Assembly (NCBI GenBank): GCA_028704945.1
Contig: JAQWEL010000003.1
Coordinates: 8,037-72,036 of the forward strand
DNA from: Patescibacteria group bacterium
Lineage (GTDB): Bacteria > Patescibacteriota > Patescibacteriia > Patescibacteriales > Patescibacteriaceae
Direction of reading: 5' to 3'
Length of the DNA: 64,000 bases
The position numbers and the translations under genes were made by a program. Below, piece by piece: positions 1 to 64,000 of the stretch. How positions within the stretch are numbered: the stretch's first letter is position 1; every line of letters begins with the position of its first letter. The notes below the pieces were generated by a model. That model was not told the DNA's origin. It saw nothing but the letters and a program-made list of their open reading frames with translations, and searched no databases.

Positions 1-168
1 AGCCATGTTAGAGCGGATAATTTCGATATGCAGACGTTTTAAGACATCTCGCAATGGTCTGGAAAAACCATAGCTTGACGCATTGTAGTTGTTTTGCAAA
101 TATTCGGCAATCGTTCCTTTGCCGGCCACCATCGGTCCGGCCAAGCCGATAATAATTTTTTTATCCAT
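1..168 (-). CDS. P-loop nucleotide-kinase-like protein, N-terminal part only (gene runs off the left edge)
   Basis: Not in the ORF track because no stop lies in the window. A reverse-strand ATG at 168-166 opens MDKKIIIGLAGPMVAGKGTIAEYLQNNYNASSYGFSRPLRDVLKRLHIEIIRSNMA. It has a Walker-A GxxxxGKGT and is clearly paralogous to the adjacent ORF 173..766. Confidence 0.6.
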   Translation of the reverse strand, partial: MDKKIIIGLAGPMVAGKGTIAEYLQNNYNASSYGFSRPLRDVLKRLHIEIIRSNMA

Positions 169-172
169 ACGT

Positions 173-766
173 TTATTTTATAGCTGATCGCTTATTTTGA
201 TGGTTTAAAATATAATCCATCGCTTGTTTAACTTGATTATCCAATTCAGCTTGCTCGCCATTGTTGTCGATAATAAAATCGGCTCGACGCCCGACCTCGT
301 GGATAGATACCTCTGTTAGGCGAGCTTCTTCGGCGATAAAGTCAGCCCAAGTCATTTTATCTTCACCTTCTTTTTCTTTACGCAGTTTAGTGCGTTCATA
401 ACGGATTTTCATATCAGCAGTAACATAGAACAAGTAAAAATTTCTGCCATAACGATCGATAAACGGTTTAATGTCATCGTGCATCCTGATGCCATCAGCA
501 ATAACGATGTCGGCTTCAGTTTCATTTTCAATATCTTGAATAAGCGAATCAATTACAACGGTCGCCCCAAATCCTTCTTTTAAAACTAAAGCTAATTTAA
601 TAAAGTTATCTCTGGTTAAAGGTAAGTGAAGGTCGGCTACTGTTCTTTTTAATATTTTAGAGGTGCCAAAATGTTTGGCTTGATAATTTTTTATGAGGTA
701 GTCGGAGACTGTTCCTTTGCCAGCTCCTTTTTCGCCGATTAGGCCGATAACAATTTTTGGTGTCAT
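173..766 (-). CDS. P-loop nucleotide/nucleoside-monophosphate kinase-like protein
   Basis: 197-aa ORF with Walker A IGLIGEKGAGKGTV near the N-terminus. It is kinase-sized and is a tandem paralog of the partial gene at 1..168. Confidence 0.6.
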   Translation of the reverse strand: MTPKIVIGLIGEKGAGKGTVSDYLIKNYQAKHFGTSKILKRTVADLHLPLTRDNFIKLALVLKEGFGATVVIDSLIQDIENETEADIVIADGIRMHDDIKPFIDRYGRNFYLFYVTADMKIRYERTKLRKEKEGEDKMTWADFIAEEARLTEVSIHEVGRRADFIIDNNGEQAELDNQVKQAMDYILNHQNKRSAIK

Positions 767-813
767 AGATTAAAATAATAAAAGCCCTCTCTGGGGCTAG
801 AATATCCTGTTTA

Positions 814-842
814 AATATAGCAAATAATTTGTAGCTTGTCAA
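814..842 (-). promoter_or_regulatory. sigma70-type promoter for 173..766
   Basis: The minus strand reads TTGACA (842-837), a 17-nt spacer, then TATATT (819-814), about 50 nt upstream of the start codon. Confidence 0.45.
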
Positions 843-872
843 AAACCCCGAGTTTTTTAATGCCCGGGGTTT
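843..872 (-). terminator. intrinsic terminator after the 2362..891 operon
   Basis: Stem AAACCCCG / CGGGGTTT with a 13-nt loop. On the minus strand it is followed by a T run, directly downstream of the stop at 891. Confidence 0.6.
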
Positions 873-890
873 ATAAGTTTATTCAACGAT

Positions 891-1745
891 TTAATATCTT
901 GAATAATACTTCTTTTTACTAATTGTTTTAAGGAAAAACTTGACTTTCTCTCCCGTTTCACCTGATAGAAGCGTGTAGTTTTTTTTGTTACGTTCTAGAT
1001 TGATATTCGGATTTAAATTACCGACTAATTGGCCATCTTTCAACTGAGGAAGAATGCCGATATTACCGAATTGTGATAATGCATCAGTTTGCATGGCTGT
1101 GTTAGAAACTTCCACATACATATAATTATTATCAAAATATCGCATATCATTCGGCATGGCTTGGATACCAACCGCAGCGTGTCCATCTTTTAAATCAGCT
1201 TGCGGGAAATATAGCATGGTTGATCCATAGCCAAGTTCTCTTAGGATAGCAATCAGTAAAATCGCTTTATCAAGACAAGTGCCTGATTTTCGGACTAAAG
1301 TAAAAGCTGGGAAATCAAGCAAAGCTTTGCCGGTGCCAACCTCATCGCGGTTGTAGGGCAATTGTTGAACTAAGCAGGTAGCTAATTCGGCTGGAGAGTT
1401 TGTTGTATCAACCCAAAGTGAATAATCTTTTTCCATTGCCACCTTAACAACCGCTCGAATACCATCGGCAATCTGTTTGATAACTGAGTCGCCAGCAATC
1501 GGTTTCAAGAAACATTCATAGTAGCGCTCTGAATCAGCACTGTGTTTGGGGCGATTAGCCTTGTTGTTGTAATGGTTGATAATATCAGTCGAGACAGTAA
1601 AGGGGATTTCCCAGTGTAATCTGAGATAATCAATCTTAACTGACCCGACATAGACAGAATTTTTTGTTTGGCGCGATAAGTTTTGCGCCGAAAGGTTAGT
1701 GATTGCAATCACTAAGGCTAATAATGTCACAAGATATTTTTTCAT
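891..1745 (-). CDS. secreted protein with a possible transglutaminase-like Cys-His core
   Basis: 284 aa with an N-terminal signal-like MKKYLVTLLALVIAITNLSAQ. SGTCLDKAILLIAILRELGY followed by DGHAAVGI and YMYVEVS resembles the C/H/D-E arrangement of transglutaminase-like cysteine-protease folds. This is motif recall only. Confidence 0.45.
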   Translation of the reverse strand: MKKYLVTLLALVIAITNLSAQNLSRQTKNSVYVGSVKIDYLRLHWEIPFTVSTDIINHYNNKANRPKHSADSERYYECFLKPIAGDSVIKQIADGIRAVVKVAMEKDYSLWVDTTNSPAELATCLVQQLPYNRDEVGTGKALLDFPAFTLVRKSGTCLDKAILLIAILRELGYGSTMLYFPQADLKDGHAAVGIQAMPNDMRYFDNNYMYVEVSNTAMQTDALSQFGNIGILPQLKDGQLVGNLNPNINLERNKKNYTLLSGETGEKVKFFLKTISKKKYYSRY

Positions 1746-2362
1746 CTGACCTTCTCCTGTTTAATACCATAATGATTGAATAATTTCGCTTTCTTTTCTT
1801 TACTTAAGAAGTTTGAAGTTTGAATCGCTTTTTTGATAGATTCATTATCAATTGTTTCTTTTTTAGGCACAGACTTTTTTTTGGTTTGCGCTTTGGCTTT
1901 TATAGGTAAAGTTTTCTTGTTCGGCGTCGTTTTAGCTTTTAGTTGTTTGGATGAATCAGGAATAACTTTTTTTACAGCAGCTACGGAAGCAGTATCAGCA
2001 ACCTTATCCGCTAGTTTTTCCGGTTGATTATTCTTAACAGATAATTTAGCGTTCGTCTGATTGTTTTGGTTTTGCGTTGTATCGGTTGTTTTTACTTGAG
2101 TGCTGTCAGCGCTTATGTCTGACGTCTGATTATTGGTTATGGATTTTTGAACATGAGGAACTATCCAAAAGCAAATTATCATGATTGTAATAAGCGCCAC
2201 CGCAGTTATGAATATCCTTTGTTTCCGTTTACGTGAAGTTCTGCTTTTGACAATTACTTCAAACTCGTTGCTGGTGCTGGCATCTGATTCGACTGTTACT
2301 TTCGTTTTAGGGGCAACAGGGTCAGTTCGTTCTGCTTTGTTTTTTCTGTTAAAAAAACTCAT
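1742..2362 (-). CDS. membrane-anchored low-complexity (K/T/N/Q-rich) protein
   Basis: 206 aa with one hydrophobic helix (IFITAVALITIMIICFWIV) followed by a lysine-rich low-complexity tail. There is a 4-nt ATGA overlap with 891..1745, suggesting an operon. Confidence 0.5.
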   Translation of the reverse strand: MSFFNRKNKAERTDPVAPKTKVTVESDASTSNEFEVIVKSRTSRKRKQRIFITAVALITIMIICFWIVPHVQKSITNNQTSDISADSTQVKTTDTTQNQNNQTNAKLSVKNNQPEKLADKVADTASVAAVKKVIPDSSKQLKAKTTPNKKTLPIKAKAQTKKKSVPKKETIDNESIKKAIQTSNFLSKEKKAKLFNHYGIKQEKVR

Positions 2363-2411
2363 TTCGTTTTTCCTTATATTTAATTGTTAATATACAATTT
2401 TATTTTGCTAT

Positions 2412-2440
2412 ATTATATCATATTTTTAATAAAAAGTCAA
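2412..2440 (-). promoter_or_regulatory. sigma70-type promoter for the 2362..891 operon
   Basis: The minus strand reads TTGACT (2440-2435), a 17-nt spacer, then TATAAT (2417-2412). Confidence 0.5.
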
Positions 2441-2480
2441 TATAAGTAATAAAAAATGGCTAATATTAAAAATAATAACA

Positions 2481-2506
2481 AAAAACCGCTTTCAAAGCGG
2501 TTTTTT
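2481..2506. terminator. bidirectional intrinsic terminator downstream of rplA
   Basis: AAAAAACCGCTTTCAAAGCGGTTTTTT: a CCGC/GCGG stem flanked by A and T runs. Confidence 0.6.
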
Positions 2507-2526
2507 GTTATATTATATTTATAATA

Positions 2527-3234
2527 TTAGAGAGAAACTTTCACGCCAGGACCCATAGCAGAAGTGATAGTACAGCTTTTGATATAAGTGCCTTTGGCAG
2601 CAGCCGGCTTGGCTTTTCTAACAGAGTCTAAGACAGCGCTGAAATTTTCAGCTAATTGTTGGCTCTCAAAAGAAGCTTTGCCAATCAAAATGTGGACATT
2701 GGCAGTATCATCATTCTTGAAAGAGATTTTACCTTTCTTCAATTCAGCCACAGCTTGAGCTGGATTAGCAGTCACAGTTTCATTTTTAGGTGATGGCATT
2801 AAGCCTCTGGTACCCAAAATTTTAGCAATCTTGGCTAAGTGACGCATAATGGCTGGTTCAGCAACTGCGACCTGAAAATCAGTTTTTTCAGTTTTTAAGA
2901 TTTCTTCAATCAATTCTTCTCCGCCAACGATGTCAGCTCCAGCTTCTTTACAAGCTTTTTCATTTTCTGGAGTGACAAAAGCGCAGATTTTTACTTTTTT
3001 ACCAGTACCATGAGGTAAAGTTAAAGCGGCGCGAATCTGTTGATCGCCCTTTCTTGGGTCGATACCGATATTGAAGTGGACTTCAATAGACGAGTCAAAT
3101 TTGACATTAGCTAATTTTTTGGTCAATTCAATGGCCTCAGTTAAAGGATAAGATTTGAGCTTGTCATAACCGACGGCAACGCGAGCCTCAGCTTTGGCAG
3201 TGGCGCGACGGCCTAATTTGATGGTTTTAGCCAT
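2527..3234 (-). CDS. rplA: 50S ribosomal protein L1 (uL1)
   Basis: 235 aa containing LTLPHGTGKKVKICAF and GTRGLMPSPK. It sits in the conserved secE-nusG-rplK-rplA order. Confidence 0.95.
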   Translation of the reverse strand: MAKTIKLGRRATAKAEARVAVGYDKLKSYPLTEAIELTKKLANVKFDSSIEVHFNIGIDPRKGDQQIRAALTLPHGTGKKVKICAFVTPENEKACKEAGADIVGGEELIEEILKTEKTDFQVAVAEPAIMRHLAKIAKILGTRGLMPSPKNETVTANPAQAVAELKKGKISFKNDDTANVHILIGKASFESQQLAENFSAVLDSVRKAKPAAAKGTYIKSCTITSAMGPGVKVSL

Positions 3235-3287
3235 ATTGTTTTGGTGGTGCGAGCGTTATTTTATAACTCCCACAAATTAATTATTAT

Positions 3288-3710
3288 TTACTTGATTTCA
3301 ACACCCATTTGACGAGCAGTGCCAGCAATAATTTTTTTGGCAGCTTCAACATCATAAGCGTTTAAGTCAGGCATTTTAACTTTGGCGATTTCTTCAAGTT
3401 GAGCCTCGGTGATTGAACCAACTTTGTTGGTCAAAGGAGTGGCTGAACCAGCTTTAATGCCAGCGTATTTTTTGATTAATTCAGAAGCAGGCGGTGTTTT
3501 TAAGATAAAAGTGTAGCTGCGGTCATTATAAACAGTGATTTCAACCGGAGTAACTTCACCCATCTTATCACGGGTAGCTTCATTGAATTTAGAACAGAAT
3601 TCGGCAATATTTAAACCGTGCTGTCCTAAAGCCGGACCGATTGGAGGAGCTGGATTAGCTTGGCCTCCGCGAATTTGTAATTTGATTTTGGTGACAATTT
3701 TTTTTGCCAT
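3288..3710 (-). CDS. rplK: 50S ribosomal protein L11 (uL11)
   Basis: 140 aa with [27 protein letters not shown], the classic uL11 N-terminus. Confidence 0.95.
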
Positions 3711-3783
3711 ATTATTTAAACCGCTGACGCAGAAGCTAGCTGAATTTTATCAGCAAGCGCCATACGGACTTTTAACAATTTGA

Positions 3784-4329
3784 TTAAATTTTCTTGATCT
3801 GTAAGAAGTCGAGCTCAACTGGAGTTTCGCGTCCGAACATAGAAATAACGACTTTAATCTTACCTTTTTCTTCATCAATCTCGATGACTTTTCCGTCAAG
3901 ATTTTTGAATGGGCCGTCAGTAATGCGGACAGGAGTATCTTCGGCTAAATCCATTTTGAATTTAGGCTCCTCAACACCCATTCTTTTTTGCAAAGACTTG
4001 ATTTCTTCTTCTGATATCGGAGTCGGGACAGTGCCGGTGCCGATAAAACCGGTTACGTTCGGGGTATTGCGAACAGCATACCAGGAATCATCATTAACAA
4101 CCATCTCTACTAAAACATAGCCTGGGAAGATTTTTTCTTCGACAATCTTGCGTTTGCCATTTTGAATCTTTATTTTTTTCTCCTTAGGAACCAAGACATT
4201 AAAAATTTTATCCTCCATGTCGAGCGATTCGATTCTTTGCCTTAAATTTTGGGCAACGTTTTCTTCATAACCAGAATAGGTGTGAAGCACGTACCAACGG
4301 CGGCCTTGATTCAATGTTTGTTTTGCCAT
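3784..4329 (-). CDS. nusG: transcription termination/antitermination factor NusG
   Basis: 181 aa with WYVLHTYSGYEENV (NGN domain) and a C-terminal KOW motif (VRITDGPFKNLDGKVIEID). Its position between secE and rplK fits. Confidence 0.95.
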   Translation of the reverse strand: MAKQTLNQGRRWYVLHTYSGYEENVAQNLRQRIESLDMEDKIFNVLVPKEKKIKIQNGKRKIVEEKIFPGYVLVEMVVNDDSWYAVRNTPNVTGFIGTGTVPTPISEEEIKSLQKRMGVEEPKFKMDLAEDTPVRITDGPFKNLDGKVIEIDEEKGKIKVVISMFGRETPVELDFLQIKKI

Positions 4330-4362
4330 ATGTCAATTTATTATATGGTTTTTAAAATAAGC

Positions 4363-4551
4363 TTATTGTCTGTTAATTAGATACTCAACACCTTTAGCGA
4401 ATACCCAGTCTAAGCCACCCAAAAAAGCAGCTACGCCGATACTGACAGCAATAACCAAAATAGTGTAATTTAAGGTTTCTTTCTTGGTTGGCCAAGTGAT
4501 TTTTTTAAGCTCATGAAAGGCCTCCTTGAAATAGTTAACTAATTTGTTCAT
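4363..4551 (-). CDS. secE: preprotein translocase subunit SecE
   Basis: 62 aa with ELKKITWPTKKETLNYTILVIAVSIGVAAFLG and a single TM helix, directly upstream of nusG. Confidence 0.85.
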   Translation of the reverse strand: MNKLVNYFKEAFHELKKITWPTKKETLNYTILVIAVSIGVAAFLGGLDWVFAKGVEYLINRQ

Positions 4552-4756
4552 ATTTTTTTATTCAAAAAAGAGCCCCTTTAGGGCCGAATTGAATTATGCC
4601 TATATCATATCAGCAGATTTATGGTTTGTCAAGGATTTGCCTTAGCTATAAGCAAAGTTCTCTTAATATTGACTTTTTTTTCTAAATATGTTGACATATA
4701 GTCAGTTTTTTGAAAAGTAAATAATTATGTAGTTTTCAATATATTAGGAGTTTTTC

Positions 4757-5647
4757 GTGAAAAATCTGCTAAGCCTTAGAAATGCTATCATGTTTAGCAT
4801 TATTGTCCTACTGTCAATCATCTTAACGCTCGTTAATGATTTGGTTGACGTGAATTTTGCCAGCATTAGCCTGGGCAATAAAATCAGCTTCGTGGTTTTT
4901 AACATACTGGCGGGAGGGTTTATATACAGGCTACTTATTTGGTGCAGTAAAGAGATGGCTAAAAAAGGAATAAAGAAAGTAAAAAGATTTTTTATTTTTT
5001 TATCTTTTTCTTTATGCCTTGTTTTTGTTGTTGCTATTTTTGAAATTGCCCGGTTTTTTGTTGATTTGTTCTTTGGCATTCCGCCAGTATTTTCGGTTGA
5101 TATTGATATATTTACTAATATTTGTTTTAGAATTTTTTATCTTATGTTTGGTATAATTCTTTTTAGTCAGAAGCTAGTAAGAAAAATAGGAGCTGAACGA
5201 TTATTAACCAAATATACGGTAAAAGTTGATTACAACCTGTCTATTGAAGAAGCTGTTAAAGCCGGTAAGTATGATTGTGTTGCTACTATGAAAGACGACG
5301 AGGTTAGTTCAAGTAATTTTCCTGCTTTACCGGGAGAAGAAGGCCAAAAAAATCTTAAGTTCGTCTTAGTACATTTTGGCCTTGTTATGAACTCGGATAA
5401 CGTCATTGTCGAAATGGATAAATTGGGTTACCGACCAGCTACCATGAGAGAAGGTTTAGCCTTTGGCGTTGAACATTCGGATCTGCAAAGACAATTCCCG
5501 ATTGTTGCCTTAGGACAATGGGCCGATCTTGGCGGTATTCGCCATGTGCTTTTTCTGATTGGAAACAATTCTGGTCGTATTCTTGTCCTTTTTCGTCTTG
5601 ACAGCAATTGGTTTGAATTTTGTCGATTCTTGTTTGTTCGCAAGTAA
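4757..5647 (+). CDS. membrane protein with a conserved cytoplasmic C-terminal module (function unknown)
   Basis: GTG start preceded by AGGAG. About 4 TM helices are followed by LGYRPATMREGLAFGVEHSDLQRQFPIVALGQWADLGGIRHVLFLIGNNSGRILVLFRLDSNWFEFCRFLFVRK. Confidence 0.6.
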   Translation: MKNLLSLRNAIMFSIIVLLSIILTLVNDLVDVNFASISLGNKISFVVFNILAGGFIYRLLIWCSKEMAKKGIKKVKRFFIFLSFSLCLVFVVAIFEIARFFVDLFFGIPPVFSVDIDIFTNICFRIFYLMFGIILFSQKLVRKIGAERLLTKYTVKVDYNLSIEEAVKAGKYDCVATMKDDEVSSSNFPALPGEEGQKNLKFVLVHFGLVMNSDNVIVEMDKLGYRPATMREGLAFGVEHSDLQRQFPIVALGQWADLGGIRHVLFLIGNNSGRILVLFRLDSNWFEFCRFLFVRK

Positions 5648-5840
5648 AGTTCTTTCTTGTCCGCCTTGGGTGGAATTCTTACAAAACATTATTCCCTGTT
5701 CCAATTCTTTAAAAAAAAGAAGGAGCAGGGTTTTTTTATACTCAAAAAACATAAATAAAAAAATGGTGAATAGTCCTGTTTGCTAAAAAATAATTTATTT
5801 ATGCTATAATGTTATTAGACAATAAAGTTATATATTTAGT

Positions 5841-6230
5841 ATGAAATCTATTATTCATATTCTGCAAATCATTTTAGAATGGCTGGTGGAAATTATTTTT
5901 TTCCCTTTGTGGTGGTATTCCAAGGGGTTTTTATGGTTTGCTGGCGGCTTAATGCGCTATCTGGGTGATGAATTTACCGGCTTGGCTATCGGTGTTTGGT
6001 TGAAAAATTTGTTCGTGCCAATGTATGGCCAACGCGATATTGCCGGTTTTTTAATCAGTTTTTTTATTCGTTTAGTCCAAGTTATTTTTAGAAGCATCTT
6101 TTGGCTGTTGTTAGCTATTGTTGTTTTTGCCCTGATTATTGTTTGGCTTGGTTTGCCTGTGCTCCTGATTGCCGGTTTTTTCATGTCAGCTAACGGCAAT
6201 CAGATAAATTTTTTAATCCCGAAACTGTAA
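5841..6230 (+). CDS. small polytopic membrane protein (hypothetical)
   Basis: 129 aa, strongly hydrophobic, with an extended -10 TGcTATAAT at 5802-5810 upstream. It is 4 nt from the Clp-like gene, so probably co-transcribed. Confidence 0.55.
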   Translation: MKSIIHILQIILEWLVEIIFFPLWWYSKGFLWFAGGLMRYLGDEFTGLAIGVWLKNLFVPMYGQRDIAGFLISFFIRLVQVIFRSIFWLLLAIVVFALIIVWLGLPVLLIAGFFMSANGNQINFLIPKL

Positions 6231-6234
6231 TCTT

Positions 6235-8976
6235 ATGGATAATAAGTCTAAAGCTAATTTAGCGATTTGTTCAGCCTGTCAAGGTAACGGCAGAATAAAT
6301 AATGCTATTTGTAATGACTGTCATGGCCTTGGTTCTGGTTTAGTTATCGGTGATAAATTTATATTTTTTTCTTTGCCAGTATCGATGGCTTCAATTTATT
6401 TGCGACGGCTCAGGCAAACCGTTTTTTATATCATGGATATAATTATTTGGTTGTTTGGTCTTTTGGGCACGATTATTTTTCTTTATTTAGTGGCGTTAAC
6501 TTTTTTAAATGGATTTTTACCGGACATTAGAAGACAGATTAGCGATAGTTGGTTTCAAATTATTTCAAGCTTGGCTTGGTTAGCGTTGATAATCGATTTA
6601 TTTGTTTTATATCGCTATCGCCGTAAGGTTGAAAATAAACTAAAGTTTAAGAAAAGTGATTATCTTCCGTTTTTGGATTGGGGTAAGCCGATGGCTTGGT
6701 CAGAGGCGTGGCAAGGGAGAAAAAAAATTAATGCCGCACTGTATTTATCGGATGATTTGCTATCATCGTTGGAAAAAGCTTATTTAAAATCCTTTGCTTG
6801 GGATCAGGGGGCTGTTTTACCTGTTCATTTGTTTGCTGCAATTTTAAGTGAAAGTCAAACTGCTGGAAAATGGCTCAAACGTTTGCAATTGAACGGCGAT
6901 CAATTATTCGAGAAATTGATGCGTCAGATTAAAAAGCAAAATAATCAAGGCGCTAATGATTTTTCCGCTGGTATCAAGGTGTCGATAGCAATCGGCTATG
7001 CCTTAGCTTTAGTGGAAGAACGGGAAGGGATTGAAGTGATGGATATTATTTTGCCATTAGTCAAGAACGATAAATTACTGGCCGAAGTCTTATATGATTC
7101 TGGTGTTGACGATGAAAAAATAGAAAATTTAAGCGAATGGTATTCTATTAATGAGAGAATGAAAAAAAATAGGCGTTTATTCAGTCATTTAGCCAGATTC
7201 AAGCCAAGCGGTAATATGGATCGGGCTTACACTGCCCAAGCTACGCCCATCTTGGATTCTGTATCCTATGATTTGACCGCCCAAGCTAAATATAACCGTC
7301 TTGAAATTTGTGTTGAGCGCGAGCGTGAAATTAATGAGATGATGTCGGTTATGCTTAGCGGACAATTAGGTATTTTGTTGGTTGGTCAGCCAGGCGCTGG
7401 CAAGAGGACTGTTGTCGGCGGCTTAGCCCAATTGATGGTAATGGAAAAAGTCCCTGGAGCTTTTCGCGATAAGCGTTTAATAGAAATTGATATCGCCCGA
7501 TTGATTGGCGGAGTTAATCCAGCTGAAGCTGAAGAGCGGATGTTGGAAATTATCAATGAAATAGCGCGGGCCGGCAATATCATCGCTTATATACCTAATA
7601 TAGAAACTATTTTGGGCTTATCAGCCGGCGGGGAATCAAGTCTTGATTTGTCGGAAATAGTCGTTAATGCTTTGCAGCGGGGTTGGTTTTATTGTTTAGC
7701 AACCACCACTTTAGAAAATTATCAGAAATTTGTTGAAGGCTCAACCTTGGGCAAGAGCTTGAATCGTATTGATATTGATGAACCTGAAACTAATAGCGCC
7801 ATCAAGATATTAGAATCAAAAGTTGCTTTTTTTGAAGCGCGTTATGGTGTTTATCTGTCTTATGGCGCGCTTGAGCAGGCGGTAGTGTTAACCAAACGTT
7901 TTGATCATGAAGCTTATCTGCCTGACAAGGCAATTAAAATAATTGATAAAGTTGCTGCTAAAACTTTAGGCGAAAGAGGCTCTAAGGCGATTGTAAGCAG
8001 CGATGATGTAGCCAATTTGATCAGTTCAGAAATAGGCGTGCCAGTAGCTAAATTTACTGAATCAGAAGGCAAAGAACTATTAGCGCTTGAAGAAAAGATG
8101 CACGAAAGGATGGTTGGCCAAGATGAGGCAGTCAGCATGGTGGCCGCTGCTCTCAGACGAGCTCGCGCTGAATTGCGTGAAGGTAAACGGCCAATCGCTT
8201 CTTTTTTATTTCTTGGCCCAACTGGTGTTGGAAAAACAGAATTAGCTAAAACATTAGCTTCGGTTTATTTTGGCGCTGAAAATACCATGATTAGATTGGA
8301 TATGTCTGAATATCAATCCGAAGATGCTTTGGAAAAAATGATTGGTTCAGCTGACGGTTCACCTGGCTATTTAACTGAAAAAGTCCGAGAAATGCCTTTC
8401 GCTTTAGTCTTGCTTGATGAAATTGAAAAAGCTCACCCGAAAGTTTTGGATTTATTTTTGCAAGTAATGGATGATGGCCGTTTGACCGATGGTGACGGAC
8501 GAACCATAGATTTTACTAACTCAATTATTATCGCCACTTCTAATGTCGGCGCAGTTGACATTATGAAAGCAGTTGAGCGAGGTGATGATTTATCAGGTCT
8601 TAAAGAAAAATTAGTTGAAAATGATTTGACTAAAGTTATGCGTCCTGAATTTATTAACCGGTTTGATGGCATTATCGTCTTTAAACCGTTAACGATAGAA
8701 AATGTTGCCCAAATTGCCGGCTTAATGATTGATTCTTTAGCTAAAATGCTAGACCAAAAGGGTATTAAGCTTGAAATTAGCGAACAAGGTTTGATAAAAT
8801 TGGCTAAAATGGGCTACGAGCCGCAATTTGGCGCTAGACCATTGAGGCGTCTCTTGCAGGATAAAATTGAAAATGTTATAGCTAATACCATCTTGGCCGG
8901 GGAGGTAAAAAGGCGTGATACGATTGTTATTAATGATGATGCCGAAGTTCAAGTTAAAAAAGCCCAGGCTTTATAA
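6235..8976 (+). CDS. membrane-anchored Clp/Hsp100-family AAA+ ATPase with an N-terminal DnaJ-type zinc finger
   Basis: 913 aa. The N-terminus has CSACQGNG...CNDCHGLG (two CxxCxGxG motifs) and 2 TM helices. Clp_N-like repeats follow, then D1 (GQPGAGKRT Walker A; the Walker B position reads IAYIPNIE rather than hhhhDE). D2 looks intact ([26 protein letters not shown]). Confidence 0.85.
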   Translation: MDNKSKANLAICSACQGNGRINNAICNDCHGLGSGLVIGDKFIFFSLPVSMASIYLRRLRQTVFYIMDIIIWLFGLLGTIIFLYLVALTFLNGFLPDIRRQISDSWFQIISSLAWLALIIDLFVLYRYRRKVENKLKFKKSDYLPFLDWGKPMAWSEAWQGRKKINAALYLSDDLLSSLEKAYLKSFAWDQGAVLPVHLFAAILSESQTAGKWLKRLQLNGDQLFEKLMRQIKKQNNQGANDFSAGIKVSIAIGYALALVEEREGIEVMDIILPLVKNDKLLAEVLYDSGVDDEKIENLSEWYSINERMKKNRRLFSHLARFKPSGNMDRAYTAQATPILDSVSYDLTAQAKYNRLEICVEREREINEMMSVMLSGQLGILLVGQPGAGKRTVVGGLAQLMVMEKVPGAFRDKRLIEIDIARLIGGVNPAEAEERMLEIINEIARAGNIIAYIPNIETILGLSAGGESSLDLSEIVVNALQRGWFYCLATTTLENYQKFVEGSTLGKSLNRIDIDEPETNSAIKILESKVAFFEARYGVYLSYGALEQAVVLTKRFDHEAYLPDKAIKIIDKVAAKTLGERGSKAIVSSDDVANLISSEIGVPVAKFTESEGKELLALEEKMHERMVGQDEAVSMVAAALRRARAELREGKRPIASFLFLGPTGVGKTELAKTLASVYFGAENTMIRLDMSEYQSEDALEKMIGSADGSPGYLTEKVREMPFALVLLDEIEKAHPKVLDLFLQVMDDGRLTDGDGRTIDFTNSIIIATSNVGAVDIMKAVERGDDLSGLKEKLVENDLTKVMRPEFINRFDGIIVFKPLTIENVAQIAGLMIDSLAKMLDQKGIKLEISEQGLIKLAKMGYEPQFGARPLRRLLQDKIENVIANTILAGEVKRRDTIVINDDAEVQVKKAQAL

Positions 8977-9004
8977 ATATTAATTTTATAATCATTCAAC
9001 TTTT

Positions 9005-9191
9005 TATATAGCTTTTTGAATTAGCACGAAATCTGGCAATTCAGTTTAGTAAAACTAGCGTCGTTGCTCCACAACTCCTCAAAAAATATTTATTAATTTT
9101 ATATAAGTATTTTTTCGTCAGACATGTGTCCCATCACTCCTTGTTTTACTACTGAATTGAAACAATTTCTCATAATTAAAAAAACTATATA
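9005..9191. repeat. 187-bp element with ~50-nt imperfect terminal inverted repeats (MITE-like or structured RNA)
   Basis: The left arm TATATAGCTTTTTGAATTAGCACGAAATCTGGCAATTCAGTTTAGTAAAAC pairs with the reverse complement of 9143-9191 (TATATAGTTTTTTTAATTATGAGAAATTGTTTCAATTCAGTAGTAAAAC). The core stem is 9037-9055 / 9143-9159. Confidence 0.4.
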
Positions 9192-9243
9192 AAAATATTT
9201 TTAAGACAAGTATCAAATATGCGTGGTTAGAATTTATTTAAGT

Positions 9244-10269
9244 ATGGATTATCTCTTATTATTTATCTTTTGTTTTTTGTTATCAGCTGTATCCACAACA
9301 ATTGTTAGTGGCTTAGCTTTTAAGTTTAAAGCTTTAGATATTCCGCGCGACCGACATCAACATAAAAACGTTACGCCTTTGTGGGGCGGAACAGCTATTT
9401 TTATCGCTTTGGCAATAATTTTATTTATTACCAAAGATAAGCTATTAGTTGGGGAGCTTAATATTTATCATTGGTTGGGAGTTTTGGCCGGAGCATTGAC
9501 TATCATTATTGGCGGGATGATCGATGACAAATTTAATCTAACTCCAGTAAAACAGCTTATTTTTCCTATATTAGCGTCAATTTTTGTAATTATCGGCGGT
9601 GTGAGTATTGAAAAGATTTCTAATCCTTTTGGCGGGGTGCTTTATATACCGGCGGCCGTAAGCGCTATTTTTATAATTTTGTGGCTGATGGGAATGATGT
9701 ATACTACAAAGTTATTAGACGGTTTAGATGGTTTGGTTTCAGGCGTTGGCGCAATCGGCGCTTTTATAATTTTTTTGTTCACAATCACGACTCGCTGGTT
9801 TCAACCTGATGTTGCTTGGGCGGCTTTAGCAGTATCTGGTGTGCTGGCTGGTTTCTTATATTGGAATTGGCATCCGGCTAAAATATTTTTAGGGGAAGGT
9901 GGGTCGTTGCTAATCGGTTTTTTATTAGGCGCTTTATCAATAATTTCCGGCGGCAAGATTGCCGTTGCCTTATTGATTATGGGCGTACCGATTTTAGATG
10001 TTGCTTGGACTATTATTAGACGTCTTTTGGCTGGCAAAAATCCTTTAAAAACAGCTGATAGAAAACATTTGCATTTCAGACTGCTTGAAGCCGGCTTATC
10101 CGTTAAACAATCAGTTTTGGTTTTTTACGCCGCCGCTGTTATTTTTGGCTTATCAGCTTTGTTTTTACAGTCGCGCGGTAAATTATTTTTATTGCTAATA
10201 TTAGTCATTTTAATTATTTTAGGTTTATTTGGGTTTAATTGGCTTGACAAAAGGACTAATACACGTTAA
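9244..10269 (+). CDS. glycosyltransferase family 4 (MraY/WecA-type polyprenyl-phosphate sugar-1-phosphate transferase)
   Basis: Polytopic protein with GGMIDDKFNL and TKLLDGLDGL motifs typical of the MraY/WecA family. ATG at 9244 is preferred over the GTG at 9223 used in the ORF track. Confidence 0.85.
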   Translation: MDYLLLFIFCFLLSAVSTTIVSGLAFKFKALDIPRDRHQHKNVTPLWGGTAIFIALAIILFITKDKLLVGELNIYHWLGVLAGALTIIIGGMIDDKFNLTPVKQLIFPILASIFVIIGGVSIEKISNPFGGVLYIPAAVSAIFIILWLMGMMYTTKLLDGLDGLVSGVGAIGAFIIFLFTITTRWFQPDVAWAALAVSGVLAGFLYWNWHPAKIFLGEGGSLLIGFLLGALSIISGGKIAVALLIMGVPILDVAWTIIRRLLAGKNPLKTADRKHLHFRLLEAGLSVKQSVLVFYAAAVIFGLSALFLQSRGKLFLLLILVILIILGLFGFNWLDKRTNTR

Positions 10270-10313
10270 ATTTAATTCTATTGTAAAATAATAAAAAGTA
10301 AATTTATAAATTT

Positions 10314-10628
10314 ATGGCTAAGATTGCAGTAATCAAGACTGGCGGCAAGCAATACAAAGTGAAAGAAGGCCAAGCTATTAAAATCGAAAAATTAGACGGT
10401 GAAATTGGTTCCGAAGTTAAATTTGAAACTTTATTACTTGGAGACTCTGAAACCGGTGACATGACTTTGGGCAAGCCTTCGTTGGGCGAAAAAGTTGAAG
10501 CTAAGATTTTGGAACAAGGCAAGGCTGATAAAGTCAGCGTTATTAAATTCAAAAATAAAACTCATTACAAGAGAAATGTCGGACATCGCCAACTTTTTTC
10601 TAAAGTAGAAATTGCTAAAATCGCTTAA
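10314..10628 (+). CDS. rplU: 50S ribosomal protein L21 (bL21)
   Basis: 104 aa with MAKIAVIKTGGKQYKVKEGQ and GHRQ near the C-terminus. Confidence 0.95.
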   Translation: MAKIAVIKTGGKQYKVKEGQAIKIEKLDGEIGSEVKFETLLLGDSETGDMTLGKPSLGEKVEAKILEQGKADKVSVIKFKNKTHYKRNVGHRQLFSKVEIAKIA

Positions 10629-10750
10629 CACAATAGTTTACCTAAAAAAGCCCTCTTTAACGGAGAGCTTTTTTATTTTGAACGAATTCTTCAAAGAGCC
10701 TTAATTCTTGATAGTAGGTCATTGAATTTTTCCTTAAAATTTGAAAGAAC

Positions 10751-11365
10751 TTAATTTATTTGATTGTTTTTAAATTCACGGCGATATTGAAGAGCATGCG
10801 ATAATGTTAATTCATCGGCATAGTCAATCGATGAACCTTGAGCTAAGCCTCTGGCTAATCTGGTAATGCGGATATTGCTCGCTGATAAGATGCGTTGTAA
10901 ATAAAGACAAGTTGTTTCTCCCTCAAGATCGGGGTTGAGCGCCAAGATAATTTCTTTAATTTGGTTGCTTGAGATTTTGTGAGTTAATGAGGAAATATTT
11001 AGGTCAGCCGGATTGATATCTTTGATAGTGTTTAGAGTCCCTCCTAAGACATGATATAGCCCGTGATACTGATTGGTGTTTTCAATCGCTAAGACGTCTT
11101 TAGTTTCAGCAACGATGCATAGGTTGCTTTGATCTCGCCGTTTATCTGAGCAGATATGGCAAGGTGAGGCGCTGGCAATCGAATGGCAAACGGAACAGAC
11201 GGTCAAATCACTTTTTAAATTAGTAATAGCGTTCGCTAAGTCGTTTAAGTATAATTGATCTTTATTAAGCAAACTTAACACAAACCTTTCGGCAGTCTTT
11301 GGACCGACCGAAGGCCATCTGGTTAGAAGTTCAATTAATTTTTGGATAGACTGCGGGTAACGCAT
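10751..11365 (-). CDS. recR: recombination protein RecR
   Basis: 204 aa with LPSVGPKTAERF-type HhH (RWPSVGPKTAERF), a C4 zinc finger CSVCHS...CHICSD and a Toprim region. Confidence 0.95.
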   Translation of the reverse strand: MRYPQSIQKLIELLTRWPSVGPKTAERFVLSLLNKDQLYLNDLANAITNLKSDLTVCSVCHSIASASPCHICSDKRRDQSNLCIVAETKDVLAIENTNQYHGLYHVLGGTLNTIKDINPADLNISSLTHKISSNQIKEIILALNPDLEGETTCLYLQRILSASNIRITRLARGLAQGSSIDYADELTLSHALQYRREFKNNQIN

Positions 11366-11402
11366 AATAAAATAGGCCGGTTTTAAGCAGCCTATTAGTT
11401 AT

Positions 11403-11684
11403 TTATTTCAGAAGGTCAGAGAGGCCAGGCATATTACCCATCTCTTGCATCTTTTTGGCCATAGCCATTTGAGTTTTTTTAACGGCATCGTTGATACAGT
11501 GTTTGAGGTCATTTTCTAAATTTTCTGATCCAGCCGGTAATTTGATTGTCAACACTTCCATATTGCCATTCATAGTGATACTGATATTGCCTTTTTGCGC
11601 GCTGACCATTTCGGTAGCTAGAGCATCTTGCATCACTTTAGCTTGATTTTTCAAATCTTTGATTTGTTTGAGTTTGTTGAACAT
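11403..11684 (-). CDS. ybaB: YbaB/EbfC family nucleoid-associated protein
   Basis: MFNKLKQIKDLKNQAKVMQDAL...GNMPGLSDLLK, sitting upstream of recR as usual. The start was moved to ATG 11684, because the ORF-track start at 11741 overlaps dnaB. Confidence 0.85.
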   Translation of the reverse strand: MFNKLKQIKDLKNQAKVMQDALATEMVSAQKGNISITMNGNMEVLTIKLPAGSENLENDLKHCINDAVKKTQMAMAKKMQEMGNMPGLSDLLK

Positions 11685-11694
11685 AAATTTAAAT

Positions 11695-13089
11695 TTAAAA
11701 TTCAGGTATATTATCAATGCCGCCCAAGCGAGAAGCATCATTCATAAAGCTAACTGTTTCTTGATTAAAACGCAAATTTATTTTTCCGGTCGGGCCATTT
11801 CTATGTTTAGCGACGTGTATTTCGGCTTGCGATTTTTCGTCATTGGTTAAACTGTCTAAATCATAATTGCGGTCAGCTGATTTTCGATAGATAAACATAA
11901 CTACATCAGCGTCTTGTTCGATTGAGCCTGATTCGCGCAAGTGGGCTAAGCGAGGTATAGCCGGTTTCATTTGTTCGACTTGGCGGGAAAGCTGAGAGAG
12001 GGCGATAATCGGTATATTTAATTCGCGGGCAATAATTTTAAGCGAACGGGATATCTCAGAAACTTCTTGCACACGATTGTCTTTGTAACGGCCGCGCCCT
12101 TCCATTAATTGCAAGTAGTCTATAACGATTAAGCCAAGACCGTGTTCCATCTGCAAGCGCCTTGCCTTAGTTCTAATCTGCATGATATTGGCGCCGGCAG
12201 CATCATCAATATAGATAGGGGATTCGGCTAATTTTCCCATACCTTCGCCAATGCGTAAAAAGTCGTCATCAGAAGCATTGTCTGACAAACTGCCAGTACG
12301 CATTTTCCAAAGAGAAACTCCGGCTTGCGCAGCTAACATTCTGTCGACTAATTGTTCTTTACTCATTTCTAAACTGAAGATGCCGACAGGAATTTTATTG
12401 GCAATCGCTGCTTGGCGAGCCAAATCAAGCGCGAAAGATGTTTTGCCGACTGACGGACGAGCAGCGATAATAACTAAATCAGATTTATGCAAGCCGCCTA
12501 ATAATTTATCAAGATCATTAAAACCAGTAGCAATACCGCGCATCTTACCAGCATTTTTGGAAAATTCTTCAATACGTTCAAATGCGCCAGACAGTAAACT
12601 TTCAATGGATACGAAAGATTGTTTAACGAATTTTTGGCTGACACTGAATATTTTTTGTTCAGCCGAATCTAATAATTCATCCAATTCTTCGCCTTCTTCA
12701 TAACCTAATTCGGAAATTTGCGAGGCCGCATAAATTAATTTTCTAAGAGTTGATTTTTTTTGGATTAATTCAGCGTGATACTCAACATTAGCTGAAGTTC
12801 CGACCATGTTGGATAGTTGAGCGATATATGATCGTCCGCCAACAATCTCCAATTTGCCGCGTTCTTCCAGACGACTGGTCAAACTTAAAATATCAATCGG
12901 TTCGTGCCGGCCGAATAAGTCTTGCATCGCCTCGTAAATCCGACTGTGCGCTTCTTTGTAAAAATCATCAGGATTAATAAGGTCAGCGACTTTAATAATG
13001 GCTTGTGGGTCAATTAAAATACTACCGAGTACATAATACTCAGCTTCTAAGTTTTGAGGGGGTAATTTCATTGGTGTTTCCAGCGCCAT
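11695..13089 (-). CDS. dnaB: replicative DNA helicase DnaB
   Basis: 464 aa with PQNLEAEYYVLGSIL, GFNDLDKLLGGLHKSDLVIIAARPSVGKTSFAL (Walker A) and LIVIDYLQLM. Confidence 0.95.
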   Translation of the reverse strand: MALETPMKLPPQNLEAEYYVLGSILIDPQAIIKVADLINPDDFYKEAHSRIYEAMQDLFGRHEPIDILSLTSRLEERGKLEIVGGRSYIAQLSNMVGTSANVEYHAELIQKKSTLRKLIYAASQISELGYEEGEELDELLDSAEQKIFSVSQKFVKQSFVSIESLLSGAFERIEEFSKNAGKMRGIATGFNDLDKLLGGLHKSDLVIIAARPSVGKTSFALDLARQAAIANKIPVGIFSLEMSKEQLVDRMLAAQAGVSLWKMRTGSLSDNASDDDFLRIGEGMGKLAESPIYIDDAAGANIMQIRTKARRLQMEHGLGLIVIDYLQLMEGRGRYKDNRVQEVSEISRSLKIIARELNIPIIALSQLSRQVEQMKPAIPRLAHLRESGSIEQDADVVMFIYRKSADRNYDLDSLTNDEKSQAEIHVAKHRNGPTGKINLRFNQETVSFMNDASRLGGIDNIPEF

Positions 13090-13229
13090 AAGTCCTGTTT
13101 AATGTTAGTATATATTACCCTGAACTTAAAGGTTTTTCAATATTGACAATAGTTCATTTTTTATAAATTATAGTGTTTATGAATAAATAAAAGTCATTTT
13201 AGAGATAATAGCCTTGTTTTAGCGATTAT

Positions 13230-13282
13230 TTGACAAAAAAATAATTGTGTAGTAAATTACCTACTAAATTAGTAGGTAATTT
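13230..13282 (+). promoter_or_regulatory. isc operon promoter with an overlapping 13-3-13 perfect palindrome (probable Rrf2/IscR operator)
   Basis: TTGACA 13230-13235, a 17-nt spacer, then TAAATT 13253-13258. The palindrome AAATTACCTACTA-aat-TAGTAGGTAATTT at 13254-13282 overlaps the -10 and ends 8 nt before the start codon. Confidence 0.55.
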
Positions 13283-13290
13283 ATTTAATT

Positions 13291-13689
13291 ATGAAACTGT
13301 CAACCAAAGCGACTTACGGTTTAAGAGCATTGATCGAATTAGCCCGTGTTTATCCTGATAGCTTGTCTTTAGGAGAAATTTCTAAGGTGGAAAAAATTTC
13401 TTTAAAATACTTAGAAGCTATTTTTTCTCGCTTAAAAAAAGCCCAGTTAGTTGAATCTGTTAAAGGGGCAGCTGGCGGATATTTTTTAGCTAAAAATCCG
13501 GAAAAAATTAGTGCTGAAGATATATTGGAAGCATTAGGAGAAGGTTTGCCAACAGCTCATTGCTTAGGCAGTCAAGGTAAGCGGTTTTGTACTCCCAAAT
13601 GTCAATGCGGAGTCGGTAAGCTGATGTTGGAAATAGAAAAATCAGTTGCCACCGCGTTAAATAATTTTTCATTAAAAGATTTAATTTAA
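13291..13689 (+). CDS. iscR: Rrf2-family transcriptional regulator (IscR-like)
   Basis: MKLSTKATYGLRALIELA wHTH N-terminus and a C-terminal Cys cluster (HCLGSQGKRFCTPKCQC). It is the first gene of the Fe-S operon. Confidence 0.8.
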   Translation: MKLSTKATYGLRALIELARVYPDSLSLGEISKVEKISLKYLEAIFSRLKKAQLVESVKGAAGGYFLAKNPEKISAEDILEALGEGLPTAHCLGSQGKRFCTPKCQCGVGKLMLEIEKSVATALNNFSLKDLI

Positions 13690-13694
13690 ACTAT

Positions 13695-14063
13695 ATGTAT
13701 TCTCAAAAAGTAATCGATCATTTTAAAAATCCTCATAACCAAGGTTCAATTGCCGATGCCGATGCTATTGGCCAAGAGGGCAATCCTGTTTGCGGAGATA
13801 TCATGAAGATATATTTAAAGATAAATAATAATATAATTGAAGACATAAAGTTTGAAACCTTGGGTTGCGCCGCCGCCATTGCTGTTTCTTCGGCTTTGAC
13901 TGACATTGCCAAAGGTAAAACGCTCGATGAAGCCTTGCTCTTGACTAAAGACGCAATCGTTGAGGATTTGGGCGGTTTGCCAGCTCCTAAAATTCATTGT
14001 TCAATGCTGGGAGTTGAAGCGCTTCATTCGGCTATTAAGCAATATCAAACTAATCATAAATAA
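13695..14063 (+). CDS. iscU: Fe-S cluster assembly scaffold IscU/NifU-N
   Basis: GNPVCGDIMKIYL, FETLGCAAAIA and PKIHCSML provide the three conserved cysteines. Confidence 0.9.
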   Translation: MYSQKVIDHFKNPHNQGSIADADAIGQEGNPVCGDIMKIYLKINNNIIEDIKFETLGCAAAIAVSSALTDIAKGKTLDEALLLTKDAIVEDLGGLPAPKIHCSMLGVEALHSAIKQYQTNHK

Positions 14064-14069
14064 AAATAT

Positions 14070-14306
14070 ATGAATAAAGAAATCGAAACAAAAATTTTAT
14101 CCGCCTTAGAAGCTGTCCGTCCCAGCTTGCAAGTTGATGGCGGAGACGTAGCTTTCCGCGAATTTGATCCAGCAACAGGCATTGTTAAAGTTGAATTACA
14201 AGGCATGTGCAAGGGTTGTCCGATGGCTGAAGTAACTTTAAAGATGTATATCGAGCAAGAATTAAAAGAAAGTGTGCCCGAGGTTACCGAAGTTCAAGGT
14301 GTTTAA
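14070..14306 (+). CDS. NifU C-terminal (Nfu-type) Fe-S carrier domain protein
   Basis: 78 aa with LQVDGGDV and the GMCKGCPMAEVTLK CxxC motif. Confidence 0.8.
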   Translation: MNKEIETKILSALEAVRPSLQVDGGDVAFREFDPATGIVKVELQGMCKGCPMAEVTLKMYIEQELKESVPEVTEVQGV

Positions 14307-14344
14307 TTTTTTAAATATTTAGTTTGCGGATAAATTTTAATTAT

Positions 14345-15616
14345 ATGTCTTTCAAATATTTTGATCACAGCGCTACCACACCGTTAGATGAGCGAGTAAT
14401 AGCGGCTATGTCGCCTTACTTTAGCGATATTTTTGGCAATGCCTCCTCAATCCATAGTTTTGGCCAGAAAGCGGCTGTAGCTGTTGATGAAGCGCGTTTG
14501 AATATTGCTAATTTTTTTGATTGCCTGCCAACCGAAGTGATTTTTACTTCAGGGGCGACTGAGGCTAATAATTTAGCTATTAAAGGCTTGGCGCAGGGTT
14601 TAAAAATTAGAGGGATTGAAAAACCTCATTTTATTACTAGCGCTGTCGAACATGACGCCGTTATCGAACCGATGAATATTTTGGAACGCGACGGCTTGAT
14701 TGAATTGACCGTTTTAGACGTTGACTCTAATGGTATTGTTAATATCAGCGAGCTTAAAAATGCTATTAAAGATAATACTGTCCTGGTTTCCATAATGTAT
14801 GTTAATAGCGAGGTTGGAGCAGCCCAACCGATTAAGGAGATTGGCGAATTGATTAAAAATATCAACGCTGATCGCCAGAACTTGTGGCTGAAAAAATCTT
14901 CAGGTATCCGTGGCGAAAAGCCAGTTAAGATTTATTTTCATACTGATGCTACTCAAGCTGTTAATTTTTTTGATTGTAATACTAGTAATTTGAATATTGA
15001 TTTATTGTCTTTTTCCGCTCATAAGATTTACGGACCAAAAGGTATCGGCGCTTTAATCGTCAAATCAGGCGTACCGATTGTCGCCTTGATTCATGGCGGG
15101 CATCACGAACGCAATCTGCGTTCCGGCACTTTAAATGTTTCCGGTATTGTTGGTATGTCAGCCGCTTTAAATATTATTAAAGAAGAGCAAACTTCAAATA
15201 ATCAAAAAATTGCTGAAGTTAGAGATTATTTAGTTGATAATGTTTTAAAAAATATTTCCGGCGTTAAATTGACGACTAATACCGATCAAGCCACCCCAGC
15301 TCATGCTCATTTTTTATTTTCAGGCGCTGAAGGGGAGGCTATTTTAATGGCGCTTGATTTAGAAGCGGATATTGCTGTTTCAACTGGCTCAGCTTGCGCT
15401 TCTAATACGCTTGGCGCCTCTAAAGTGCTGTTGGCTATGGGTTATAAACAAGAAGAAACTCACGGCGCGATTAGATTTTCTTTAGGCAAAAAAAATACTA
15501 AAGAAGATATCGACGAGTTAATGAAATATTTACCAAGTATTATTGATAAGTTTAGAAAGATGGCGCCTGATTTAAAGGCGTTTGAAGGTAAAAGTTTTGA
15601 AGTGCATAATGGCTAA
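14345..15616 (+). CDS. iscS: cysteine desulfurase (IscS/NifS class)
   Basis: YFDHSATTP, SFSAHKIYGPKGIGAL (PLP lysine) and STGSACAS (active-site Cys). ATG at 14345 is preferred over the TTG at 14324. Confidence 0.9.
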   Translation: MSFKYFDHSATTPLDERVIAAMSPYFSDIFGNASSIHSFGQKAAVAVDEARLNIANFFDCLPTEVIFTSGATEANNLAIKGLAQGLKIRGIEKPHFITSAVEHDAVIEPMNILERDGLIELTVLDVDSNGIVNISELKNAIKDNTVLVSIMYVNSEVGAAQPIKEIGELIKNINADRQNLWLKKSSGIRGEKPVKIYFHTDATQAVNFFDCNTSNLNIDLLSFSAHKIYGPKGIGALIVKSGVPIVALIHGGHHERNLRSGTLNVSGIVGMSAALNIIKEEQTSNNQKIAEVRDYLVDNVLKNISGVKLTTNTDQATPAHAHFLFSGAEGEAILMALDLEADIAVSTGSACASNTLGASKVLLAMGYKQEETHGAIRFSLGKKNTKEDIDELMKYLPSIIDKFRKMAPDLKAFEGKSFEVHNG

Positions 15617-15663
15617 AACGATAAAGAATTAATTATAAAATCGCTCCTTAATTGGTGCGGTTT

Positions 15664-16689
15664 TTATAATTCTAATAATAATTTTTCTAAGCTGATTTTA
15701 CCGGCTAAAGTTAGATTAAAGGCTTGTTCTAGCCAGGTGTTGTGTAGCGGATTGGCAAAATATTGCCGCCAGTCTTTTTCATTTTGATAATTGATGTCTG
15801 ACAAATTAGCTGATTCAATCAAGATTAATGAGTCTTTTTCTCCAGTATGATTACATCTTTGACAGCCAGAACCGTAATAAAAGATTTGTTTAGCTAAAAC
15901 ATCTTTGCTTAGACCCAGTTTAGCTTCAGCTTCTTCTTTTAAAAGTTCATTCAAAGGATAAGTGTCTCGGCAATCAACACAAATCAAAGGTATTTCTTTA
16001 GCGTGAATCGCTAAATTGATTTTATTTAAAAAGTTTTTGCCAGACGTAGTTTTAGTGAGTGGCTTCAGTCCGTTCCAGATATTGTCGGCTAAAATTGAGA
16101 TAATGATTAATTTTTTGTCTGCTAAGTCAGCTAATGGCAAAATATCGTCAGCAGGTAGCTCTGTTTCAAGCTGTATAATATCAGCGTCTAAATTTTTTAT
16201 ACCTGTTATCAAGCCGCGCTTAAGTTCCGGACCAATCTCGTTGCTAATATTTATGATATTGTGTGAATCATTGTCAAATGCTTCTAAAATAGCTTTAGCC
16301 AAATTTTTCTTTAGATTTTCTTGAGCTGAAGAGACGATGATAATGCCAGATCGTTTTATTAATGTATTATATAATTCAGATAAATCATTGTTTTCAGATA
16401 AAGCTGTTAAAGACACTTTTGTTTCAGGCTTTAATATAATTTTTGTCTTGGTATTAAAAGGGATTATTTTATAAGAGCTAAGGTAATCAGGTTTGGCCTT
16501 AAATTCTTTTTTAAGACTATTAATCAACATTTCAGGTAATTCGAATGATGAAATGATACTTCCGGATTGATTCTTTATTCCTACTTTTTTTAATTTGAAG
16601 TCAATAGAAATTTCTAAAGCCTTGAGTCTTTTGGCCTCCTGAATAAGCTTGTGTATAGTATTTTTGGCTAAATTTTGATTAAAAACCAT
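15664..16689 (-). CDS. GspE/PilB-like protein with a degenerate nucleotide-binding site
   Basis: The C-terminal half is collinear with secretion ATPases and retains the tetracysteine motif (ICVDCRDTY...GSGCQRCNHTGEKDSLILIE). The Walker A position reads GIIIVSSAQENLKKNL instead of GPTGSGKT. Confidence 0.6.
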   Translation of the reverse strand: MVFNQNLAKNTIHKLIQEAKRLKALEISIDFKLKKVGIKNQSGSIISSFELPEMLINSLKKEFKAKPDYLSSYKIIPFNTKTKIILKPETKVSLTALSENNDLSELYNTLIKRSGIIIVSSAQENLKKNLAKAILEAFDNDSHNIINISNEIGPELKRGLITGIKNLDADIIQLETELPADDILPLADLADKKLIIISILADNIWNGLKPLTKTTSGKNFLNKINLAIHAKEIPLICVDCRDTYPLNELLKEEAEAKLGLSKDVLAKQIFYYGSGCQRCNHTGEKDSLILIESANLSDINYQNEKDWRQYFANPLHNTWLEQAFNLTLAGKISLEKLLLEL

Positions 16690-16785
16690 AAAGTTGATGT
16701 TTGTTAATTATAACACAATAGAAAATATTTGCGAACTTCACTAATCCATAGTTTTATGATATAGTATAGGCGTAATATCTAAATT

Positions 16786-17217
16786 ATGAAGCTTTTTGTA
16801 AATAAAATTTTTGGCTGGTTTTCGTTTAAATCTTTATTTTGGACGACTGCTTGGCTTGATTTTTGGCGACCAATTTCGGCTAAAATATACTTAGCCGTGC
16901 TTGTTTTTTTGAATTTAGCAGCTTGGGCATTGTCTTTGGTTATTAAATTTAACTTAAAAGATAGAATGGTCATTTTTCATTATACTATTTTATTCGGAAT
17001 TGATTATATTGCTAAATCAAGCGCTGTTTTTCGTATCCCTATTTATGGTTTATTTTTTATTGTTTTTAATTTTGCAATAGCTTTATTTTTGCACAATAAG
17101 CGGCATGATCGCACCCTGACTCACATTCTTTTGGGGGCAGCGATTGTCGTTAACGTCTTTTTATTGGTTTCTTTAATGTCAATTTATTCTATAAACTACA
17201 TTCATCTTGGCAAATAA
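16786..17217 (+). CDS. polytopic membrane protein (hypothetical)
   Basis: 143 aa with 4 hydrophobic segments. It abuts mraY; its stop at 17215-17217 is 1 nt before the mraY ATG. Confidence 0.5.
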   Translation: MKLFVNKIFGWFSFKSLFWTTAWLDFWRPISAKIYLAVLVFLNLAAWALSLVIKFNLKDRMVIFHYTILFGIDYIAKSSAVFRIPIYGLFFIVFNFAIALFLHNKRHDRTLTHILLGAAIVVNVFLLVSLMSIYSINYIHLGK

Positions 17218-17218
17218 T

Positions 17219-18274
17219 ATGATTGAATTTAATATCTTAAAAATATTGTTTTTAAGCACCTTGGCTTTTTTGTTTACAATCAGTTGGACTCCGTTGTGGA
17301 CAAAGATTCTTTATAAATACAAGCTTGGTAAACAAATACGCAATAGCGGGCTAACACCTGTTTTCTCAGCCCTGCATGCCAAGAAAAGCGGCACGCCGAC
17401 TATGGGCGGAGTGTTGATTTGGGGCACAGTTTTAATTTTTTCCTTTTTATTTTCTTATTTAGCCAATATTTTTCCTGGCTCAATAATTGCTAAGTTTAAT
17501 TTTTTGAGCCGACCGGAAACATTTTTGCCATTAGGAGCATTGATTGCTTCAGCTTTGGTTGGATTATTCGACGACTGGCTTGATGTCAAAGGCAAGGGCG
17601 TTAAAGGCGGAGGTGGCTTGACGATTAAGCACAGGCTTTTGATTTATGCTGTTATTGCCGCTATTGGCGCGTTTTGGTTTTATTTTAAATTAGGCTGGGT
17701 TCATTTAAGCATTCCTTTTGTCGGAACATTTGAAATAGGTTGGTGGTATATTTTGATTTTTATAGGAGCGATTGTTGCCACCAGCTTTTCTGTTAACGAA
17801 ACAGACGGTTTAGACGGCTTAGCTGGCGGAGCGCTGTTGAGCGGTTTTTCTTCTTATGCGGTTATTGCTTTTATGCTGGGCAAATACGATTTAGCCGCTT
17901 TTTGTGCCGTGATTGTCGGAGCGCTATTAGCTTTTTTGTGGTTTAATATCACGCCGGCTAGGTTCTATATGGGCGATACCGGCGCCATGAGCCTGGGAGT
18001 TACTCTGGGAATTATCGCTATGCTGACAGACACGCTTTTTATTTTGCCGATTATCGGTTTGGTCTTCGTGCTTGAGTCATTGTCAGTAATGATTCAGCTT
18101 ATTTCTAAAAAATTACGTAATGGCAAGAAAGTTTTTTTGTCTTCGCCGATCCATCATCATCTTGAAGCCGTTGGTTGGTCTGAAGCCAAGATAGTTATGC
18201 GTTTTTGGATTATCGCGGGAGTTAGCGCTGTCTTAGGAGTCTGTATTTTTATTTTAGATAAAATTGCTAAGTAA
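17219..18274 (+). CDS. mraY: phospho-N-acetylmuramoyl-pentapeptide transferase
   Basis: HAKKSGTPTMGG, FDDWLDV, ETDGLDGLAGG and HHHLE motifs. ATG at 17219 is preferred over the TTG at 17207. Confidence 0.95.
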   Translation: MIEFNILKILFLSTLAFLFTISWTPLWTKILYKYKLGKQIRNSGLTPVFSALHAKKSGTPTMGGVLIWGTVLIFSFLFSYLANIFPGSIIAKFNFLSRPETFLPLGALIASALVGLFDDWLDVKGKGVKGGGGLTIKHRLLIYAVIAAIGAFWFYFKLGWVHLSIPFVGTFEIGWWYILIFIGAIVATSFSVNETDGLDGLAGGALLSGFSSYAVIAFMLGKYDLAAFCAVIVGALLAFLWFNITPARFYMGDTGAMSLGVTLGIIAMLTDTLFILPIIGLVFVLESLSVMIQLISKKLRNGKKVFLSSPIHHHLEAVGWSEAKIVMRFWIIAGVSAVLGVCIFILDKIAK

Positions 18275-18276
18275 AT

Positions 18277-19422
18277 ATGCGTAGTGTTGAAAATCATTGG
18301 TTTAAAAAAATTTTTTTATTTATCAGAAATATAGAAGGAGCCGACCGCTGGCTTCTTTTTTCCCTGGCTGGTTTGATTGTTTTTGGTTTAATCGCTTTGT
18401 CGAGCGCTTCGTCAGTTATAGCCTTTCAAAATACCGGCGATAGTTTTTTTTATATTAAAAAGCAATTAATCGGAATTTTAATCGGTTTTGTTTTTTTTGC
18501 CATAGCGATTGCTATGAATTGGCGCCAATATAAAAAATATGGCTGGCTGTTATTTTTATTTAATATTATTCTGTTGATAGTAGTCTTGATTTTTGGATAT
18601 TCGGCCGGTGGATCACGAGCTTGGATTAGATTAGGTGGCTTTAATATTCAACCGTCAGAATTTCTAAAGTTAACCTTACTGCTATATTTAGCAGCTCGCT
18701 TATCTCGTCCTGAAAAAGAAGTTAGCCATAAGATAATCCCGTTTTTGATAGTTTACGGCTTGGCGGCGTTATTGATAATGCTGCAGCCAGATATTGGAAC
18801 ATTATTCATAATTTCAGTACCGGCGCTTGTTTCTTTATTTGTGGCTAAGGCTCCGTTGAAACATATTTTTTTTCTGATTGGTATCGGTGTGGTCCTTCTT
18901 TCATCTATTTTTTTGATTAGCAAATTTACTGGACGACTTGATCATGCTCAGGGCAGATTTGAGTGTATTATCGGCAATAATATAGAAACTAATAAACAAG
19001 GGACATGCTATCAGGTCAGCCAATCCTTGTCTGCTATCGGTTCTGGTAAAGTTATCGGCCGGGGCTTAGGCGAAAGCCGCAAGAAATTCCGCTATATTCC
19101 TGAAGTTCAGAATGATTTTATTTTTTCAGTTATTGCCGAAGAAACAGGTTTTATTTTTAGTTCGTTATTAATCATACTTTACGCTTTTATCTTTTGGCGA
19201 TCATATCTAATCGCTGCCCATTCCAACGAACCATTCGTTAAGATATTATCAATCAGTATCGGCAGCTGGTTTGTTGCTCAGGCGATTATTAATATCGGAG
19301 GAGCAACAGTTGTCTTGCCTTTGACTGGAGTACCATTGCCGTTTGTTAGCTATGGCGGTTCGGCTATGATTAGTTCATTGGCGGCCGCTGGCGTTTTAGT
19401 TGGTTTAAGTAAAAATGAATAA
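18277..19422 (+). CDS. ftsW: SEDS-family peptidoglycan polymerase FtsW/RodA
   Basis: 381 aa polytopic protein with IQPSEFLKL, PDIGT, EEGF-like (AEETGFIF) and LPFVSYGGSA motifs, positioned between mraY and murG. Confidence 0.9.
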   Translation: MRSVENHWFKKIFLFIRNIEGADRWLLFSLAGLIVFGLIALSSASSVIAFQNTGDSFFYIKKQLIGILIGFVFFAIAIAMNWRQYKKYGWLLFLFNIILLIVVLIFGYSAGGSRAWIRLGGFNIQPSEFLKLTLLLYLAARLSRPEKEVSHKIIPFLIVYGLAALLIMLQPDIGTLFIISVPALVSLFVAKAPLKHIFFLIGIGVVLLSSIFLISKFTGRLDHAQGRFECIIGNNIETNKQGTCYQVSQSLSAIGSGKVIGRGLGESRKKFRYIPEVQNDFIFSVIAEETGFIFSSLLIILYAFIFWRSYLIAAHSNEPFVKILSISIGSWFVAQAIINIGGATVVLPLTGVPLPFVSYGGSAMISSLAAAGVLVGLSKNE

Positions 19423-20494
19423 TATGAAAAAAATAATATTAACCGGTGGCGGAACCTTAGGCTCGGTTATACCATTGTTAGCAATTTCTGATAAACTCAG
19501 GGATGAATTTGAATTTATTTGGATTGGCACTAAACATGGTCCGGAAAAAGAAATTATTGAGACGGCTGGGTTACCGTTTGTAGCAATTTCTGCCGGCAAA
19601 ATAAGACGCTACTGGGATTGGAAAAATTTTCGAGATATATTCTTGTCTATAGCCGGTTTTTTCAAATCATTTTTACTATTGCAAAAAAATCGTCCCAATT
19701 TAGTTATTACCGCCGGTAGTTACGCCGGAGTGCCTGTTGTAATTGCGGCTAAATTTTTGGGCATTAAGGTTTTAGTCCATCAGCTTGATTATTTGCCTGG
19801 GTTAGCCAATAAAATTGGAGCTAAATTTGCCGATAAGGTGGCAGTGACTTGGGAAAAGTCGCTTAAAGATTTTGGCTCTAAAGCCATTTGGACCGGTTCC
19901 ATGATTAGATTTGAACTATATAGCCGAACCTTAAAGGAAGATAATAAGCAAATTGCTAATAAATTTGGTTTGAATGGTTTAAAGCCAATAATGTTGGTTG
20001 TCGGAGGCGGGACAGGCGCCAACGGACTCAATAATCTGGTAGCCGGTTCAATTAATTATTTAAAGGATGATTGTGAAATTTTGCACCTAACCGGCAAGGG
20101 TAAAAAATTATCGTTTGCCAAAGAACCAAACAATTATCAACAAATTGAATTTCTAAATCAGCCAGACATGGCTAAGGCTTATGCTATCGCTGATGTGGTG
20201 GTAAGCCGGGCAGGGATGTCGGCTATATTAGAATTAGCCGCCTTAAAGAAACCAGCCATCATTATCCCGATGCCTAACTCTCATCAAGAATTAAATGCTA
20301 GAATTTTAAGAGATTCAAATGCAGCCTTAGTGATGTTTCAAGATAAGATAAGTCCGGAAATGTTATCGGAAAAAATAAAAAAAATACTCTCCGATAAAGA
20401 GTATCAAGAGAGTTTAAAAGAAAACATCGGGCAAGTTGTAAAAATCAATAGCCAGGAATTAGTTAAGCTTGTTAAATTAATGGCCAACATTTGA
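19415..20494 (+). CDS. murG: UDP-GlcNAc:lipid I GlcNAc transferase
   Basis: ILTGGGTLGSVIPLLAI, VVGGGTGANGLN and SRAGMSAILELAALKKPAIIIP. Confidence 0.9.
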   Translation: MNNMKKIILTGGGTLGSVIPLLAISDKLRDEFEFIWIGTKHGPEKEIIETAGLPFVAISAGKIRRYWDWKNFRDIFLSIAGFFKSFLLLQKNRPNLVITAGSYAGVPVVIAAKFLGIKVLVHQLDYLPGLANKIGAKFADKVAVTWEKSLKDFGSKAIWTGSMIRFELYSRTLKEDNKQIANKFGLNGLKPIMLVVGGGTGANGLNNLVAGSINYLKDDCEILHLTGKGKKLSFAKEPNNYQQIEFLNQPDMAKAYAIADVVVSRAGMSAILELAALKKPAIIIPMPNSHQELNARILRDSNAALVMFQDKISPEMLSEKIKKILSDKEYQESLKENIGQVVKINSQELVKLVKLMANI

Positions 20495-20876
20495 TGTGGC
20501 CGATAATATCAATAAAAATAGCTATAATGGAAATAATCAGAACTATTAAATATTGCCATTTGCTAGTTTTGCTGGTAAGTTTATGAAGCAGGTGCGATAT
20601 TATTTCTTTATCTTGTCTGGAAAAATAATCGCTTTTTTCCACTTTACGGATTAGATTACTGGCATTAATATTGGATAATCTTTTCTTTTCAGAGAAATAT
20701 TCGTAACCATAATAAAGAATAAAGCCGATAGTGCCAATATACCAAATAATATCAGCTGTTGAAAAGAAATAATGGCTATTAGTTATAATAATGGCTCTAT
20801 AGCACAAGCTGGAAATGACAAATATCCAAAATATTATTTGTTTAGTGGTATGATGAGAAATTTTGATTTGGCTCAT
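20472..20876 (-). CDS. membrane protein (hypothetical)
   Basis: 134 aa with 3-4 hydrophobic helices. It is convergent with murG and overlaps its last 23 nt. Confidence 0.45.
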   Translation of the reverse strand: MSQIKISHHTTKQIIFWIFVISSLCYRAIIITNSHYFFSTADIIWYIGTIGFILYYGYEYFSEKKRLSNINASNLIRKVEKSDYFSRQDKEIISHLLHKLTSKTSKWQYLIVLIISIIAIFIDIIGHIKCWPLI

Positions 20877-20934
20877 ATTATTTCATTGTAATAATTAAAA
20901 TTATTATAACATAGATTATCAAAAAATTAAAAAT

Positions 20935-22329
20935 ATGGATTGGTCTAAAGTAAAAAGTGTTTATATGATAGGCATCAAGGGTGTCGGCATGACTATGTTG
21001 GCAGAATTTTTAGCTGCTCAAGGCATTAAAGTTGAGGGATCTGACGGACCAGAACATTATTTTACTGAGAAAGTCTTAACTAAAGCGAAAATTAAATTTT
21101 ACGAGCAGTTTAGTGAAAGCAATCTTCCGTCTGATGTTGATTTAATAATTTACTCGACCGCCTATAACGAAAGCAATCCTGAAGTAAAAGCGGCTATCAA
21201 TAGTAACAAAAAAGTTTTTACTTACGCTGAAGCTTTAGCTAAAGTTTTTAATTATCGACAAGGCATTGCTGTTTGTGGTTCACATGGCAAGACAACCACT
21301 ACGGCTTGGCTTGGTTTTGTGATGGATAAATTAAAGATGAAGCCTAATGTTATGGTTGGTTCGATCGTGCCGCAATTCGGTGGAGCCAGTTTATCAAATT
21401 CATCGGATTGGTTAGTTATTGAAGCTGATGAATATCAGAATAAATTAAAGCAGTTTGAACCGAAAGCAATTCTTTTGAATAACATTGATTATGATCATCC
21501 AGATTTTTACAAAACAGAGAAAGATTATTTTCAAGCTTTTGCTGATTTTGTAATAAAATTAACGGCTAAAGGTTGGTTGGTGGCTAATTTTGACGATGCT
21601 AACGTTCGTGAAGTGGCTAAATTAACTAAGGCTAAGGTTATCAGCTATGCCATTGAAAGCGAAGCCGACTTAATGGCCAGTGATTTAGCAATTCAAGGCG
21701 GCCGACAGTATTTTAAAGCAAAATATAATGGCGAAGATTTGGGTTCTTTCAATATTAGTTTATTAGGCAAGCACAACGTTTATAATGCTCTGGCAGTAAT
21801 TGCGTCTGTCTTGGAAATAGGAGCTGACTTATTGGGTTTAAGAAATGCTTTAGCTGAATTTAATGGCACAGTGAGACGAATGGAGTATAAAGGAGAATAT
21901 AAGGGCGCTAGAATTTATGATGACTATGCGCATCATCCCACTGAAGTCAAAGCTTCTATCCAAGCAGCCTTGGAAATCAAATCAGGCGCTCCTTTGTATG
22001 TCGTATTTCATCCTCATACCTTTACCAGAACCAAAGCTTTGCTTGATGATTTTGCTAAAAGTTTTACCGGGGTAGAAAAATTATGCGTGATTGAAATTTA
22101 CGGCTCAGCCAGAGAAATACAAGGCGGTGTATCCAGTAATGATTTGGTTGAAAAGATTAAAATTAATAATCCTAAAATTATAGCTGACTATGTCCCGGAT
22201 TTGCCGGCAGCGGCTAATTGGCTGAATCACGAAATTCAAGGCGGAGAAACAGTCGTCTTAATGGGGGCAGGCGATGTTAATCGTTTAGCAACAGAATTTT
22301 TATCATTAGAATATGAAAATAATCAATAA
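20935..22329 (+). CDS. murC: UDP-N-acetylmuramate--L-alanine ligase
   Basis: GIKGVGMTMLAEFL, CGSHGKTTTTAWL, EADEYQ and DDYAHHPTE. Confidence 0.95.
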   Translation: MDWSKVKSVYMIGIKGVGMTMLAEFLAAQGIKVEGSDGPEHYFTEKVLTKAKIKFYEQFSESNLPSDVDLIIYSTAYNESNPEVKAAINSNKKVFTYAEALAKVFNYRQGIAVCGSHGKTTTTAWLGFVMDKLKMKPNVMVGSIVPQFGGASLSNSSDWLVIEADEYQNKLKQFEPKAILLNNIDYDHPDFYKTEKDYFQAFADFVIKLTAKGWLVANFDDANVREVAKLTKAKVISYAIESEADLMASDLAIQGGRQYFKAKYNGEDLGSFNISLLGKHNVYNALAVIASVLEIGADLLGLRNALAEFNGTVRRMEYKGEYKGARIYDDYAHHPTEVKASIQAALEIKSGAPLYVVFHPHTFTRTKALLDDFAKSFTGVEKLCVIEIYGSAREIQGGVSSNDLVEKIKINNPKIIADYVPDLPAAANWLNHEIQGGETVVLMGAGDVNRLATEFLSLEYENNQ

Positions 22330-23236
22330 CAAAAGTTTAAAAGATTTGACAACTTTTAAAATCGGCGGTGAAGCGGAATTTTTTACCGAAATTTACCTAA
22401 AGGAAGAATTAATTGAAGCGTTAGCTTGGGCCAAGAGTAAAAACTTACCAGTTTTTATATTGGGTGGAGGCAGTAACCTATTGATAAGCGAACAAGGTTT
22501 GAGGGGTTTAACGATAAAGATGATAAATAATGAAATTGAATTAAAGGGCAATAATATTATTGCCGGAGCTGGCTTAGCTTTAGCAGATCTAATCGGCTTT
22601 GCTTTTAAAAATAATTTAACTGGTTTGGAATGGGGGACAGGCATTCCTGGTTCTGTGGGCGGAGCAGTCCGCGGTAATGCCGGCGCTTACGGCGGAGAGA
22701 TAAGCAGACTGGTTGAAGAAGTGGAGGCTTATGATATTTTGAAAAATAAATGGCTTACAATTTCTAAAAATGATTGTTTGTTTTCTTACAGGGAAAGTCA
22801 TTTTAAAAAAGATAAAAATTTAATTATTTGGCAAGTAAAATTTACTTTAGCTAAAGATGAACACGAAAATATTAAAACCAAGCTACATGATATCGTTAAT
22901 CAACGGATGCCTAAATTGCCGACTGAATCAAGCGCCGGGTCATTTTTTAAGAATATTGAATTAGATAAATTACCCATTGAAATTAAAAATGTTTTGCTTG
23001 AAAGATTTGCCGACAAAATTAAGGGGAATAAATTAGCTGCCGGGGTAATTATTGAAGCGCTGGGTTTAAAAGGTTTAAAGAATAATCAAGCTATGGTTAG
23101 CCCCAGGCATGCTAATTTTTTAATCAATCTCGGTGATGCCAAGCAGGCTGATATTTTAGAACTAATTCATAAAATTCAGTCTGAAGCTGAGAAAAAGTAT
23201 GGCATAATATTAGAGCCAGAAGTAAATATTTTATAA
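22313..23236 (+). CDS. murB: UDP-N-acetylenolpyruvoylglucosamine reductase
   Basis: TTFKIGGEAEFF, ILGGGSNLL, GIPGSVGGAVRGNAGAYG and SAGSFFKN. It overlaps murC by 17 nt. Confidence 0.9.
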   Translation: MKIINNKSLKDLTTFKIGGEAEFFTEIYLKEELIEALAWAKSKNLPVFILGGGSNLLISEQGLRGLTIKMINNEIELKGNNIIAGAGLALADLIGFAFKNNLTGLEWGTGIPGSVGGAVRGNAGAYGGEISRLVEEVEAYDILKNKWLTISKNDCLFSYRESHFKKDKNLIIWQVKFTLAKDEHENIKTKLHDIVNQRMPKLPTESSAGSFFKNIELDKLPIEIKNVLLERFADKIKGNKLAAGVIIEALGLKGLKNNQAMVSPRHANFLINLGDAKQADILELIHKIQSEAEKKYGIILEPEVNIL

Positions 23237-23507
23237 AAAATAGCCCGTGAAACAAATTGTTTGTTCGCGGGTGATTTTTTAATGTCTTCCATAAATAATA
23301 GGGAAAATGATACCTAGAATAACAGAAAAAAGTACAATACGTGTGTGCACATTACCAATGACTATTGACAAGTTATTAAAAGTATGCTTTTATTTAAAAA
23401 TAATAAAGAACCTTGAAAAACAATGAAGGTTAGTAATAAATCGCAAATTAAGTATCTTAGTTTTCGGCTTATTACTAATTTTTATTCAAAATATATTGGA
23501 GTTTATT

Positions 23508-24047
23508 ATGAGCGCATCTATCAATAACCCAGAATTTGTTTCGGTAAAATTAACGACTGAACAAATAAATTCCATAGTTGAAAAACTTGGTGGTTATGAA
23601 AAAACTCTCGCGTTTTTGCAGGAAGAACCTCAAACAACAACCATCAATCATATCATTGATTGTAACGCCAATCCGTATATTCCAATGGGTTTGACTGTGG
23701 TGGAACATAAGCCAGGCGGATTATTTGAGTTTGACCCGTCAAAAATTTACCTGTATCTGTCTGAAGCGCAAAAAAGTGGCGTTATCAACGGAAATAATTT
23801 AAGAAAATTGTTAGCTGACAAGCCGGTCTTAAACGCTAACGTTCTTGATTATTTACTGGCTCATCCGGAAATTATTCCCGAAGATTGGAAAGGTAAATAT
23901 ATCTTTTTCTGGGGAACGCTTTACCGCTACTCGAATGGCAATCTTTTTGTTCGTTACCTCTACTGGAACGGTTCGAAGTGGAGCTGGAGCTACGGCTGGC
24001 TTGGTGACGAGTTCGATGTCGATTGCCCTGCTGTTCTCGCAAGTTGA
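23508..24047 (+). CDS. DGR target protein (small, no signal peptide) with a C-terminal variable region
   Basis: GGAG RBS 7 nt before the ATG at 23508. The 179-aa protein ends ...IFFWGTLYRYSNGNLFVRYLYWNGSKWSWSYGWLGDEFDVDCPAVLAS, and its last 40 codons form the VR. Confidence 0.85.
   Translation: MSASINNPEFVSVKLTTEQINSIVEKLGGYEKTLAFLQEEPQTTTINHIIDCNANPYIPMGLTVVEHKPGGLFEFDPSKIYLYLSEAQKSGVINGNNLRKLLADKPVLNANVLDYLLAHPEIIPEDWKGKYIFFWGTLYRYSNGNLFVRYLYWNGSKWSWSYGWLGDEFDVDCPAVLAS
23924..24042 (+). repeat. DGR variable region (VR)
   Basis: It aligns gap-free over 119 nt with 24371-24489. The 9 differences are T,T,T,G,G,G,G,G,G opposite template A. Confidence 0.85.
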
Positions 24048-24087
24048 TTTTTGTAACTTAGATCTTTGCTCTTTGGCTTTTACCCTT

Positions 24088-24120
24088 AGATCTTGAAATG
24101 TATAGTACATTCCAAGATCT
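24088..24120 (+). terminator. 15-bp hairpin downstream of the VR (terminator and/or DGR homing-associated structure)
   Basis: AGATCTTGAAATGTA-tag-TACATTCCAAGATCT has one mismatch and is followed by ATTTTTT. The motif CTTAGATCT is also repeated at 24057-24065 and 24085-24093. Confidence 0.55.
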
Positions 24121-24370
24121 ATTTTTTACACAAAATTATGTTAAGATAAAATTGATTAAGGTTAATTTGTGGTTGGTTATGGCTGACCACGACCATAATT
24201 AATATTTTTGTTTTGAGGATATTTACGGCTAAGGCTGAAAATAGAGTGAAATAAAAATATTTTACACAATGAAGAAACTTGGTTTGTGGCGCTAAGGCAT
24301 TATGATGCCGGATAAAATACAGCCCCGAGATTATTCAAGGAGCAGTGACTTAGGTGGCGCTGCAAACATT

Positions 24371-24489
24371 CCGCAACTCGAATGGCAATCTTTATGTTCG
24401 TTACCTCAACTGGAACGGTTCGAAGTGGAACTGGAACTACAACTGGCTTGATAACGAGTTCGATGTCGATTGCCCTGCTGTTCTCGCAA
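24371..24489 (+). repeat. DGR template region (TR)
   Basis: A non-coding copy of the VR that retains the AAC/AAT codons (FRNSNGNLYVRYLNWNGSKWNWNYNWLDNEFDVDCPAVLA). Homology stops abruptly at ...CTCGCAA. Confidence 0.85.
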
Positions 24490-24510
24490 CTCTCTTTATT
24501 TCTCCCTCGC

Positions 24511-24870
24511 TTATTTGGTGGGGGAGTTTTGTTTTGTTAATTGGCCGTTCCAGCCACCCAGCATGCGACCGATTTCATTTATTTTTTCCGATAAGATAAT
24601 ATATTTTTTATTATCCAAGGATTTAGTTTCCCAAAGAATCAAGAGAAAGACTTTAACAGTGTCATTTTTTCTAATGGCTATTTTTATATAGGACTGCTTT
24701 TCTTCTTTAGATAAGAACGAGGCGCTGACGATAGCTTCTATAATTTCCACCAGCAAAACGTCAATCCTGCCACCTAAAGTATAGCGATGCTCTTTGGGCA
24801 GTGTTTTGTAGTAACCATACCATAGAAAATATAGATCTTTGATTTTCTGTAATAAGGGTATTAGTTGCAA
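24511..24870 (-). CDS. four-helix-bundle protein (Avd-like DGR accessory / 23S-IVS protein family)
   Basis: 119 aa, basic, helical, with a TTG start. YTLGGRIDVLLVEIIEAIVSA...INEIGRMLGGW is typical of four-helix-bundle proteins of the Avd type. It lies between TR and RT but on the opposite strand. Confidence 0.7.
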   Translation of the reverse strand: MQLIPLLQKIKDLYFLWYGYYKTLPKEHRYTLGGRIDVLLVEIIEAIVSASFLSKEEKQSYIKIAIRKNDTVKVFLLILWETKSLDNKKYIILSEKINEIGRMLGGWNGQLTKQNSPTK

Positions 24871-24899
24871 ATTCGGCTGGGGGGGGTAACATTAGAAGC

Positions 24900-25417
24900 A
24901 TGAAAATTTTGGATCATAAATTTGAGGAAATTATTAGTTTAGAAAATTTTTGGAAAATATTATTGAAAGTTTTAGAGACAAAGTAACTGATAATGGACTG
25001 CCTTTGGGCAATTTAACTTCGCAACTATTCTCTAATATTTATCTTAATGAATTTGATCATTTTGTTAAGCAAAAGTTTAAAATAAAATACTATATCAGAT
25101 ATGCCGATGATTTTGTAATCTTTAATTCTGATAGAGATTATTTGGTTAAGTTAATCCCATTGCTAAGTAATTTTTTAATACAAAAATTAAAATTAACCCT
25201 GCATCCGCAAAAATTGTTTATTAAAACTTTGGTTTCCGGCATAGATTTTTTAGGTTAGACGCATTTTCCCGAGCATCGTGTTTTGCGGCGAGCGACCAAA
25301 AGAAGAATGTTTAGAAAAATCAGCCTTACTTCTAGCGAAGCGACGGTTAATTCATATTGGGGATTATTGAAAAATGGAAATAGCTACAAATTAAGAAAGC
25401 AACTAAATTTGATTTAA
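24900..25417 (+). pseudogene. DGR-type reverse transcriptase, degraded (internal deletion/frameshift plus in-frame TAG)
   Basis: Three fragments were read. (1) 24900-24986, MKILDHKFEEIISLENFWKILLKVLETK*. (2) 24950-25258 in another frame, ENIIESFRDKVTDNGLPLGNLTSQLFSNIYLNEFD...YYIRYADDFVIF...GIDFLG, carrying the LPxGxxxSQ and YADD motifs. (3) After TAG at 25259-25261 the same frame continues THFPEHRVLRRATKRRMFRKI...SYWGLLKNGNSYKLRKQLNLI*. Confidence 0.8.
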
Positions 25418-25510
25418 TTGATTAATTCTGGTCGCTTCTTATGCTGTTATTCTGTGCTTTTTATAAATAGGCTGATATCAGCATAGGTTCTGTAAATTAA
25501 ATTTTTGATA

Positions 25511-25539
25511 TTGACAATTATGTAAATATGTGATACAAT
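25511..25539 (+). promoter_or_regulatory. near-consensus sigma70 promoter for 25611..27500
   Basis: TTGACA 25511-25516, a 17-nt spacer ending in TGA (TGn extended -10), then TACAAT 25534-25539. An AGGAG RBS precedes the ATG. Confidence 0.55.
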
Positions 25540-25610
25540 ATTATATTGTTCATTCAAAATTGAATATTCCCTAATATTAAATAATTTTCTTAATTATCAG
25601 GAGTTTTATC

Positions 25611-27500
25611 ATGAGACGATTTACTGTAATCTTCGCCATATTAACCATGCTTTTGGTTAGTATTAATAGTGTTAATGGCCAATCCGCGTCCAATTTCTTG
25701 TTCTCTTTGGACAAGCCGGCCGACTGGAATTCGATGGCTAACCAGATTCAACTTGATCTGGAAGCCCAGTTAACCCAAACTGTCAGTGAATTTTCTTCAA
25801 CCGTATCCATTGTCTTAACCGGTGATGGGCAGTTGGAAAAATTCATTAATCCGCGTTTCCCGGCTGATAATGATTATGAATTAAACGATGCTTCTAAATG
25901 GAGTTTTGTTGATTCGGTGTTTATGTCGAACGCAAAAGATAGCGCTGTTTATCGCTTTAAAGCTACTGCTGAAAATCAAGATAATCCCGATGTTTTTTTT
26001 AAAGCAGCTGACAAAAAGGTGCTTTGGGAAAACTTTGTCAGATTATCTGTTATGCCGACTAACGGCAAATTGATTTTTGCTTTTTCTGATATAAAAGTCA
26101 GGACAAGTAAGAATGCTTCACCGATTGCGCTTGCTAATATGGCTTATGAGATTAATTTTGGAACAATCGGCTACTTTGATACGGTTGATATCGATATGAA
26201 ATTCGATTCTTCATGTTTCTATAACAACCCTGATTGGAAAACCGCACGAGTTATGCTTCTTTTGGGCGGAGCCGGCACCACCAGTATGGAATATGTCGTT
26301 AATACGCCAAGTAATATCAACTTGACTTACAACGAAGAAGCCTTTCTGGTTTTGCTTGATAGCGCTAACGGAAGAAAACGTTGGCAACTAACTTCGGTCC
26401 TCCCGACTTTTAACGCTTACGGTTACGGCTTGATGGGCGGTATAGACTTTACGATTGATACGGCTAATAAAACTGGCGATACGATTTTTTTGGAAAGCTT
26501 GAAAGCGGTCAGATTCAACGGCAATCCGTTTGAGAAAAAATTAACTTCAAGCTTGGCAATTAAATATCCAGCCAAAAAAATATGGGAAGACAGCTTGGAC
26601 ATCAGACTATATGATCAAGGTTTTGATACGACAGATATCCGCCAGAATAAGTCTGCCAAATTATTTGTCGGATTAACCTCGACTCGAGCAGTGGCAACAG
26701 CTGATAGCGTCAAATTTTTCTTAAGGTTTGACAAACATTATTTCAGGCTTAACTCGACATCCCGGCCGGATAATTTTTATCCCAACTTTGAAGTTGAAAA
26801 GATTTCGGAAGATGATTTATCAGTTACTTATGCTATCAGCCTTAGACACGGCGGCTTGATATCAAATGAATGGCACGACGTCGGTTTAATTGATTTCGAT
26901 GTGATTGATATTCCTAATTTCGAGACAATAATCGAACTTTCCGAGCTTGAAGTTTGGCGTAATAATCAAGAATTCGGTTTTAAGAGCATTAAATCATTCG
27001 GTTTTGACGGTAAAAAAGAAGCCTACGACAAAAATTATTTTTTAAAAGGCGATGTCAATCAGCAGTTCGGCGACAATGACCTTACTTATGCCGATCTCGA
27101 TTCTTTGGATAGTTATCTGTCTCGAGGAATATTAGATGCCACCGCTTATATTCGTTGGGCGCTTGATATGAACATTGACGGCATCGTTAATTGGTTAGAT
27201 CGAAATATGCTTGATAGTCTTCTTAAATTGAAATATACAAGCGTTAATGAAATCTCGGCTCAGACTGTACTCGTCTATCCTATGCCGGCTTATCAAACCG
27301 TTAATCTACAATTACCCCAAGACTTGATAATCAATGAAATAAAAATTGTTGATTTATCAGGCAACCTAGTAAAAGTAATTTGGCAACAGGATAATGGAAA
27401 CATTATTCTTGATCTGCAAGATTGCCCAGCCGGCGTTTACAACTTACAAATCAGGGATATTCAAAACAGACTCATACAAGGCAAATTTATCAAGAATTAA
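25611..27500 (+). CDS. secreted protein with dockerin-like repeats and a T9SS-type C-terminal sorting-domain-like tail
   Basis: Signal peptide MRRFTVIFAILTMLLVSINSVNGQ. Ca-binding dockerin-like GDVNQQFGDNDLTYADLDSL and LDMNIDGIVNWLDRNMLDSLL. The C-terminus VLVYPMPAYQTVNLQL...IKIVDLSGNLV...CPAGVYNLQI...GKFIKN matches the T9SS CTD pattern. Confidence 0.75.
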   Translation: MRRFTVIFAILTMLLVSINSVNGQSASNFLFSLDKPADWNSMANQIQLDLEAQLTQTVSEFSSTVSIVLTGDGQLEKFINPRFPADNDYELNDASKWSFVDSVFMSNAKDSAVYRFKATAENQDNPDVFFKAADKKVLWENFVRLSVMPTNGKLIFAFSDIKVRTSKNASPIALANMAYEINFGTIGYFDTVDIDMKFDSSCFYNNPDWKTARVMLLLGGAGTTSMEYVVNTPSNINLTYNEEAFLVLLDSANGRKRWQLTSVLPTFNAYGYGLMGGIDFTIDTANKTGDTIFLESLKAVRFNGNPFEKKLTSSLAIKYPAKKIWEDSLDIRLYDQGFDTTDIRQNKSAKLFVGLTSTRAVATADSVKFFLRFDKHYFRLNSTSRPDNFYPNFEVEKISEDDLSVTYAISLRHGGLISNEWHDVGLIDFDVIDIPNFETIIELSELEVWRNNQEFGFKSIKSFGFDGKKEAYDKNYFLKGDVNQQFGDNDLTYADLDSLDSYLSRGILDATAYIRWALDMNIDGIVNWLDRNMLDSLLKLKYTSVNEISAQTVLVYPMPAYQTVNLQLPQDLIINEIKIVDLSGNLVKVIWQQDNGNIILDLQDCPAGVYNLQIRDIQNRLIQGKFIKN

Positions 27501-27590
27501 TTTTCTAATAACTTTACCAAAGCGGACTATTTTTAAAGGTAGCCCGCTTTTTTATATTAAATTTTGTTATTTTTAAAATATAGGTAAAGC

Positions 27591-27619
27591 TTGACAAAAT
27601 GGTCTTTTGTCTATATATT
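27591..27619 (+). promoter_or_regulatory. sigma70-type promoter for 27699..28511
   Basis: TTGACA 27591-27596, a 17-nt spacer, then TATATT 27614-27619. Confidence 0.45.
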
Positions 27620-27698
27620 ATAATTTCTTAGTGTTCTTTTAAAATTAGCCAATACATAACACAACGTTATCATTTTTAAACTAATCATAGGGGTTTTC

Positions 27699-28511
27699 AT
27701 GAAAAAGTTCTTTGTCTTGTTGGTATTTTTTAGCTTTATGGCTTCTTTTGCCTTAGCTCAAGATTTAACGCTTGAGTTTAAGCAAGGTTATCCCATGAGT
27801 CCAGATACTAAAAAATATCCAGAATTCAGGATTGATATTTTTGGCGCAGGCTCTAAAAAAATAAATAATTTAGAGTTTAACGTCGAATATTCATCCGTCA
27901 ACACGCTTGATTTTGAATTCTACGCTTCGGGCACTCGCTATAAAGATAATAGTGACGCTAAAGATAAGTGGTGGACTAATAATCCTCCGCCGTTTTCGGA
28001 AAAAGCAACTACTAAACATAAAGCGTATGTAAATTTCCGAGTTGGCTTAGGCGATCCGGTTGATGTCTCGACCCGTTTTAAATTTCTGGAATTATATTTT
28101 CATTTTAACAAAGATACATACTATAAGTATGGTGATGTTATTGTGATTAAGATTAATGGTATCAAAGTAAAATTCGGTGATGGCTCTCAAGCTAATTTAC
28201 CCGATCAAGAAGTCAGATTAGTCTTTGATGTTATTAATGATGTCGTTGAATTATCTGATTTAGGCATTAAGCCTTTTGCCAGTGTTGTTTCCGACTACAT
28301 TGCAACCGATATCAAGCTAATTGATTTTTCGGAACTCGATATATTCATCTGTGATTTACTTGGTAATATTGTTTGTCGGCAGAAAGAAATTTGTTATACT
28401 GGAAATAATCCGATAAAAATTGATTTAAGCAATTTAACTGTCGGCCATTATTTAATCCAATTTAAGCTTGGACAAAAGATTGCTAATACCAAATTTATTA
28501 TCCGCCGATAA
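27699..28511 (+). CDS. secreted protein with a T9SS-type C-terminal sorting-domain-like tail
   Basis: Signal peptide MKKFFVLLVFFSFMASFALAQ. The C-terminus reads ...LDIFICDLLGNIVCRQK...IKIDLSNLTVGHYLIQFKLGQKIANTKFIIRR. Confidence 0.7.
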   Translation: MKKFFVLLVFFSFMASFALAQDLTLEFKQGYPMSPDTKKYPEFRIDIFGAGSKKINNLEFNVEYSSVNTLDFEFYASGTRYKDNSDAKDKWWTNNPPPFSEKATTKHKAYVNFRVGLGDPVDVSTRFKFLELYFHFNKDTYYKYGDVIVIKINGIKVKFGDGSQANLPDQEVRLVFDVINDVVELSDLGIKPFASVVSDYIATDIKLIDFSELDIFICDLLGNIVCRQKEICYTGNNPIKIDLSNLTVGHYLIQFKLGQKIANTKFIIRR

Positions 28512-28633
28512 GTTTTAAAGAAATTGGCTATGCTAAAAACCCGCGTCATATTATAGATGCGGGTTTTATTTTTAGTCTATCTATCAAACGCCGGATTAAT
28601 TTACTTTTATAACAGTTATGGTAGAATATAGCT

Positions 28634-30676
28634 ATGAATTTTAATATAAATAGTCGATTACGGCGCTTATATTTTTTTGGCTTAAGTTTAATGATTTTAA
28701 GCAGTTTTGTGGCGCCGGTCGCCCTGGCGGTTATTCCCAATGATCCTTTATTTGCTAATCAATGGTATTTAAAGAGAATAAGAGCTAATTGGGCTTGGGA
28801 TGAGTATCGAGAAAGCCCTGATGTTATTATAGCGGTAATTGATTCCGGCGTTGACATAAATCATCCTGATTTGGCTGAGAATGTTTGGAAAAATACTAAA
28901 GAAATACCAAATAATAAAATTGATGATGATAAAAACGGTTATATCGATGATGTTAACGGTTGGGATTTTGTTAATAATGTTTTTGATCCCATGCCGAAAT
29001 TTAAAAAAGGTTTTGATGAAAACGCTGTCGGCCATGGTACTTTAGTGGCTGGAATTATCGCAGCTCAAGGTAATAATAATATCGGCATTACTGGCGTTAC
29101 TTGGAAAGGTAAGATTATGGCCTTAAAGGCGATTGATGATAGGGGTGATGGGGATAGTAAAAATATTGTTAAAGCTGTTAATTATGCGGTTGATAATGGA
29201 GCTAACGTCATTAACGTAAGCTTTGTTGGTGCGGGCTACAATAAAGATTTGGAAAAAGCTATCCAAAGAGCTTATGACGCCGGTGTAATCGTGGTGGCGG
29301 CTGGAGGCAATGAAGGACATGGTCAAGATTTGGATAAAAAACCGATGTATCCGGTTTGTTTGGGTGATAAAAATAAAAATAATATCGTCATCGGTGTAGC
29401 GGCGACCGGTCCGCAAGACGAAAAAGCTGATTTTTCCGGTTTTGGTTCAAAATGTATTGATATAGCGGCACCTGGCATCAGTATTATGGGTGCTACTATC
29501 TTTTCTGAAAAATATGGCGTCAGTGGACAGCGATTTGATAAATATTTTGACGGTTATTGGTCCGGCACCTCACTGGCGGCGCCGATGGTTTCAGGCGCTA
29601 TTGCCTTGATTGAACAAGCTAACCCTGGACTAAAGCCAAAGGAAGTTATTGATGTTTTATTATCAAGCACAGAAGAAATAAATTCTAAAAATCCTGGCTA
29701 TGAGGGCAAGCTTGGTATTGGCCGGTTGGACGTTGAAGAAGCTGTTTTAAAAGCAAAAATGAGAAAAAATATTTTGCGTTTTAATGTGGCGGTAGCTAAT
29801 TATCCTGAGCCAGGTATAGTAAAAATTATTAATCAGGACGGAACCTTCGGTAAAGAATTTAGCACAGGAAATTCTTTGATTAATTTAGCTGTCGGTGATG
29901 TTAATAAAGACGGTTCAAGCGAACTGATTGTTGCGCCAATGGGAGCTGGACGCCCAGAAGTCAAAATTTATAACGCTGACGGAAAATTATTAAAAAAATT
30001 ATTAGTTTTTTCGCCTAATTGGCGTTATGGTGTTAATTTGGCGGCTGGCGATTTAAATGATGATGACAAGGCTGAGATTGCCGTAGCTGGTGGAGCCGGC
30101 GCTAATTCCGAAATTAAGATTTTTAGTTTTGAAGGAAAATTATTAAAAAAAATAGTCGCTTTCCCGACGCCTTTTAATAAGGGTGTTAATATTTCTATCG
30201 GTGATATTGATAGTAATGGCACGCTTGAATTGGCAGCCATCCCGGCTTCAAATGCCAACGCTCAAGTTAGAATATTTAATTTTTCTGGTAAAGTCTTAAC
30301 TCAGTTTATGACTTATGATAAGAATACTAAAGGAGGCTTTAATGTTGAGGTTCCTAATGTTTATTCAAGCATTAAGAGGAGCGGACAGATAATTGTTAGC
30401 CCGCTTGACGGTATTGATTCTTATGTTAAGATTTTTGATAATCGTGGACGTTTGGTTAGACGTTTTGCCGCCCTAAGCCAAAATTATAATGGCGGTATTA
30501 ATTTTTCTTCTGGTGACTTGGATTATGATGGAGAGCCAGAATTAGTGATTAGCGGCGGTAAAAATATTCCTTATATCTCTATCTATGAAGCTAGCGGTTT
30601 AATGAGGAAAACCTTGTCTTTGGGCAAAAGTAAAAGCAAATATTCGATTAAAACCGCAATAATGTATTTTAAATAA
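28634..30676 (+). CDS. secreted subtilisin-family (S8) serine protease fused to FG-GAP/VCBS-like repeats
   Basis: Catalytic triad contexts VIDSGVDINHPDL (D), GHGTLVAGIIAA (H) and GTSLAAPMVSGA (S). At least four C-terminal repeats are of the type GDVNKDGSSELIV / GDLNDDDKAEIAV / GDIDSNGTLELAA / GDLDYDGEPELVI. Confidence 0.9.
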   Translation: MNFNINSRLRRLYFFGLSLMILSSFVAPVALAVIPNDPLFANQWYLKRIRANWAWDEYRESPDVIIAVIDSGVDINHPDLAENVWKNTKEIPNNKIDDDKNGYIDDVNGWDFVNNVFDPMPKFKKGFDENAVGHGTLVAGIIAAQGNNNIGITGVTWKGKIMALKAIDDRGDGDSKNIVKAVNYAVDNGANVINVSFVGAGYNKDLEKAIQRAYDAGVIVVAAGGNEGHGQDLDKKPMYPVCLGDKNKNNIVIGVAATGPQDEKADFSGFGSKCIDIAAPGISIMGATIFSEKYGVSGQRFDKYFDGYWSGTSLAAPMVSGAIALIEQANPGLKPKEVIDVLLSSTEEINSKNPGYEGKLGIGRLDVEEAVLKAKMRKNILRFNVAVANYPEPGIVKIINQDGTFGKEFSTGNSLINLAVGDVNKDGSSELIVAPMGAGRPEVKIYNADGKLLKKLLVFSPNWRYGVNLAAGDLNDDDKAEIAVAGGAGANSEIKIFSFEGKLLKKIVAFPTPFNKGVNISIGDIDSNGTLELAAIPASNANAQVRIFNFSGKVLTQFMTYDKNTKGGFNVEVPNVYSSIKRSGQIIVSPLDGIDSYVKIFDNRGRLVRRFAALSQNYNGGINFSSGDLDYDGEPELVISGGKNIPYISIYEASGLMRKTLSLGKSKSKYSIKTAIMYFK

Positions 30677-30680
30677 AAAT

Positions 30681-31706
30681 ATGACAGCCAAATTAATTTT
30701 TAACCAAAAAAATGTTTTGATTATCGGCGGAGCCGGATTTATCGGATCACACTTGGCTGATCGCCTAGTTGATGAATGTAAGATAATTTGTGTCGATAAT
30801 TTTTCTTCAGGCACCGAAGAAAATATAGACCATCTTTTAGCTCATCCTAATTTTAAATTTATTAAGCACGACATGTCATTACCCTTGAATTTAGAAGATT
30901 TTACCGAGCTTGAAGATTTTAGAATTGAATTCCAAGGCGTGCAAGAGATTTATAATTTAGCTTGTCCTACTTCGCCTAAATATTTTGATAAAAACAAATT
31001 AGCTAATGTTTTAGTCAATTCTTATGTTGTTAAAAATGCTCTTGATTTAGCCTTAAGATATTCAGCTAAGCTAATACATTTTTCATCAAGCGTTGTTTAT
31101 GGCAAGCGGGAGGATAATTTTAAGCGTATTAAAGAAAGCGATATCGGATTAATCGACCATCTATCAGAAAGAGCCAGTTATGACGAGGGCAAGCGTTTTG
31201 CTGAAACAATGGTCAAGACTTATCGAGAAATTTATAAAGTAGACGCTAAAATTATTCGCTTATTCAGGGTTTATGGTTCAAGAATGAGTATGGGTGAGGG
31301 CCATATGATACCAGATTTTATTGAAGCCGCTCTAGACAATAAAGATTTAATCATTTATGGTGACAAAAGTTTTTCCACCAGCCTTTGCTATATTGACGAT
31401 TGTTTGAGTGGAATTTTAAAAGTAATGGAAACTGATTTATTCGGACCATTTAATATCGGTTCTGATATTGATTTAAAAATAGTAGATGTGGCAGAAAAAA
31501 TAATTGCCGAGACTAATTCGAGTTCTAAAATTTTATTTGAAAAACAATTAATGTTTATGACTCAATTGCCTTTGCCTGATATAGGTTTGGCTAGGGAGGT
31601 TTTAGCTTGGATGCCGTTAACAACACTTGAAAACGGTTTGAAAAAAACCATTGTCGATATACAAGCTAATCGTAACATTAGAAGTTTGTCTGATGCTAAT
31701 TATTAA
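30681..31706 (+). CDS. NAD-dependent sugar-nucleotide epimerase/dehydratase (UDP-glucuronate decarboxylase-like SDR)
   Basis: VLIIGGAGFIGSHLADRL Rossmann motif and YDEGKRFAE (YxxxK). Confidence 0.85.
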   Translation: MTAKLIFNQKNVLIIGGAGFIGSHLADRLVDECKIICVDNFSSGTEENIDHLLAHPNFKFIKHDMSLPLNLEDFTELEDFRIEFQGVQEIYNLACPTSPKYFDKNKLANVLVNSYVVKNALDLALRYSAKLIHFSSSVVYGKREDNFKRIKESDIGLIDHLSERASYDEGKRFAETMVKTYREIYKVDAKIIRLFRVYGSRMSMGEGHMIPDFIEAALDNKDLIIYGDKSFSTSLCYIDDCLSGILKVMETDLFGPFNIGSDIDLKIVDVAEKIIAETNSSSKILFEKQLMFMTQLPLPDIGLAREVLAWMPLTTLENGLKKTIVDIQANRNIRSLSDANY

Positions 31707-31709
31707 AAT

Positions 31710-32372
31710 ATGAAAGTATTTGTCGTTATCCCGGCTTTCAACGAGGAGGGTGAAATAGCTGGAGTGGTTAGGGAAGTTTTGCCTTTAATAGATAAAATAG
31801 TTGTTGTTGATGATTGTTCAAAAGACAAAACTAAAGAAGTGGCCAGTGAAGCTGGAGCAGTCGTTTTAAGACATTCAGTTAATCGGGGACAAGGTGCTGC
31901 CTTGCGTTTGGGTACGAGATGGTCTTTGCAAAATGGAGCTGATATCATCGTGCATTTTGATGCTGATGGCCAATTCCGGCCGATAGATATCCCTCGAGTG
32001 ACAGCTCCGCTGATTGCGGGAGAAGCAGATGTGGTTTTTGGTTCTCGTTTCTTAGACAACACGACCCAAATGCCGTCTTTTAAAAAGAAAGTTATTATGC
32101 CTTTGGCGCGTTTTGTTAATTTTTTCTTTTTGAGAGTAAAATTAACAGATCCGCAAAGCGGTTTTAGAGCTTTTACTAAAGAAGTCGGTTTAAAATTACA
32201 CTGGCGACAAGACCGAATGGCTCATTGTTCGGAAATATTGTCGTTAGTTGCTAAGGGCGGCTGGCGGATTAAAGAAGTTCCTATCACAGTTATTTATAAA
32301 GATTTTGGACAGAGTATTTTTGGCGGGTTTAAGATTATTAAAGATTTGTTTATTAAGAAATTAACTAAATAA
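31710..32372 (+). CDS. family 2 glycosyltransferase (polyprenyl-phosphate sugar synthase-like)
   Basis: VVIPAFNEE, VVVDDCSKDKT, DADGQF and QSGFRAF motifs. Confidence 0.85.
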   Translation: MKVFVVIPAFNEEGEIAGVVREVLPLIDKIVVVDDCSKDKTKEVASEAGAVVLRHSVNRGQGAALRLGTRWSLQNGADIIVHFDADGQFRPIDIPRVTAPLIAGEADVVFGSRFLDNTTQMPSFKKKVIMPLARFVNFFFLRVKLTDPQSGFRAFTKEVGLKLHWRQDRMAHCSEILSLVAKGGWRIKEVPITVIYKDFGQSIFGGFKIIKDLFIKKLTK

Positions 32373-32376
32373 AAAT

Positions 32377-32706
32377 ATGCCTCAGATTGTTATCGCCTTA
32401 TTAATTATTTTTTATTTTTTAGCTAAATTATTTTGGCAGAATAAAAAAAGAAAAATATCAAGAAATGAATTTCTTTTTTGGTTATTCTTTTGGCTGGTTG
32501 CCTTGGGAATTATTTTATTCTTAAAACCGCTTGATCAGCTTGTTTTAGCGCTTGGTTTTTCAGCCTCGGCTATACAAGTATTGCTTTACATCAGTGTCGC
32601 GGCTCTTTTTTATTTTATTTTTAGTATTCGTTTACGGTTGGAAAAAATGGATGAAAATATCACCAAGCTAACCGAAGATGTGGCCATTAATCAAGCTAAA
32701 AAATAA
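32377..32706 (+). CDS. small membrane protein (DUF2304-like GT2 partner)
   Basis: 109 aa with 3 TM helices, immediately after the GT2 gene, as commonly seen for this partner family. Confidence 0.5.
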   Translation: MPQIVIALLIIFYFLAKLFWQNKKRKISRNEFLFWLFFWLVALGIILFLKPLDQLVLALGFSASAIQVLLYISVAALFYFIFSIRLRLEKMDENITKLTEDVAINQAKK

Positions 32707-32712
32707 TCAGCT

Positions 32713-33855
32713 ATGAAAATCGCCCATGTTATATGCACCTTTCCTCCTTATAAGGGCGGTATGGGCAATAGCGCTTTAAATTTTGCTTTATATACGGCTA
32801 AATTAAAGCATAATATAACTATAATTACGCCGGAATATAATCGCCCGACTGATTTTTCTTTTTTTGAAAACATCATTAAGGTTAATAGAATTAATCCAGT
32901 TTTTGCTTATGGTAATGCAGCTGTTTTGCCTGTAAAGAAAATTGATTGGGATCAATTTGATATCGTGCATCTGCATTATCCTTTTTATGGCACCGCCGAG
33001 CAGATAGCTCGTTTGAAAAGGAGTGGCGCTAAGTTTAAATTAATCGTCCATTATCATATGGATACCCATTCTGGCGGCTGGAAAGGAATTGTTTTTAATA
33101 TTTATAAAAGATTATATTTAAAATATATTCTAAATAGCGCCGATGTCGTCACAGCCGCTTCCTTGGACTATATTAAACATGGCGATATTGCTGATTATTA
33201 CAATCAGCATCAACATAAGTTTATTCAAGTGCCGTTTGGAGTTGACGCCTCGCGTTTTTCTCCTAAAGCTGATAATGATAAAAAACAAATCTTATTTGTC
33301 GGTGGCTTAGATAAGGCGCATTATTTTAAAGGAGTCACTGTTTTATTAAAAGCTTTTGCCGCTTCAATTAATAAGCTACCAGAATATAAGTTAATCATTG
33401 TCGGTAAGGGGAATTTGCTGGACGATTATAAGAATCTATCGCAAAAATTAGGTTTAGGAGATAGGGTAATTTTTGAAAACAAAGTGGATGATGAAAAATT
33501 GGCTGAGATTTATCAAGAAAGTTCTTTCTTGGTTTTGCCGTCCATTAACACCAGTGAAGCTTTCGGTTTGGTTTTGTTGGAGGCTATGGCTAGCGGTTTG
33601 CCGGTTATTGCTTCTAATCTGCCAGGAGTTAGAAGTGTTTTTAAGAATGCGGAACATGGTTATGTAGTCAAACCTGGCGATATTGATGACTTGGCTAAAA
33701 AAATGCAGCTGTTAGTTTCTGATCAAAAAAGATTTCAGCAGATGAAAATTAATTGTCGACAATTAGTCGAAGATAGATACACTTGGGAGAGCGCCGCCAA
33801 GAAATTGAACGAGCTTTATTATCGCATTAAATACGCGCCTATTATTGAAGATTAA
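32713..33855 (+). CDS. family 4 (GT-B) glycosyltransferase
   Basis: PPYKGGMGN N-terminus and the EAFGLVLLEAMASGLPVIASN E-x7-E region. Confidence 0.85.
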   Translation: MKIAHVICTFPPYKGGMGNSALNFALYTAKLKHNITIITPEYNRPTDFSFFENIIKVNRINPVFAYGNAAVLPVKKIDWDQFDIVHLHYPFYGTAEQIARLKRSGAKFKLIVHYHMDTHSGGWKGIVFNIYKRLYLKYILNSADVVTAASLDYIKHGDIADYYNQHQHKFIQVPFGVDASRFSPKADNDKKQILFVGGLDKAHYFKGVTVLLKAFAASINKLPEYKLIIVGKGNLLDDYKNLSQKLGLGDRVIFENKVDDEKLAEIYQESSFLVLPSINTSEAFGLVLLEAMASGLPVIASNLPGVRSVFKNAEHGYVVKPGDIDDLAKKMQLLVSDQKRFQQMKINCRQLVEDRYTWESAAKKLNELYYRIKYAPIIED

Positions 33856-33856
33856 T

Positions 33857-35002
33857 ATGAAAATTTGTTTTATCCATAATTTATACGCTCCTTATGCCAG
33901 AGGTGGAGCTGAAAAAGTAGTGGTGCGAGCCGCCGCCGCCGCTTTAGCTGAGGGACACAACGCTTTTGTTATTACCTCTGCGCCTGAAAAAGATGTAAAA
34001 ACTATTGATGGAGTCAAGGTTTATTATATTAAAACTGGTTATTATAATTTAGGTCGATATCCTTTGCCCTTAAGATTGATTTGGCATTTTTTTAATGTTT
34101 ACAATCTATCAGTTTATTGTGAATGTAAGATTATTTTTAATTTAGAGAAACCAGATCTAATAGTTAGTAATAATTTACTGGGACTTGGTTATTTAATTTG
34201 GCTGGCTGCGGCTAAAAAGGGGATACGCTTAGTTCATATCTTGCATGATGTGCAAATGCTTTATCCCAGTGGTTTAATCTATTTGGATACAGCTAAAAAT
34301 ATTGATGCGTTTAGCGCGAAGATGTGGCAATGTTTAACTAAAAAATTTACTAAGCAGGTTGGTTTTGTTGCCTCTCCTTCAAAGTGGCTTTTGGAATGGC
34401 ACTTAGCTCGAGGTTTTTTTAAGGGCGCTAAACAGAGTGTAATTGCTAATCCCGTGCCAAAGTTTTCTGGCGTTAAACGACAAGCTAAGACTGGTAGTCA
34501 GATTAATTTGTTATATATCGGTCAATTAGAAAAGCATAAAGGAGTTGATGTTCTACTTGATGCTTATGAAATTTTATTGAAAGAAAGTCCTGATAAGTAT
34601 AAATTAACTATCGCTGGCGCTGGTTCGCTTGAAAAAAGGATTAATGACGAACTTACCAAAAAACCCATTAACTTTTTAGGTAATTTATCGACAAAGGAAG
34701 TGAGTCAAGCGATGTCGGAATCAGACTTGCTGATTGTGCCTTCAATTTGCTATGAAAATTCTCCTTTAGTTATATCCGAAGCGTTTTCTGTCGGTTTGCC
34801 GGTTATTGGCAGCCGTTTAGGCGGTGTCGCTGAAGTATTAACTGATGATTGCTTGTTTATTCCGGGTGATGCTCTGGATTTAGCCAAAACAATAAGACGC
34901 TCAACTGAAAATAGCCAAGCGCCTCAAGCGGAAAATTATATTAGAACCGAAAAAGATTATTTAAAAGATTTATTATCTTTTGCCGGATTAGAGAAGTCAT
35001 AA
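33857..35002 (+). CDS. family 4 (GT-B) glycosyltransferase
   Basis: YAPYARGGAEKVV N-terminus and ENSPLVISEAFSVGLPVIGSRLGG. ATG at 33857 is preferred over the TTG at 33845. Confidence 0.8.
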   Translation: MKICFIHNLYAPYARGGAEKVVVRAAAAALAEGHNAFVITSAPEKDVKTIDGVKVYYIKTGYYNLGRYPLPLRLIWHFFNVYNLSVYCECKIIFNLEKPDLIVSNNLLGLGYLIWLAAAKKGIRLVHILHDVQMLYPSGLIYLDTAKNIDAFSAKMWQCLTKKFTKQVGFVASPSKWLLEWHLARGFFKGAKQSVIANPVPKFSGVKRQAKTGSQINLLYIGQLEKHKGVDVLLDAYEILLKESPDKYKLTIAGAGSLEKRINDELTKKPINFLGNLSTKEVSQAMSESDLLIVPSICYENSPLVISEAFSVGLPVIGSRLGGVAEVLTDDCLFIPGDALDLAKTIRRSTENSQAPQAENYIRTEKDYLKDLLSFAGLEKS

Positions 35003-36894
35003 GTAAAAATTACTAAGTTATGATCTATGTCGTGTCGACTTGAAGCTGATAAATCCGCTTCAGCAATGATACGATTAGCATCCCACCAATATTTATTGAC
35101 CGCAAAATAAATAAGTTTAGCGCCAGTTAATGTTTGCGCCTCGCCGGCAGTTTCGACTGTCGGTTTTTCGTTCATCTTAAGATAGATTTTATAAAGTTCA
35201 CTACCGGTTGGCAAGGGATAATAAAAAATATTGTGAGGATAATATTTGGCAAAACCAAATTGGCTTAAGGCTGCGGCGCTAAGTTGTTGATTTGATAAAA
35301 CAACATAATCTTTTGCTTGAGCGTTGTTATTAATCCATTTAGCAGCGGCAACGTCAGATTGGCTGACAGCAAAACCTCTGGAATTAAAATAGTTGTCTTT
35401 TCTTGGGTAAGATAAATAAATATTAGCTGAGATTAAAATGATTAATAGGAATAATAATGATTTTTTCCATAAGCCGCTCATCGTTTGGGCTTTTTTAATC
35501 AATTCATAAAGAGTGATAAAAGCGATTGGCAAAGCTACTAAGCCGGCGATAATCAAAACTCTGTCAGCATAATTATTTTGTTCATAATCTATTAAATAAG
35601 AGAAATCAAGAGTTTTCATTAAGACGAAAGACAGAGTTATTGCCAAAGAATGAGATAAACAGATTAAATAATTTTCAATTTGAGCTGTTTTTCTTTTGAA
35701 TATTAAGAAAATTAGTCCGCCTAAAATTAAAAGTATGTAGATGATTAATTTATTGTAATCTAAAAGATAAATTAGATTTAAAAATATGTTTTCTTGATTG
35801 GGCAATAAGCTGTTGGGCAGAGTGCTAATAGCATTGATTAATTTATCAAGCATGGTTGGCCAATCATTCGTTTCTAAGTGAGTAAAATAAAATAAAGCCG
35901 GTAAAACAGTGGCGTTGGCTGCTAAGAAAAGACCATAGATTGGTTCGCGATATTTAAATTTGCTGCTTTTGATAATAAAAGTCAAAGCAAAAAACAGGGC
36001 TGGCAAACCAGCTAAAGGATGGCAAGCTAAAGCCGCTAAAGCGGTTAAAATTGAGATAGCTTTATCATCTTTTGTTTCTGAACCGAAAGCGAATAGAACT
36101 GAAATTAAAGCGAATAAAAAACCCAAACCCTGAGGTGTAGTGTAGGTAAAGAACGAAAAGGGCAGGATTAATAGGGCTAAAATCAAAAGGTTAACAGTTT
36201 GCTTATCGCCAAACGCCTTGACTAAAGCAGACTCAACGGCAGCTGGTAAGAACAATGACGCTAGTAAGGGTAAAAGCCATTTATCAAGCAAGCCGATAGG
36301 CAAAAAGAAAAGCTTGTGCCAAGAAACAACTAAAGAATATTGGCCCAAATAATAAAAAGTTTTCGGCAGAACTGGCCCGACCTCAGTAATAAATTTTTCA
36401 GAAGCTTGATGGATAAAAGGATCAAAGCCATAATTTATTTTATAGACAATCGCTAAAACTCCAAAAGCGATAAAATAAATTAAGTGAGTGGAAAATTTTC
36501 GCCAAGTTGAATTATTTTTAGCTAACTTAAAACTAAAGACAATGCTTAAAGCGAAAAACAAGAAAAACCAAGGAGAAACTACTTGCCACGGAGAAGTAAT
36601 AGCCTCAGTGCTGGCATTAGTAAATAATAGCCAAAGAGAGAAGCCGGCCGACACGAAAAAAGCAGCCACGGTGGCATAATTTTTTTCCTCTGATTTGCTA
36701 AAAATTATTTTTTGAATATGCCAGTTAAAAGACTTACTAAAAATAAAAGTAGTTATCAAAGATAAAACAGCTGTTAAAGAAACAGCCACCCAGCCGAGAT
36801 TCCAAAAATAATAAAAGCCGGCTCCGATGCAGGACCAAGCTGATATTAAAATTATTAGTAGGCGGAAATTATCAGAAAAACTGTGTTTATCCAT
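34957..36894 (-). CDS. large polytopic membrane protein (glycan polymerase/transferase-like, function unknown)
   Basis: 645 aa with more than 12 predicted TM segments followed by a soluble C-terminal domain. It is convergent with and overlaps 33857..35002 by 46 nt. Confidence 0.6.
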   Translation of the reverse strand: MDKHSFSDNFRLLIILISAWSCIGAGFYYFWNLGWVAVSLTAVLSLITTFIFSKSFNWHIQKIIFSKSEEKNYATVAAFFVSAGFSLWLLFTNASTEAITSPWQVVSPWFFLFFALSIVFSFKLAKNNSTWRKFSTHLIYFIAFGVLAIVYKINYGFDPFIHQASEKFITEVGPVLPKTFYYLGQYSLVVSWHKLFFLPIGLLDKWLLPLLASLFLPAAVESALVKAFGDKQTVNLLILALLILPFSFFTYTTPQGLGFLFALISVLFAFGSETKDDKAISILTALAALACHPLAGLPALFFALTFIIKSSKFKYREPIYGLFLAANATVLPALFYFTHLETNDWPTMLDKLINAISTLPNSLLPNQENIFLNLIYLLDYNKLIIYILLILGGLIFLIFKRKTAQIENYLICLSHSLAITLSFVLMKTLDFSYLIDYEQNNYADRVLIIAGLVALPIAFITLYELIKKAQTMSGLWKKSLLFLLIILISANIYLSYPRKDNYFNSRGFAVSQSDVAAAKWINNNAQAKDYVVLSNQQLSAAALSQFGFAKYYPHNIFYYPLPTGSELYKIYLKMNEKPTVETAGEAQTLTGAKLIYFAVNKYWWDANRIIAEADLSASSRHDIDHNLVIFTYDFSNPAKDNKSFK

Positions 36895-36989
36895 ATAGTG
36901 TTAAATACTGGATTATTATAGACAAAATTTAATTATTGTAAAGCCTTTTTTATTTCCTTAAAATTTGATAAAATTAGTATAAGATTGAT

Positions 36990-38753
36990 ATGAGATTTTT
37001 ATATAATTTAAGGAATGCTTTATCGCGTCATACCCATGTCTTATTTTTGGCTATTTTAGCCATTGTTTTTTTTGTATCCGTCAGTCTTTATAACTTCTAT
37101 GGTCAGGCTGATAATTTTGTAAAATGGTCCAGCCCTGATGAAACGGCTAATTATCAAATGGCCAAACAATATGCTGAATATTCAAAGTTATTTTCTTTAG
37201 AAAAATATAATCTAATTGTTGACGGTATTATCGCCCCCAGAAGTTTAAGGGCTAATGGTGTTTTTTTACAGCCGATGAGTTTTTTGGGGATTATGATTTA
37301 TTACGGCGCCATAGCTAAAATTTTCGGTGTCGGAATTTTGCCTTACCTAACACCTTTATTGGGAGCAGTTGGCATCATTTATTTTTATTTATTAATCAGC
37401 CAATTGTTTAATAAAAAAATCGGTTTAATTTCAGCAACTATTCTTACGTCGTTTCCGGTTTATATCTATTTCAGCGCTCACAGTTTTTTTCATAACATCC
37501 CGTTTGTGGTTTTTTTAATCATCTCTTTATATTATTTTGTCTTAGCTTCAAAATATCGAGCCTTTTGTTCTAAGGACGATCAAGGAGAAGATTTTATTGG
37601 CAGAAAAAAACATTATCTAACCTGGCTTTATGCCGCCTTAGCCGGTTTTTTCCTGGGTTTATCAGTCGGTTTCAGAACGTCTGAACTGCTTTGGATTGCG
37701 CCAGCTTTGCTTATCTTGTGGCTTTTTAATATTAGAAAGATTGGTTTTTTCAAATTAGCTTTAGTTATTTATTTTGCCGCTTTAGCTTACTCGCCGATAG
37801 TCTATTGGAACACCATCTTATATGGCGGGCCATTTTCTTCAGGTTATCCCAAAATGGATGAATCGGTTTTTAATATCGTATCTTCCGGTACCAGTTTAGT
37901 AACCGACACTTTTTATAAACAAGATTTAGGTTTTATCAGCTTTTACGCCGACAAACTTTATAAAGCCATCTTTACTTTTGGTTTTCATCCTCTCCAAAGC
38001 TTAGCCATGGTTTATAATTATATTTATGGCATGTTTACTTGGTTGGTTGTTTTGGCTGGTTTAGGTTTTATTTTCTATATTTTTCATTACAAGAATAAGA
38101 AAAAAAGTGTTTTTGTTTATGTCTTAGCCTATCTCGCTTTGACGGTTATTTTAAGTTTTTATTATGGTAGTTGGAAATTTAATGACAATCCTGATCCCAA
38201 TAGTATTACTATCGGCAACTCTTATACTCGTTATTGGTTGCCTATTTATTTGGGAGCAATTCCTTTTGTGGCTATTGCCTTAGATTCTTTAGCTAAAATA
38301 GCAATTTTAAAAAGAGCTAAGCAGGCTATTTTAATTTCATTTTTAGCTATTTTAAGCGGTTTTTCAATATTTTTTGTCCTATATGGCTCGGATGAAGGTT
38401 TAATTAGCTCTTATTATCGTTTACGTGAGTCAAGAATTGAATATGAAAAAGTTATTTCTTTAACACAATCAGATTCGGTTATTATTACTCGTTATCACGA
38501 TAAATTATTTTTTCCTGAACGGCGAGTGATTTTTGGCCTATTAACAGACAATGAAATGAACAAAAGATATGCTATTTTAGCTAAAAAAATGCCGGTTTAT
38601 TATTATAATTTTAAGTTAAAACAGTCAGATTTAGACTATTTAAATAATAGCAAGTTAAAGGCAGTAGGTTTAACTATTAAAAAAATGGCTAATATCACTA
38701 ATTCTTTTGAGTTGTATTTGCTTGAAACAAGTAGTAAAAAAATTGCTGATTAA
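36990..38753 (+). CDS. ArnT/PMT-like (GT-C fold) membrane glycosyltransferase
   Basis: 587 aa polytopic protein with an SPDETANY acidic motif in the first extracytoplasmic loop, as in GT-C enzymes. Confidence 0.6.
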   Translation: MRFLYNLRNALSRHTHVLFLAILAIVFFVSVSLYNFYGQADNFVKWSSPDETANYQMAKQYAEYSKLFSLEKYNLIVDGIIAPRSLRANGVFLQPMSFLGIMIYYGAIAKIFGVGILPYLTPLLGAVGIIYFYLLISQLFNKKIGLISATILTSFPVYIYFSAHSFFHNIPFVVFLIISLYYFVLASKYRAFCSKDDQGEDFIGRKKHYLTWLYAALAGFFLGLSVGFRTSELLWIAPALLILWLFNIRKIGFFKLALVIYFAALAYSPIVYWNTILYGGPFSSGYPKMDESVFNIVSSGTSLVTDTFYKQDLGFISFYADKLYKAIFTFGFHPLQSLAMVYNYIYGMFTWLVVLAGLGFIFYIFHYKNKKKSVFVYVLAYLALTVILSFYYGSWKFNDNPDPNSITIGNSYTRYWLPIYLGAIPFVAIALDSLAKIAILKRAKQAILISFLAILSGFSIFFVLYGSDEGLISSYYRLRESRIEYEKVISLTQSDSVIITRYHDKLFFPERRVIFGLLTDNEMNKRYAILAKKMPVYYYNFKLKQSDLDYLNNSKLKAVGLTIKKMANITNSFELYLLETSSKKIAD

Positions 38754-38784
38754 CTATTTTAAATAAAATATACTAATATTAAAC

Positions 38785-38812
38785 AAAAAAGAGAATTATT
38801 TTTCTCTTTTTT
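38785..38812 (+). terminator. intrinsic terminator
   Basis: AAAAGAGAA-ttatt-TTTCTCTTTTTT. Confidence 0.65.
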
Positions 38813-38878
38813 AAATTAGCTAACTATTGACATTCCATAGCTATTTTGTTAAGGTAATCAATCTTATTAATAAAAAAT

Positions 38879-40189
38879 ATGAATAGAAAAGGAATTTTTA
38901 AAATTTTAGCCATCGTGGTTCTCTCTTTTATGTTTGTTAACCTGGTGGGTCAATCAAAAACTAAGGCTTATTATTCAGGTCATGCTTTGGCTTATAATAA
39001 TAATATTTTTATTACCTCAACCAATACTGGATATTTAGAGGTTTTTAAGTATGAGCCTGGTAAAACCGATTTGAAAAATATTATCAAACTAAAACCTGTC
39101 CAAGAGTCTGGCATGATTTCAACTGATTTTAATTCAGCTGTTTTGTCAGAAGAAGGGGGACAGTTGTATGTTTACGCTTCCAGTGGCAACAGACTTTATA
39201 AATATCTTATTAACAATGATGAAGCTTTTTTAGCCAACAAAACCATTGATAATACCTGGGATTGGTATGGACGCTTAGATAAGGTTGGTGGCAAAGTGGT
39301 TAGTCTTGGAACTAAGACGGTTAAAATTTGGAACAGCGACTTGCAAGCTATTGATAGTTATAAGATCAGCAATGCTTCCAATCCTCATAATTTGCGTTTA
39401 AGTGCTGATGGTAAATTTATTTTTAACATCAAAGGTTCAGAGCTTTCGATTTTTGATCGAACTAGCCGCCGAGTTGTTAGGACTATTAATCTTTACTCCT
39501 CAAATGTTACTGGAAATCGTCGTTTAGCTTATGATGAAGCGGCTAATATGATTTATGTTATAGATGACGGAGCCGTTAAGCAGTTCTCAACTGATGGTGA
39601 TATTTATAAATCATTACGCCATGACAGCGGTTTTGGTTATGATTCTGTTTTGTCGGCTGATAATCAATTTGTTTATATCTCCAACGGCAGCAGTATTGCT
39701 AAGCTAAAGAAATCAAACTTTAAATTTGTAGCAGCCTTAGAAAATATAGATTTAGGCATTGCTAATTCTTGGGCTATGGGTATTAATAGAGTTGATACAT
39801 CATCGGGCGAATATTTAGTTGTTTTTAATAATTCCAATATTCTTTTGTTGAATCCTAATATGAAATTTGTCGCAAGCTATAAGAGTATTGAACAAGATAA
39901 TCAGCCATCTATTATTAAGCCTAAAGAAAATTTATCAATTTCTTTAGATAAAATGAATGGAGCGCCTTATTCCAACGTGATGATTTCCGGAGGAGGCTAT
40001 TGGCCAAATGAAGAATTGGAAGTGTGGATTGGAGATAAGAATTATCAGTCTTTTACTGATGAGTATGGGCGTTATGTTAAAACTGTGACCGTGCCAGCCA
40101 CCAAAGCTGACAGAATAGATATCAAAACTTTAGGTAAGAATTCAAAACTTTCTTATAGTATTAGTTTTAAAGTTGACCAAGCTAAATAA
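38879..40189 (+). CDS. secreted beta-propeller-like repeat protein
   Basis: Signal/anchor KILAIVVLSFMFVNLVGQSKTKA, with repeated ~40-aa units (..LYKY.., ..VKIWN.., ..LSIFD.., ..IYVID..). Confidence 0.5.
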   Translation: MNRKGIFKILAIVVLSFMFVNLVGQSKTKAYYSGHALAYNNNIFITSTNTGYLEVFKYEPGKTDLKNIIKLKPVQESGMISTDFNSAVLSEEGGQLYVYASSGNRLYKYLINNDEAFLANKTIDNTWDWYGRLDKVGGKVVSLGTKTVKIWNSDLQAIDSYKISNASNPHNLRLSADGKFIFNIKGSELSIFDRTSRRVVRTINLYSSNVTGNRRLAYDEAANMIYVIDDGAVKQFSTDGDIYKSLRHDSGFGYDSVLSADNQFVYISNGSSIAKLKKSNFKFVAALENIDLGIANSWAMGINRVDTSSGEYLVVFNNSNILLLNPNMKFVASYKSIEQDNQPSIIKPKENLSISLDKMNGAPYSNVMISGGGYWPNEELEVWIGDKNYQSFTDEYGRYVKTVTVPATKADRIDIKTLGKNSKLSYSISFKVDQAK

Positions 40190-40215
40190 ACTTTAATTAA
40201 TATTTGGAGGAGAAT

Positions 40216-41364
40216 ATGAAAATTAGTTTTATAGGACAAAAGGGTATTCCTGCCAATAGTGGCGGGGTTGAACGCTACGTCGAGGATTTGGCTGAGCGTG
40301 TGCTTAAGCTTGGCAATGAAGTTGTTGTTTACACCAGACCATATTATACGCCAACTGATTTAAAAGAATACAAAGGTGTTAAATTAGTTAGTTTGCCGTC
40401 TATACATACTAAACATTTAGATGCGATTACCCATACATTTTTAGCCACGATTCATGCTTGTTTTACAGGCACAGATGTTATCCATTATCAAAGTATCGGT
40501 GCGTCTTTAGTTTCTTGGATTCCGAAGATTTTTAAACCGAAAATAAAAATAGTTTCTACTTTGCAAAGCAAGGATTATGAACATCAAAAATGGGGTAGCT
40601 TTGCCAAGTTGGTATTACGTTTGGGTGAGAGAATGATGTGTCGTTTTTCCGATGAAATTATTGTAGTGACTGAACCGATGAAACAATACGTCCAGAAAAA
40701 TTATAATATTCCAGTTCACTATATACCCAATGGTTCTAATCTATATGAAGCTGGCGGTTGCCAGACTATTAAGCAGTGGGGACTTGAACCAAAGCAATAT
40801 ATTGTTGCTATTTCCAGATTAGTCCGTCATAAAGGTTTGGGCTACTTGATACAGGCTTACAAGCATTTAGGATTGATTGATAAAAAATTAGTGATTGTCG
40901 GGGATGGGTCATTTACTGATGATTATATTCGCGAATTAAAAACTTTAGCTGGTGACGACAAGAGGATTGTTTTCACCGGCCCACAAATCGGTCAGACTTT
41001 AGCCGAGCTCTATGACAATGCCTGTTTGTTTGTCCAGCCATCTGAGTCCGAGGGTTTATCTTTGGCTCTATTAGAGGCTATGGCGAGACGATTGCCGGTT
41101 TTAGTGTCTAATATTAATGAAAACATAGAAGCGATAGGTGATACAGGCTTTATTTTTGAAAATAAAAATATTGATGATTTGCGAGAGAAATTGAGATTTA
41201 TTTTATCCGAACCTGATTTAGCTCAGGAAAAAGGTGAAGCTGGCAGAAAGCGTATTGAAGAAAAATTTAATTGGGATAAGATTGCTCAGGAAGTAGTGAT
41301 GGTTTATAATTTGCCTGCCGTTAAAGAATTGTCTTTTTCCAGCGAGTCATCTAATTTGACTTAA
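40216..41364 (+). CDS. family 4 (GT-B) glycosyltransferase
   Basis: GGAGGA RBS and the ATG at 40216. GIPANSGGVERYVEDLA and ESEGLSLALLEAMARRLPVLVSN. Confidence 0.85.
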   Translation: MKISFIGQKGIPANSGGVERYVEDLAERVLKLGNEVVVYTRPYYTPTDLKEYKGVKLVSLPSIHTKHLDAITHTFLATIHACFTGTDVIHYQSIGASLVSWIPKIFKPKIKIVSTLQSKDYEHQKWGSFAKLVLRLGERMMCRFSDEIIVVTEPMKQYVQKNYNIPVHYIPNGSNLYEAGGCQTIKQWGLEPKQYIVAISRLVRHKGLGYLIQAYKHLGLIDKKLVIVGDGSFTDDYIRELKTLAGDDKRIVFTGPQIGQTLAELYDNACLFVQPSESEGLSLALLEAMARRLPVLVSNINENIEAIGDTGFIFENKNIDDLREKLRFILSEPDLAQEKGEAGRKRIEEKFNWDKIAQEVVMVYNLPAVKELSFSSESSNLT

Positions 41365-41437
41365 GTTTGATTTTTGATTATTAACAATTATAATATATAA
41401 AAATAATTTTTTAGTACTTTTACAAAGGAGTATAATC

Positions 41438-42220
41438 ATGAAAACTAAGGTTTTCTTTTCGTTTTGTCTTATGATGTTTTGTCTGCTGTTAGCAGCTTGC
41501 AATCATGAGCCGCCGGTTAATGTGATTAGCGAAAGTTACGACATCGAAACTATTGCTACGTGGAACAATGATGGAACAATTACTTCTGACGTTTATCTGC
41601 CAGCAACCTGGTGTCCAGAACCACCTGATGATAGCTATTTGCCATATATCAGTTGGTGCTTCGATTATAGATTGATTAGCCAATGGGAAATTCAGTCTTA
41701 TGAGCCGAGATTTCGTAATTATTACAAGTATAGTATTACTTTAAAGCCCGGAGAAGTTAGGGAAGTTGTTCTGACTTATGGTAAATATATTAATCCGGAT
41801 AATCCGCTTGATGTTAGTAAGGCTAATTTAGCTAATTATAAATATAATAAGTTTATTAAGCTTTATCAGCCGACAGACTCAAGAGCCGATGATGAATATG
41901 TTATTGCTATCCGATTTATTGACGGCAGATTTGAGGAATTTGATCCCAACGCTTTTGTCCCGCTCGGAGGTAATATTGTTATTTCAGGTGAATTAAGAGT
42001 TGGCAAAACAATCCATTTCAGTATTGATAACCTTCAATATACTGGCACCATCGGCTATAAAAAACTTCAATGGATTTTTTCTGATGGTTACGCCCGTGAA
42101 GGAGAATCGTTTGATATTAAGTTCGATAAAGTTGATAAAAATATGTTTGTCGACCTTAATATTATCGATAATCTCGGTAAAATCAAAACAATTCGCCGCC
42201 CTTTCTCGATTAATGATTAA
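41438..42220 (+). CDS. lipoprotein (hypothetical)
   Basis: MKTKVFFSFCLMMFCLLLAAC lipobox (LAAC) preceded by an AAAGGAG RBS. Confidence 0.6.
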   Translation: MKTKVFFSFCLMMFCLLLAACNHEPPVNVISESYDIETIATWNNDGTITSDVYLPATWCPEPPDDSYLPYISWCFDYRLISQWEIQSYEPRFRNYYKYSITLKPGEVREVVLTYGKYINPDNPLDVSKANLANYKYNKFIKLYQPTDSRADDEYVIAIRFIDGRFEEFDPNAFVPLGGNIVISGELRVGKTIHFSIDNLQYTGTIGYKKLQWIFSDGYAREGESFDIKFDKVDKNMFVDLNIIDNLGKIKTIRRPFSIND

Positions 42221-42243
42221 TTCCAACCAACAAATAACCAGTT

Positions 42244-42280
42244 AAAGCCTTTTTCTTAACAACAGATTAAGGCTTTTTTT
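42244..42280 (+). terminator. intrinsic terminator
   Basis: AAAGCCTT...AAGGCTTTTTTTTAT. Confidence 0.6.
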
Positions 42281-42325
42281 ATTTGCAAAAAATAGAGTAA
42301 ATTGCTAAGATTGGCTTATCATAAA

Positions 42326-42396
42326 CGGACTGTAGTATAGTGGCAGTACGCGTGCATGGGGTGCATGTAGCCGCGGTTCGATTCCGCGCAGTCCGA
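42326..42396 (+). tRNA. tRNA-Pro (anticodon GGG)
   Basis: Hand-folded. Acceptor CGGACUG/CAGUCCG (C1-G72, as in bacterial tRNA-Pro), D stem GUAU/GUAC, and anticodon stem CGUGC/GCAUG with loop AUGGGGU (G37). T arm CGCGG-UUCGAUU-CCGCG, discriminator A, no encoded CCA. Confidence 0.85.
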
Positions 42397-42411
42397 CTAT
42401 TAACAAAAAAT

Positions 42412-42768
42412 ATGTTTTTAAAAATTGATACCACTGATCGAGAATTTATTTTTTTATCACTAAACAAAGCTGATGCTGTTTTAGCTAAAGCAAAAGTCAA
42501 AGCTTTCCGACAGCAGGGTGAAAAATTATTGCCAGCGATTAACAAGCTTTTGAAAAAAAATAATTTTAAATTAAAAGATTTAGAAAAAATTGTCGTCGTC
42601 AACGGCGCCGGCAGTTTTTCAAGCTTGCGTATCGGCATAGTGACAGCTAATGCCTTAGCCTATGTTTTAGATATTCCAGTTGAAGATCAGCGGGGTAAAT
42701 TTATAAAAAGAGATGGTCTGCAAATAGTTGAACCAAAATATATTGGTGAAGCTAATATCGGTAAGTAA
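42412..42768 (+). CDS. tsaB: TsaB (YeaZ)-like protein, N-terminal half only
   Basis: MFLKIDTTDREFIFL and VVVNGAGSFSSLRIGIVTANALAYVL match the TsaB N-domain. It is only 118 aa. The ORF-track start at 42340 lies inside the tRNA. Confidence 0.6.
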   Translation: MFLKIDTTDREFIFLSLNKADAVLAKAKVKAFRQQGEKLLPAINKLLKKNNFKLKDLEKIVVVNGAGSFSSLRIGIVTANALAYVLDIPVEDQRGKFIKRDGLQIVEPKYIGEANIGK

Positions 42769-42897
42769 CAATTTTTTATCTGTGGATAACTTTTATTAAT
42801 AGTAAAAGTTATAAACAATTATTTTATTAAAATACTTTTTATAAAGTATTTTTTTATTTTTAGCCTATTTTTAAAGGTTTTTTAAAGTTTAAAAATG

Positions 42898-42959
42898 TTG
42901 ACCAGTCCCAAACTGTGGGGTAAAATGGATGTATAAGGTTTTTAGTGGTAAAAAGTGGT
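42898..42959 (+). promoter_or_regulatory. mraZ promoter plus an array of 10-bp-phased GTGG-type repeats (probable MraZ operator)
   Basis: TTGACC 42898-42903, a 17-nt spacer, then TAAAAT 42921-42926. Five pentamers lie exactly 10 nt apart: GTGGG 42915, ATGGA 42925, AAGGT 42935, GTGGT 42945 and GTGGT 42955. Confidence 0.55.
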
Positions 42960-42972
42960 GAATTTATAAAAT

Positions 42973-43401
42973 ATGTTTTTAGGTGAATACCATCACAGCT
43001 TAGACGAAAAAGGCCGTTTAGCAATTCCGGCTAAGTTTAGAGAAGCTTTAAAAGGCGGAGCAGTTGCTACTAAAGGATTAGATAACTGTTTATTTTTATA
43101 TCCTAAGACAGAGTGGGAAGCGGTAGCCGCTAAAATGGCATCGCTACCTTTTAATAAAGCTAATGATCGAGCTTTGGCCAGACATTTTTTGGCAGGAGCA
43201 ATGGACTTAGATTTTGATTCTCAGGGTAGAACAGTTTTGCCAGAATACTTAAGAAATTTTGCTAGCTTAAAAAAGAAAATCGTTGTGGCCGGTTTATATA
43301 ATCGTTTGGAAATTTGGGACGAAGAAGCTTGGGAAAAATACAAAACAGACTCCGAGAAAGAAACAAATGCGATTGCAGAAGCTTTAGACGGAATCGGTTA
43401 A
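42973..43401 (+). CDS. mraZ: transcriptional regulator MraZ
   Basis: MFLGEYHHSLDEKGRLAIPAKFRE plus a second SpoVT/AbrB-like half (DSQGRTVLPEYLR). Confidence 0.95.
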   Translation: MFLGEYHHSLDEKGRLAIPAKFREALKGGAVATKGLDNCLFLYPKTEWEAVAAKMASLPFNKANDRALARHFLAGAMDLDFDSQGRTVLPEYLRNFASLKKKIVVAGLYNRLEIWDEEAWEKYKTDSEKETNAIAEALDGIG

Positions 43402-43409
43402 ATATAAAT

Positions 43410-44363
43410 ATGGAATATCAGCACAAACCCGTGATGTTGGAAGACGTAATTGGAATGGTCGAGCCGAAATCAGGACAGACATTTATTGATTGCACCTTAG
43501 GCGGCGGGGGTTATACTCTTGCTCTAGCTAAATCAATTGGTAAAACAGGGAGGGTTTTATCAATTGATTTGGATGAATTGGCTATCTCTAACGCCCGTCG
43601 CCTATTAATTGAAAATAATTTAGATAATATATTTTTAGTTAAAGATAATTTTCGTAATTTAAAAGAAATTATTGATAATGATTATCCAGAGTGGGGCAAT
43701 CAAGTTGACGGTATCGTGATAGATTTGGGTTTTTCTAGCGCCCAGCTTGATGATATTAACCGCGGATTATCTTTTTCTGCTGTTGACCGCCCCCTGGATA
43801 TGTCGTTTGAGGCGGACAATTTTACTACCAAGAGAATTGTTAATAAATATTCAGCCAAAGAACTGGAGCAGATTATCAGAGATTATGGCGAAGAAAGATT
43901 CGCTCATCGCATCGCTAAGAATATTGTTGATAGCAGGCGGACAAAAGCAATTTCGACTACCAGTGATTTGATAAATATTATTGAAAAAAGTATTCCGGCA
44001 GCAAATCGTCATTCCCAAAAAATTCATTTCGCTACCAGAACTTTTCAAGCTTTAAGGATAGCTACTAATGATGAACTTAACGCCCTAATTGATGTTTTGC
44101 CGCAAGCGATTGAAATTTTAAAACCAGGCGGGAAGTTGGCTGTAGTCAGCTTTCATAGCTTGGAAGACAGGATAGTTAAGCACTTTTTTAAAAAAGAGTC
44201 GACTGATTGCCTGTGCCCAGCTAAGCAGCTTATCTGTAATTGCAACCATCAGGCATCCATTAAGATTCTTACCAAGAAACCGATTGAAGCTAACGAAAAT
44301 GAACTAAAGAATAATCCAAGATCAAGGAGCGCAAAACTAAGGGTTGCTGAAAAATTAAAATAA
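43410..44363 (+). CDS. rsmH: 16S rRNA (cytosine1402-N4)-methyltransferase
   Basis: HKPVMLEDVI, DCTLGGGGYTLAL, DLGFSSAQLD, SFHSLEDRIVK and NPRSRSAKLR. ATG at 43410 was used. Confidence 0.95.
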   Translation: MEYQHKPVMLEDVIGMVEPKSGQTFIDCTLGGGGYTLALAKSIGKTGRVLSIDLDELAISNARRLLIENNLDNIFLVKDNFRNLKEIIDNDYPEWGNQVDGIVIDLGFSSAQLDDINRGLSFSAVDRPLDMSFEADNFTTKRIVNKYSAKELEQIIRDYGEERFAHRIAKNIVDSRRTKAISTTSDLINIIEKSIPAANRHSQKIHFATRTFQALRIATNDELNALIDVLPQAIEILKPGGKLAVVSFHSLEDRIVKHFFKKESTDCLCPAKQLICNCNHQASIKILTKKPIEANENELKNNPRSRSAKLRVAEKLK

Positions 44364-44376
44364 TATAAAATAAATT

Positions 44377-44733
44377 ATGGCGATTATCCAAGGAGAGGCC
44401 GCTATCTTAGACACTAAGACTATTAAGATAACGGAGAGTCGCAAGCAAATTAAGATAAGTCTGAGGGCGATAAATTTTTTGTTAGCCTTTAGTTTTGTAG
44501 TCTTGTTCGTGGGGTATGTTATCTATGGTTCAGGACAAGATGTCAGCAGTATTAAGCTTGGCAATGCTCAAACGCATTATGAAGAGGTGATTCAAAGTAA
44601 TACTCACCTTGAAGCAAGGGCAGCGTATTTAAGGTCTTATGACTATTTGAACGTCAAAATAAATGCTTTAGGCATGGTTAAGGCGGAAAATATTAAGACT
44701 ATTATCGCGAATAATCAAGTCGCCAAAAATTAA
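44377..44733 (+). CDS. ftsL: FtsL-like cell-division membrane protein
   Basis: 118 aa, single TM helix then a helical region. The call is positional, between rsmH and ftsI. Confidence 0.5.
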   Translation: MAIIQGEAAILDTKTIKITESRKQIKISLRAINFLLAFSFVVLFVGYVIYGSGQDVSSIKLGNAQTHYEEVIQSNTHLEARAAYLRSYDYLNVKINALGMVKAENIKTIIANNQVAKN

Positions 44734-44759
44734 TTTGTCCAAGGCGGCAATAACTTCTT

Positions 44760-46889
44760 ATGAACGCCTGGTCACATAAACGAAAACCAAAAATTTCAGG
44801 ACGCGGCAATGAGCGCTACAAATGGCTTGTTGTCGTTGTTTTCGTTTCATCTTTTGGCTTAATTTCCAGATTATTTTATTTGCAAGTTATTAAAGGGGAA
44901 GATTATCTTGAGGAAGCTAAAAAACAACAAGAAATTATCGATCCGATTACTCCGAAACGAGGCAGAATATTTTTTCAAGATCCTAAGTCTGACACTGGCG
45001 ATGGACTTTCACCAGTAGCTGATAATAAAGATTATTTAGAAATATTTGCCGTACCTAAAGAAATAGCTGATGAAGCTCAGGCTGATAAGTTAGCCAATGC
45101 TCTGTATGATTTTTTTAAGAAAGCTTACGTTGAAAAAGAAGTCGACCAAGCTTTGAAAGCCCAAGAAAAGGATCGATTAGAAAAATTATTAGCTCAAACT
45201 AATGATTTATCCGAAGCGGATAAGGCGCTTAAAGTTAATTCGATTAGAGCAGAACACGACAGCTTCTTGAAAGATTCTTTATATTTAGAGGCTAAGAAAA
45301 AGCGACGAGAAGAGATGATTGAAGAAAGCAAAAAAGCCATTATTGAAAAATATAAACAGTCTTTCGCTAATAAAGAAGACCAATATGAATTATTAGAAAA
45401 GAAAATAGACTATCGTCAAGCCGCTCAGTTCCATTTATCTTTACTTGATAAAAATAATTTGCCAGCTAATCTTGTGGCCGAAGATCTTGATTATTATAAT
45501 GCCTCTTTTGTTAGCAACAAAGTATCAAGCACAATTAATCATAATCCTCTGAGATTCTCAGGCATAGGTTATAAGAGCCATACTTTTAGGAATTATCCAG
45601 AAAAAAACAATGGCTCGCATCTATTAGGATTTGTTTCGTTTGAACCAGAAGATAAAGATGGTTTTTTTGGAAGGCATGGACGTTATGGGCTTGAAGGTTA
45701 TTTTGATGATATGTTGTTTGGTAAGTTTGGCGAAATGAAGGCTGAAAAAGGCCAACGAGGAACTATTATCGCTAATAATTTAGAAGTTACCAAGCAGATT
45801 GATGGCGATGATTTAATTTTAACTATTGATAGGACGATACAATTTTTTGTGTCAGAGAAGATTAAAGAAGCGACTATCAAATACGGCGCTGATTCAGGCA
45901 CAGCGATTGTTTTAGATCCTAAAACCGGTCAAGTGGTTGCTATGAGCTCTTATCCTGATTTTGATCCAAATAATTACGATGAAGTTAATAATATGGGGGT
46001 TTTTAATAACCCAGCTATTTTTGACGCCTATGAACCGGGTTCAGTTTTTAAATCTATTACCATGGCTGCTGCTTTGAATGAGGGTAAGGTGACTCCTGAC
46101 GCTACTTATAATGATGCCGGTTTCATAATGATTAACGGTTGGCCTAAACCAATTAAGAATTCTGATTTTGAGACTTACGGTGGTCATGGCCTGACTACTA
46201 TGACCGGAGTGCTGGAAAATTCTTTAAATACCGGCGCTGTTTTTGCCATGAAGAAAATTGGCGATAAAAAATTTGCCGAATATCTTAAAAAATTTGGCTT
46301 CGGTGAGAAAACAGGTATAGAATTAGAAGGAGAGTCTAAGGGTGATATCTCTAATTTAACTGGTAAAAAAATAAGAGAAATCAATGCCGTAACTGCCAGC
46401 TACGGTCAGGGGATTAATGTTACACCGCTTCAAATGGCCGCTTCTTATGCTGTTATCGCTAATGGCGGCAAATCAGTAAAACCTTATATAGTTAAGGAAA
46501 TAAGACATTTTGATGGCACCACAGAAACAATTAAGCCAGCTAATACCAATCAGATAATATCAGAATATAGCGCCAACTTACTTTCTGGTATGTTGGTTAA
46601 AGTGGTTGAAGAAGGGCATTCTAAAAAAGCTCAAGTTCCTGGATATTACATTGGGTGCAAAACAGGCACGGCTCAATATGCGGTTGAAGGTAAAAAGGGC
46701 TATGTTGAGCATAGTTATAATCACACCTTTATTTGTCTTGGCCCGGTTGGAGATCCAAAGTTTGTTGTTTTGGTTCGTTTTAAAAATCCTAAAGGTTATA
46801 CTTATGCCGACGCCACCACCGTGTCGGTTACCCAAAATATTATGCAATTTTTAGTTGATTATTGGCAGTTGCCGAAAGTTCGTAAATAA
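44760..46889 (+). CDS. ftsI: class B penicillin-binding protein (FtsI/PBP2-type transpeptidase) with a charged helical insertion
   Basis: TM anchor, then SxxK (GSVFKS), SxN (NSLNTG) and KTG (CKTGTA). A ~120-aa K/E-rich insertion lies in the N-terminal pedestal. Confidence 0.9.
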   Translation: MNAWSHKRKPKISGRGNERYKWLVVVVFVSSFGLISRLFYLQVIKGEDYLEEAKKQQEIIDPITPKRGRIFFQDPKSDTGDGLSPVADNKDYLEIFAVPKEIADEAQADKLANALYDFFKKAYVEKEVDQALKAQEKDRLEKLLAQTNDLSEADKALKVNSIRAEHDSFLKDSLYLEAKKKRREEMIEESKKAIIEKYKQSFANKEDQYELLEKKIDYRQAAQFHLSLLDKNNLPANLVAEDLDYYNASFVSNKVSSTINHNPLRFSGIGYKSHTFRNYPEKNNGSHLLGFVSFEPEDKDGFFGRHGRYGLEGYFDDMLFGKFGEMKAEKGQRGTIIANNLEVTKQIDGDDLILTIDRTIQFFVSEKIKEATIKYGADSGTAIVLDPKTGQVVAMSSYPDFDPNNYDEVNNMGVFNNPAIFDAYEPGSVFKSITMAAALNEGKVTPDATYNDAGFIMINGWPKPIKNSDFETYGGHGLTTMTGVLENSLNTGAVFAMKKIGDKKFAEYLKKFGFGEKTGIELEGESKGDISNLTGKKIREINAVTASYGQGINVTPLQMAASYAVIANGGKSVKPYIVKEIRHFDGTTETIKPANTNQIISEYSANLLSGMLVKVVEEGHSKKAQVPGYYIGCKTGTAQYAVEGKKGYVEHSYNHTFICLGPVGDPKFVVLVRFKNPKGYTYADATTVSVTQNIMQFLVDYWQLPKVRK

Positions 46890-46893
46890 ATAT

Positions 46894-48180
46894 ATGAAAA
46901 AATTATTACAACTCATTTTAAAAGTTTTAGCGAAAATTATTATTGTTAAATATAAACCATTAGTAATTGGAATTACCGGCTCAATCGGCAAAACTAGCGC
47001 TAAAGAAGCGATTGCTTCGGTTATGTCTGTTAATTATTCGGTGCGTTCGGCGCAGAAGAATTATAACAATGAAATAGGTTTGCCGTTAGTTATAGTCGGA
47101 GCAGATTCTCCAGGTAAATCGATTGGCGGTTGGTTTAAGGTTTTTAGCCATTCGTTATGCTTAATTATATTGAAGAAAAAATATCCTAAAGTATTGGTTT
47201 TAGAAATGGGGATTGATAGGCCGGGTGATATGGATTATTTGTTGTCTATTATTAAGCTTGATGTGGCTGTTTTAACTTATATCGGTTCAAGCCACTTAGT
47301 TAATTTTAAGAATAAAAAGAAATTGGTTGAGGAAAAAATGAAAATTTTTAAAGGTTTGAAAAAAGGTGGTTTAGCCATTGCTAATATTGACTCAGATTTA
47401 GTTAAACAATCAATCGGCCTAATCAAAAATCATTTGATAACTTATGGATTAACAGGCATTGCCGATGTATCGGCTGGTGAAATTAATTATTCTTCGGTTA
47501 AAGCGGGCGATATAAATAATTTAGCCGGTATAAATTTTAAGATTTTATATCAAGATGCCATTATTCCTGTCCATTTGCCAGATGTTGTCGGCGTGCCGGC
47601 AGTCTATGCAGCCTTAGCTGCTGCTGCTGTCGGATTGTCTAAAGATATAGACGGAATAGCTGTTTCCGAAGCTCTGAATAAAATTGAATTCCCTAAAGGT
47701 AGAACAAAGTTGATTTCTGGGATTAAAGACACTGTTATAATTGACGATACTTATAATGCCGCGCCTCAATCGGTACAAGCCGCTCTTGATATTATTAATG
47801 AAATCAGAATGGCAAATATTGGGCGCAAGTGGATAGTGCTGGGCGATATGTTGGAGCTGGGTGAAGAAACTGAAAAGAGTCATTTGGATATTGGTATTAA
47901 GGTCGGTAAAATGCCTAGAGCCAGATTGATTTACCTTGGCGAAAACGCTCATTATTATGGTATTGGCGCCAGGAAAGTAGGCATGGCTGAAGATCGTATC
48001 CAGTCTTTTAACAATCATGAGGAAATAATTGATTATTTAAAAGAGAATATTGAACCAGGAGATTTAATTTTAGTTAAAGGCTCTCAGGGCGCGAGGATGG
48101 AAAAGATTGTTAAAGCGATTATGCAAAATTCTCAAGCAGCTAAACATTTGTTAGTTAGGCAAAGTGATGATTGGTTGTAA
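46894..48180 (+). CDS. murF: UDP-MurNAc-tripeptide--D-Ala-D-Ala ligase
   Basis: ITGSIGKTSAKEAIA, NNEIGLPL and IDDTYNAAPQS. ATG at 46894 was used. Confidence 0.9.
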   Translation: MKKLLQLILKVLAKIIIVKYKPLVIGITGSIGKTSAKEAIASVMSVNYSVRSAQKNYNNEIGLPLVIVGADSPGKSIGGWFKVFSHSLCLIILKKKYPKVLVLEMGIDRPGDMDYLLSIIKLDVAVLTYIGSSHLVNFKNKKKLVEEKMKIFKGLKKGGLAIANIDSDLVKQSIGLIKNHLITYGLTGIADVSAGEINYSSVKAGDINNLAGINFKILYQDAIIPVHLPDVVGVPAVYAALAAAAVGLSKDIDGIAVSEALNKIEFPKGRTKLISGIKDTVIIDDTYNAAPQSVQAALDIINEIRMANIGRKWIVLGDMLELGEETEKSHLDIGIKVGKMPRARLIYLGENAHYYGIGARKVGMAEDRIQSFNNHEEIIDYLKENIEPGDLILVKGSQGARMEKIVKAIMQNSQAAKHLLVRQSDDWL

Positions 48181-48276
48181 TATAGTCTTGACAGTTTGGT
48201 TATAAAGGATTATAGCAAAGTATTCAGATTATATAAGAAAAAAATTGTACTTTTAAAATAAAGAAAGGAGCCACTA

Positions 48277-48936
48277 ATGATTGCCATAATCATACAGGCT
48301 ATATATTGGTATTTTTTGTCCATCCTTTTAGCTGCGCTTGAGATTGAGATAGAAGGAAAGCATGGCTGGGCCTATAAATTACCCACTTGGTATCGTAAAA
48401 ACAGTTTTGTCGCCCTCTTATACGGACTGACAACTGGCGGAAAACCGCTAACTGGTTACTTTACATTTATGTTTATTTTCTTGTTGTCTGTTTTTCACAC
48501 CCAATTTTTTATGGGTAAAGAATGGACACTGGCTAATGAATTTTCAGTATTGGCGATTTTTTTCTTAATCTGCCCTTACTGGGATTTTCTTTGGTTCATA
48601 CTTAATCCGCATTATGGCATAAAGCGTTTCCAAAAAAAATATATTTGGTGGCACGCTGGCAGTCTTTGGTTTTGCCATATCCCGTTGGATTATTTCCTGG
48701 GAGTGGTAATTTCTATTGCTTGTGCTTATGGCGCTAATTATCTTAACGACGATTTTGGTTCGTTTATTAACCATATCGTTGTTATCAGCCTCCTGATTGT
48801 GGTAGCAATACCAATTACTATTTTTATTATTGCTCCGCTTTATAAGAAATGGTATTGGTGGATGCGTCGTTATGATGATCGAACTATCACCACAATATTT
48901 TATGATTTGCCTGAAAAATCTGCAGGTGATGAATAA
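48277..48936 (+). CDS. polytopic membrane protein (hypothetical)
   Basis: 219 aa with about 6 hydrophobic segments. A candidate promoter is TTGACA 48188-48193, 17 nt, TATAGC 48211-48216, with an AGGAG RBS. Confidence 0.5.
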   Translation: MIAIIIQAIYWYFLSILLAALEIEIEGKHGWAYKLPTWYRKNSFVALLYGLTTGGKPLTGYFTFMFIFLLSVFHTQFFMGKEWTLANEFSVLAIFFLICPYWDFLWFILNPHYGIKRFQKKYIWWHAGSLWFCHIPLDYFLGVVISIACAYGANYLNDDFGSFINHIVVISLLIVVAIPITIFIIAPLYKKWYWWMRRYDDRTITTIFYDLPEKSAGDE

Positions 48937-48940
48937 AATT

Positions 48941-48974
48941 AAAACCCCACCTTAGTTTGAGTAGTGGGGTTTTT
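48941..48974. terminator. bidirectional intrinsic terminator between convergent genes
   Basis: AAAACCCCAC-cttagtttgagta-GTGGGGTTTT. Confidence 0.7.
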
Positions 48975-48997
48975 GATTAATTGGATAGGTTGCAAAG

Positions 48998-49360
48998 TTA
49001 TATTTGCAGATTGAATATTTCGTTGAATTTTTCTCGGAAACGACTGGGTCTGTCGGATTTGATATAATGAGCTTGTATTTCTTCTTCGGTCGGAGGATGA
49101 TTGACTTCTTGTCCGGTATAGTAAATGTTTTCCGAGCTATATATTTCTTCCATCTGTATCGCCAGATATAATTCCTGAGGTCTTATTTCCGGGCAAGTTT
49201 CAAAGATTAACGCAAATTGATCCTTGATTGAGGCGCAGTAAAATTCATCTTTTTCGTCGTTAGTTAATTTACGACTTCCTAAAATTTCAGCCAATTCAAT
49301 CTTCTGATAGCTGATTTTTTGCAGAGCGGTAGCTATCGCTCTAACTTTCTCGGTAACCAT
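48998..49360 (-). CDS. hypothetical cytoplasmic protein
   Basis: Start reassigned to MVTEKVRAIA (ATG 49360), which has an AAAGGA RBS. The ORF-track start at 49429 falls inside the -35 of its own promoter. Confidence 0.5.
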   Translation of the reverse strand: MVTEKVRAIATALQKISYQKIELAEILGSRKLTNDEKDEFYCASIKDQFALIFETCPEIRPQELYLAIQMEEIYSSENIYYTGQEVNHPPTEEEIQAHYIKSDRPSRFREKFNEIFNLQI

Positions 49361-49400
49361 CGCAGTATCCTTTATTAATTTTTGAAAAAAACTATATATA

Positions 49401-49429
49401 ATAATAACATAAAAATATATATTTGTCAA
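49401..49429 (-). promoter_or_regulatory. sigma70-type promoter for 49360..48998
   Basis: The minus strand reads TTGACA (49429-49424), a 17-nt spacer, then TATTAT (49406-49401). Confidence 0.5.
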
Positions 49430-49542
49430 TAGTTGCTGAACATAATAATCTTTGATATTGACATTTAGCTTAAAATATGATTTTATATTAGCATAAATTT
49501 AGTACATTACTAATTCATTTTATCATCTTTCAGGAGTTTGTC

Positions 49543-50007
49543 ATGGATATTTTGCAGCTCATCTCCGCCGGCCAAGATATTACTATTAAAGCCTGTGACG
49601 GACAACGCACCATTGCTAAAGCAAAAGAATTGTTTACCGGTTTTCTTGACGCCGACTTTGAAAATTGGAATTTAGACAAACCAGGTAAAGCCACACCGGC
49701 CACTAAGGCCAAGGTCTACGAACTTCGTCAAGATGCTACCTTCAAACAGATGTTTGAATCCTTAAACCCGGACTTAGACAAACTATGTCTGACGCAAGCT
49801 CAAATCATCGCCTTCATTGAAGATTGTCGAGACTGGTTAAGAACAAAAGGTTACGGAACATTTTTCCTCTTTAAGGAGAATGAAGAATATTTTGTTGCCA
49901 CCGTGCACTTTCGTTCGTCCGGCGGACTCCGGGTTCTCGTCGACAAACTTAGGGCTCGCCACAGCTGGACTGCTGACGGTCGGCATCGTCTTGTTCTTGT
50001 GGTTTAG
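49543..50007 (+). CDS. small cytoplasmic protein, paralog class of the DGR target, with a VR-like A-depleted C-terminal tail
   Basis: AGGAG RBS. 154 aa ending ...TFFLFKENEEYFVATVHFRSSGGLRVLVDKLRARHSWTADGRHRLVLVV. Its 3' flank shares two conserved blocks with the flank of 23508..24047. Confidence 0.6.
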   Translation: MDILQLISAGQDITIKACDGQRTIAKAKELFTGFLDADFENWNLDKPGKATPATKAKVYELRQDATFKQMFESLNPDLDKLCLTQAQIIAFIEDCRDWLRTKGYGTFFLFKENEEYFVATVHFRSSGGLRVLVDKLRARHSWTADGRHRLVLVV

Positions 50008-50063
50008 TAACTGTAGGTTCTTTGATACTTACTCAAGATGATCCTTAGACTCTTGGAAACTTT

Positions 50064-50101
50064 GTCCCTTAAACGCTTATTGGCATTTGAGGGACTTTTT
50101 T
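50064..50101 (+). terminator. intrinsic terminator after 49543..50007
   Basis: GTCCCTTA-16 nt-TGAGGGAC followed by TTTTTTTATTTT. Confidence 0.6.
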
Positions 50102-50163
50102 TATTTTACTTCTTTCGTCAAACTGACGAATTGTCCGATTCCCCGTGATAAGTCATCTAATAC

Positions 50164-50191
50164 AAAAAACAGGCAACATTGCCTGTTTTTT
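50164..50191. terminator. bidirectional hairpin terminator downstream of tRNA-Glu
   Basis: AAAAAACAGGC-aacatt-GCCTGTTTTTT. Confidence 0.65.
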
Positions 50192-50200
50192 GTATTACTG

Positions 50201-50272
50201 TAGCCCGTAGGAGAGTCGGACTCCTCTTACCAGGATGAGAACCTGATGTCCTAGCCGATAGACGAACGGGCC
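50201..50272 (-). tRNA. tRNA-Glu (anticodon CUC)
   Basis: Hand-folded from the reverse complement GGCCCGUUCGUCUAUCGGCUAGGACAUCAGGUUCUCAUCCUGGUAAGAGGAGUCCGACUCUCCUACGGGCUA. Acceptor GGCCCGU/ACGGGCU, and anticodon stem UCAGG/CCUGG with loop UUCUCAU. The T arm AGGAG-UCCGACU-CUCCU has an unusual C at the normally U55 position. No CCA is encoded. Confidence 0.75.
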
Positions 50273-50332
50273 AAATACTTGTATAGAATAATGCAAAATA
50301 AAGATGATGTCAACTCTCTAAAAAATTAAATA

Positions 50333-51268
50333 TTAGCCAAGAAATTTACCAATATCGTCTCTATGCCCGTTAATAAAGGCTTCGGAAGAGGTTTCGTTTT
50401 TACCTTCTAATTTTAAAATATCAACGACAATTGAATCTTTACCGCATTGGATAGCTAATTTGTTATTGTAAACGAAAGTTTTACCCGGCTTATAAGTATT
50501 TAAAGGCAGTATTTCTGGAGAAGTGGATATTATTTTAAGTTGTTGGCCATTTAACCAAGTCCAAGCGCTAGGCCAAGGCGAAAAAGCTCGGACTTTTCTT
50601 TCTATTAATTCAGCTGCTTCAGTCCAGTCAATTAAACCATCTTGTTTTTTAATCAAACCGACATAGCTGGCTTGAGTATTGTCTTGCGCTAATGGCTTGA
50701 TTTCGCCTTTAATATAATTTTTAATGGTTGGTAAAATGATTTTGGCGCCTAAGTCAGCTAATTTATTTGATAAACTGCCAGCGGTTTCTGAAGGCTTTAA
50801 ATCGTATTCAGCTTGGGTCAGAATTGGACCGGTGTCCAAGCCTTTTTCCATCATCATAATAGTAACACCGGTTTTATCATCGCCATTAATAATTGGCGCT
50901 TGAATCACACCAGCCCCACGATATTTAGGCAAAAGTGAACCATGAACATTAATACAACCATAACGCGGAATATTCAAGATAGATTCAGGGATTAATTGAG
51001 CATAAGCGGCCACTACGATAATATCAGGTTGTAAGTTCTTTATTTCTTCAACAATTTGACTGATTTTTTCTGGTTGCAAAACAGTATAGTTTAGTTCAAG
51101 CGCTGTTTTTTTAACGGCTGATTCTTTATTCGTCAAACCGCGCCCAGCCGGCATATCAGGCTGAGTAATAACTGCTACAATATTAAAATCAGTGTCCCTA
51201 GTTAGCGCCTTAAGGGCGGGGACAGCAAAATCAGGCGTGCCTATAAAAATGGTTCGGATAGCAGTCAT
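50333..51268 (-). CDS. fmt: methionyl-tRNA formyltransferase
   Basis: IFIGTPDFAVPAL, INVHGSLLPKYRGAGVIQ and a C-terminal domain. It is adjacent to def. Confidence 0.95.
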   Translation of the reverse strand: MTAIRTIFIGTPDFAVPALKALTRDTDFNIVAVITQPDMPAGRGLTNKESAVKKTALELNYTVLQPEKISQIVEEIKNLQPDIIVVAAYAQLIPESILNIPRYGCINVHGSLLPKYRGAGVIQAPIINGDDKTGVTIMMMEKGLDTGPILTQAEYDLKPSETAGSLSNKLADLGAKIILPTIKNYIKGEIKPLAQDNTQASYVGLIKKQDGLIDWTEAAELIERKVRAFSPWPSAWTWLNGQQLKIISTSPEILPLNTYKPGKTFVYNNKLAIQCGKDSIVVDILKLEGKNETSSEAFINGHRDDIGKFLG

Positions 51269-51269
51269 A

Positions 51270-51743
51270 TTACATGGCGTAGTTTTTAGCTATATCTTTA
51301 GCTTTATCAATAAATAAAATTCCATCCAAATGATCAATCTCATGCTGGATGACTCTAGCTAAAAGACCAGAAGCTTCTATTTTTTGTTTTTGTCCAGCTC
51401 TGTCAAAAAATTGGCAATGGACTGTTTTATGTCGTTTAACTTGACCCCAAGTGTTAGGCACAGACAGGCAGCCTTCCTCATCCCAATCTTTAGTTAATGA
51501 TTTTTTGGTTATTTCCGGGTTTAACATCGCTAACGGGCCTTGTTTGGTATTAACAGTTATGACTCTGATATTTTCACCAACCTGAGGGGCGGCTAAACCG
51601 ACTCCGTCTTTAGCGATCATTGTTTCAACCATATTGTCTAAAAATTTGCCAAAGTCCTTGTCGGTGACAGCTTTTAAACTCACTTTGTCTGACAACTGAC
51701 GTAATCTTTTGTCAGGTTCAATTAGGATTGATAATATTGACAT
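51270..51743 (-). CDS. def: peptide deformylase
   Basis: GVGLAAPQVG, EGCLSVP and QHEIDHLDG motifs. Confidence 0.95.
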   Translation of the reverse strand: MSILSILIEPDKRLRQLSDKVSLKAVTDKDFGKFLDNMVETMIAKDGVGLAAPQVGENIRVITVNTKQGPLAMLNPEITKKSLTKDWDEEGCLSVPNTWGQVKRHKTVHCQFFDRAGQKQKIEASGLLARVIQHEIDHLDGILFIDKAKDIAKNYAM

Positions 51744-51833
51744 ATAATTATTATTTTGTTATAAATTATATCACCTTTATAGTACATTTTAAATAAAAAA
51801 ACAAGTTTTATTAATTTTTTGGGGGAAGTAATA

Positions 51834-52250
51834 ATGACTAAATCAAGCAGATCAACCGTTATTTGCAAAGATGCTGTTTTGGTAACAGACATTTGGGATA
51901 ATAGAATTTTAGATAATGTGGAATATAAAATGGTTAATCCGTCAATTAATGATGTTTTAACTGATTATTACTCTGCAGAATCCAGCGACTATTGTTCCTT
52001 GGCTTCAATTAGAATAATATCCGAATCAAGCGAAAAGTCTTCGTCTATTATAATTTTAAAGATATCACACAGCAGAGAGATTCGCTTAAAACTCATCAGC
52101 AAGGGTGATATTTTTTGTAAAGAAACCAGCAACGATGGCCAGACACTGACAATCAGACGAAAACCAGGAGCAACTTCAATAAACAAATTTGTAGGCATAG
52201 ACACAATAATTCTAAAAAAGGATTCTCAAGAAATAACTTTGACAAAGTAA
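51834..52250 (+). CDS. hypothetical protein
   Basis: GGGGGA RBS 6 nt before the ATG at 51834. 138 aa with no recognised motif. Confidence 0.45.
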   Translation: MTKSSRSTVICKDAVLVTDIWDNRILDNVEYKMVNPSINDVLTDYYSAESSDYCSLASIRIISESSEKSSSIIILKISHSREIRLKLISKGDIFCKETSNDGQTLTIRRKPGATSINKFVGIDTIILKKDSQEITLTK

Positions 52251-52272
52251 CCAAAAAAAGAATAAAATAACA

Positions 52273-52302
52273 GGGAAGCAAAAAAATAAGCTTCCCTTTT
52301 TT
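52273..52302 (+). terminator. intrinsic terminator
   Basis: GGGAAGC-aaaaaaataa-GCTTCCC followed by TTTTTT. Confidence 0.65.
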
Positions 52303-52308
52303 ATAACT

Positions 52309-52578
52309 ATGAGTTCTGAATTTGAAAATTTAAAAGATATTTTTGCCAAGCGTTTGAGTGAGAAAAAGGTTAAACCCCCAACTTATTCTTGGCAGGACTT
52401 ATCTTTACAAATTATTAAAGATTTAAAGATACCTGGTTTTAAGCGTTCCAGTGTTTTTAAGATATGTAAAGAATATCCGAGAGAGGTGGTTGAGCGAGCT
52501 GTTAACGATACTAAAGAATTATGTCAGTCAGGCGAGCAATGGAAATATTTTTTTAAGGTTATAAATAATTTACATTAA
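52309..52578 (+). CDS. hypothetical small protein
   Basis: 89 aa, basic, with no recognised motif. Confidence 0.4.
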   Translation: MSSEFENLKDIFAKRLSEKKVKPPTYSWQDLSLQIIKDLKIPGFKRSSVFKICKEYPREVVERAVNDTKELCQSGEQWKYFFKVINNLH

Positions 52579-52679
52579 TAAAAAATTATTTATAAATTAG
52601 CTTGACTTTTGGCTTCATTTATGATTTGATAATAACAGTTATTTTTAAATGTTATCACTATCTTAAGAGGAGAAGAATA

Positions 52680-53057
52680 ATGCGATTAATGCAATTTTTA
52701 ACCAAGTATTCAGGCGTTCAAGGTCTTGACGTTCTGGAAACCGCTAATCCTGCGGATGGAGTAAAAGTTTCTAACGAAGAAATTTTTAAAAGCATTGATC
52801 CTAATCTGGATTATTTATGCACAACGCCAGACTCAATCAATGAGTTTATGAAAAAGTGTTCTCAGTGCATAATTGCCCCGTTGCCAACGTTTTTCTTAGT
52901 AAAGAATACTTATTCCTGGATTAAAGGAAAGTATTTGATTGCCAGAGCAACTTTGACCGGGGCAAGAATTCCGGATATTATTTATCGTGCGCTTGACTCA
53001 GATTGTATATTTCCTGAATCAAGCGGTGGCAGACGCATCGTTGTTCCAACCTTTTGA
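52680..53057 (+). CDS. small cytoplasmic protein, paralog of 49543..50007
   Basis: AGGAGA RBS before the ATG at 52680. It aligns with 49543..50007 through IDPNLDYLCTTPDSINEFMKKC / LNPDLDKLCLTQAQIIAFIEDC, TFFLVK / TFFLFK and RRIVVP / HRLVLV. Confidence 0.5.
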   Translation: MRLMQFLTKYSGVQGLDVLETANPADGVKVSNEEIFKSIDPNLDYLCTTPDSINEFMKKCSQCIIAPLPTFFLVKNTYSWIKGKYLIARATLTGARIPDIIYRALDSDCIFPESSGGRRIVVPTF

Positions 53058-53103
53058 AAGTAATCTAAAAATCCTTTTTAGCTGAATATAGCAAAAAAGG
53101 ATT

Positions 53104-53877
53104 TTATTTTATATCCAAGATAGCCCAACCAACTCCAGCTGGACTTTCATAATTTAATAATTTTGGCTTCATCGACATTTCCTCTAAGGAGCCTAATAAG
53201 ATTAAAGACGTTTTTAAACCACATTCTTTTACTTCTTCAATCAAATTACTGTCTAATTTTATTATTTCTTTGGCTGAGTTAGTTTCAATTGCTTTAATAA
53301 TCCGCTTATCAAACCAGCGGGCTTTAGGATTATAGCCGAGTGGTGAATTTTTGTTTAAACGATGGGACAGGTCGCCCGACGAAATGATTGCAATTCTTTT
53401 TTCATTTTCCCTTGCTAACCGTCCTAATGTCCGACCGAATTGGTAATGTTTTTCTAAGCTTAAATCAGAAGTATAGATTGGCAAAAGTTTGATTTTTTTA
53501 TCCTGGCAGTAGGCTAAGGGAACAGCTGTGCCATAGTCAAGAGTGTGTCCGCTCATGGTTCGGCAATCGTCCGGCACGTCATCAATAATCGTTTTTATTA
53601 AACCAAGCTCTCCCTTAAAAGAAAGGTTTGTTTCTAAGTCGCCAAATTCTTTAAAATCACTAATAAATTCAGTTTCTGTGTTTAAGCCAAAATAATTTTT
53701 AAAGTAAGATCCGTGATGTGATAGAACAATCAAAATATCAGGTTTAGATTGCGCCAAAGAACTAAAAAAATCATTAAGAGCTTTTAGCGTTTTAGAAAAT
53801 TCTTGGGCATGTTGTCTGGCTTGAGCTGGCAACAGGATAGGTGAATGCGGCACAACGCCGGCGTGGACAAAACTCAT
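53104..53877 (-). CDS. LigB/Memo-like class III extradiol dioxygenase-fold protein
   Basis: MSFVHAGVVPHSPILLP, VLSHHGS and IISSGDLSHRL. ATG at 53877 was used, 4 nt after the upstream stop. Confidence 0.6.
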   Translation of the reverse strand: MSFVHAGVVPHSPILLPAQARQHAQEFSKTLKALNDFFSSLAQSKPDILIVLSHHGSYFKNYFGLNTETEFISDFKEFGDLETNLSFKGELGLIKTIIDDVPDDCRTMSGHTLDYGTAVPLAYCQDKKIKLLPIYTSDLSLEKHYQFGRTLGRLARENEKRIAIISSGDLSHRLNKNSPLGYNPKARWFDKRIIKAIETNSAKEIIKLDSNLIEEVKECGLKTSLILLGSLEEMSMKPKLLNYESPAGVGWAILDIK

Positions 53878-53881
53878 ATTT

Positions 53882-55279
53882 TTATTGGGTGGCGCTAACT
53901 GGGCTGCCAATCGGATAGGTTAAGAAAAGTTTTTGTGGTATTTCAATGATATTTTCTTTTTTATAGCCCATATCATTAAATGTATCAGTTGAATCTATCG
54001 GCCTTAAGGCACCAGCTTCAACTATGTAAATACCGAAGCCGCCTTTAATCTTTATCAGCTCGCCATCAGAAAATTTAATTGAACTGACCGTTGGATATTT
54101 ATTCAATTCGGCCGTGCTTACTTTGATAATCTTTTTGTTTTTAAATTTAAGTTTCAGGAATATCGCGTCAGGAATAGGGGCTTTGGTTTTAGCCTCAACC
54201 CAAAATACTCCACCAGTCTTTTTGTCTTGCAATAAAGCCCCAGTCGGATAAGCATCATCAGCCGTAATAGAGGGAGCGTCAAGATAAGATTGCAAGTCTT
54301 CCCAGGAAGCATTAAGTATTTCTTCTGGATTATAACCTAATTTTTTAAAGGCTTCTTTATCGACAAAACCTCTTTTTTTATTATCAACCAACAAGAATAA
54401 TGATCCTGATGGACTTTTGACTATCGCATATTGTGGAAACTTAATCGGAGTGCCAATTGAATAGGAGAGTAAATCAGCTTTGTCGATAGTAACTACTTTA
54501 TTAATATCAAATCTTGAGGTCAAGGCGCCTTTGCTTAAGAAAGCGCGTCTTTTTCCGTCCTGTAAAAGCCAAACGCCTGGTTCGCCGGCAACTTGGACTA
54601 AATTTCCATTAGTATAAGATTTTGAAAAGTAACGGCGCCATAGTTTCCAAAAATTATAATTACCATTATAAACATGAGGGGTATAGTTGTATAAAGCAGC
54701 TGTACCATTATTGGCAATAGTGACATCAACAGTATCTTTAACTGTTGTGGAATAAGGGTTGGTAAAAGTATAGGTTTCGCCTTTTTTAAATTTATATAAC
54801 TGAGGATTATCTAAGTAATCTCTGAATTGCAACGAGGCCGAATTAACTTGTTTCCAAAATCCGCGCCAACGATCATTACAACCACCGCCGTCAGGACAGC
54901 CATAACCGGTGGCCCAATCCAGCGCCGATGTCTTGGGGTTAGAGTCTTCTATTAAACCTTGTTCTTTCTGTAATAGAACTAATAAAAAGCGGGGATTAAC
55001 TTTATTGGTTTGAGCAATATTATAAATTGCTTGGGCAGCTTTCCAATATAAACCATCTTTATCAACGCAAGTAAAATTTGTAAGTCCAGAATTGTGAGCG
55101 CTCAAGAAATTTTGGATTTGCGTCATATCCATTGTATTATAATCAGTAATATCATAATCAGAGATGATATAATTAGGATTAAAATCTGGGTCTGGTTGAG
55201 CGGCTTTGGCTAATATTGGGCTAAAAAATATGATAGCCAAAATTAAAAAATAGGCGCTTGGATAACGAGTTAGTGTCAT
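53882..55279 (-). CDS. secreted protein, possibly cell-wall-hydrolase-like N-terminal domain
   Basis: Signal peptide ending ...ILAKAAQP. RFLLVLLQKEQGL resembles glycoside-hydrolase/lysin segments. The C-terminal part is repeat-like. The functional call is weak. Confidence 0.5.
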   Translation of the reverse strand: MTLTRYPSAYFLILAIIFFSPILAKAAQPDPDFNPNYIISDYDITDYNTMDMTQIQNFLSAHNSGLTNFTCVDKDGLYWKAAQAIYNIAQTNKVNPRFLLVLLQKEQGLIEDSNPKTSALDWATGYGCPDGGGCNDRWRGFWKQVNSASLQFRDYLDNPQLYKFKKGETYTFTNPYSTTVKDTVDVTIANNGTAALYNYTPHVYNGNYNFWKLWRRYFSKSYTNGNLVQVAGEPGVWLLQDGKRRAFLSKGALTSRFDINKVVTIDKADLLSYSIGTPIKFPQYAIVKSPSGSLFLLVDNKKRGFVDKEAFKKLGYNPEEILNASWEDLQSYLDAPSITADDAYPTGALLQDKKTGGVFWVEAKTKAPIPDAIFLKLKFKNKKIIKVSTAELNKYPTVSSIKFSDGELIKIKGGFGIYIVEAGALRPIDSTDTFNDMGYKKENIIEIPQKLFLTYPIGSPVSATQ

Positions 55280-55337
55280 ATATGTATTTTTTCTTTTATA
55301 ATAACAAATTTTTAAAATTTTTCCAATTTATTTATAT

Positions 55338-55349
55338 TGTCATTCCGAA
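55338..55349. repeat. copy 1 of the 12-nt direct repeat TGTCATTCCGAA
   Basis: It is identical to 55456-55467 and is followed by CGAAGC..., the hairpin ATCCGCC-n9-GGCGGAT, and AGCGAAAG. Confidence 0.5.
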
Positions 55350-55455
55350 CGAAGCAATCCGCCTCCGCCAGTTGGCGGATAGCGAAAGCACTCCGCCCAG
55401 GCTGGATCATAATTCATAAAAGTTATCTATGGGTATGTTTTTTAAATACAGTCAG

Positions 55456-55467
55456 TGTCATTCCGAA
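55456..55467. repeat. copy 2 of the 12-nt direct repeat TGTCATTCCGAA
   Basis: It is followed by AGTAGCGTAGCGAAGAGAGGAATCGC. ATTCC...GGAAT can pair. Confidence 0.5.
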
Positions 55468-55500
55468 AGTAGCGTAGCGAAGAGAGGAATCGCTCTTATT

Positions 55501-55530
55501 AAAACAAGCTCCAATAATGAAGCTTGTTTT
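55501..55530 (-). terminator. clpB intrinsic terminator
   Basis: AAAACAAGCT-ccaataatga-AGCTTGTTTT, 17 nt downstream of the clpB stop. Confidence 0.7.
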
Positions 55531-55546
55531 AGTATATGGAAATATT

Positions 55547-58204
55547 TTATTTAACCGCCATTTCAATCTTGCCGGCTAAGCCGAGATTGATTACCACTTG
55601 ATCGCCTTCTTTAATTTTTCCTTCAATTATGTCCATGGCTAATTCGTCCAAAATAAATTCTTGAATTTTCCGCTTTAACGGCCTAGCGCCAAAGGTTTGA
55701 TCGTAGCCTTTATCAGTTAACATCTCTTTAACCTTTTTAGCGATTTTAATCTTAATATCTTTATTCTTTAAGCGACTTTCAACTTTAGTTAACTCAAGAT
55801 CGACAATAGCTGCTAAGTCTTCTTTTGATAAGCTTTTAAAAACAACTGTTTCATCGATACGATTTAAAAATTCAAGTTTGAAATGCTGTCTAAGCGTCTT
55901 ATTAATTTTATCTTTCATTTCTTCAGCCTTAGTTTCAGCTACCTTTTTTTTGTCAGTTGTGTCAGCAAAGCCAATGGAATAATCTTGGATAATCTGATTA
56001 CCAAGGTTAGAAGTCATAATGATGATGGTGTTCTTAAAATTGACAGTTCGTCCCTTTGAATCAGTCAGTTGGCCGTCATCTAAGATTTGTAAGAGTATAT
56101 TAAAGACTTCTGGATGAGCTTTTTCTATTTCATCAAACAGAATAACACTGTATGGTTTACGGCGAATTTTATCAGTCAGCTGTCCACCTTCGTCATGTCC
56201 AATATAGCCAGGCGGTGAGCCGATTAATTTAGCCACCGAATGTTTTTCCATAAATTCGCTCATGTCGACACGAACTAAAGATTGTTCGTCATTAAACATA
56301 AAAGCGGCAATAGCTTTAGCTAATTCAGTCTTGCCGACTCCGGTCGGACCGACAAACATAAATGAGCCAATCGGCTTATTTTCTTCACCGATGCCGGCTC
56401 GGCTTCGTCTGATGGCATTAGAAACGGCTTTAATAGCGTCAGCTTGTCCAACAATACGTTGGCTTAGCTCGTTTTCCAGCCTAGCTAATTTTTTAAGTTC
56501 AGATTCCAACATTTTAGTGACTGGAATGCCAGTCCATTTAGCTATTACTTTAGCAATGTCTTCAGCGGTTATTTCTTCTTTTAATATTTTTTGACCGTTA
56601 GATTGCAGTTTGGAAAGTTCTGCTTCAAATTCTTTGATACTTTTTTGCAATTCTGGGATGCGTCCATAGCGTATTTCGGCCACCTTAGCCAAGTCTTCGC
56701 CGTCTCGTTCAGAGATTTCTGCTGTTGCTTTTAATTTATCAATCTGTTGTTTATGATCGCGAATTTTAGCAATTACTGCTTTTTCATTCTGCCAATGCAA
56801 ATCAAGCTGATAAGTTTTTTCTTTTATTTTAGACAGCTTGGAATTGACGGTACGCAGCTTAGCTGATGCTTTCTTTTGCTCCAATTCAGAATTAGCCGAC
56901 TTTAATTCTTGCTCAACGCCAGCTTTGGCAATTTCCATACGACGCAATTCACGTTTTAAGGCATCAAGCTCGTCTGGACAGGAATCTATTTCCATTCGTA
57001 GCGAGGAGCAAGCTTCATCCATTAAATCAACTGCTTTGTCTGGCAGAAAACGATCGCTAATATAACGATGCGATAAAGTTACGGCTGCCAATAGAGCCGA
57101 ATCAGTTATTTTGACACCATGATGAACCTCATATTTTTCCTTGATGCCACGCATAATGTCAGTAGCATCTTCTAAAGATGGTTCAGACACATAAACTGGC
57201 TGAAAACGTCTTTCCAGGGCCGAATCTTTCTCAATGTGTTGCTGATATTCTTTAGTGGTGGTAGCGCCAATGGTGATAATTTCTCCGCGGGCTAAGGCCG
57301 GTTTAAGCATGTTCGAAGCATCCATTGCTCCATCAGAAGCGCCAGCCCCGACAATAGTGTGTAACTCATCGATAAATAATATTATTTTTCCTTCAGAAGC
57401 TTTAATTTCTTTTAAGACGGCTTTTAGGCGTTCTTCAAATTCGCCTCTGAATTTTGTTCCGGCAATCAAGGCACCTAAATCTAAGCTGACTAAGGTTTTG
57501 TTCTTTAAAGTTTCTGGAATATCGCCAGCAATAATCCTTTGAGCTAAGCCTTCAACGATAGCTGTCTTGCCTGTGCCGGCTTCACCAATAAGGACAGGAT
57601 TATTCTTAAGACGACGCGACAAGACTTGCATTATTCTTCTAATTTCTTCATCGCGGCCGATAACAGGATCTAATTTTCCTGTTTCCGCCAATTTGGTTAA
57701 GTTGATAGTATATTTTTCCAAGACACGAAATTTATTTTCTGGAGTGGCTGAGTCAATATTGGTGTTGCCACGCAAATCTTTCAAAACTAAAAGAGTCTGG
57801 TCATAGTCAATGCCAAAACCAGCTAAAATATTTTTAGCTTTAGTTTTAATTTCTAATGAGGCTAACAGGATGTGTTCAGTGGAAATAAATTCATCACCCA
57901 TCTTAGCTGCTTCGTTAGTCGAAGCGGTCATGATATCAGCCATTTCAGAGGTGCCTTGAATCATGCCTAAACTGACTTCAACTTTTATTTTAGGCAGTTT
58001 TTCTATTTCATTTTCACATTTTTCAATCACGATTTCAGGGTGAATCTTAAAGTGTTCCAAAATAGAACGCACAATGCTATCGGGTTGTTCAATTAAAGCA
58101 ACCAGCATGTGCAGAGAACCGATATGTTGTTGGCCGAATTCTTGAGCGACTATTTGAGCGCTTATAATAGCTTCTTGAGCTTTGTTAGTAAATTTATCCA
58201 TCAT
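55547..58204 (-). CDS. clpB: ClpB disaggregase (Hsp100, two AAA+ modules plus M-domain)
   Basis: 885 aa with [31 protein letters not shown], a long coiled-coil M-domain, [26 protein letters not shown] and GARPLKR. Confidence 0.95.
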
Positions 58205-58208
58205 ATAT

Positions 58209-58235
58209 TTAGCAGTCTTATATTGAGAGTGCTAA
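58209..58235. promoter_or_regulatory. CIRCE element (HrcA operator)
   Basis: TTAGCAGTC-ttatattga-GAGTGCTAA versus the consensus TTAGCACTC-N9-GAGTGCTAA (one mismatch). It lies 5 nt upstream of the clpB start codon. Confidence 0.8.
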
Positions 58236-58238
58236 ATA

Positions 58239-58267
58239 AATATACAATATGAATAATTGAGTGTCAA
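58239..58267 (-). promoter_or_regulatory. clpB sigma70-type promoter
   Basis: The minus strand reads TTGACA (58267-58262), a 17-nt spacer, then TATATT (58244-58239). The predicted TSS falls inside CIRCE. Confidence 0.55.
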
Positions 58268-58349
58268 ATTTGACAGATCTTGTTAAATTAAGTAAAAATT
58301 GATGCAACCATATTTTGCTTATTTTATTAATTTTGTATAATATAGTTAT

Positions 58350-59513
58350 ATGAAAACCGTTAGTTTAATGGGAATAAAAATTGCCGTAGCTTCAAGAGAC
58401 GAACTGTTAAAGCAAATTTTTGGTTTTTTGGAGACAGCCGGCACTAAGCAGATTTCAACTGTTAACCCAGAATTTTTATTATTAGCGGAAAAAGATTTTT
58501 TCTTTAAAAAGACTTTAGAGCAAGTTGACTTAGTTTTGCCGGATGGCTTTGGTTTAGTCCTAATGGCTTTTTTAAAGAAAGTTAAATTGAGTCGCTTAAG
58601 CGGAGCAGATTTAGTTCCTTTGCTATTAAAACAAGCCGAGCAACATGATTTTAAAGTGGCCATCATTAATCGAGAAGACAGCTTATCTACTAATGATGAT
58701 ATTAATCAAGCTTTAACCAAAGAATTTCCGCAATTAAATTTTAGGGTTTTTGTAGCTGATGACAAAGGAAGCTTAGATCTTGATTATGATAGCTACAACC
58801 CAACTATTTCATTAATTGCCTTAGGCGCGCCACAGCAAGAAAAATTAGCCGCGCAATTAAAAGAAAAGGGCGGCGAATTAAAGATTGTGATGGGTGTTGG
58901 TGGCAGTTTTGATTTTATAACTAACCGGATTAAAAGAGCTCCGAAAATTTTGCGGCAGTTAGGCTTTGAGTGGTTGTGGAGATTATCAATGGAGCCGGCT
59001 TTTAGATTTAAAAGAATTTTTAAGGCCGTTATCGTTTTTCCGTTAACGTGTTTTAAATACGAATTTATTAATCGACATTTTTATCGTCCTAACGTGGTCG
59101 GTTTCATCATTAACAGAATTAATAAAGTTTTAATAGTAAATTCCAACAAAGAACCAGGCCGAGATTTTTGGAAACTGCCTCAAGGCGGACGAGATTTTTT
59201 GGAGTCAGCTAAGGCGGCTTTCAGACGGGAAATGAGAGAGGAGCTTAATCTTAATGGTTTAAAGATTATCGGTTTTAAAAAAGATGCTTATCGTTATATT
59301 TGGCCAGAAGGTTATTCGATTAAGGGCTTTAAAGGACAAAAACAAACTTTGTTTATAGCTAAGCTGCCTGAGTTTGAGCCGATTATTTTAGACGAAGAAA
59401 ATAAGGATTTTGCTTGGGTTAAGATTGATGATTTATTGGAAGCGGTTGATCCGGTTGTCCATCCAGCTTATAAAATATTTTTAGAAGAATATAAAAAAAT
59501 AAGATATGAATAA
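58350..59513 (+). CDS. WecB/TagA/CpsF-family glycosyltransferase fused to a C-terminal Nudix hydrolase domain
   Basis: N-terminal part: STVNPEFLLLA, DLVLPDGFGLV, ALGAPQQEKL and GVGGSFDFITNRIKRAPKILRQLGFEWLWRL. C-terminal part from about 59082: Nudix box GGRDFLESAKAAFRREMREELNL (G-x5-E-x7-REUxEE). Confidence 0.8.
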   Translation: MKTVSLMGIKIAVASRDELLKQIFGFLETAGTKQISTVNPEFLLLAEKDFFFKKTLEQVDLVLPDGFGLVLMAFLKKVKLSRLSGADLVPLLLKQAEQHDFKVAIINREDSLSTNDDINQALTKEFPQLNFRVFVADDKGSLDLDYDSYNPTISLIALGAPQQEKLAAQLKEKGGELKIVMGVGGSFDFITNRIKRAPKILRQLGFEWLWRLSMEPAFRFKRIFKAVIVFPLTCFKYEFINRHFYRPNVVGFIINRINKVLIVNSNKEPGRDFWKLPQGGRDFLESAKAAFRREMREELNLNGLKIIGFKKDAYRYIWPEGYSIKGFKGQKQTLFIAKLPEFEPIILDEENKDFAWVKIDDLLEAVDPVVHPAYKIFLEEYKKIRYE

Positions 59514-60969
59514 GATTAGATTAAGATTAGCGCCAAGTCCGACTGGCTTTTTGCATATCGGCAATTTACGCACGGCTTTATTCGGTTATTTATTAGCTAA
59601 GTCACAAAACGGTGACTTTATTTTACGTATCGAAGATACTGACGAAAAAAGAGAAGTCGAGGGGGCGGTTGAAAGCTTGATAAAAATTTTAGATTGGGTT
59701 GATATAAAATTTGATGAAGGTCCTCACTTGGGCGGCCCTTGCGCGCCTTATATCCAAACTGAACGTTTAGCTATTTATAAGGACTATGCTGAACAATTAC
59801 TAAAGTCTGGCGGCGCTTATCGTTGTTTTTGTTCAGCTGAGAGATTGACGACTATGCGCGAAGAACAGGCTGCCGCTAAGCTCGCGCCTCGCTACGACAG
59901 ACATTGTCGGGATTTAAGTCAGACAGAATCAGATCAAAGAGCTGCTTCAGGCGAAGCTTTTGTTATTCGCCAAAAAATGCCCATCGAAGGCGAAGTAATT
60001 GTTTATGATGAATTACGCGGGGAGATAAAATTTAAAGCTGCTGACTTGGAGGATCATGTTTTGATAAAATCTAATGGCGTACCCACTTATCAATTTGCCA
60101 GCGTTATCGATGACCACTTAATGGCTATTAGTCATGTTACTCGGGGAGAAGAATGGCTGCCAAGTTATCCGAAGAATTTTTTGTTATACCAAGCTTTTGG
60201 TTGGGAAGTACCTAAATTTATCCACTTACCATTAATTCTTAATAAGGGTGGCGGTAAATTGTCTAAGCGTCAGGGCGATGTTTTTGTCGAAGATTATAAG
60301 AGTAAGGGTTATTTGCCTGAAGCCTTGGTTAATTTTTGTGTTTTGCTCGGTTGGCATCCTAAAACCGACCAAGAAATTTTTACGCTCGATGAACTGATTA
60401 AAAGTTTTTCTTTTGAAGGTATGGGCATCAGCCCGGCAGTGTTTGATGTTGAAAAGTTGGATTATTTAAATGGTTATTGGATTAGACAGAAGGCCACTAA
60501 AGAATTAGTCGAATTAATCAAGCCTTATTTGTCTAATTATTTGGCTGATGCTCAAGGGTTTAAAAAAACTGATGATTTTTTAATGAACATTGCTTGGTTG
60601 GAACAAGAAAGATTAAAAAAATTATCCGATATAACCGACAGAGTCGCTTATTTATTTGCTGATAAAATCGATTATGAATCAGATTTGCTAATTTGGAAAA
60701 ATTTAACCCTGAAAGAAGCGCAGGCTAACTTAATTGAAATAAAAGAAAAATTATTATTGATTTCTGAGAACGATTGGAATAAAGATTTTATAGAAAAAAA
60801 TATTATTGAATGGTTGAAAGCTAACAATAAAAAAGTCGGGGATTATCTTTGGCCGTTAAGAGTAGCTTTGTCTGGCCAAAAAAATAGCGCCGGACCATTT
60901 GAAATTTTAACTGTTTTGAAAAAGACAGAGAGTTTGCAAAGGCTTGATAGCGCTATAAATAAAAAGTAG
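59506..60969 (+). CDS. gltX: glutamyl-tRNA synthetase
   Basis: RLAPSPTGFLHIGNLRTALF (HIGH) and KLSKRQG (KMSKS). It overlaps the upstream gene by 8 nt. Confidence 0.95.
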   Translation: MNKIRLRLAPSPTGFLHIGNLRTALFGYLLAKSQNGDFILRIEDTDEKREVEGAVESLIKILDWVDIKFDEGPHLGGPCAPYIQTERLAIYKDYAEQLLKSGGAYRCFCSAERLTTMREEQAAAKLAPRYDRHCRDLSQTESDQRAASGEAFVIRQKMPIEGEVIVYDELRGEIKFKAADLEDHVLIKSNGVPTYQFASVIDDHLMAISHVTRGEEWLPSYPKNFLLYQAFGWEVPKFIHLPLILNKGGGKLSKRQGDVFVEDYKSKGYLPEALVNFCVLLGWHPKTDQEIFTLDELIKSFSFEGMGISPAVFDVEKLDYLNGYWIRQKATKELVELIKPYLSNYLADAQGFKKTDDFLMNIAWLEQERLKKLSDITDRVAYLFADKIDYESDLLIWKNLTLKEAQANLIEIKEKLLLISENDWNKDFIEKNIIEWLKANNKKVGDYLWPLRVALSGQKNSAGPFEILTVLKKTESLQRLDSAINKK

Positions 60970-61062
60970 TTTGTTGAATTTTTGGCTATTAGTTTTTTTA
61001 AAAATATGTTATAATAAAAGTGGATAACTTATTTTTAAAAAATATAGTAAATTAAATTTCGT

Positions 61063-61257
61063 ATGGCTACTAAAAAATTGTCAAAAAATCCAATTCAAAA
61101 CACGATGATTGCTAAAGAATTTGTGTCTTCCGAAAAGAATCAATATGCTTACAGTCTCGGCAATCTTATTGCTAGCTCCTTTAGCGGTTTCATTGCCGGT
61201 TTAATCGTCACTTGTTTGATTTGGATTGTGGTTATCAATGTTTATTTTATCAGCTAA
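61063..61257 (+). CDS. small membrane protein (hypothetical)
   Basis: 64 aa with one C-terminal TM helix. An extended -10 TGtTATAAT lies at 61007-61015. Confidence 0.4.
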   Translation: MATKKLSKNPIQNTMIAKEFVSSEKNQYAYSLGNLIASSFSGFIAGLIVTCLIWIVVINVYFIS

Positions 61258-61404
61258 TTAAAGAATTAATTAGCTGGAAGTAGAATTTAAAATTTTATTG
61301 TTATAAATAAAAACGTCTTTTTAATGGCGTTTTTATTGTTTTTTGTTTAATGTAAGCCTAAAAAATTAAATTTATTTAAGTTTAGCTAAAAGTGCAACTA
61401 AAGA

Positions 61405-61433
61405 TTGACAAAATAGTTAAAAAATGCTAATAT
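61405..61433 (+). promoter_or_regulatory. sigma70-type promoter for the Wzz-like gene
   Basis: TTGACA 61405-61410, a 17-nt spacer ending in TGC, then TAATAT 61428-61433. Confidence 0.5.
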
Positions 61434-61459
61434 TTTATATTAAATTTTTTATTAATTAT

Positions 61460-62260
61460 ATGGAACTACATAATTTTTTAAATGAATTATTTGCTAAGAA
61501 AAACAAAGTTTTAGCTATTATGGCTATCTTTGTCGGTTTGGGTTTAGTTTTTTCTTTAGCTCAACCTCTAAAATATCGTTCAACTGTTAGATTGTTAGTT
61601 GTTCAAAAGCAACTTCCAGGCAATAATTCAGATGCTTATGCCATGATGAGATCAAGCGAATATATCGGCAAGATTTTATCTAAGGTGGTCGATTCAACTT
61701 CTTTTGCTGAAAAAGTTTTTTTGGTTTCCAATGATATCGACCGCTCTTATTTTGGTGATGATGCTAAAAAATTATCTAAAAAATGGAGCAATACTATTGA
61801 AGCTAAGTCTTTGAATGAAACCGGTATTATTGAAGTTAGCGCTTATCACACCGATAAACTGCAAGCTGAAAAAATAGTCCGCGCCATTAGCGCTATTATG
61901 ATCGCTAATCATGCTGAATATCATGGTTTAAATGACGCCGTAGAAATAAAACTTTTAGATAAACCGATTACCACTAATTATCCGGTTAAACCTAATTTAG
62001 CCGTTAATGTCGTCTTGGCTTTTTTTGCCGGCTTATTTACCAGTTTAGCTTGGATTTATTTGAATAATAACAATAAACATAACAACAATGATTACCGCAG
62101 TAATTTTGATCTGTTTGAAGAAGATTATGGCCAAATCGGCGGCGCTATGGCTGTTGAGCAAAAAGTAGCTTATCCCGGGGCCAACAACCCAGACAGCACC
62201 CATGATTCTTTATCCCTATCAGATGAAGTAGCCAATCGGCTTTTAAACCATAGATTTTAA
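61460..62260 (+). CDS. Wzz-like polysaccharide chain-length determinant protein
   Basis: N-terminal TM (VLAIMAIFVGLGLVFSL) followed by PLKYRSTVRLLV, and a C-terminal TM (VVLAFFAGLFTSLAWIYL). ATG at 61460 was used because the ORF-track start at 61424 lies inside the promoter. Confidence 0.6.
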   Translation: MELHNFLNELFAKKNKVLAIMAIFVGLGLVFSLAQPLKYRSTVRLLVVQKQLPGNNSDAYAMMRSSEYIGKILSKVVDSTSFAEKVFLVSNDIDRSYFGDDAKKLSKKWSNTIEAKSLNETGIIEVSAYHTDKLQAEKIVRAISAIMIANHAEYHGLNDAVEIKLLDKPITTNYPVKPNLAVNVVLAFFAGLFTSLAWIYLNNNNKHNNNDYRSNFDLFEEDYGQIGGAMAVEQKVAYPGANNPDSTHDSLSLSDEVANRLLNHRF

Positions 62261-62294
62261 GAGATTATTGCCTTTTTAAGCTGGCTTTTAAAAC

Positions 62295-62324
62295 TTGACT
62301 AAAGCCGGCTTAAGGTGGTAATGT
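62295..62324 (+). promoter_or_regulatory. sigma70-type promoter for 62398..63309
   Basis: TTGACT 62295-62300, an 18-nt spacer, then TAATGT 62319-62324. Confidence 0.4.
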
Positions 62325-62397
62325 ATGCCTTAATAAGTGTTCTTTAAAAAGTGAATAAATATTTACTCATATTTACTAATAATCAGTAGGAGTTAAC

Positions 62398-63309
62398 ATG
62401 AAAAGGCTTTTTGTCTTTTTGCTGTTTTTGTTCAGCTTGGGTTCTCTCTACGCTCAATGGGGCGGAGTTAAAACTCAACGAGTAAAAACTAATCAAGCTA
62501 AACAGACAAATGTTGAACAAGCTTTGAAAATCGATATCGAATATAATTCGGTTTTAGATAACAGCTTGGCATCAGATGCTGTTTGCAGTAATGCGGCATA
62601 TTATTTAAATATCGGCGATGTTGGTGTTGATTGGCTTTGGGGCGATAACGCAGACTTATACCTTGGCCCTAAAGTAAGAATCAACCTTAATTCCGGTATT
62701 CTAAATAATAATCGTTATGGCGAGCAAAGTATGCTGTGGTCAGTCGGTGTTGCCGCTAAGGTAGTCTTTCCTAATTCGAAGTTATGTTTCGACGGAGAAG
62801 TAGGAGAATTGTATCGTTCTTATACCATGTATTCAGGTTATGAAGAGAAACAGAAAAATTTTATTTGGTCAGGTTATCTTTATTATGAAGATCAAACCGG
62901 ACGAAATAAAGACGAATGGCTTGCTTCCGCTTGGTCATTAGGTATTAACGGCAGCACACCTTGTTCTCCGCTAAAAACAATTGATTGGGGTTACAATGAA
63001 TTTACTCATCGTTTAGCTTCCGGCTCGACTAACACTTATTCAGTGCACGTTGACGCCACTGTCAGTTGTGATATTGCTTGGAGCGATCAAGTTATCGAAC
63101 CGGTTACTCTCAGAGGTCTGGGAGGAAAATATGGTACCAACTTTAAATATCTTGGCTTAGGTATCGGCACTGAAATTTTGTACGACAAAAAATCAGCCGC
63201 AACCGTTACCTTCGATCGTGTTTGGGGTTGGGACAATACTCGTATCAGCTATTGGAATTTTGGTTTTAATTTTCATTTCAGCTTTTTCACAAATCTTTGG
63301 AATAAATAA
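62398..63309 (+). CDS. secreted aromatic/glycine-rich protein (beta-rich, function unknown)
   Basis: Signal peptide MKRLFVFLLFLFSLGSLYAQ, an AGGAG RBS, and an aromatic-rich C-terminus ...YWNFGFNFHFSFFTNLWNK. Confidence 0.55.
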   Translation: MKRLFVFLLFLFSLGSLYAQWGGVKTQRVKTNQAKQTNVEQALKIDIEYNSVLDNSLASDAVCSNAAYYLNIGDVGVDWLWGDNADLYLGPKVRINLNSGILNNNRYGEQSMLWSVGVAAKVVFPNSKLCFDGEVGELYRSYTMYSGYEEKQKNFIWSGYLYYEDQTGRNKDEWLASAWSLGINGSTPCSPLKTIDWGYNEFTHRLASGSTNTYSVHVDATVSCDIAWSDQVIEPVTLRGLGGKYGTNFKYLGLGIGTEILYDKKSAATVTFDRVWGWDNTRISYWNFGFNFHFSFFTNLWNK

Positions 63310-63334
63310 TATTAACAATATAGGACTTTAAGAA

Positions 63335-64000
63335 ATGAAAAAAATTGTTTTATTGGGGTTGTGTTTTTCTTTGCTGGTCGGTTTGAGTTCTTGTGGTAGC
63401 AATGCCGGCTTAACCGCCAAAAAAGATAAAAAAACCAACGATGTTAAAATCAAAGGAGCAAAAAGCCTGAACCAATTCGATCCGAATAAAGATGTTTACG
63501 CTTCCGACTCCTTGTATTTCGGGAATGAACCCTCGCTTGATCACCAAGTTTTCCTTGGCGCAAGTAAGTCTGGCAATTTTACTTTGCCTAACACTAATGG
63601 CAACGCTACTTTACCGGCTTATATCTATCAAGTTAAAACCGGCACCTACGAACCGAACGATTATCTTTGGGCAATTAAATTAACTGACAATGGTAATGAG
63701 AACGGCGAACTCGGAACTGAAAAATTAATCGGTGATGATTTGACTAAGTTGGCAAATAATCTTAACACGGATAAAACTTCGGCGAAGAATAGTAATAAAA
63801 AATTAGGCAAGAATAAAAATCTTGTCGACAAGACATTTTCTATTACCGGCGCTAAGATAAAAGCCACCAAGAAAGATGATCCCGAATCGGTTTATCGCGA
63901 ACCTTATGTGATAAGTTTCGTTCTGAACGAAGAGGAAGAATTGGACCGAATGATTGTTTACAACAATAACGGCATGGATTACTATTCGATTGATTTGAAT
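63335..64000 (+). CDS. lipoprotein (hypothetical), 3' end beyond the window
   Basis: Not in the ORF track because it has no stop. The ATG at 63335 opens MKKIVLLGLCFSLLVGLSSCGSN (lipobox LSSC). I read the frame open for all 222 codons to position 64000. Confidence 0.6.
   Translation, partial: MKKIVLLGLCFSLLVGLSSCGSNAGLTAKKDKKTNDVKIKGAKSLNQFDPNKDVYASDSLYFGNEPSLDHQVFLGASKSGNFTLPNTNGNATLPAYIYQVKTGTYEPNDYLWAIKLTDNGNENGELGTEKLIGDDLTKLANNLNTDKTSAKNSNKKLGKNKNLVDKTFSITGAKIKATKKDDPESVYREPYVISFVLNEEEELDRMIVYNNNGMDYYSIDLN

Follow-up and report, generated by a model that had tools for sequence, protein, structure and literature searches.

The locus consists of a target gene (+), a TR RNA gene (+), avd (-) and a reverse transcriptase (RT) gene (+), in that order, and is part of the chromosome of a member of the Patescibacteria (CPR). 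The window, i.e. the whole stretch of 64 kb of DNA that was analysed, belongs to a 153-kb contig of a multi-contig MAG. The features relevant to the variable region (VR) of the target gene and to its template (TR) are as follows.

23508..24047, + strand: target gene, 179 aa (ORF and translation), with GGAG 7 nt ahead of the ATG
23924..24042, + strand: VR, the last 40 codons of the target gene, a 119-nt ungapped match to TR
24088..24127, + strand: hairpin with a 15-bp stem and a T-run past the target gene (folding), the probable terminator of the target transcript
24125..24152, + strand: promoter-like site for the TR RNA, TTTACA-16-TAAAAT, with 10 of 12 consensus matches
24156..24368, + strand: predicted structured 5' domain of the DGR RNA, 213 nt, conserved across loci (RNAalifold covariation)
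24160-24194 (P1), 24207-24214/24248-24255 (P2) and 24220-24243 (P3), + strand: RNA helices predicted from covariation
24282-24293/24356-24367 (P4), 24296-24309 (P5) and 24318-24347 (P6), + strand: RNA helices predicted from covariation
24267..24281, + strand: primer-like strand CAAUGAAGAAACUUG, which pairs with 24487-24501 and continues directly into P4
24371..24489, + strand: TR, a 119-nt ungapped match to VR with 9 mismatches, all at TR adenines
24487..24501, + strand: last 3 nt of TR and its 3' flank, CAACUCUCUUUAUUU, pairing back to 24267-24281
24502..24536, + strand: terminator-like hairpin of 10 pairs directly 3' of TR, then UUUUGUUUUG, with the tail TTTTGTTTTG (terminator scan)
24511..24870, - strand: avd (accessory variability determinant), 119 aa, apparently intact, on the strand opposite to TR and RT (Pfam, NCBIfam, PHROG)
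24900..24986, + strand: N-terminal scrap of RT, MKILDHKFEEIISLENF..., matching RT residues ~1-17, then out of frame to a stop
24944..25417, + strand: C-terminal half of RT in another frame, equivalent to residues 180-332 of an intact 342-aa relative (tblastn)

A preliminary description of this DNA attributed the repeat pair to a diversity-generating retroelement (DGR). We found that this reading was right, as the adenine-only differences between VR and TR are accompanied by an adjoining avd, a remnant of a DGR-type RT and a conserved RNA that carries TR. VR and TR align without gaps over 119 nt at 23924-24042 and 24371-24489, and differ at nine positions (24375, 24394, 24408, 24430, 24436, 24441, 24442, 24451 and 24453 in TR), each of which is an A in TR and is replaced in VR by T, T, T, G, G, G, G, G and G, respectively. 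As described previously, 0 of the 90 non-A positions of TR and 9 of its 29 adenines are altered in VR; the probability that nine random mismatches would all fall on adenines is 1.0e-6 (hypergeometric). We re-derived the same codon changes (N>Y, Y>F, N>Y, N>S, N>S, N>G, D>G, N>D), every one of which lies at codon position 1 or 2. Of the 28 TR adenines assigned a codon position, 27 likewise occupy one of these two, and the mutable part of TR contains 7 AAC and 2 AAT codons. The 23 adenines located 5' of the invariant end of TR would allow about 3e13 protein variants.

The final 36 nt of VR and TR are identical, with six unaltered adenines, and homology stops past CGCAA, again as first noted; similarity also breaks off just 5' of 23924 and 24371. 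Therefore, an IMH/IMH*-like invariant 3' segment is present, and both equivalents are identical over these 36 nt, a case also reported by Wu et al. (PMC5758913). The VR/TR pair (family D1) is the sole long high-identity repeat within the window. An 81-aa ORF lying over TR (24354-24599) was rejected as a gene, being the TR reading frame continued into the antisense of avd. Furthermore, the adenine-only pattern was found independently in 35 related loci, each with 7 to 23 A mismatches and usually 0 or 1 non-A mismatch.

The target protein is identical to the NCBI protein PHR00_02085 of the MAG and belongs to a large Patescibacteria protein family, with 526 homologues, without a Pfam domain, and relatives in 344 species-representative genomes. 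Searches of Pfam, NCBIfam and PHROGs with the protein returned no meaningful match, and the profile of the family matched none of the PDB sequences. Its N-terminus is not hydrophobic, in agreement with the initial view of a small protein of 179 aa devoid of a signal peptide. The same view presented this target as unlike the classic ones, which does not make it unusual: the type has already been reported as typical of CPR DGRs (PMC8144416). CPR clade-2 targets typically lack a recognisable transmembrane or other conserved domain, and Roux et al. 2021 (PMC8144416) left undecided whether they truly are non-membrane proteins.

In an AlphaFold model of the target (pLDDT 89.8 overall, about 97 over residues 50-179), the VR at the C-terminus forms beta-strands and loops within a compact alpha/beta domain, a predicted arrangement that resembles that of the CLec DGR variable proteins (Mtd, TvpA, AvpA, TaqVP). 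The C-type-lectin fold proposed for the C-terminus is a candidate assignment that found no confirmation. In a Foldseek search of the PDB with this confident model, C-type lectin domains (BDCA2, MCL and EMS16 among them) made up 7 of the 10 top matches. However, none of these matches was significant (TM <=0.46 among the top matches), and the best of them reached only E=0.72 (TM 0.33/0.44). No match to the solved DGR variable proteins, including Mtd, TvpA and AvpA, was obtained by fold or sequence profile, and Foldseek found nothing significant in BFVD. In the JGI metagenomes, we found no contigs of the same strain with alternative VRs; the best relative was only 54-60% identical and therefore carries no population information on VR. 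The contig index has no entry for the exact target protein, and the Logan contigs described below were found via neighbouring genes.

The avd product matched Pfam bAvd (7.4e-13, 49.4 bits for a cutoff of 40), NCBIfam DivGenRetAVD (6.9e-18, under its cutoff) and the PHROG annotated as 'Avd protein of DGR' (2.4e-16), and is 80% identical to Avd of the related locus L001. In contrast to this apparently intact gene, the RT gene at 24900-25417 is neither intact nor catalytically competent, a defect that the preliminary description, which ended at 24489, overlooked. The N-terminal scrap (MKILDHKFEEIISLENF..., compared with MKIRLTHKFEDIISLDNLLEAWQEF in an intact relative) is separated from the C-terminal half by a deletion of about 155 codons (residues ~26-179, roughly 465 nt) that removed motifs 1-3, including the motif with the first catalytic aspartate, and created a frameshift at the junction. 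The remnant at 24944-25417 retains LGNLTSQ and YADD, is 53-55% identical to the full RTs of related cassettes, matches the PHROG reverse transcriptase profile (7.8e-34) and covers only positions 111-202 of the 205 positions of Pfam RVT_1. A [LIV]GxxxSQ motif 4 is a signature of DGR-type RTs. In addition, a TAG codon at 25256-25258 occupies the position of the conserved Trp of DFLGW in the relatives. Hence two kinds of lesion, a deletion with frameshift and a separate point nonsense mutation, affect this gene, which is a pseudogene. None of the repeats detected in the window lies at the deletion junction.

To the same effect, a Logan contig of SRR22315502, an independent assembly, is identical to the window across 24460-28258 and bears the same RT defects. 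Since the MAG and Logan assemblies probably derive from the same reads, this identity excludes an assembler artefact and leaves room for a minority of cells with an intact RT. A Logan contig that runs through the whole variable part of VR is also identical to the MAG, i.e. one VR haplotype was recovered in two assemblies.

The target-TR-(avd)-RT order is shared by L001, L002, L004 and about 30 further loci, and occurs in dozens of Patescibacteria genomes. It corresponds to the published architecture B3, TR-(avd)-RT (Wu et al. 2018, PMC5758913), as the window has the target upstream, then TR, a reverse-strand avd and RT. Sufficient flanking sequence was available for 62 loci, which comprise 28 complete cassettes, 7 in which TR is present but RT is damaged or absent, and 27 targets without a cassette, some of which still retain leader fragments. 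Non-A mismatches between VR and TR are more common in defective cassettes (Mann-Whitney p=0.04). RT lesions observed in relatives include a TAA in YADD in L004, a TAG in the upstream copy of L001, which carries a second leader, avd and RT copy, and mere remnants in L018. Decay of RT is therefore recurrent among related cassettes.

The intergenic signals suggest that the DGR RNA may be a separate small transcript of ~380 nt, starting from a promoter-like site of its own and ending at a terminator-like hairpin. Upstream, a GC-rich hairpin followed by a T-run is found in relatives at the same place as the probable terminator of the target transcript, and the promoter-like site includes an extended -10 element (TGnTAnAAT, here TGTTAAGAT at 24139-24147) whose -10 block is conserved across an alignment of 39 loci (alignment A3). 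Downstream, the stem of the hairpin at 24502-24536 covaries (CUCCUC/GAGGAG, CUCUCC/GGAGAG, CUCCCU/AGGGAG). The hairpin and its U-tract overlap the end of avd, being antisense to the conserved C-terminal codons of Avd (TKQNS). This hairpin occupies the place of the Avd-binding stem-loop of BPP-1-type DGRs; among 278 DGRs with Avd, 207 were reported to have a stem-loop just 3' of TR (Handa et al., bioRxiv 10.1101/2023.10.23.563531). Past VR, per-locus folds revealed a three-tiered hairpin within 62 nt of the stop codon in most relatives, and MAFFT with RNAalifold yielded no consensus structure for it. A hairpin or cruciform downstream of VR is needed for efficient homing in BPP-1 and Legionella, and occurs in only 34% of surveyed DGRs. 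The corresponding fold in the window is the weakest of the 39 loci (-4.8 kcal/mol, z=+0.7) and forms no convincing hairpin.

The region between the target gene and TR encodes the structured 5' domain of the DGR RNA. Its RNAalifold consensus contains 82 pairs, 55 of which show compensatory changes; 93.9% of the cells are paired, compared to 39-49% when the partners are slid, and 0 of 500 shuffles reached the observed values. All helices of this predicted domain are intact in the window, the profile of the domain has a single nhmmer match there (E=8.8e-43), and the single-sequence fold of the window RNA has a z of -3.9. A search of Rfam over 23000-25700 at E<=1 gave no DGR-related match, only bablM and mir-1473 at chance level. 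Furthermore, a long-range helix of 13 pairs joins 24267-24281 to 24487-24501, with pairing in 92.9% of cells and double changes at 8 pairs, and 12 of its 13 pairs form in the window. One continuous strand thus takes part in two adjacent, covarying duplexes that bracket TR, one with 24487-24501 and the other, through 24282-24293, with 24356-24367; G24281 and G24282, at the boundary between them, are invariant in 39 of 39 loci. In the same alignment, VR/TR homology begins 4-5 columns past P4 in 35 of the 39 loci, and in 29 of the 39 it stops at the CAA to which the primer-like strand pairs.

These observations closely recall the DGR RNA of BPP-1 as resolved by cryo-EM (bioRxiv 10.1101/2023.10.23.563531). 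There too, a single strand forms a template:primer duplex with the TR 3' end and, after 0-2 nt, goes on to pair just upstream of TR as the stop duplex. TR forms a loop between these duplexes and is followed directly by a stem-loop, and the first template base past the duplex is a G. By analogy with BPP-1, we infer that 24267-24281 is the primer strand. However, the pairing strand of BPP-1 is part of a 140-nt spacer located 3' of TR, whereas in the window this strand and most of the structure lie 5' of TR, in the conserved 213-nt domain, and no BPP-1-type structured spacer is present 3' of it. Only about 47 nt (a tail, one hairpin and a U-tract, overlapping the 3' end of avd) extend past TR, and, unlike in BPP-1, a two-hairpin domain caps the stop duplex. 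Because the priming-type domain is 5' rather than 3' of TR, the RNA appears to be a circular permutation of the BPP-1 form, and we tentatively propose, at somewhat less than even confidence, that the DGR RNA of this Patescibacteria clade is circularly permuted. The predicted structure itself is well supported by the alignment. Its 5' domain, with six covarying helices, may be the protein-binding and priming domain, a priming role to which covariation and geometry point, and the two bracketing duplexes (template:primer-like and stop-like) may set the exact limits of the copied sequence.

If these cassettes work like the Bordetella phage system, from which RT-Avd action, cis-priming and retrohoming are extrapolated to this clade, the TR RNA of ~380 nt would be transcribed from its own promoter-like site, with the structured 5' domain first, then TR (119 nt), and last a tail that forms a hairpin and carries a U-tract. 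In intact relatives, the RT-Avd complex would copy TR into cDNA with misincorporation opposite adenines, and this cDNA would take the place of the final 40 codons of the target gene (179 aa). At least one such event is recorded in VR by its nine A-to-T/G differences. As 0 of 90 non-A positions differ between VR and TR, the last such event was probably recent, with little time elapsed since. Having lost ~155 codons, been frameshifted and acquired a nonsense codon, RT no longer allows the cassette to diversify by itself, and the VR/TR pair records past retrohoming rather than proving a working diversifier. We therefore consider it highly probable that this chromosomal DGR has a dead RT, is unable to diversify alone, and carries a VR that is most likely frozen.

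An alternative that we regard as unlikely is that the cassette is still active and diversifies its target by means of an intact DGR RT that is encoded elsewhere in the genome and works in trans with the local TR RNA and Avd. In its favor, the window has an apparently intact TR RNA gene, avd and target ORF, and VR and TR have no non-A differences, as expected of an element in use; some relatives, such as L001, hold two avd-RT modules per locus, and remote targets and multi-DGR genomes are documented (PMC5758913). Conversely, the 64-kb window contains no second RT, leader or target, and no second RT protein of the MAG was found among the best 120 of 2037 homologues, which include only its annotated 102-aa fragment P0123; as evidence against another RT in the MAG, this subset is weak, and it is uninformative for more distant copies. 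The single VR haplotype of the two assemblies also speaks against ongoing diversification. Moreover, the fit between RNA and protein in BPP-1 is intimate and specific (Handa et al., bioRxiv 10.1101/2023.10.23.563531), hence a foreign RT would have to be a close paralogue.

It is less probable still that the RT defects are unreal in most cells, as an assembly consensus error or a minority variant, and that the DGR is intact and autonomous. In favor of this, the window is part of a MAG, DGR-associated repeats do fragment assemblies, and both Logan contigs stop inside the 36-nt VR/TR repeat. Yet this explanation would have to account for two lesions of different types, both reproduced base for base in the independent assembly, for a deletion away from any repeat detected in the window, and for comparable lesions in unrelated relatives (L004, the upstream copy of L001, and L018). 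That VR and TR are an ordinary duplication or gene-conversion tract, formed without reverse transcription, has next to no probability: only the existence of the repeat speaks for it, against 9 of 9 differences on the adenines of one copy (p about 1e-6), the position of the non-coding copy within a conserved structured RNA adjoining avd and RT, and the same asymmetry in 35 independent loci.

Compared to the CPR DGRs already surveyed (CPR set/B3, PMC5758913; clade 2, PMC8144416), the element in the window has the same host lineage, a single adjacent target, a reverse-strand avd between TR and RT, a small target devoid of a recognisable signal peptide, transmembrane segment or Pfam domain, and a VR that is not alignable with the classical CLec VR classes. 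Several of the related loci come from the groundwater CPR genomes of those surveys (GW2011 and RIFCSP records). The DGR itself is an ordinary further example of an already common Patescibacteria type, and its RNA arrangement is an interesting by-product; the catalogues list putatively functional elements, whereas the RT of the window is a pseudogene. With BPP-1 (mtd-avd-TR-brt), it shares adenine-specific transfer from TR to VR, the position of VR where the target ORF ends, a TR whose adenines cluster in AAC/AAT codons, a 3' segment that does not vary, and Avd with a group-II-intron-like RT bearing the xGxxxSQ motif. Unlike BPP-1, it is chromosomal rather than phage-borne, its target is no tail fibre, its RT is inactivated, its avd is inverted and downstream of TR, its IMH and IMH* equivalents are identical, and it lacks a convincing hairpin past VR.

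A perfect adenine-only VR/TR signature is thus no proof of a working DGR. About one in five TR-bearing cassettes of this target family have lost their RT and many target genes occur without a cassette; purely repeat-based finders will over-call activity, and RT-first finders will miss such relics. The permuted RNA arrangement would have been invisible to a published survey that covered 40 nt upstream and 100 nt downstream of TR. A profile of the 5' RNA domain could find TRs directly in CPR genomes, and the domain bracketing TR provides a phylogenetically independent check of a cis-priming and stop-duplex model that comes from a single phage. Furthermore, this CPR target family keeps alive the published question of whether such proteins act inside the cell. 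With active, recently dead and long-dead cassettes, the family forms a natural series in which the fate of a hypervariable protein could be followed once its diversification stops.

Realignment of the variable region (VR, 23924-24042, the last 40 codons of the target gene) with the template region (TR, 24371-24489) gave an ungapped alignment of 119 nt with nine mismatches, at all of which the downstream copy, TR, has A and VR has T (three positions) or G (six positions). None of the 90 non-A positions of TR differs from VR, and the probability of nine random mismatches all hitting the 29 TR adenines is 1.0e-6. All nine substitutions fall on first or second codon positions (N>Y, Y>F, N>Y, N>S, N>S, N>G, D>G, N>D), the final 36 nt are identical, and similarity stops after CGCAA as well as just 5' of the first aligned position. 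No other repeat of this quality occurs in the 64-kb window. The preliminary description had reported these coordinates, adenine mismatches, codon changes and the 36-nt identical end accurately in every detail, and its reading of the locus as a diversity-generating retroelement (DGR) was borne out, as avd and reverse transcriptase (RT) sequence adjoin TR. VR is a record of past adenine mutagenesis.

Features of the cassette in the window (coordinates, strand, description)
23508-24047, +, target ORF of 179 aa with VR at its end
24088-24127, +, probable target terminator hairpin, after the target gene
24125-24152, +, promoter-like site found by promoter scan
24139-24147, +, conserved extended -10 box TGnTAnAAT, inside the promoter-like site
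about 24156-24368, +, structured RNA domain (leader) conserved across 39 loci, its helices carrying abundant compensatory changes
24267-24281, +, primer-like strand CAAUGAAGAAACUUG, pairing with 24487-24501
24502-24526, +, covarying hairpin directly 3' of the TR flank, followed by UUUUGUUUUG; terminator-like by scan
24511-24870, -, avd (accessory variability determinant), an ORF of 119 aa downstream of TR, recognised by three libraries
from ATG 24900, +, N-terminal scrap of RT, 17 residues, in a frame different from that of the C-terminal piece
24944-25405, +, C-terminal piece of RT, matching residues 180-332 of intact RT

The 119-aa ORF scored above the gathering score of Pfam bAvd and matched NCBIfam DivGenRetAVD (6.9e-18) and the PHROG 'Avd protein of DGR' (2.4e-16). 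Since avd follows TR on the minus strand and RT sequence comes next on the plus strand, the locus order is target-TR-(avd)-RT, which is also found around target homologues in other assemblies and corresponds to architecture B3 (Wu et al. 2018, PMC5758913). The target ORF exactly matches a hypothetical protein annotated on a 153-kb contig of a Patescibacteria MAG. This DGR is genuine and adds one more ordinary representative to a well-documented Patescibacteria (CPR) lineage.

Reading the 179-aa target directly from the sequence revealed no hydrophobic N-terminus. The preliminary description had set a small target without signal peptide apart from the classic ones; such targets are instead typical of CPR clade 2, in which usually no transmembrane or other conserved domain can be recognised, and whose true non-membrane status was left undecided (Roux et al. 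2021, PMC8144416). As that question was already raised there, an intracellular target is not a new proposal. The AlphaFold model (pLDDT 89.8, about 97 from residue 50 onward) shows a pair of helices at the N-terminus and an alpha/beta core, and places the variable residues 141, 147, 152, 159, 161, 163, 166 and 167 on the last beta-strands and the following loop. Foldseek searches against the PDB returned C-type lectin domains as seven of the ten top matches, none of them significant (best E=0.72, TM 0.33-0.46); the model had no match in BFVD, nor the sequence profile in the PDB. On this model, a C-type lectin fold is plausible but unproven.

Intact RTs of related cassettes measure 318-342 aa. 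In the window, about 155 codons corresponding to RT motifs 1-3 are gone, among them the conserved VLKCDIRKFF block, where relatives have the first catalytic aspartate; the deletion junction carries a frameshift. Separately from the deletion, TAG replaces the Trp of the conserved DFLGW at 25256-25258. The Pfam RVT_1 alignment covers only profile positions 111-202 of 205, and NCBI annotates a 102-aa RT fragment (P0123) as a protein. Logan contig SRR22315502_6131, an independent assembly of run SRR22315502, matches window 24460-28258 exactly and carries these RT lesions too, which are therefore not an assembler artefact. A second contig, SRR22315502_172780, is identical to 19313-24036 and spans the whole variable part of VR. 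Both break off within the 36 nt that VR and TR share exactly, in the way de Bruijn assemblies do at repeats. DGR loci therefore systematically fragment short-read assemblies at the IMH-like segment, and short contigs may hide the link between a target gene and its TR/RT.

The RT gene is a pseudogene and its RT is dead, which makes a recently frozen relic the most likely state of the cassette. The main alternative, complementation in trans by an RT encoded elsewhere in the genome, is improbable: in the 64-kb window, one copy each was found by tblastn with four DGR RTs and by a leader-RNA profile, and the MAG and Logan assemblies together yielded one VR haplotype. The absence of non-A mismatches makes the loss of the window cassette look recent.

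The target family is large and has no Pfam domain; it counts 526 homologues in the protein collection and relatives in 344 species-representative genomes, Patescibacteria almost throughout; the few record titles naming other phyla are probably binning errors. Titles such as 'uncultured Gammaproteobacteria', 'Micavibrio' or 'Methylocapsa' head L005, L009, L010, L013, L016, L033, L061 and other related loci, whose Patescibacteria-type targets or cassettes probably lie on mis-binned or mislabelled MAG contigs. The family alignment shows a conserved scaffold (e.g. NANVLDYLL, FFWGTxYR) and variability concentrated at positions templated by TR adenines.

Cassette census of the 62 loci with sufficient flanking sequence
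28 of 62, complete cassette
7 of 62, TR present, RT broken or missing
27 of 62, target alone, without TR, avd or RT within 4 kb

Complete cassettes carry 7-23 A mismatches each, and 17 of the 28 have zero non-A mismatches. The seven defective ones are the window, L004 (TAA inside YADD of RT, 3871-4854), L049, L031, L043, L046 and L055. Non-A mismatches were commoner among them (mean 1.9 vs 0.7 in complete cassettes; one-sided Mann-Whitney p=0.04), a pattern expected where homing normally restores the TR sequence in VR. Leader remnants persist beside lone targets, partial in L020 (4496-4544) and L022 (4671-4805) and full-length in L071; truncated leaders also occur in L082 (4638-4756) and L089 (3524-3597), both outside the 62-locus classification. 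In L020, L022, L082 and L089 the target genes stand beside leader fragments without nearby TR, avd or RT. L001 holds a second leader-avd-RT module (2754-4475) whose RT contains TAG, and L018 an avd/RT remnant without TR (4451-4916). The decaying cassettes of L001, L004, L018, L022, L082, L089 and L020 are independent examples.

Two genes beyond the cassette (25611-27500 and 27699-28511) encode secreted-looking proteins with a C-terminal Por_Secre_tail (E=1.8e-8 and 1.5e-6), a sorting domain of type IX secretion that is known chiefly from Bacteroidota, and its presence in this Patescibacteria genome is unexpected. A 44-nt sequence upstream of the 25611 gene (25500-25543) contains a near-consensus promoter, TTGACA-17-TACAAT with upstream TG, and recurs about 24 kb away at 49447-49490 with 77% identity; the two copies may be a shared regulatory element.

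The most interesting result of this analysis is the conserved RNA domain 5' of TR that brackets it. The target-TR spacer of about 320 nt is not filler. RNAalifold predicted 82 pairs in the leader alignment, 55 of them with double changes. Among the alignment cells of the 80 pairs that lie outside TR, 93.9% were paired, compared with 39-49% when partners were slid by 1-3 columns, and 448 were changed on both sides, compared with 61-111 in these controls. No observed covariation measure was reached by any of 500 shuffles. Because G-U pairs are frequent, the RNA was assigned to the plus strand, the same sense as TR. Every helix is retained in the window, whose own sequence adopts this architecture when folded alone (z=-3.9). 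The leader had no Rfam match, and its profile recovered metagenome loci outside its building set.

Within the leader, the primer-like strand pairs with the last three TR nucleotides (CAA) and the conserved 3' flank CUCUCUUUAUUU, and runs gaplessly into 24282-24293, which pairs with 24356-24367 to form helix P4. P4 is closed by hairpins P5 and P6 and a conserved single-stranded stretch, and ends 3 nt before TR. VR/TR homology starts 4-5 alignment columns past P4 in 35 of 39 loci; in 29 of 39 its end coincides with the paired CAA. These data show the RNA structure and that its duplexes are in register with the TR limits.

The 3' arm and U-tract of the hairpin 3' of TR are antisense to the conserved Avd C-terminal codons ...TKQNS, and the avd stop codon sits in its loop; in the window, the tail codons ...TKQNSPTK* (24511-24540, -) are antisense to the 3' arm, loop and U-tract (24502-24536, +). 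The conservation of GGAGUUUUGUUUU at this avd 3' end extends even to wobble positions, in loci of widely differing GC content, which suggests a dual constraint as protein tail and RNA element. In most relatives (62 nt after the target stop, L001-L081), a hairpin of three tiers whose internal loops are of the CUUnG type also separates the VR stop codon from the terminator; it may correspond to the cruciform that follows the IMH in Bordetella phage BPP-1. Of the 39 loci, the window folds most weakly there (24048-24087, z=+0.7), and has a direct repeat CTTAGATCTT instead.

In the cryo-EM structure of the BPP-1 complex, spacer nucleotides Sp47-56 pair with TR117-129 as the template:primer duplex, priming occurs from A56 with the essential G57 adjoining and G as first template base, and Sp59-70, two nucleotides on, pairs with an avd segment just upstream of TR to form the 'cPRT stop', the end point of cDNA synthesis (Handa et al., bioRxiv 10.1101/2023.10.23.563531). 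Likewise, one continuous strand forms both duplexes in the CPR family, with TR looped out between them, two invariant G at the junction (24281, 24282), G as the next template base, and a stem-loop just 3' of TR, as in 207 of 278 surveyed Avd-containing DGRs (Handa et al.). That survey covered 40 nt on the upstream and 100 nt on the downstream side of TR and would thus miss the CPR 5' domain. By analogy, the CPR leader would serve in priming, stopping and protein binding. The pairing strand and the bulk of the structured RNA are found 5' of TR, whereas in BPP-1 they are 3' of it. Given this same connectivity with the strand on the other side, we infer that the CPR family would use a circularly permuted DGR RNA, a reading that fits the inversion of avd, which leaves no space for a 3' spacer.

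What the first reader, a model, noticed from the sequence alone, without database searches (positions are those of the whole stretch)
24900..25417. The DGR reverse transcriptase is visibly broken although the VR still carries an A-mutagenesis signature
The RT survives only as three pieces.
- 24900-24986 encodes MKILDHKFEEIISLENF..., an RT-like N-terminal start that runs into a stop.
- A different frame from 24950 encodes ENIIESFRDKVTDNGLPLGNLTSQ...YYIRYADDFVIF...GIDFLG. This carries the LPxGxxxSQ motif and the catalytic YADD box.
- TAG at 25259-25261 interrupts ...GIDFLG*THFPEHRVLRRATKRRMF..., and the same frame continues to 25414. A single G>A change from TGG would create this stop.

The fingers/palm motifs that should lie between ISLENF and ENIIESF are absent; I expect on the order of 150 aa there. 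GAAAAT occurs on both sides of the junction (TTAGAAAATTTTTGGAAAATATT), which is compatible with a microhomology deletion. Coding capacity is about 180 aa, versus more than 300 aa for functional DGR RTs.

Three explanations are possible: a recently dead DGR frozen with its last VR state, a cassette served in trans by an RT elsewhere in the genome, or an assembly collapse.
Basis: partly seen in the sequence, partly recalled or inferred. Interest (0 to 1): 0.7.

Follow-up and report, generated by a model that had tools for sequence, protein, structure and literature searches.

The report
Broken reverse transcriptase in a Patescibacteria DGR
A protein-diversifying retroelement (DGR) in an uncultured Patescibacteria genome has lost the front half of its reverse transcriptase gene and gained a stop codon, while all its other parts look intact, so its variable gene is most likely frozen; this is ordinary gene decay in a known kind of element.

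Summary
Window 23496-25417 holds a complete cassette of the known Patescibacteria (CPR) DGR type: target gene with VR, then TR, then avd on the opposite strand, then RT.

- **TR/VR signature.** VR 23924-24042 and TR 24371-24489 differ at 9 positions. All 9 are TR adenines.
- **RT damage.** About 330-aa relatives align to only two stretches. Residues 1-17 match 24900-24950. Residues ~173-328 match 24950-25414 in another frame. About 155 residues are missing, including the motif holding the first catalytic aspartate. They occur nowhere else in the 64 kb.
- **Stop codon.** TAG 25259-25261 replaces a Trp that is invariant in 44 relatives.
- **Not an assembler artefact.** An independent Logan assembly of run SRR22315502 is identical across the junction and the TAG.
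- **Rest of the cassette.** Target gene, TR, Avd and two conserved non-coding elements look intact, and no non-A TR/VR mismatch exists. The RT therefore died recently.
- **Not unique.** 5 of 73 assessable related loci also have disrupted RTs.

Best reading: a recently inactivated DGR with a frozen VR (about 0.75). Service in trans by another RT cannot be excluded, because only 64 kb was visible. This is a new member of a known kind, of modest interest.

The parts
23496..24047 (+). DGR target gene (183 codons from TTG, 179 from the first ATG), with the VR at its 3' end
   Evidence: ORF. It aligns over residues 47-179 to positions 55-200 (the C-terminus) of the 200-aa target of relative L060 (46% identity, E = 7e-38). 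Its length is within the range of relatives (median 219 aa). No Pfam or NCBIfam family passes threshold.
23924..24042 (+). Variable repeat (VR)
   Evidence: 119-nt direct repeat of the TR at 92% identity. All 9 mismatches are at TR adenines (A>G six times, A>T three times) and lie at 23928-24006. The last 36 nt are identical to the TR. The 9 changes give 8 amino-acid changes, read directly from the codons.
24087..24127 (+). 16-bp inverted repeat followed by TTTTTT, 40 nt after the target gene stop. It looks like the terminator of the target gene.
   Evidence: Inverted repeat I4, arms 24087-24102 and 24106-24121, 94% complementary. The T-run is seen in the sequence. Function is inferred.
24371..24489 (+). 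Template repeat (TR)
   Evidence: It has 29 adenines, 9 of them substituted in the VR. The TR 3' end occurs only twice in the window, in the TR and the VR, so no further VR lies within 64 kb.
24490..24536 (+). Conserved post-TR element: CTCTCTTTATTT, a GC-rich hairpin (24502-24526, 10 bp) and TTTTGTTTTG
   Evidence: Terminator-like hit. A hairpin plus T-run of the same kind lies within the scanned stretch from 25 nt before to 75 nt after the TR end in 44 of 51 related loci, against 3.2% of random 100-nt windows. The stems differ in sequence but stay paired. The element is intact in the window.
24511..24870 (-). avd accessory gene (119 aa, four-helix-bundle protein), intact
   Evidence: Pfam bAvd PF22296, E = 7e-13, 49.4 bits against a cut-off of 40. 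NCBIfam DivGenRetAVD, E = 7e-18, 64.9 bits, below its cut-off of 80. Relatives carry it at the same place and on the same strand. NCBI accession MDD4412414.1.
24879..24886 (.). G8 homopolymer between the divergent avd and RT starts
   Evidence: It is the only G/C run of 7 or more in the 64 kb window. A 7-12 nt run lies at the same place in 53 of 60 scored loci, the window among them. Function is unknown.
24900..24950 (+). RT fragment 1: codons 1-17 (MKILDHKFEEIISLENF). The ORF then runs out of homology to a stop at 24984-24986.
   Evidence: N-terminal profile E = 3.8e-6, unique in the window.
24948..24954 (+). Deletion junction with a frame change. About 155 codons (residues ~18-172 of relatives) are missing.
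   Evidence: Relatives' residues up to 17 align left of this point in frame 1. Residues from 173 align right of it in the frame of 24950. Relatives are 325-335 aa. The missing part includes DPKPRxIHKA, SYSCRxxKGTHKA and WxLKCDIxKFF.
24950..25258 (+). RT fragment 2: residues ~173-275, with GLPLGNLTSQ, YIRYADDFVIF, LKLTLHPQK and GIDFLG
   Evidence: Annotated by NCBI as the 102-aa protein MDD4412415.1.
25259..25261 (+). TAG nonsense codon in place of an invariant Trp
   Evidence: All 44 relatives have W at this column. TAG, TGA and TAA all end long ORFs in the window and no long ORF needs read-through.
25262..25417 (+). RT fragment 3: residues ~277-328 (THFPEHRVLRRATKRRM...SYWGLLKNGNSYKL) and the normal stop
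   Evidence: Same tblastn match as fragment 2, running across the TAG. Alignment.

Best explanation
This is a canonical Patescibacteria DGR whose reverse transcriptase gene is now a pseudogene. The layout is target gene with VR, then TR, then avd on the opposite strand, then RT.

When the element was active, the TR transcript was copied by the RT together with Avd. Adenines were miscopied, and the cDNA replaced the VR. The 9 A-specific differences record this (shown).

Later a deletion of roughly 465 nt removed RT codons ~18-172 and shifted the frame. The lost part comprises the fingers region and the palm motif with the first catalytic aspartate. A G>A change also turned an invariant Trp codon into TAG (shown). 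The order of the two events is unknown.

Without these parts the locus cannot make an active RT. Its own mutagenic homing has therefore stopped, and the VR is fixed in its last state (inferred).

The inactivation is recent in evolutionary terms. TR, VR, target gene, Avd, the post-TR hairpin and the G tract are all intact, and the surviving RT segment still keeps nearly all family-invariant residues (shown). Recency is inferred from that.
For: - **TR/VR.** 119 nt, 9 of 9 mismatches at TR adenines, none at the 90 non-A positions.
- **RT coverage.** Relatives of 325-335 aa align only over residues 1-17 and 173-328, in two frames. Nothing matches residues 18-172 anywhere in the 64 kb. Pfam RVT_1 covers only profile positions 111-204 of 205.
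- **Stop codon.** TAG lies at a column that is W in 44 of 44 relatives.
- **Independent assembly.** Logan contig SRR22315502_6131 starts at window 24460, inside the TR. It is identical over 10,799 nt apart from one distant base.
- **Cassette geometry is typical.** VR length is 119 nt (median 127), VR-TR gap 329 nt (median 339), TR-RT gap 411 nt (median 362.5), and avd sits antisense as in relatives. Published work calls this layout architecture B3, found in 90% of CPR DGRs (PMC5758913).
- **Limited decay of the remnant.** It deviates at 1 of 39 invariant columns (the TAG) and at 10 of 78 columns conserved at 80% or more. Relatives deviate at 3.7 on average, with a maximum of 13.
- **Comparable decay elsewhere.** L022, L044, L050, L064 and L069 are disrupted, 5 of 73 assessable loci.
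Against: - Only 64 kb of a 153-kb contig, and none of the rest of the genome, could be searched. An intact RT elsewhere is not excluded.
- No reads were available, so a minority intact allele cannot be ruled out.
- No close orthologue exists in the databases. The best RT match is 69% identical, and both proteins are singletons at 90% identity. The deletion endpoints are therefore known only at protein-alignment resolution.
- Zero non-A TR/VR mismatches is also what continuing homing by a trans-acting RT would give.
- The window has the lowest fraction of substituted TR adenines among 51 loci, 0.31, tied with L033. This is unexplained.
Confidence: 0.75

Rival explanations
1. The cassette is still in use. 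Its TR RNA and its own Avd are served in trans by an intact RT of the same clade encoded elsewhere in the genome, so the VR keeps being rewritten although the local RT is dead.
For: - TR, the post-TR hairpin, Avd, the G tract and the target gene are all intact, and TR and VR have no non-A differences.
- Several related genomes carry two DGRs of this clade. L002 and L012 lie on one contig. L073 has two avd genes and two TR/VR pairs. L005/L015, L035/L037 and L043/L075 each come from one MAG.
- The sequence just after the TR is conserved across the clade. Cross-recognition is therefore conceivable, but this is inference.
Against: - There is no second RT and no further TR-like repeat in the 64 kb window.
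- By my knowledge of the Bordetella phage system, RT-Avd needs specific RNA flanks, so a paralogue may not accept a foreign TR.
- The intact state of the other parts is equally explained by recent inactivation.
Confidence: 0.17
2. The deletion or the TAG is an assembly or consensus artefact, or a minority allele, and the real dominant gene is intact.
For: Metagenome assemblies often break or mis-join at DGRs. No reads could be inspected. Both assemblies may rest on the same reads.
Against: - Two assemblies made with different software agree base for base across 24460-25417.
- The Logan contig breaks exactly where a 36-nt exact repeat (TR/VR 3' end) would break a k=31 graph. It does not break at the deletion junction.
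- The only repeat at the junction is 6 nt long, far too short to collapse an assembly.
Confidence: 0.05
3. The gene is expressed by recoding: a -1 ribosomal frameshift at the heptamer A_AAT_TTT (24944-24950) joins pieces 1 and 2, and the TAG is read through.
For: The heptamer fits the X_XXY_YYZ pattern in the frame of piece 1, and the frame of piece 2 is -1 relative to it (read). TAG is rare as a terminator here, ending 1 of 39 long ORFs.
Against: - Even the fused product would lack about 155 residues, including the motif with the first catalytic aspartate.
- To my knowledge no known genetic code reads TAG as Trp.
- Long ORFs in the window are not interrupted by TAG.
- Intact relatives have a single ORF with no frameshift.
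Confidence: 0.01

Closest known systems
Patescibacteria/CPR DGRs with architecture B3, TR-(avd)-RT (Wu et al. 2017, PMC5758913); the Patescibacteria-restricted DGR clade 2 of Roux et al. 2021 (PMC8144416)
   Same: The order and orientation of target/VR, TR, antisense avd and RT are the same. Spacing, VR length and the small C-terminal-VR target protein match. The RT remnant is 60-68% identical to these RTs. The A-only TR/VR mismatches, the post-TR hairpin and the G tract are shared.
   Different: The RT lacks residues ~18-172 and carries a TAG, so the element cannot supply its own RT. Its fraction of substituted adenines is the lowest of 51 loci (0.31 against a median of 0.545).
Bordetella phage BPP-1 DGR (prototype: mtd/VR, avd, TR, brt)
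   Same: It has the same component set and the same adenine-specific mutagenesis signature. Avd is of the bAvd family. RT motif 4 carries the SQ signature.
   Different: Here avd lies on the opposite strand between TR and RT, and the element is chromosomal, next to murC and murB. The target protein has no recognisable family. The RT is broken.
Other disrupted DGR RTs in related Patescibacteria genomes (L022, L044, L050, L064, L069; protein P0048)
   Same: RT is damaged by a deletion towards the 5' part of the gene or by a nonsense codon. Three of the five (L022, L044, L050) plus L064 keep a TR/VR pair with A-specific mismatches and 0-3 non-A mismatches; L069 has no TR/VR.
   Different: In L022, L044 and L050 the deletion also removes avd and the G tract. 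In the window avd, the G tract and the first 17 RT codons survive, and a second lesion (TAG) is present.

Membership tests
Diversity-generating retroelement (DGR) | A TR/VR repeat pair whose differences fall at adenines of the TR | tested here: met
   119 nt, 9 of 9 mismatches at TR adenines, 0 of 90 non-A positions differ.
Diversity-generating retroelement (DGR) | The VR lies inside a protein-coding target gene, typically at its 3' end | tested here: met
   The VR occupies the last 41 codons of ORF 23496-24047. The stop follows 2 nt after the repeat.
Diversity-generating retroelement (DGR) | An RT of the DGR clade next to the TR (motif 4 with the LGxxxSQ signature, YxDD box) | tested here: met
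   GLPLGNLTSQ and YIRYADDFVIF are present. The remnant is 60-68% identical to RTs that sit in complete TR/VR/avd cassettes.
Functional (autonomous) DGR | A complete, uninterrupted RT ORF with all seven RT motifs | tested here: not met
   Residues ~18-172 (motifs 1-3) are absent, the frame changes at 24948-24954, and TAG replaces an invariant W.
Functional (autonomous) DGR | Ongoing VR diversification in the population | not testable with these tools
   This needs read-level SNV data or a time series, and none was available.
CPR-type DGR, architecture B3 (TR-(avd)-RT) | An avd gene of the bAvd family between TR and RT on the opposite strand | tested here: met
   PF22296 scores 49.4 bits against a cut-off of 40. 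The gene lies at 24511-24870 on the minus strand. Relatives in the 80 related loci show the same placement. The definition of the architecture comes from PMC5758913.
NCBIfam DivGenRetAVD (NF033474) | A score above the curated cut-off | tested here: not met
   64.9 bits against a cut-off of 80. The protein is a divergent Avd, recognised by the Pfam model instead.

The most novel reading that the evidence does not exclude
RT-less cassettes of this clade might not be dead. They could be satellites that keep an intact TR RNA unit and Avd and are rewritten by the RT of a second DGR in the same cell. Alternatively, loss of the RT 5' half could be a recurrent, selected way to lock in a useful VR variant. 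Both readings would explain why all four RT-deleted loci seen here (the window, L022, L044, L050) still have TR/VR pairs with 0-3 non-A mismatches.
Probability: 0.15. Interest if true: 0.55.

Novelty: new member of a known kind. Interest (0 to 1): 0.3.

Why it matters
For annotation, this locus should be called a DGR with an RT pseudogene, not an active DGR. NCBI currently lists a 102-aa "RNA-directed DNA polymerase".

For DGR biology it gives a dated snapshot. The RT is dead, yet every other part is intact. The same pattern in about 7% of related species-representative loci suggests two possibilities. Either such cassettes are lost quickly after the RT dies, or they are kept alive in trans. 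Read-level data from the source sample could decide between these.

It is not a new mechanism.

Tried and rejected
- **Second RT or displaced fragment.** I looked in the 64 kb for another RT or for the missing piece moved elsewhere, using tblastn with five full-length relatives. Nothing was found.
- **Further VRs.** The TR 3' end occurs only in the TR and the VR.
- **Close orthologue to map the deletion at nucleotide level.** The 5.8-billion-protein search gave only the protein itself at 100%, then 68% or less. GTDB genomes gave at most 69%. Both the RT fragment and Avd are singleton clusters.
- **Microhomology deletion between the two GAAAAT copies.** Rejected as stated, because both copies are still present.
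- **Frameshift plus read-through.** Rejected, because the product would still lack motifs 1-3.
- **TAG reassignment.** Rejected.
- **Rfam.** It reports only a tRNA at 42326-42396 and nothing in the cassette.
- **RNAalifold on a MAFFT alignment of the post-TR region.** It gave no structure because the variable-length stems were misaligned. I replaced it with a per-sequence hairpin search with a random-window control.
- **Literature.** Searches for a poly-G tract or for degenerate RTs in CPR DGRs found nothing specific. Paul et al. 2017 (PMC5436926) is not held.

Full report
**1. What is in the sequence**

The stretch 23496-25417 is a compact cassette on the + strand, with one gene on the - strand.

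ORF 23496-24047 (183 codons) ends in a 119-nt stretch, 23924-24042. This stretch is repeated at 24371-24489 with 92% identity. Aligned base by base, the two copies differ at 9 positions. At every one the downstream copy has A and the upstream copy has G (six times) or T (three times). None of the 90 non-A positions differs, and the last 36 nt are identical. This is the adenine-specific signature of a DGR, with 24371-24489 as template repeat (TR) and 23924-24042 as variable repeat (VR). Read as codons, the 9 changes give 8 amino-acid changes, mostly at AAC (Asn) codons of the TR.

Between TR and RT, on the minus strand, ORF 24511-24870 encodes a 119-aa protein. It matches Pfam bAvd above threshold (PF22296, 49.4 bits, cut-off 40). 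It also matches NCBIfam DivGenRetAVD, but below that model's cut-off (64.9 against 80 bits).

**2.

- ORF 24900-24986 starts with MKILDHKFEEIISLENF.
- The frame beginning at 24950 encodes LENIIESFRDKVTDNGLPLGNLTSQ...YYIRYADDFVIF...GIDFLG.
- TAG follows at 25259-25261.
- The same frame then continues with THFPEHRVLRRATKRRMF... to 25414.
- With the TAG read as Trp, Pfam RVT_1 matches only profile positions 111-204 of 205.

A scan of one genome per GTDB species returned 80 related loci, nearly all labelled Patescibacteria or unclassified MAGs. In 69 of the 73 loci where the whole gene should be on the contig, the RT frame is open for 320 codons or more. One of these (L022) is nonetheless deleted, as section 5 shows. 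The proteins are typically 325-335 aa.

tblastn of five such full-length RTs against the window gives two matches. Residues 173-328 align to 24950-25414 as one collinear match that runs across the TAG (60-68% identity, E about 1e-56). Residues 1-17 (up to 1-27, depending on the relative) align to 24900-24947 (at most 24968) in the other frame. Nothing in the window matches residues 18-172.

The short N-terminal match is real. A profile of the first 22 residues of 44 relatives finds it as the single significant hit among 2,995 six-frame segments (E = 3.8e-6). It also sits where relatives have their RT start, a few tens of nt from the divergent avd start.

The missing 155 or so residues include the conserved blocks DPKPRxIHKA..VRDRLLHHA, SYSCRxxKGTHKA and WxLKCDIxKFFxSID. 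By the standard RT motif scheme (my knowledge), these are motifs 1-3, and the Asp of the CDI block is the first catalytic aspartate. The remnant keeps motif 4 (LGNLTSQ), motif 5 (YADD) and the thumb-proximal region.

The TAG lies at a column where 44 of 44 relatives have Trp. A single TGG>TAG transition explains it. TAG is not a sense codon here. Long ORFs in the window end with TAA (36), TGA (2) and TAG (1), and none needs read-through.

**3. Real deletion or artefact?**

The 102-aa fragment is NCBI protein MDD4412415.1, on a 153-kb contig of a "Patescibacteria group bacterium" MAG. The same protein is also encoded on a Logan contig assembled independently from run SRR22315502.

That contig starts at window position 24460, inside the TR. 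It is identical to the window over 10,799 nt except for one base about 6.5 kb away. It therefore breaks exactly where the 36-nt exact TR/VR repeat would break a short-k graph, and it runs straight through the deletion junction and the TAG.

The only repeat at the junction is the 6-nt GAAAAT, which cannot collapse an assembly. I could not inspect reads, so a minority intact allele remains possible. An assembler-specific artefact is unlikely.

**4. The junction**

A deletion between two direct repeats leaves one copy, and here both remain. The left copy encodes the conserved E-N of ..SLEN(L)... The right copy encodes E-N of LENIIESF, which aligns with LLQEIIESF or ERVIKSF of relatives. The break lies in TTTTTGG between them. 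Without an orthologue closer than 69% identity, the endpoints cannot be placed at nucleotide level.

The heptamer A_AAT_TTT at 24944-24950 happens to fit a -1 slippery pattern, and piece 2 is in the -1 frame. Even so, a fused product would still lack motifs 1-3, so I do not consider recoding a serious option.

**5. Context: a known kind of DGR, and decay is not rare**

In the related loci the order is always VR, about 340 nt, TR, antisense avd, RT. Wu et al. 2017 call this architecture B3, TR-(avd)-RT, and report it for 90% of CPR DGRs (PMC5758913). Roux et al. 2021 describe a Patescibacteria-restricted DGR clade 2 (PMC8144416).

| Feature | Window | Median of relatives |
|---|---|---|
| VR length (nt) | 119 | 127 |
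| Target protein (aa) | 179 | 219 |
| VR-TR gap (nt) | 329 | 339 |
| TR-RT gap (nt) | 411 | 362.5 |

The window's geometry is typical. The target protein aligns to the C-terminus of the target of L060.

Other loci are damaged too:
- L022 has lost everything from the post-TR hairpin to RT residue 45.
- L044 and L050 have lost most of avd and the first ~187 and ~70 RT residues.
- L064 has an in-frame TGA.
- L069 lacks the first 52 residues and has no TR/VR.
- L062 has an in-frame TAG, but lies at a contig end.
- Protein P0048 has an in-frame internal deletion of motifs 2-3.

Five of 73 assessable loci (about 7%) are disrupted.

One caveat applies. The loci were found with the RT C-terminus as query, so losses of the 3' half would not be seen.

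**6. How recent?**

The surviving 155 residues deviate from the family at only 1 of 39 invariant columns, namely the TAG. They deviate at 2 of 54 columns conserved at 95% or more, and at 10 of 78 columns conserved at 80% or more. By leave-one-out, relatives average 0.16, 0.86 and 3.7 deviations, with a maximum of 13 at the last level. This is a slight excess at most.

TR and VR have no non-A difference. The median in relatives with intact RTs is 1. Avd, the target gene and two conserved non-coding elements are intact. All of this points to a recent inactivation.

It is also what continued homing by an RT supplied in trans would produce. Several related genomes hold two DGRs of this clade. This rival cannot be dismissed, although the window itself has no second RT and no further VR.

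**7. Verdict**

| Reading | Estimated probability |
|---|---|
| Recently pseudogenised RT in an otherwise intact CPR-type DGR, VR frozen in its last state | about 0.75 |
| Cassette served in trans | about 0.17 |
| Artefact or minority allele | about 0.05 |
| Recoding | about 0.01 |

It is a new (defective) member of a known kind. Interest is modest.

**8. Seen on the way**

Two conserved non-coding features of this DGR clade stood out. I found no description of them in the papers I could search.

- **Post-TR hairpin.** A GC-rich hairpin followed by a T-run lies right after the TR. It is present in 44 of 51 loci against 3.2% of random windows, and 25 different outer-stem sequences all stay paired.
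- **G/C homopolymer.** A run of 7-12 nt lies between the divergent avd and RT starts. It is present in 53 of 60 scored loci, the window among them. There are 52 such runs at RT starts against 19 in the other ~740 kb, and it is the only such run in the window.
  - In 13 of the 53 loci, an ATG upstream of the run is in frame with avd through the run.
  - In the other 40 the ATG is out of frame, and 20 of those have no ATG, GTG or TTG between the run and the conserved start of Avd.
  - Five of the seven loci without the run carry a (CT)n tract at the same place.

This pattern looks like a slippage-prone switch at the avd start, but I did not test that idea.

Noticed in passing
window 24879-24886; the same position in L001-L080: A G8 homopolymer lies between the divergent avd and RT start codons. 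It is the only G/C run of 7 or more in the 64 kb. A 7-12 nt run (mode 10) lies at the same place in 53 of 60 scored loci, the window among them. There are 52 such runs at RT starts against 19 in the other ~740 kb. Five of the seven loci lacking it have a (CT)n tract there instead. An ATG upstream of the run on the avd strand is in frame with avd in 13 of the 53 loci and out of frame in 40, and 20 of those 40 have no ATG/GTG/TTG downstream of the run. In the window, C9 would put ATG 24917 in frame and C7 would put ATG 24901 in frame. It may be a slippage-prone switch for avd. I found no description in the searchable literature.
   Followed up: partly
window 24490-24536 (hairpin 24502-24526); related loci just after their TR: The conserved motif CGAAACTCTCTTCATTT is followed by a GC-rich hairpin and a T-run right after the TR. 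This is found in 44 of 51 loci against 3.2% of random windows. There are 25 distinct outer-stem sequences and all stay paired. It looks like an intrinsic terminator that would end the TR transcript before avd and RT. It overlaps the last codons of avd on the other strand. RNAalifold on the MAFFT alignment failed.
   Followed up: partly
L022:5600-5700, L044:2790-3000, L050:3950-4120, L064:5578-5580, L069, L062:377-379, protein P0048: Other Patescibacteria DGRs have disrupted RTs. Three have deletions that remove avd, the G tract and the RT 5' part but keep a TR/VR pair with 18-22 A-specific mismatches. Two have in-frame stops. One is a remnant without TR/VR. One protein has an in-frame loss of motifs 2-3. 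Five of 73 assessable loci are disrupted.
   Followed up: partly
window 24944-24950: The heptamer A_AAT_TTT fits a -1 slippery pattern exactly at the deletion junction, and the downstream RT frame is -1. I judge it a coincidence of AT-rich sequence, because the fused product would still lack motifs 1-3.
   Followed up: yes
window 23924-24042 against 24371-24489: Only 9 of the 29 TR adenines (0.31) are substituted in the VR. This is the lowest fraction among 51 loci of the clade, tied with L033; the median is 0.545. This is unexplained.
   Followed up: no
window 24087-24127: A 16-bp AT-rich perfect-looking hairpin followed by TTTTTT lies 40 nt after the target gene stop. It is probably the target gene's terminator. 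By my knowledge of the Bordetella phage element, DGRs can also have a hairpin after the VR that is needed for homing.
   Followed up: no
L002 and L012 (same contig JBBTYZ010000028.1); L073; L005/L015; L035/L037; L043/L075: Several Patescibacteria genomes carry two DGRs of this clade, sometimes a few kb apart. This makes RT supply in trans conceivable in this group.
   Followed up: no
window, all ORFs of 200 aa or more: Stop-codon use is strongly skewed: TAA 36, TGA 2, TAG 1. The GC content is 36%.
   Followed up: no
window 24354-24599 (+): The 81-codon ORF listed here is simply the TR read in the frame of the VR and running on into the antisense of avd. It is not an independent gene.
   Followed up: yes

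Follow-up and report, generated by a model that had tools for sequence, protein, structure and literature searches.

According to Roux et al. (2021; PMC8144416), the VRs of DGRs are systematically of the C-type lectin type. Mtd of the Bordetella phage BPP-1 and TvpA of Treponema, which have the C-type lectin fold, carry their VR at the C-terminus, and variability is restricted to codons with TR adenines (AAY-type), with a conserved scaffold between them. Targets may also lie far from their TR. Surveying 372 DGRs, Wu et al. (2018; PMC5758913) assigned 73 non-adjacent targets to 45 of them, a non-adjacent target being one whose VR matches a distant TR with A-to-N differences only and which lies outside any other DGR; in the same survey the DGR of Treponema denticola has seven extra targets. 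The DGRs of CPR bacteria tend to have one target, remote targets being seen only in another lineage, and six CPR VR classes ("unknown VR", UVR1-6) were left unassigned (Wu et al., 2018; PMC5758913).

Here, we analyze a small gene, PHR00_02210, in a 64-kb stretch of a 153-kb contig from a Patescibacteria MAG (this stretch at its full length is "the window" in what follows). Like the remote targets of Treponema denticola, it would have a C-terminal VR far from its TR, avd and RT and presumably be served in trans, and other paralogs of the gene appear to be part of a cassette. Unlike remote targets as defined above, it was assigned on grounds other than a match to its own TR. It shares with the DGRs of CPR bacteria, the UVR1-6 classes among them (Wu et al., 2018), and with DGR clade 2 of Roux et al. 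(2021), the host group and the small, domain-less target, and its family shares with CPR cassettes the order target-TR-avd-RT, an RT in Pfam RVT_1 and a bAvd accessory protein. It differs from these cassettes in standing alone. The likeness to Mtd and TvpA extends to the C-terminal position of the VR, the AAY-type variability and the conserved scaffold in between, but not to the fold: the model of PHR00_02210 is without a lectin neighbour in the PDB, and its variable residues alternate along beta-strands. We regard PHR00_02210 as a further case of an already known kind of system, the orphan DGR VR. The best explanation as a whole, to which we assign a probability of roughly 0.6, is that the tail of PHR00_02210 is a DGR-written VR in an orphan paralog, and that a second DGR in the same MAG is its source.

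The gene and its adenine-poor tail

PHR00_02210 is annotated as a hypothetical protein; the features of the gene and of a DGR 25 kb away are collected in Table 1. The original prediction had drawn attention to the base composition at the 3' end of the ORF, and its data proved exact: the ORF, the translation, the tail HFRSSGGLRVLVDKLRARHSWTADGRHRLVLVV and its 11 NNC codons are all correct, as is the hand count for 49901-50004 (A12, C31, G31, T30 in 104 nt). For the slightly shorter stretch 49906-50004, the counts are A12, C29, G29 and T29. The window as a whole has 36% G+C, and its 104-nt windows contain on average 31.7 A (sd 6.6) and 37.4 G+C (sd 7.1). A combination of at most 12 A with at least 62 G+C is reached by just 0.0016% of them, and with relaxed limits (A ≤13, G+C ≥60) there is a single cluster on either strand of the 64 kb, at 49890-50008. 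Comparable GC spikes, which would have counted against the prediction had they been common in the genome, are therefore not common within the window.

The NNC codons had been read as the mark of randomised AAC codons. This interpretation did not hold up, since such codons are not enriched in the tail (11 of 33, versus 35 of 121 elsewhere in the ORF). The real signal of the tail is a shortage of adenine throughout the codon: at positions 1, 2 and 3, adenine is found in 4, 6 and 2 of the 33 tail codons, compared to 36, 44 and 34 of the 121 codons in the remaining gene. An orphan DGR VR can thus be recognisable by composition alone, as 3'-terminal adenine depletion in a small ORF, coupled to a rise in G+C.

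Table 1. Features of PHR00_02210 and of the local DGR (window coordinates)
Feature	Position	Strand	Remarks and basis
ORF, 154 aa	49543..50007	+	PHR00_02210, GenBank MDD4412437.1; exact match to P0001; ORF list
VR-equivalent segment	49888..50013	+	F-V-A codons to end of VR/TR homology; cassette-linked relatives
Promoter-like site TTGATA-18-TATGAT	49452..49481	+	consensus match only
AGGAG ribosome-binding site	49532-49536	+	6 nt upstream of the ATG of PHR00_02210; sequence
DNA element GTAACTGTAGGTTCTTTGATACTTAC	50007..50032	+	DNA alignment and flank table, closest relatives
Intrinsic terminator, hairpin GTCCCTTAAA...TTTGAGGGAC then T-run	50064..50102	+	RNA fold, flank comparison
VR of local target gene	23925..24042	+	in ORF 23496-24047; unrelated to the PHR00_02210 segment
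Local TR	24372..24489	+	not cognate to 49888-50013
Local bAvd gene	24511..24870	-	Pfam PF22296, E = 7e-13; intact
RT remnant	24944..25414	+	tblastn with L005 and L007 RTs; Pfam RVT_1 positions 111-202 only

The boundaries of the VR-equivalent segment were taken from the VR/TR limits in six loci encoding relatives (L003, L005, L009, L016, L021, L066), and the compositional anomaly falls inside this segment. With a promoter-like site, a ribosome-binding site, an uninterrupted ORF and a terminator, PHR00_02210 looks like an intact expression unit. RNA folding of 50005-50110 gives -27.9 kcal/mol (z = -3.97), and, according to the flank table, terminators of the same type (TCCCTTnGA...TCnAAGGGA-T7) are also present 3' of nearly all family members. 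The Logan contigs from run SRR22315502 match the window without a difference up to 49557 and from 50237 on, where they break off on the two sides of the gene, and the VR is outside their span.

A DGR target family in Patescibacteria

Searches with PHR00_02210 found 86 homologs, all from Patescibacteria-type sources and none with a Pfam domain, the nearest with 84, 63 and 59% identity. No Pfam domain was detected in PHR00_02210, and 26 aligned family members gave chance-level matches only. The N-terminal two thirds of the proteins show ordinary conservation. In the C-terminal ~38 residues alone, with the consensus FVAxVxVxSxGxLxVxVxRFxxxxVWxAExRxRLVVPQL, fixed scaffold residues alternate with columns in which no residue reaches 50%.

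From 138 loci encoding relatives, in species-representative genomes and metagenomes, we obtained 139 copies with a complete C-terminus. A TR was called when the same locus held a second copy of the tail with at most 4 non-adenine and at least 3 adenine mismatches per 80 nt. By this definition, 48 of the 139 copies have a TR partner (TRs themselves are not counted as copies). The partner starts 423-534 nt past the VR probe in 42 of the 48 copies and 1.4 kb downstream in one; in the remaining five it lies ~2 kb upstream, the gene being a second target behind the RT. Clear VR/TR pairs with an AAC-rich TR are seen in the alignments of, for example, L005, L016 and L021. Behind the TR of L005 and L007 come a bAvd gene, which is encoded on the other strand, and an RT of 329-343 aa. 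L007 as a whole begins with a long target and continues with TR, avd and RT up to a second, short target of 157 aa. In L069 there are two targets in tandem, and third codon positions are the same in their VRs, all differences being at first and second positions.

The composition of the 80-nt probes separates templates from targets. TRs of the family contain 27.6% A and 50.1% G+C, cassette-linked VRs 11.8% A and 60.5% G+C, and copies without a TR in the retrieved DNA 14.4% A and 57.4% G+C. The latter make up 91 of the 139 copies; 64 of these 91 come with at least 1 kb of downstream DNA, and 30 with at least 5 kb on each side. Several orphan VRs (L001, L071, L072, L037, L120) show 12-21 mismatches per 80 nt to TRs from other assemblies, every one of them at an adenine. 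Such orphan VRs have therefore truly been written by adenine mutagenesis, from a template that does not lie close to them.

PHR00_02210 and its relatives are thus a bona fide DGR target family, of which PHR00_02210 is a short-form member without Pfam domain, and its annotation can be changed from hypothetical protein to DGR target paralog. That about two thirds of the family copies are not beside a template bears on the frequency with which DGRs act in trans in these very small genomes, and with which variable genes persist after the loss of their retroelement.

A probable DGR-written VR without a template in the window

In 48 of the 139 homologous copies, the segment equivalent to the tail of PHR00_02210 is a VR that pairs with a TR beside a bAvd and an RT. 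The tail itself (49901-50004: 11.5% A, 60% G+C) has the composition of the VRs of the family, not that of the TRs. Replacement of template adenines by any base lowers A and raises G+C, and the compositional anomaly is therefore the expected footprint of adenine mutagenesis. Substitutions at the 3' end of the ORF are also where they would be placed by this process, concentrated on template-adenine or hypervariable columns. Compared with the consensus of 41 unique family TRs, which here stands in for the gene's own TR, the window segment keeps the consensus base in only 7 of 26 columns with adenine, but in 43 of the 61 columns without (Fisher p = 2.9e-4). The latter figure, 70%, is below the 90% of cassette-linked VRs, which fits membership of a divergent subfamily. 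Taken together, we consider it highly probable that the last ~38 codons of the ORF are a genuine DGR-written VR.

A cognate TR was not found in the 64-kb window when both strands were scanned exhaustively without gaps and with tolerance for mismatches at A, nor by blastn-short or tblastn. The scan did recover the VR/TR pair of the local DGR, but for the tail it found no placement in the window with fewer than 34 non-adenine mismatches over 131 nt, a value at noise level. Among the 41 unique family TRs, which come from other genomes, there is no cognate either, the best having 15 non-adenine mismatches over 80 nt. In a scan of GTDB genomes, which did not include this MAG, the best match had 55% identity; of two metagenome scans, one gave no match and the other relatives of at most 55% identity. 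The original prediction was that of a second DGR target with a remote or lost template, and the VR/TR pairs of the homologs, the composition, the divergence at adenine columns and the absence of a template from the window all support this. The tail is best described as an orphan VR with a template outside the 64 kb.

A probable second DGR in the same MAG

Clustered at 90% identity, the closest homolog of PHR00_02210 falls together with two paralogs from the same MAG, PHR00_03640 (189 aa, hydrophobic helix at the N-terminus) and PHR00_03655 (153 aa), which lie on one contig of 109,682 bp and correspond to the homologs P0002 and P0087. Outside the VR, PHR00_02210 is 95% identical to them, but inside only 49%. 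Residues differ at 6 of 116 positions before the VR and at 18 of 35 within it (p = 3e-9), and within the VR the differences affect 14 of 15 columns that are hypervariable in the family, but 4 of 20 that belong to the scaffold (p = 2e-5). Separate diversification of the copies from one template would be expected to leave such a pattern.

Two locus tags, PHR00_03645 and PHR00_03650, separate the paralogs; the proteins from PHR00_03640 to PHR00_03655 are GenBank MDD4412710.1 to MDD4412713.1. The gene count and the L007-like layout suggest that they could be avd and RT. An RT from the 109,682-bp contig was not seen among the 120 matches listed of more than 8000 when the L007 RT was the query, nor among the 120 listed of 1957 with the RT remnant of the window. 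Two short RT matches were located on Logan contigs of ~2.4 kb from other samples.

Together, these data suggest a model for the origin of the tail. In the family, as shown by relatives of PHR00_02210, an A-rich TR is transcribed, and the DGR RT with bAvd copies it with misincorporation opposite template adenines. The resulting cDNA replaces the 3' end of a target gene and turns a TR with ~28% A and 50% GC into a VR with ~12% A and 60% GC, which is just the anomaly of the tail. PHR00_02210 would be a non-adjacent, orphan paralog in this scheme, its template being neither the local TR nor any other sequence of the window. The most likely source would be a second DGR on the other contig of the MAG, with PHR00_03640 and PHR00_03655 as the two targets in a layout target-TR-avd-RT-target2, and PHR00_02210 would be, or until recently would have been, served by it in trans. 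We see an even chance that PHR00_02210 is a trans target of the cassette with PHR00_03640 and PHR00_03655 and is still competent.

Live target or frozen relic

The odds between a live target and a relic are roughly even for PHR00_02210. As a relic, its tail would have been written by a DGR in the past, and the copy would then have been duplicated away, ceased to be a homing substrate and accumulated ordinary mutations since. Homing could have been lost through decay of the 3' recognition end, or because no working RT or TR is left. We think that this account as a whole falls short of an even chance.

The 3' end of the gene speaks for it at first sight. At the end of VR/TR homology, the family has the boundary GTGGTT-CCG-CAA-CTG (V-V-P-Q-L), which in the window has become GTGGTT-TAG-TAA-CTG-TAG, so that CCGCAACTG of the relatives reads TAGTAACTG and the codons for Pro-Gln are replaced by TAG TAA. 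The window copy also has a two-codon (6-nt) insertion, CTTGTT, relative to the family, and three in-frame stops (TAG, TAA, TAG) within seven codons, all of them inside the element GTAACTGTAGGTTCTTTGATACTTAC. However, the altered boundary and the insertion are partly common to L068, whose DNA has the same odd 3' end (GTAACTGTAG...), and the early stop is also found in P0002 and P0003. The unusual 3' end hence characterises the subfamily and is no sign of recent decay in the window copy. The element GTAACTGTAGGTTCTTTGATACTTAC stands where the family has its IMH-like end, the CCGCAACTG boundary, and is kept in the DNA of L068 and L069 despite different reading frames; it may itself be a recognition element.

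The scaffold can be argued either way. Immediately before Trp142, PHR00_02210 has Ser in place of a Val that is nearly invariant in the family, which counts towards a relic. The Ser codon is AGC, though, which may be reached from an AAC codon of the template, so that the exchange need not be a change at a non-adenine position. Conserved scaffold positions are otherwise kept (11 of 12), a confidently predicted fold includes the last strand, and the ORF and its predicted expression signals are intact, all of which argues against a relic. In favour of a relic are the state of the sole RT in the window, a remnant, and the absence of a TR from the retrieved DNA for two thirds of the family copies. 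The VRs of PHR00_03640 and PHR00_03655 are also identical to each other, which is unexpected for an active DGR and is a hint that this genome no longer diversifies its VRs. The identity may be due to inactivity, but also to recent gene conversion or to an artefact of repeat assembly.

The predicted fold

AlphaFold (AF2) predicts the structure of PHR00_02210 with a pLDDT of 94 and a pTM of 0.90, the C-terminal strand included. According to DSSP of the model, the alternating variable positions map to strands 115-123 and 129-135 and to the loop 136-140. In the model, the variable residues would form one exposed face made up of two beta-strands plus the loop, and the protein is most likely a binding protein.

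Foldseek searches with this model against the PDB and BFVD gave a best E of 0.1 and TM values of at most 0.25, with no lectin among the top 50, and a profile search of PDB sequences found no match. The local target, modelled with a pLDDT of 92, served as a control: most of its top Foldseek matches were C-type lectin domains, with E 0.1-1.2 and TM 0.42-0.47. As even these lectin matches reach only E 0.1-1.2, the sensitivity of the fold search is limited. Within this sensitivity, the PHR00_02210 model does not qualify as a C-type lectin fold. A fold predicted with confidence, yet lacking a structural match, offers structural work a starting point rather than a finding on how massive variation may be tolerated outside the C-type lectin scaffold.

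A more far-reaching proposal would be that the family is a widespread DGR scaffold of Patescibacteria other than the C-type lectin, with variability on the face of a beta-hairpin and one loop of a small domain that lacks any solved structural relative, and with mostly cassette-free copies, some of whose VRs fit TRs from other assemblies at all non-adenine positions, and that CPR DGRs routinely serve dispersed multi-copy families in trans. We put this forward tentatively, as a rather unlikely generalization. If true, it would run against both the systematic C-type lectin nature of VRs (Roux et al., 2021) and the single-target character of CPR DGRs (Wu et al., 2018).

Other origins of the tail

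The composition of the tail might have arisen without a DGR, by chance, as a horizontally acquired patch, or under the constraints of an overlapping gene or a structured RNA. Small ORFs do overlap the segment on both strands, and there are weak hairpins at 49971-49990. Nevertheless, such an origin is very improbable: the same A-poor, GC-rich tail recurs in more than 50 homologs, from genomes with 27-57% GC, the tail is demonstrably TR-templated in relatives, the stretch is the only one of its kind in the 64 kb, and no Rfam family matches the segment. With regard to RNA genes, an Rfam RNA or a tRNA was thus rejected as the cause of the composition; the sole tRNA gene in the vicinity is that for tRNA-Glu on the minus strand (50200-50272).

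It is next to impossible that the local DGR serves the tail: the two are 25 kb apart on the same contig and share a loose S-x-G-x-L-x-V resemblance in the same hhalign register, but the segment has no nucleotide similarity to the local TR (at best 34 non-A mismatches over 131 nt anywhere in the window), hhalign gives 1.9% probability, the fold neighbours of the two proteins differ, and the local RT is truncated. The original prediction had already excluded the local TR as template, in agreement with these data. It had also aligned the tail with the local VR and called the local DGR active, and both views need correction. The alignment is not significant, as BLASTP found no match between the PHR00_02210 tail and the local VR in this region and hhalign of the two target families, at the probability just given, reproduced the register of the motif that had been noticed; homology between the two target families of the window was rejected on this basis. 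The local DGR, for its part, has only a remnant of an RT.

The local DGR is thus a different system from that of PHR00_02210, and it is defective. Its VR differs from its TR by nine mismatches, all at TR adenines. The RT remnant spans residues ~175-333 of a DGR RT of ~343 aa and has an in-frame TAG (25256-25258) at the position of a Trp codon in relatives; the N-terminal half was not detected in the 64-kb window by tblastn with two full-length cassette RTs. As this second DGR of the window has a truncated RT, the genome may document the decay of a DGR, or one RT may be shared between cassettes. The local bAvd gene, on the strand opposite to the TR and RT, has the same layout as in L005 and L007, and its product is 41% identical to the Avd of L007 (tblastn). 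The family of the local target is large, with 2991 representatives.

Templates and variable regions in the family

Several relatives of the orphan gene carry an orphan variable region (VR), with no template repeat (TR) within 10 kb, that fits TRs of other assemblies. The VRs of L001, L071 and L072 fit the TRs of L005 and L016, and those of L037 and L120 fit the TRs of L034 and L043, in all cases with no non-adenine and 12-21 adenine mismatches per 80 nt (L037 and L043 stem from two bins of one co-assembly). Conservation of the family's TR sequences thus extends over species-level genomes. In the L048 cassette, VR (10346-10450) and TR (10797-10901) are identical across 105 nt, with zero adenine substitutions; this target has been either freshly reset or never diversified.

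The closest relative of the orphan gene among those with DNA, at 59% identity, is L069, an 843-nt contig with two tandem target genes (22-152 and 545-675). The VRs of these genes differ in 14 codons, mostly at positions 1 and 2, and the homology between them stops at GTGGTAGTCCC, the point that sets the 3' boundary of what is templated in this subfamily.

Within the same MAG, another contig encodes the paralogs PHR00_03640 and PHR00_03655 (P0087 and P0002), separated by two genes and identical from ILxLISAGQ through the C-terminus, VR included. The upstream paralog, PHR00_03640, has an extra N-terminal hydrophobic helix; PHR00_03655 and the copy in the window are without signal or anchor.

Two Logan contigs of run SRR22315502 match the window at 100% identity over 46126-49557 (L140) and 50237-56135 (L139), so that L140 ends after the first 15 nt of the orphan ORF and L139 within the tRNA-Glu gene. 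As the contigs break on either side of the orphan gene, the gene and its 3' flank act as a repeat or variable stretch in this assembly.

Predicted fold

Foldseek searches of PDB and BFVD give no neighbour for the predicted model of the orphan gene's protein (pLDDT 94; lowest E 0.1, TM <= 0.25). For the local DGR target, modelled as a control, the top Foldseek matches are C-type lectin domains, but these matches are weak. The sites that vary in the orphan family alternate along two beta-strands.

The local DGR

In the local DGR, both the TR and the bAvd gene are intact, and the VR differs from the TR at nine positions, all of them TR adenines. Its reverse transcriptase (RT) is a remnant that lacks the N-terminal ~175 residues and is interrupted by an in-frame TAG, so the cassette cannot function autonomously; either it is in decay or it relies on an RT encoded at another genomic site.

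Features of the window
Feature	Position	Strand	Remark
Local DGR target	23496-24047		control model
Local VR flank	24048-24130		
Local TR	24372-24489		intact
bAvd	24511-24870	-	intact
RT remnant	24944-25414		
TAG stop codon	25256-25258		in frame
Orphan gene	49543-50007		
3' flank of orphan gene	50007-50102		
Palindrome	50158-50197		40 nt, near-perfect, AAAAAACAGGCAACATTGCCTGTTTTTT core; lies past the orphan gene's own terminator, before tRNA-Glu
tRNA-Glu	50200-50272	-	

3' flanks

Almost every family member, whether or not it sits in a cassette, is followed by short CTTTG/CCTT-type motifs and by a terminator hairpin of the form TCCCTTnGA...TCnAAGGGA with a T-run (3' flanks of L001-L069 and of the orphan gene). 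At cassette-linked loci, a TATAAT box comes directly after the hairpin and T-run and plausibly drives transcription of the TR. The palindrome downstream of the orphan gene looks like a bidirectional terminator. The layout of motif and hairpin in the local VR flank resembles that of the orphan family's 3' flank.
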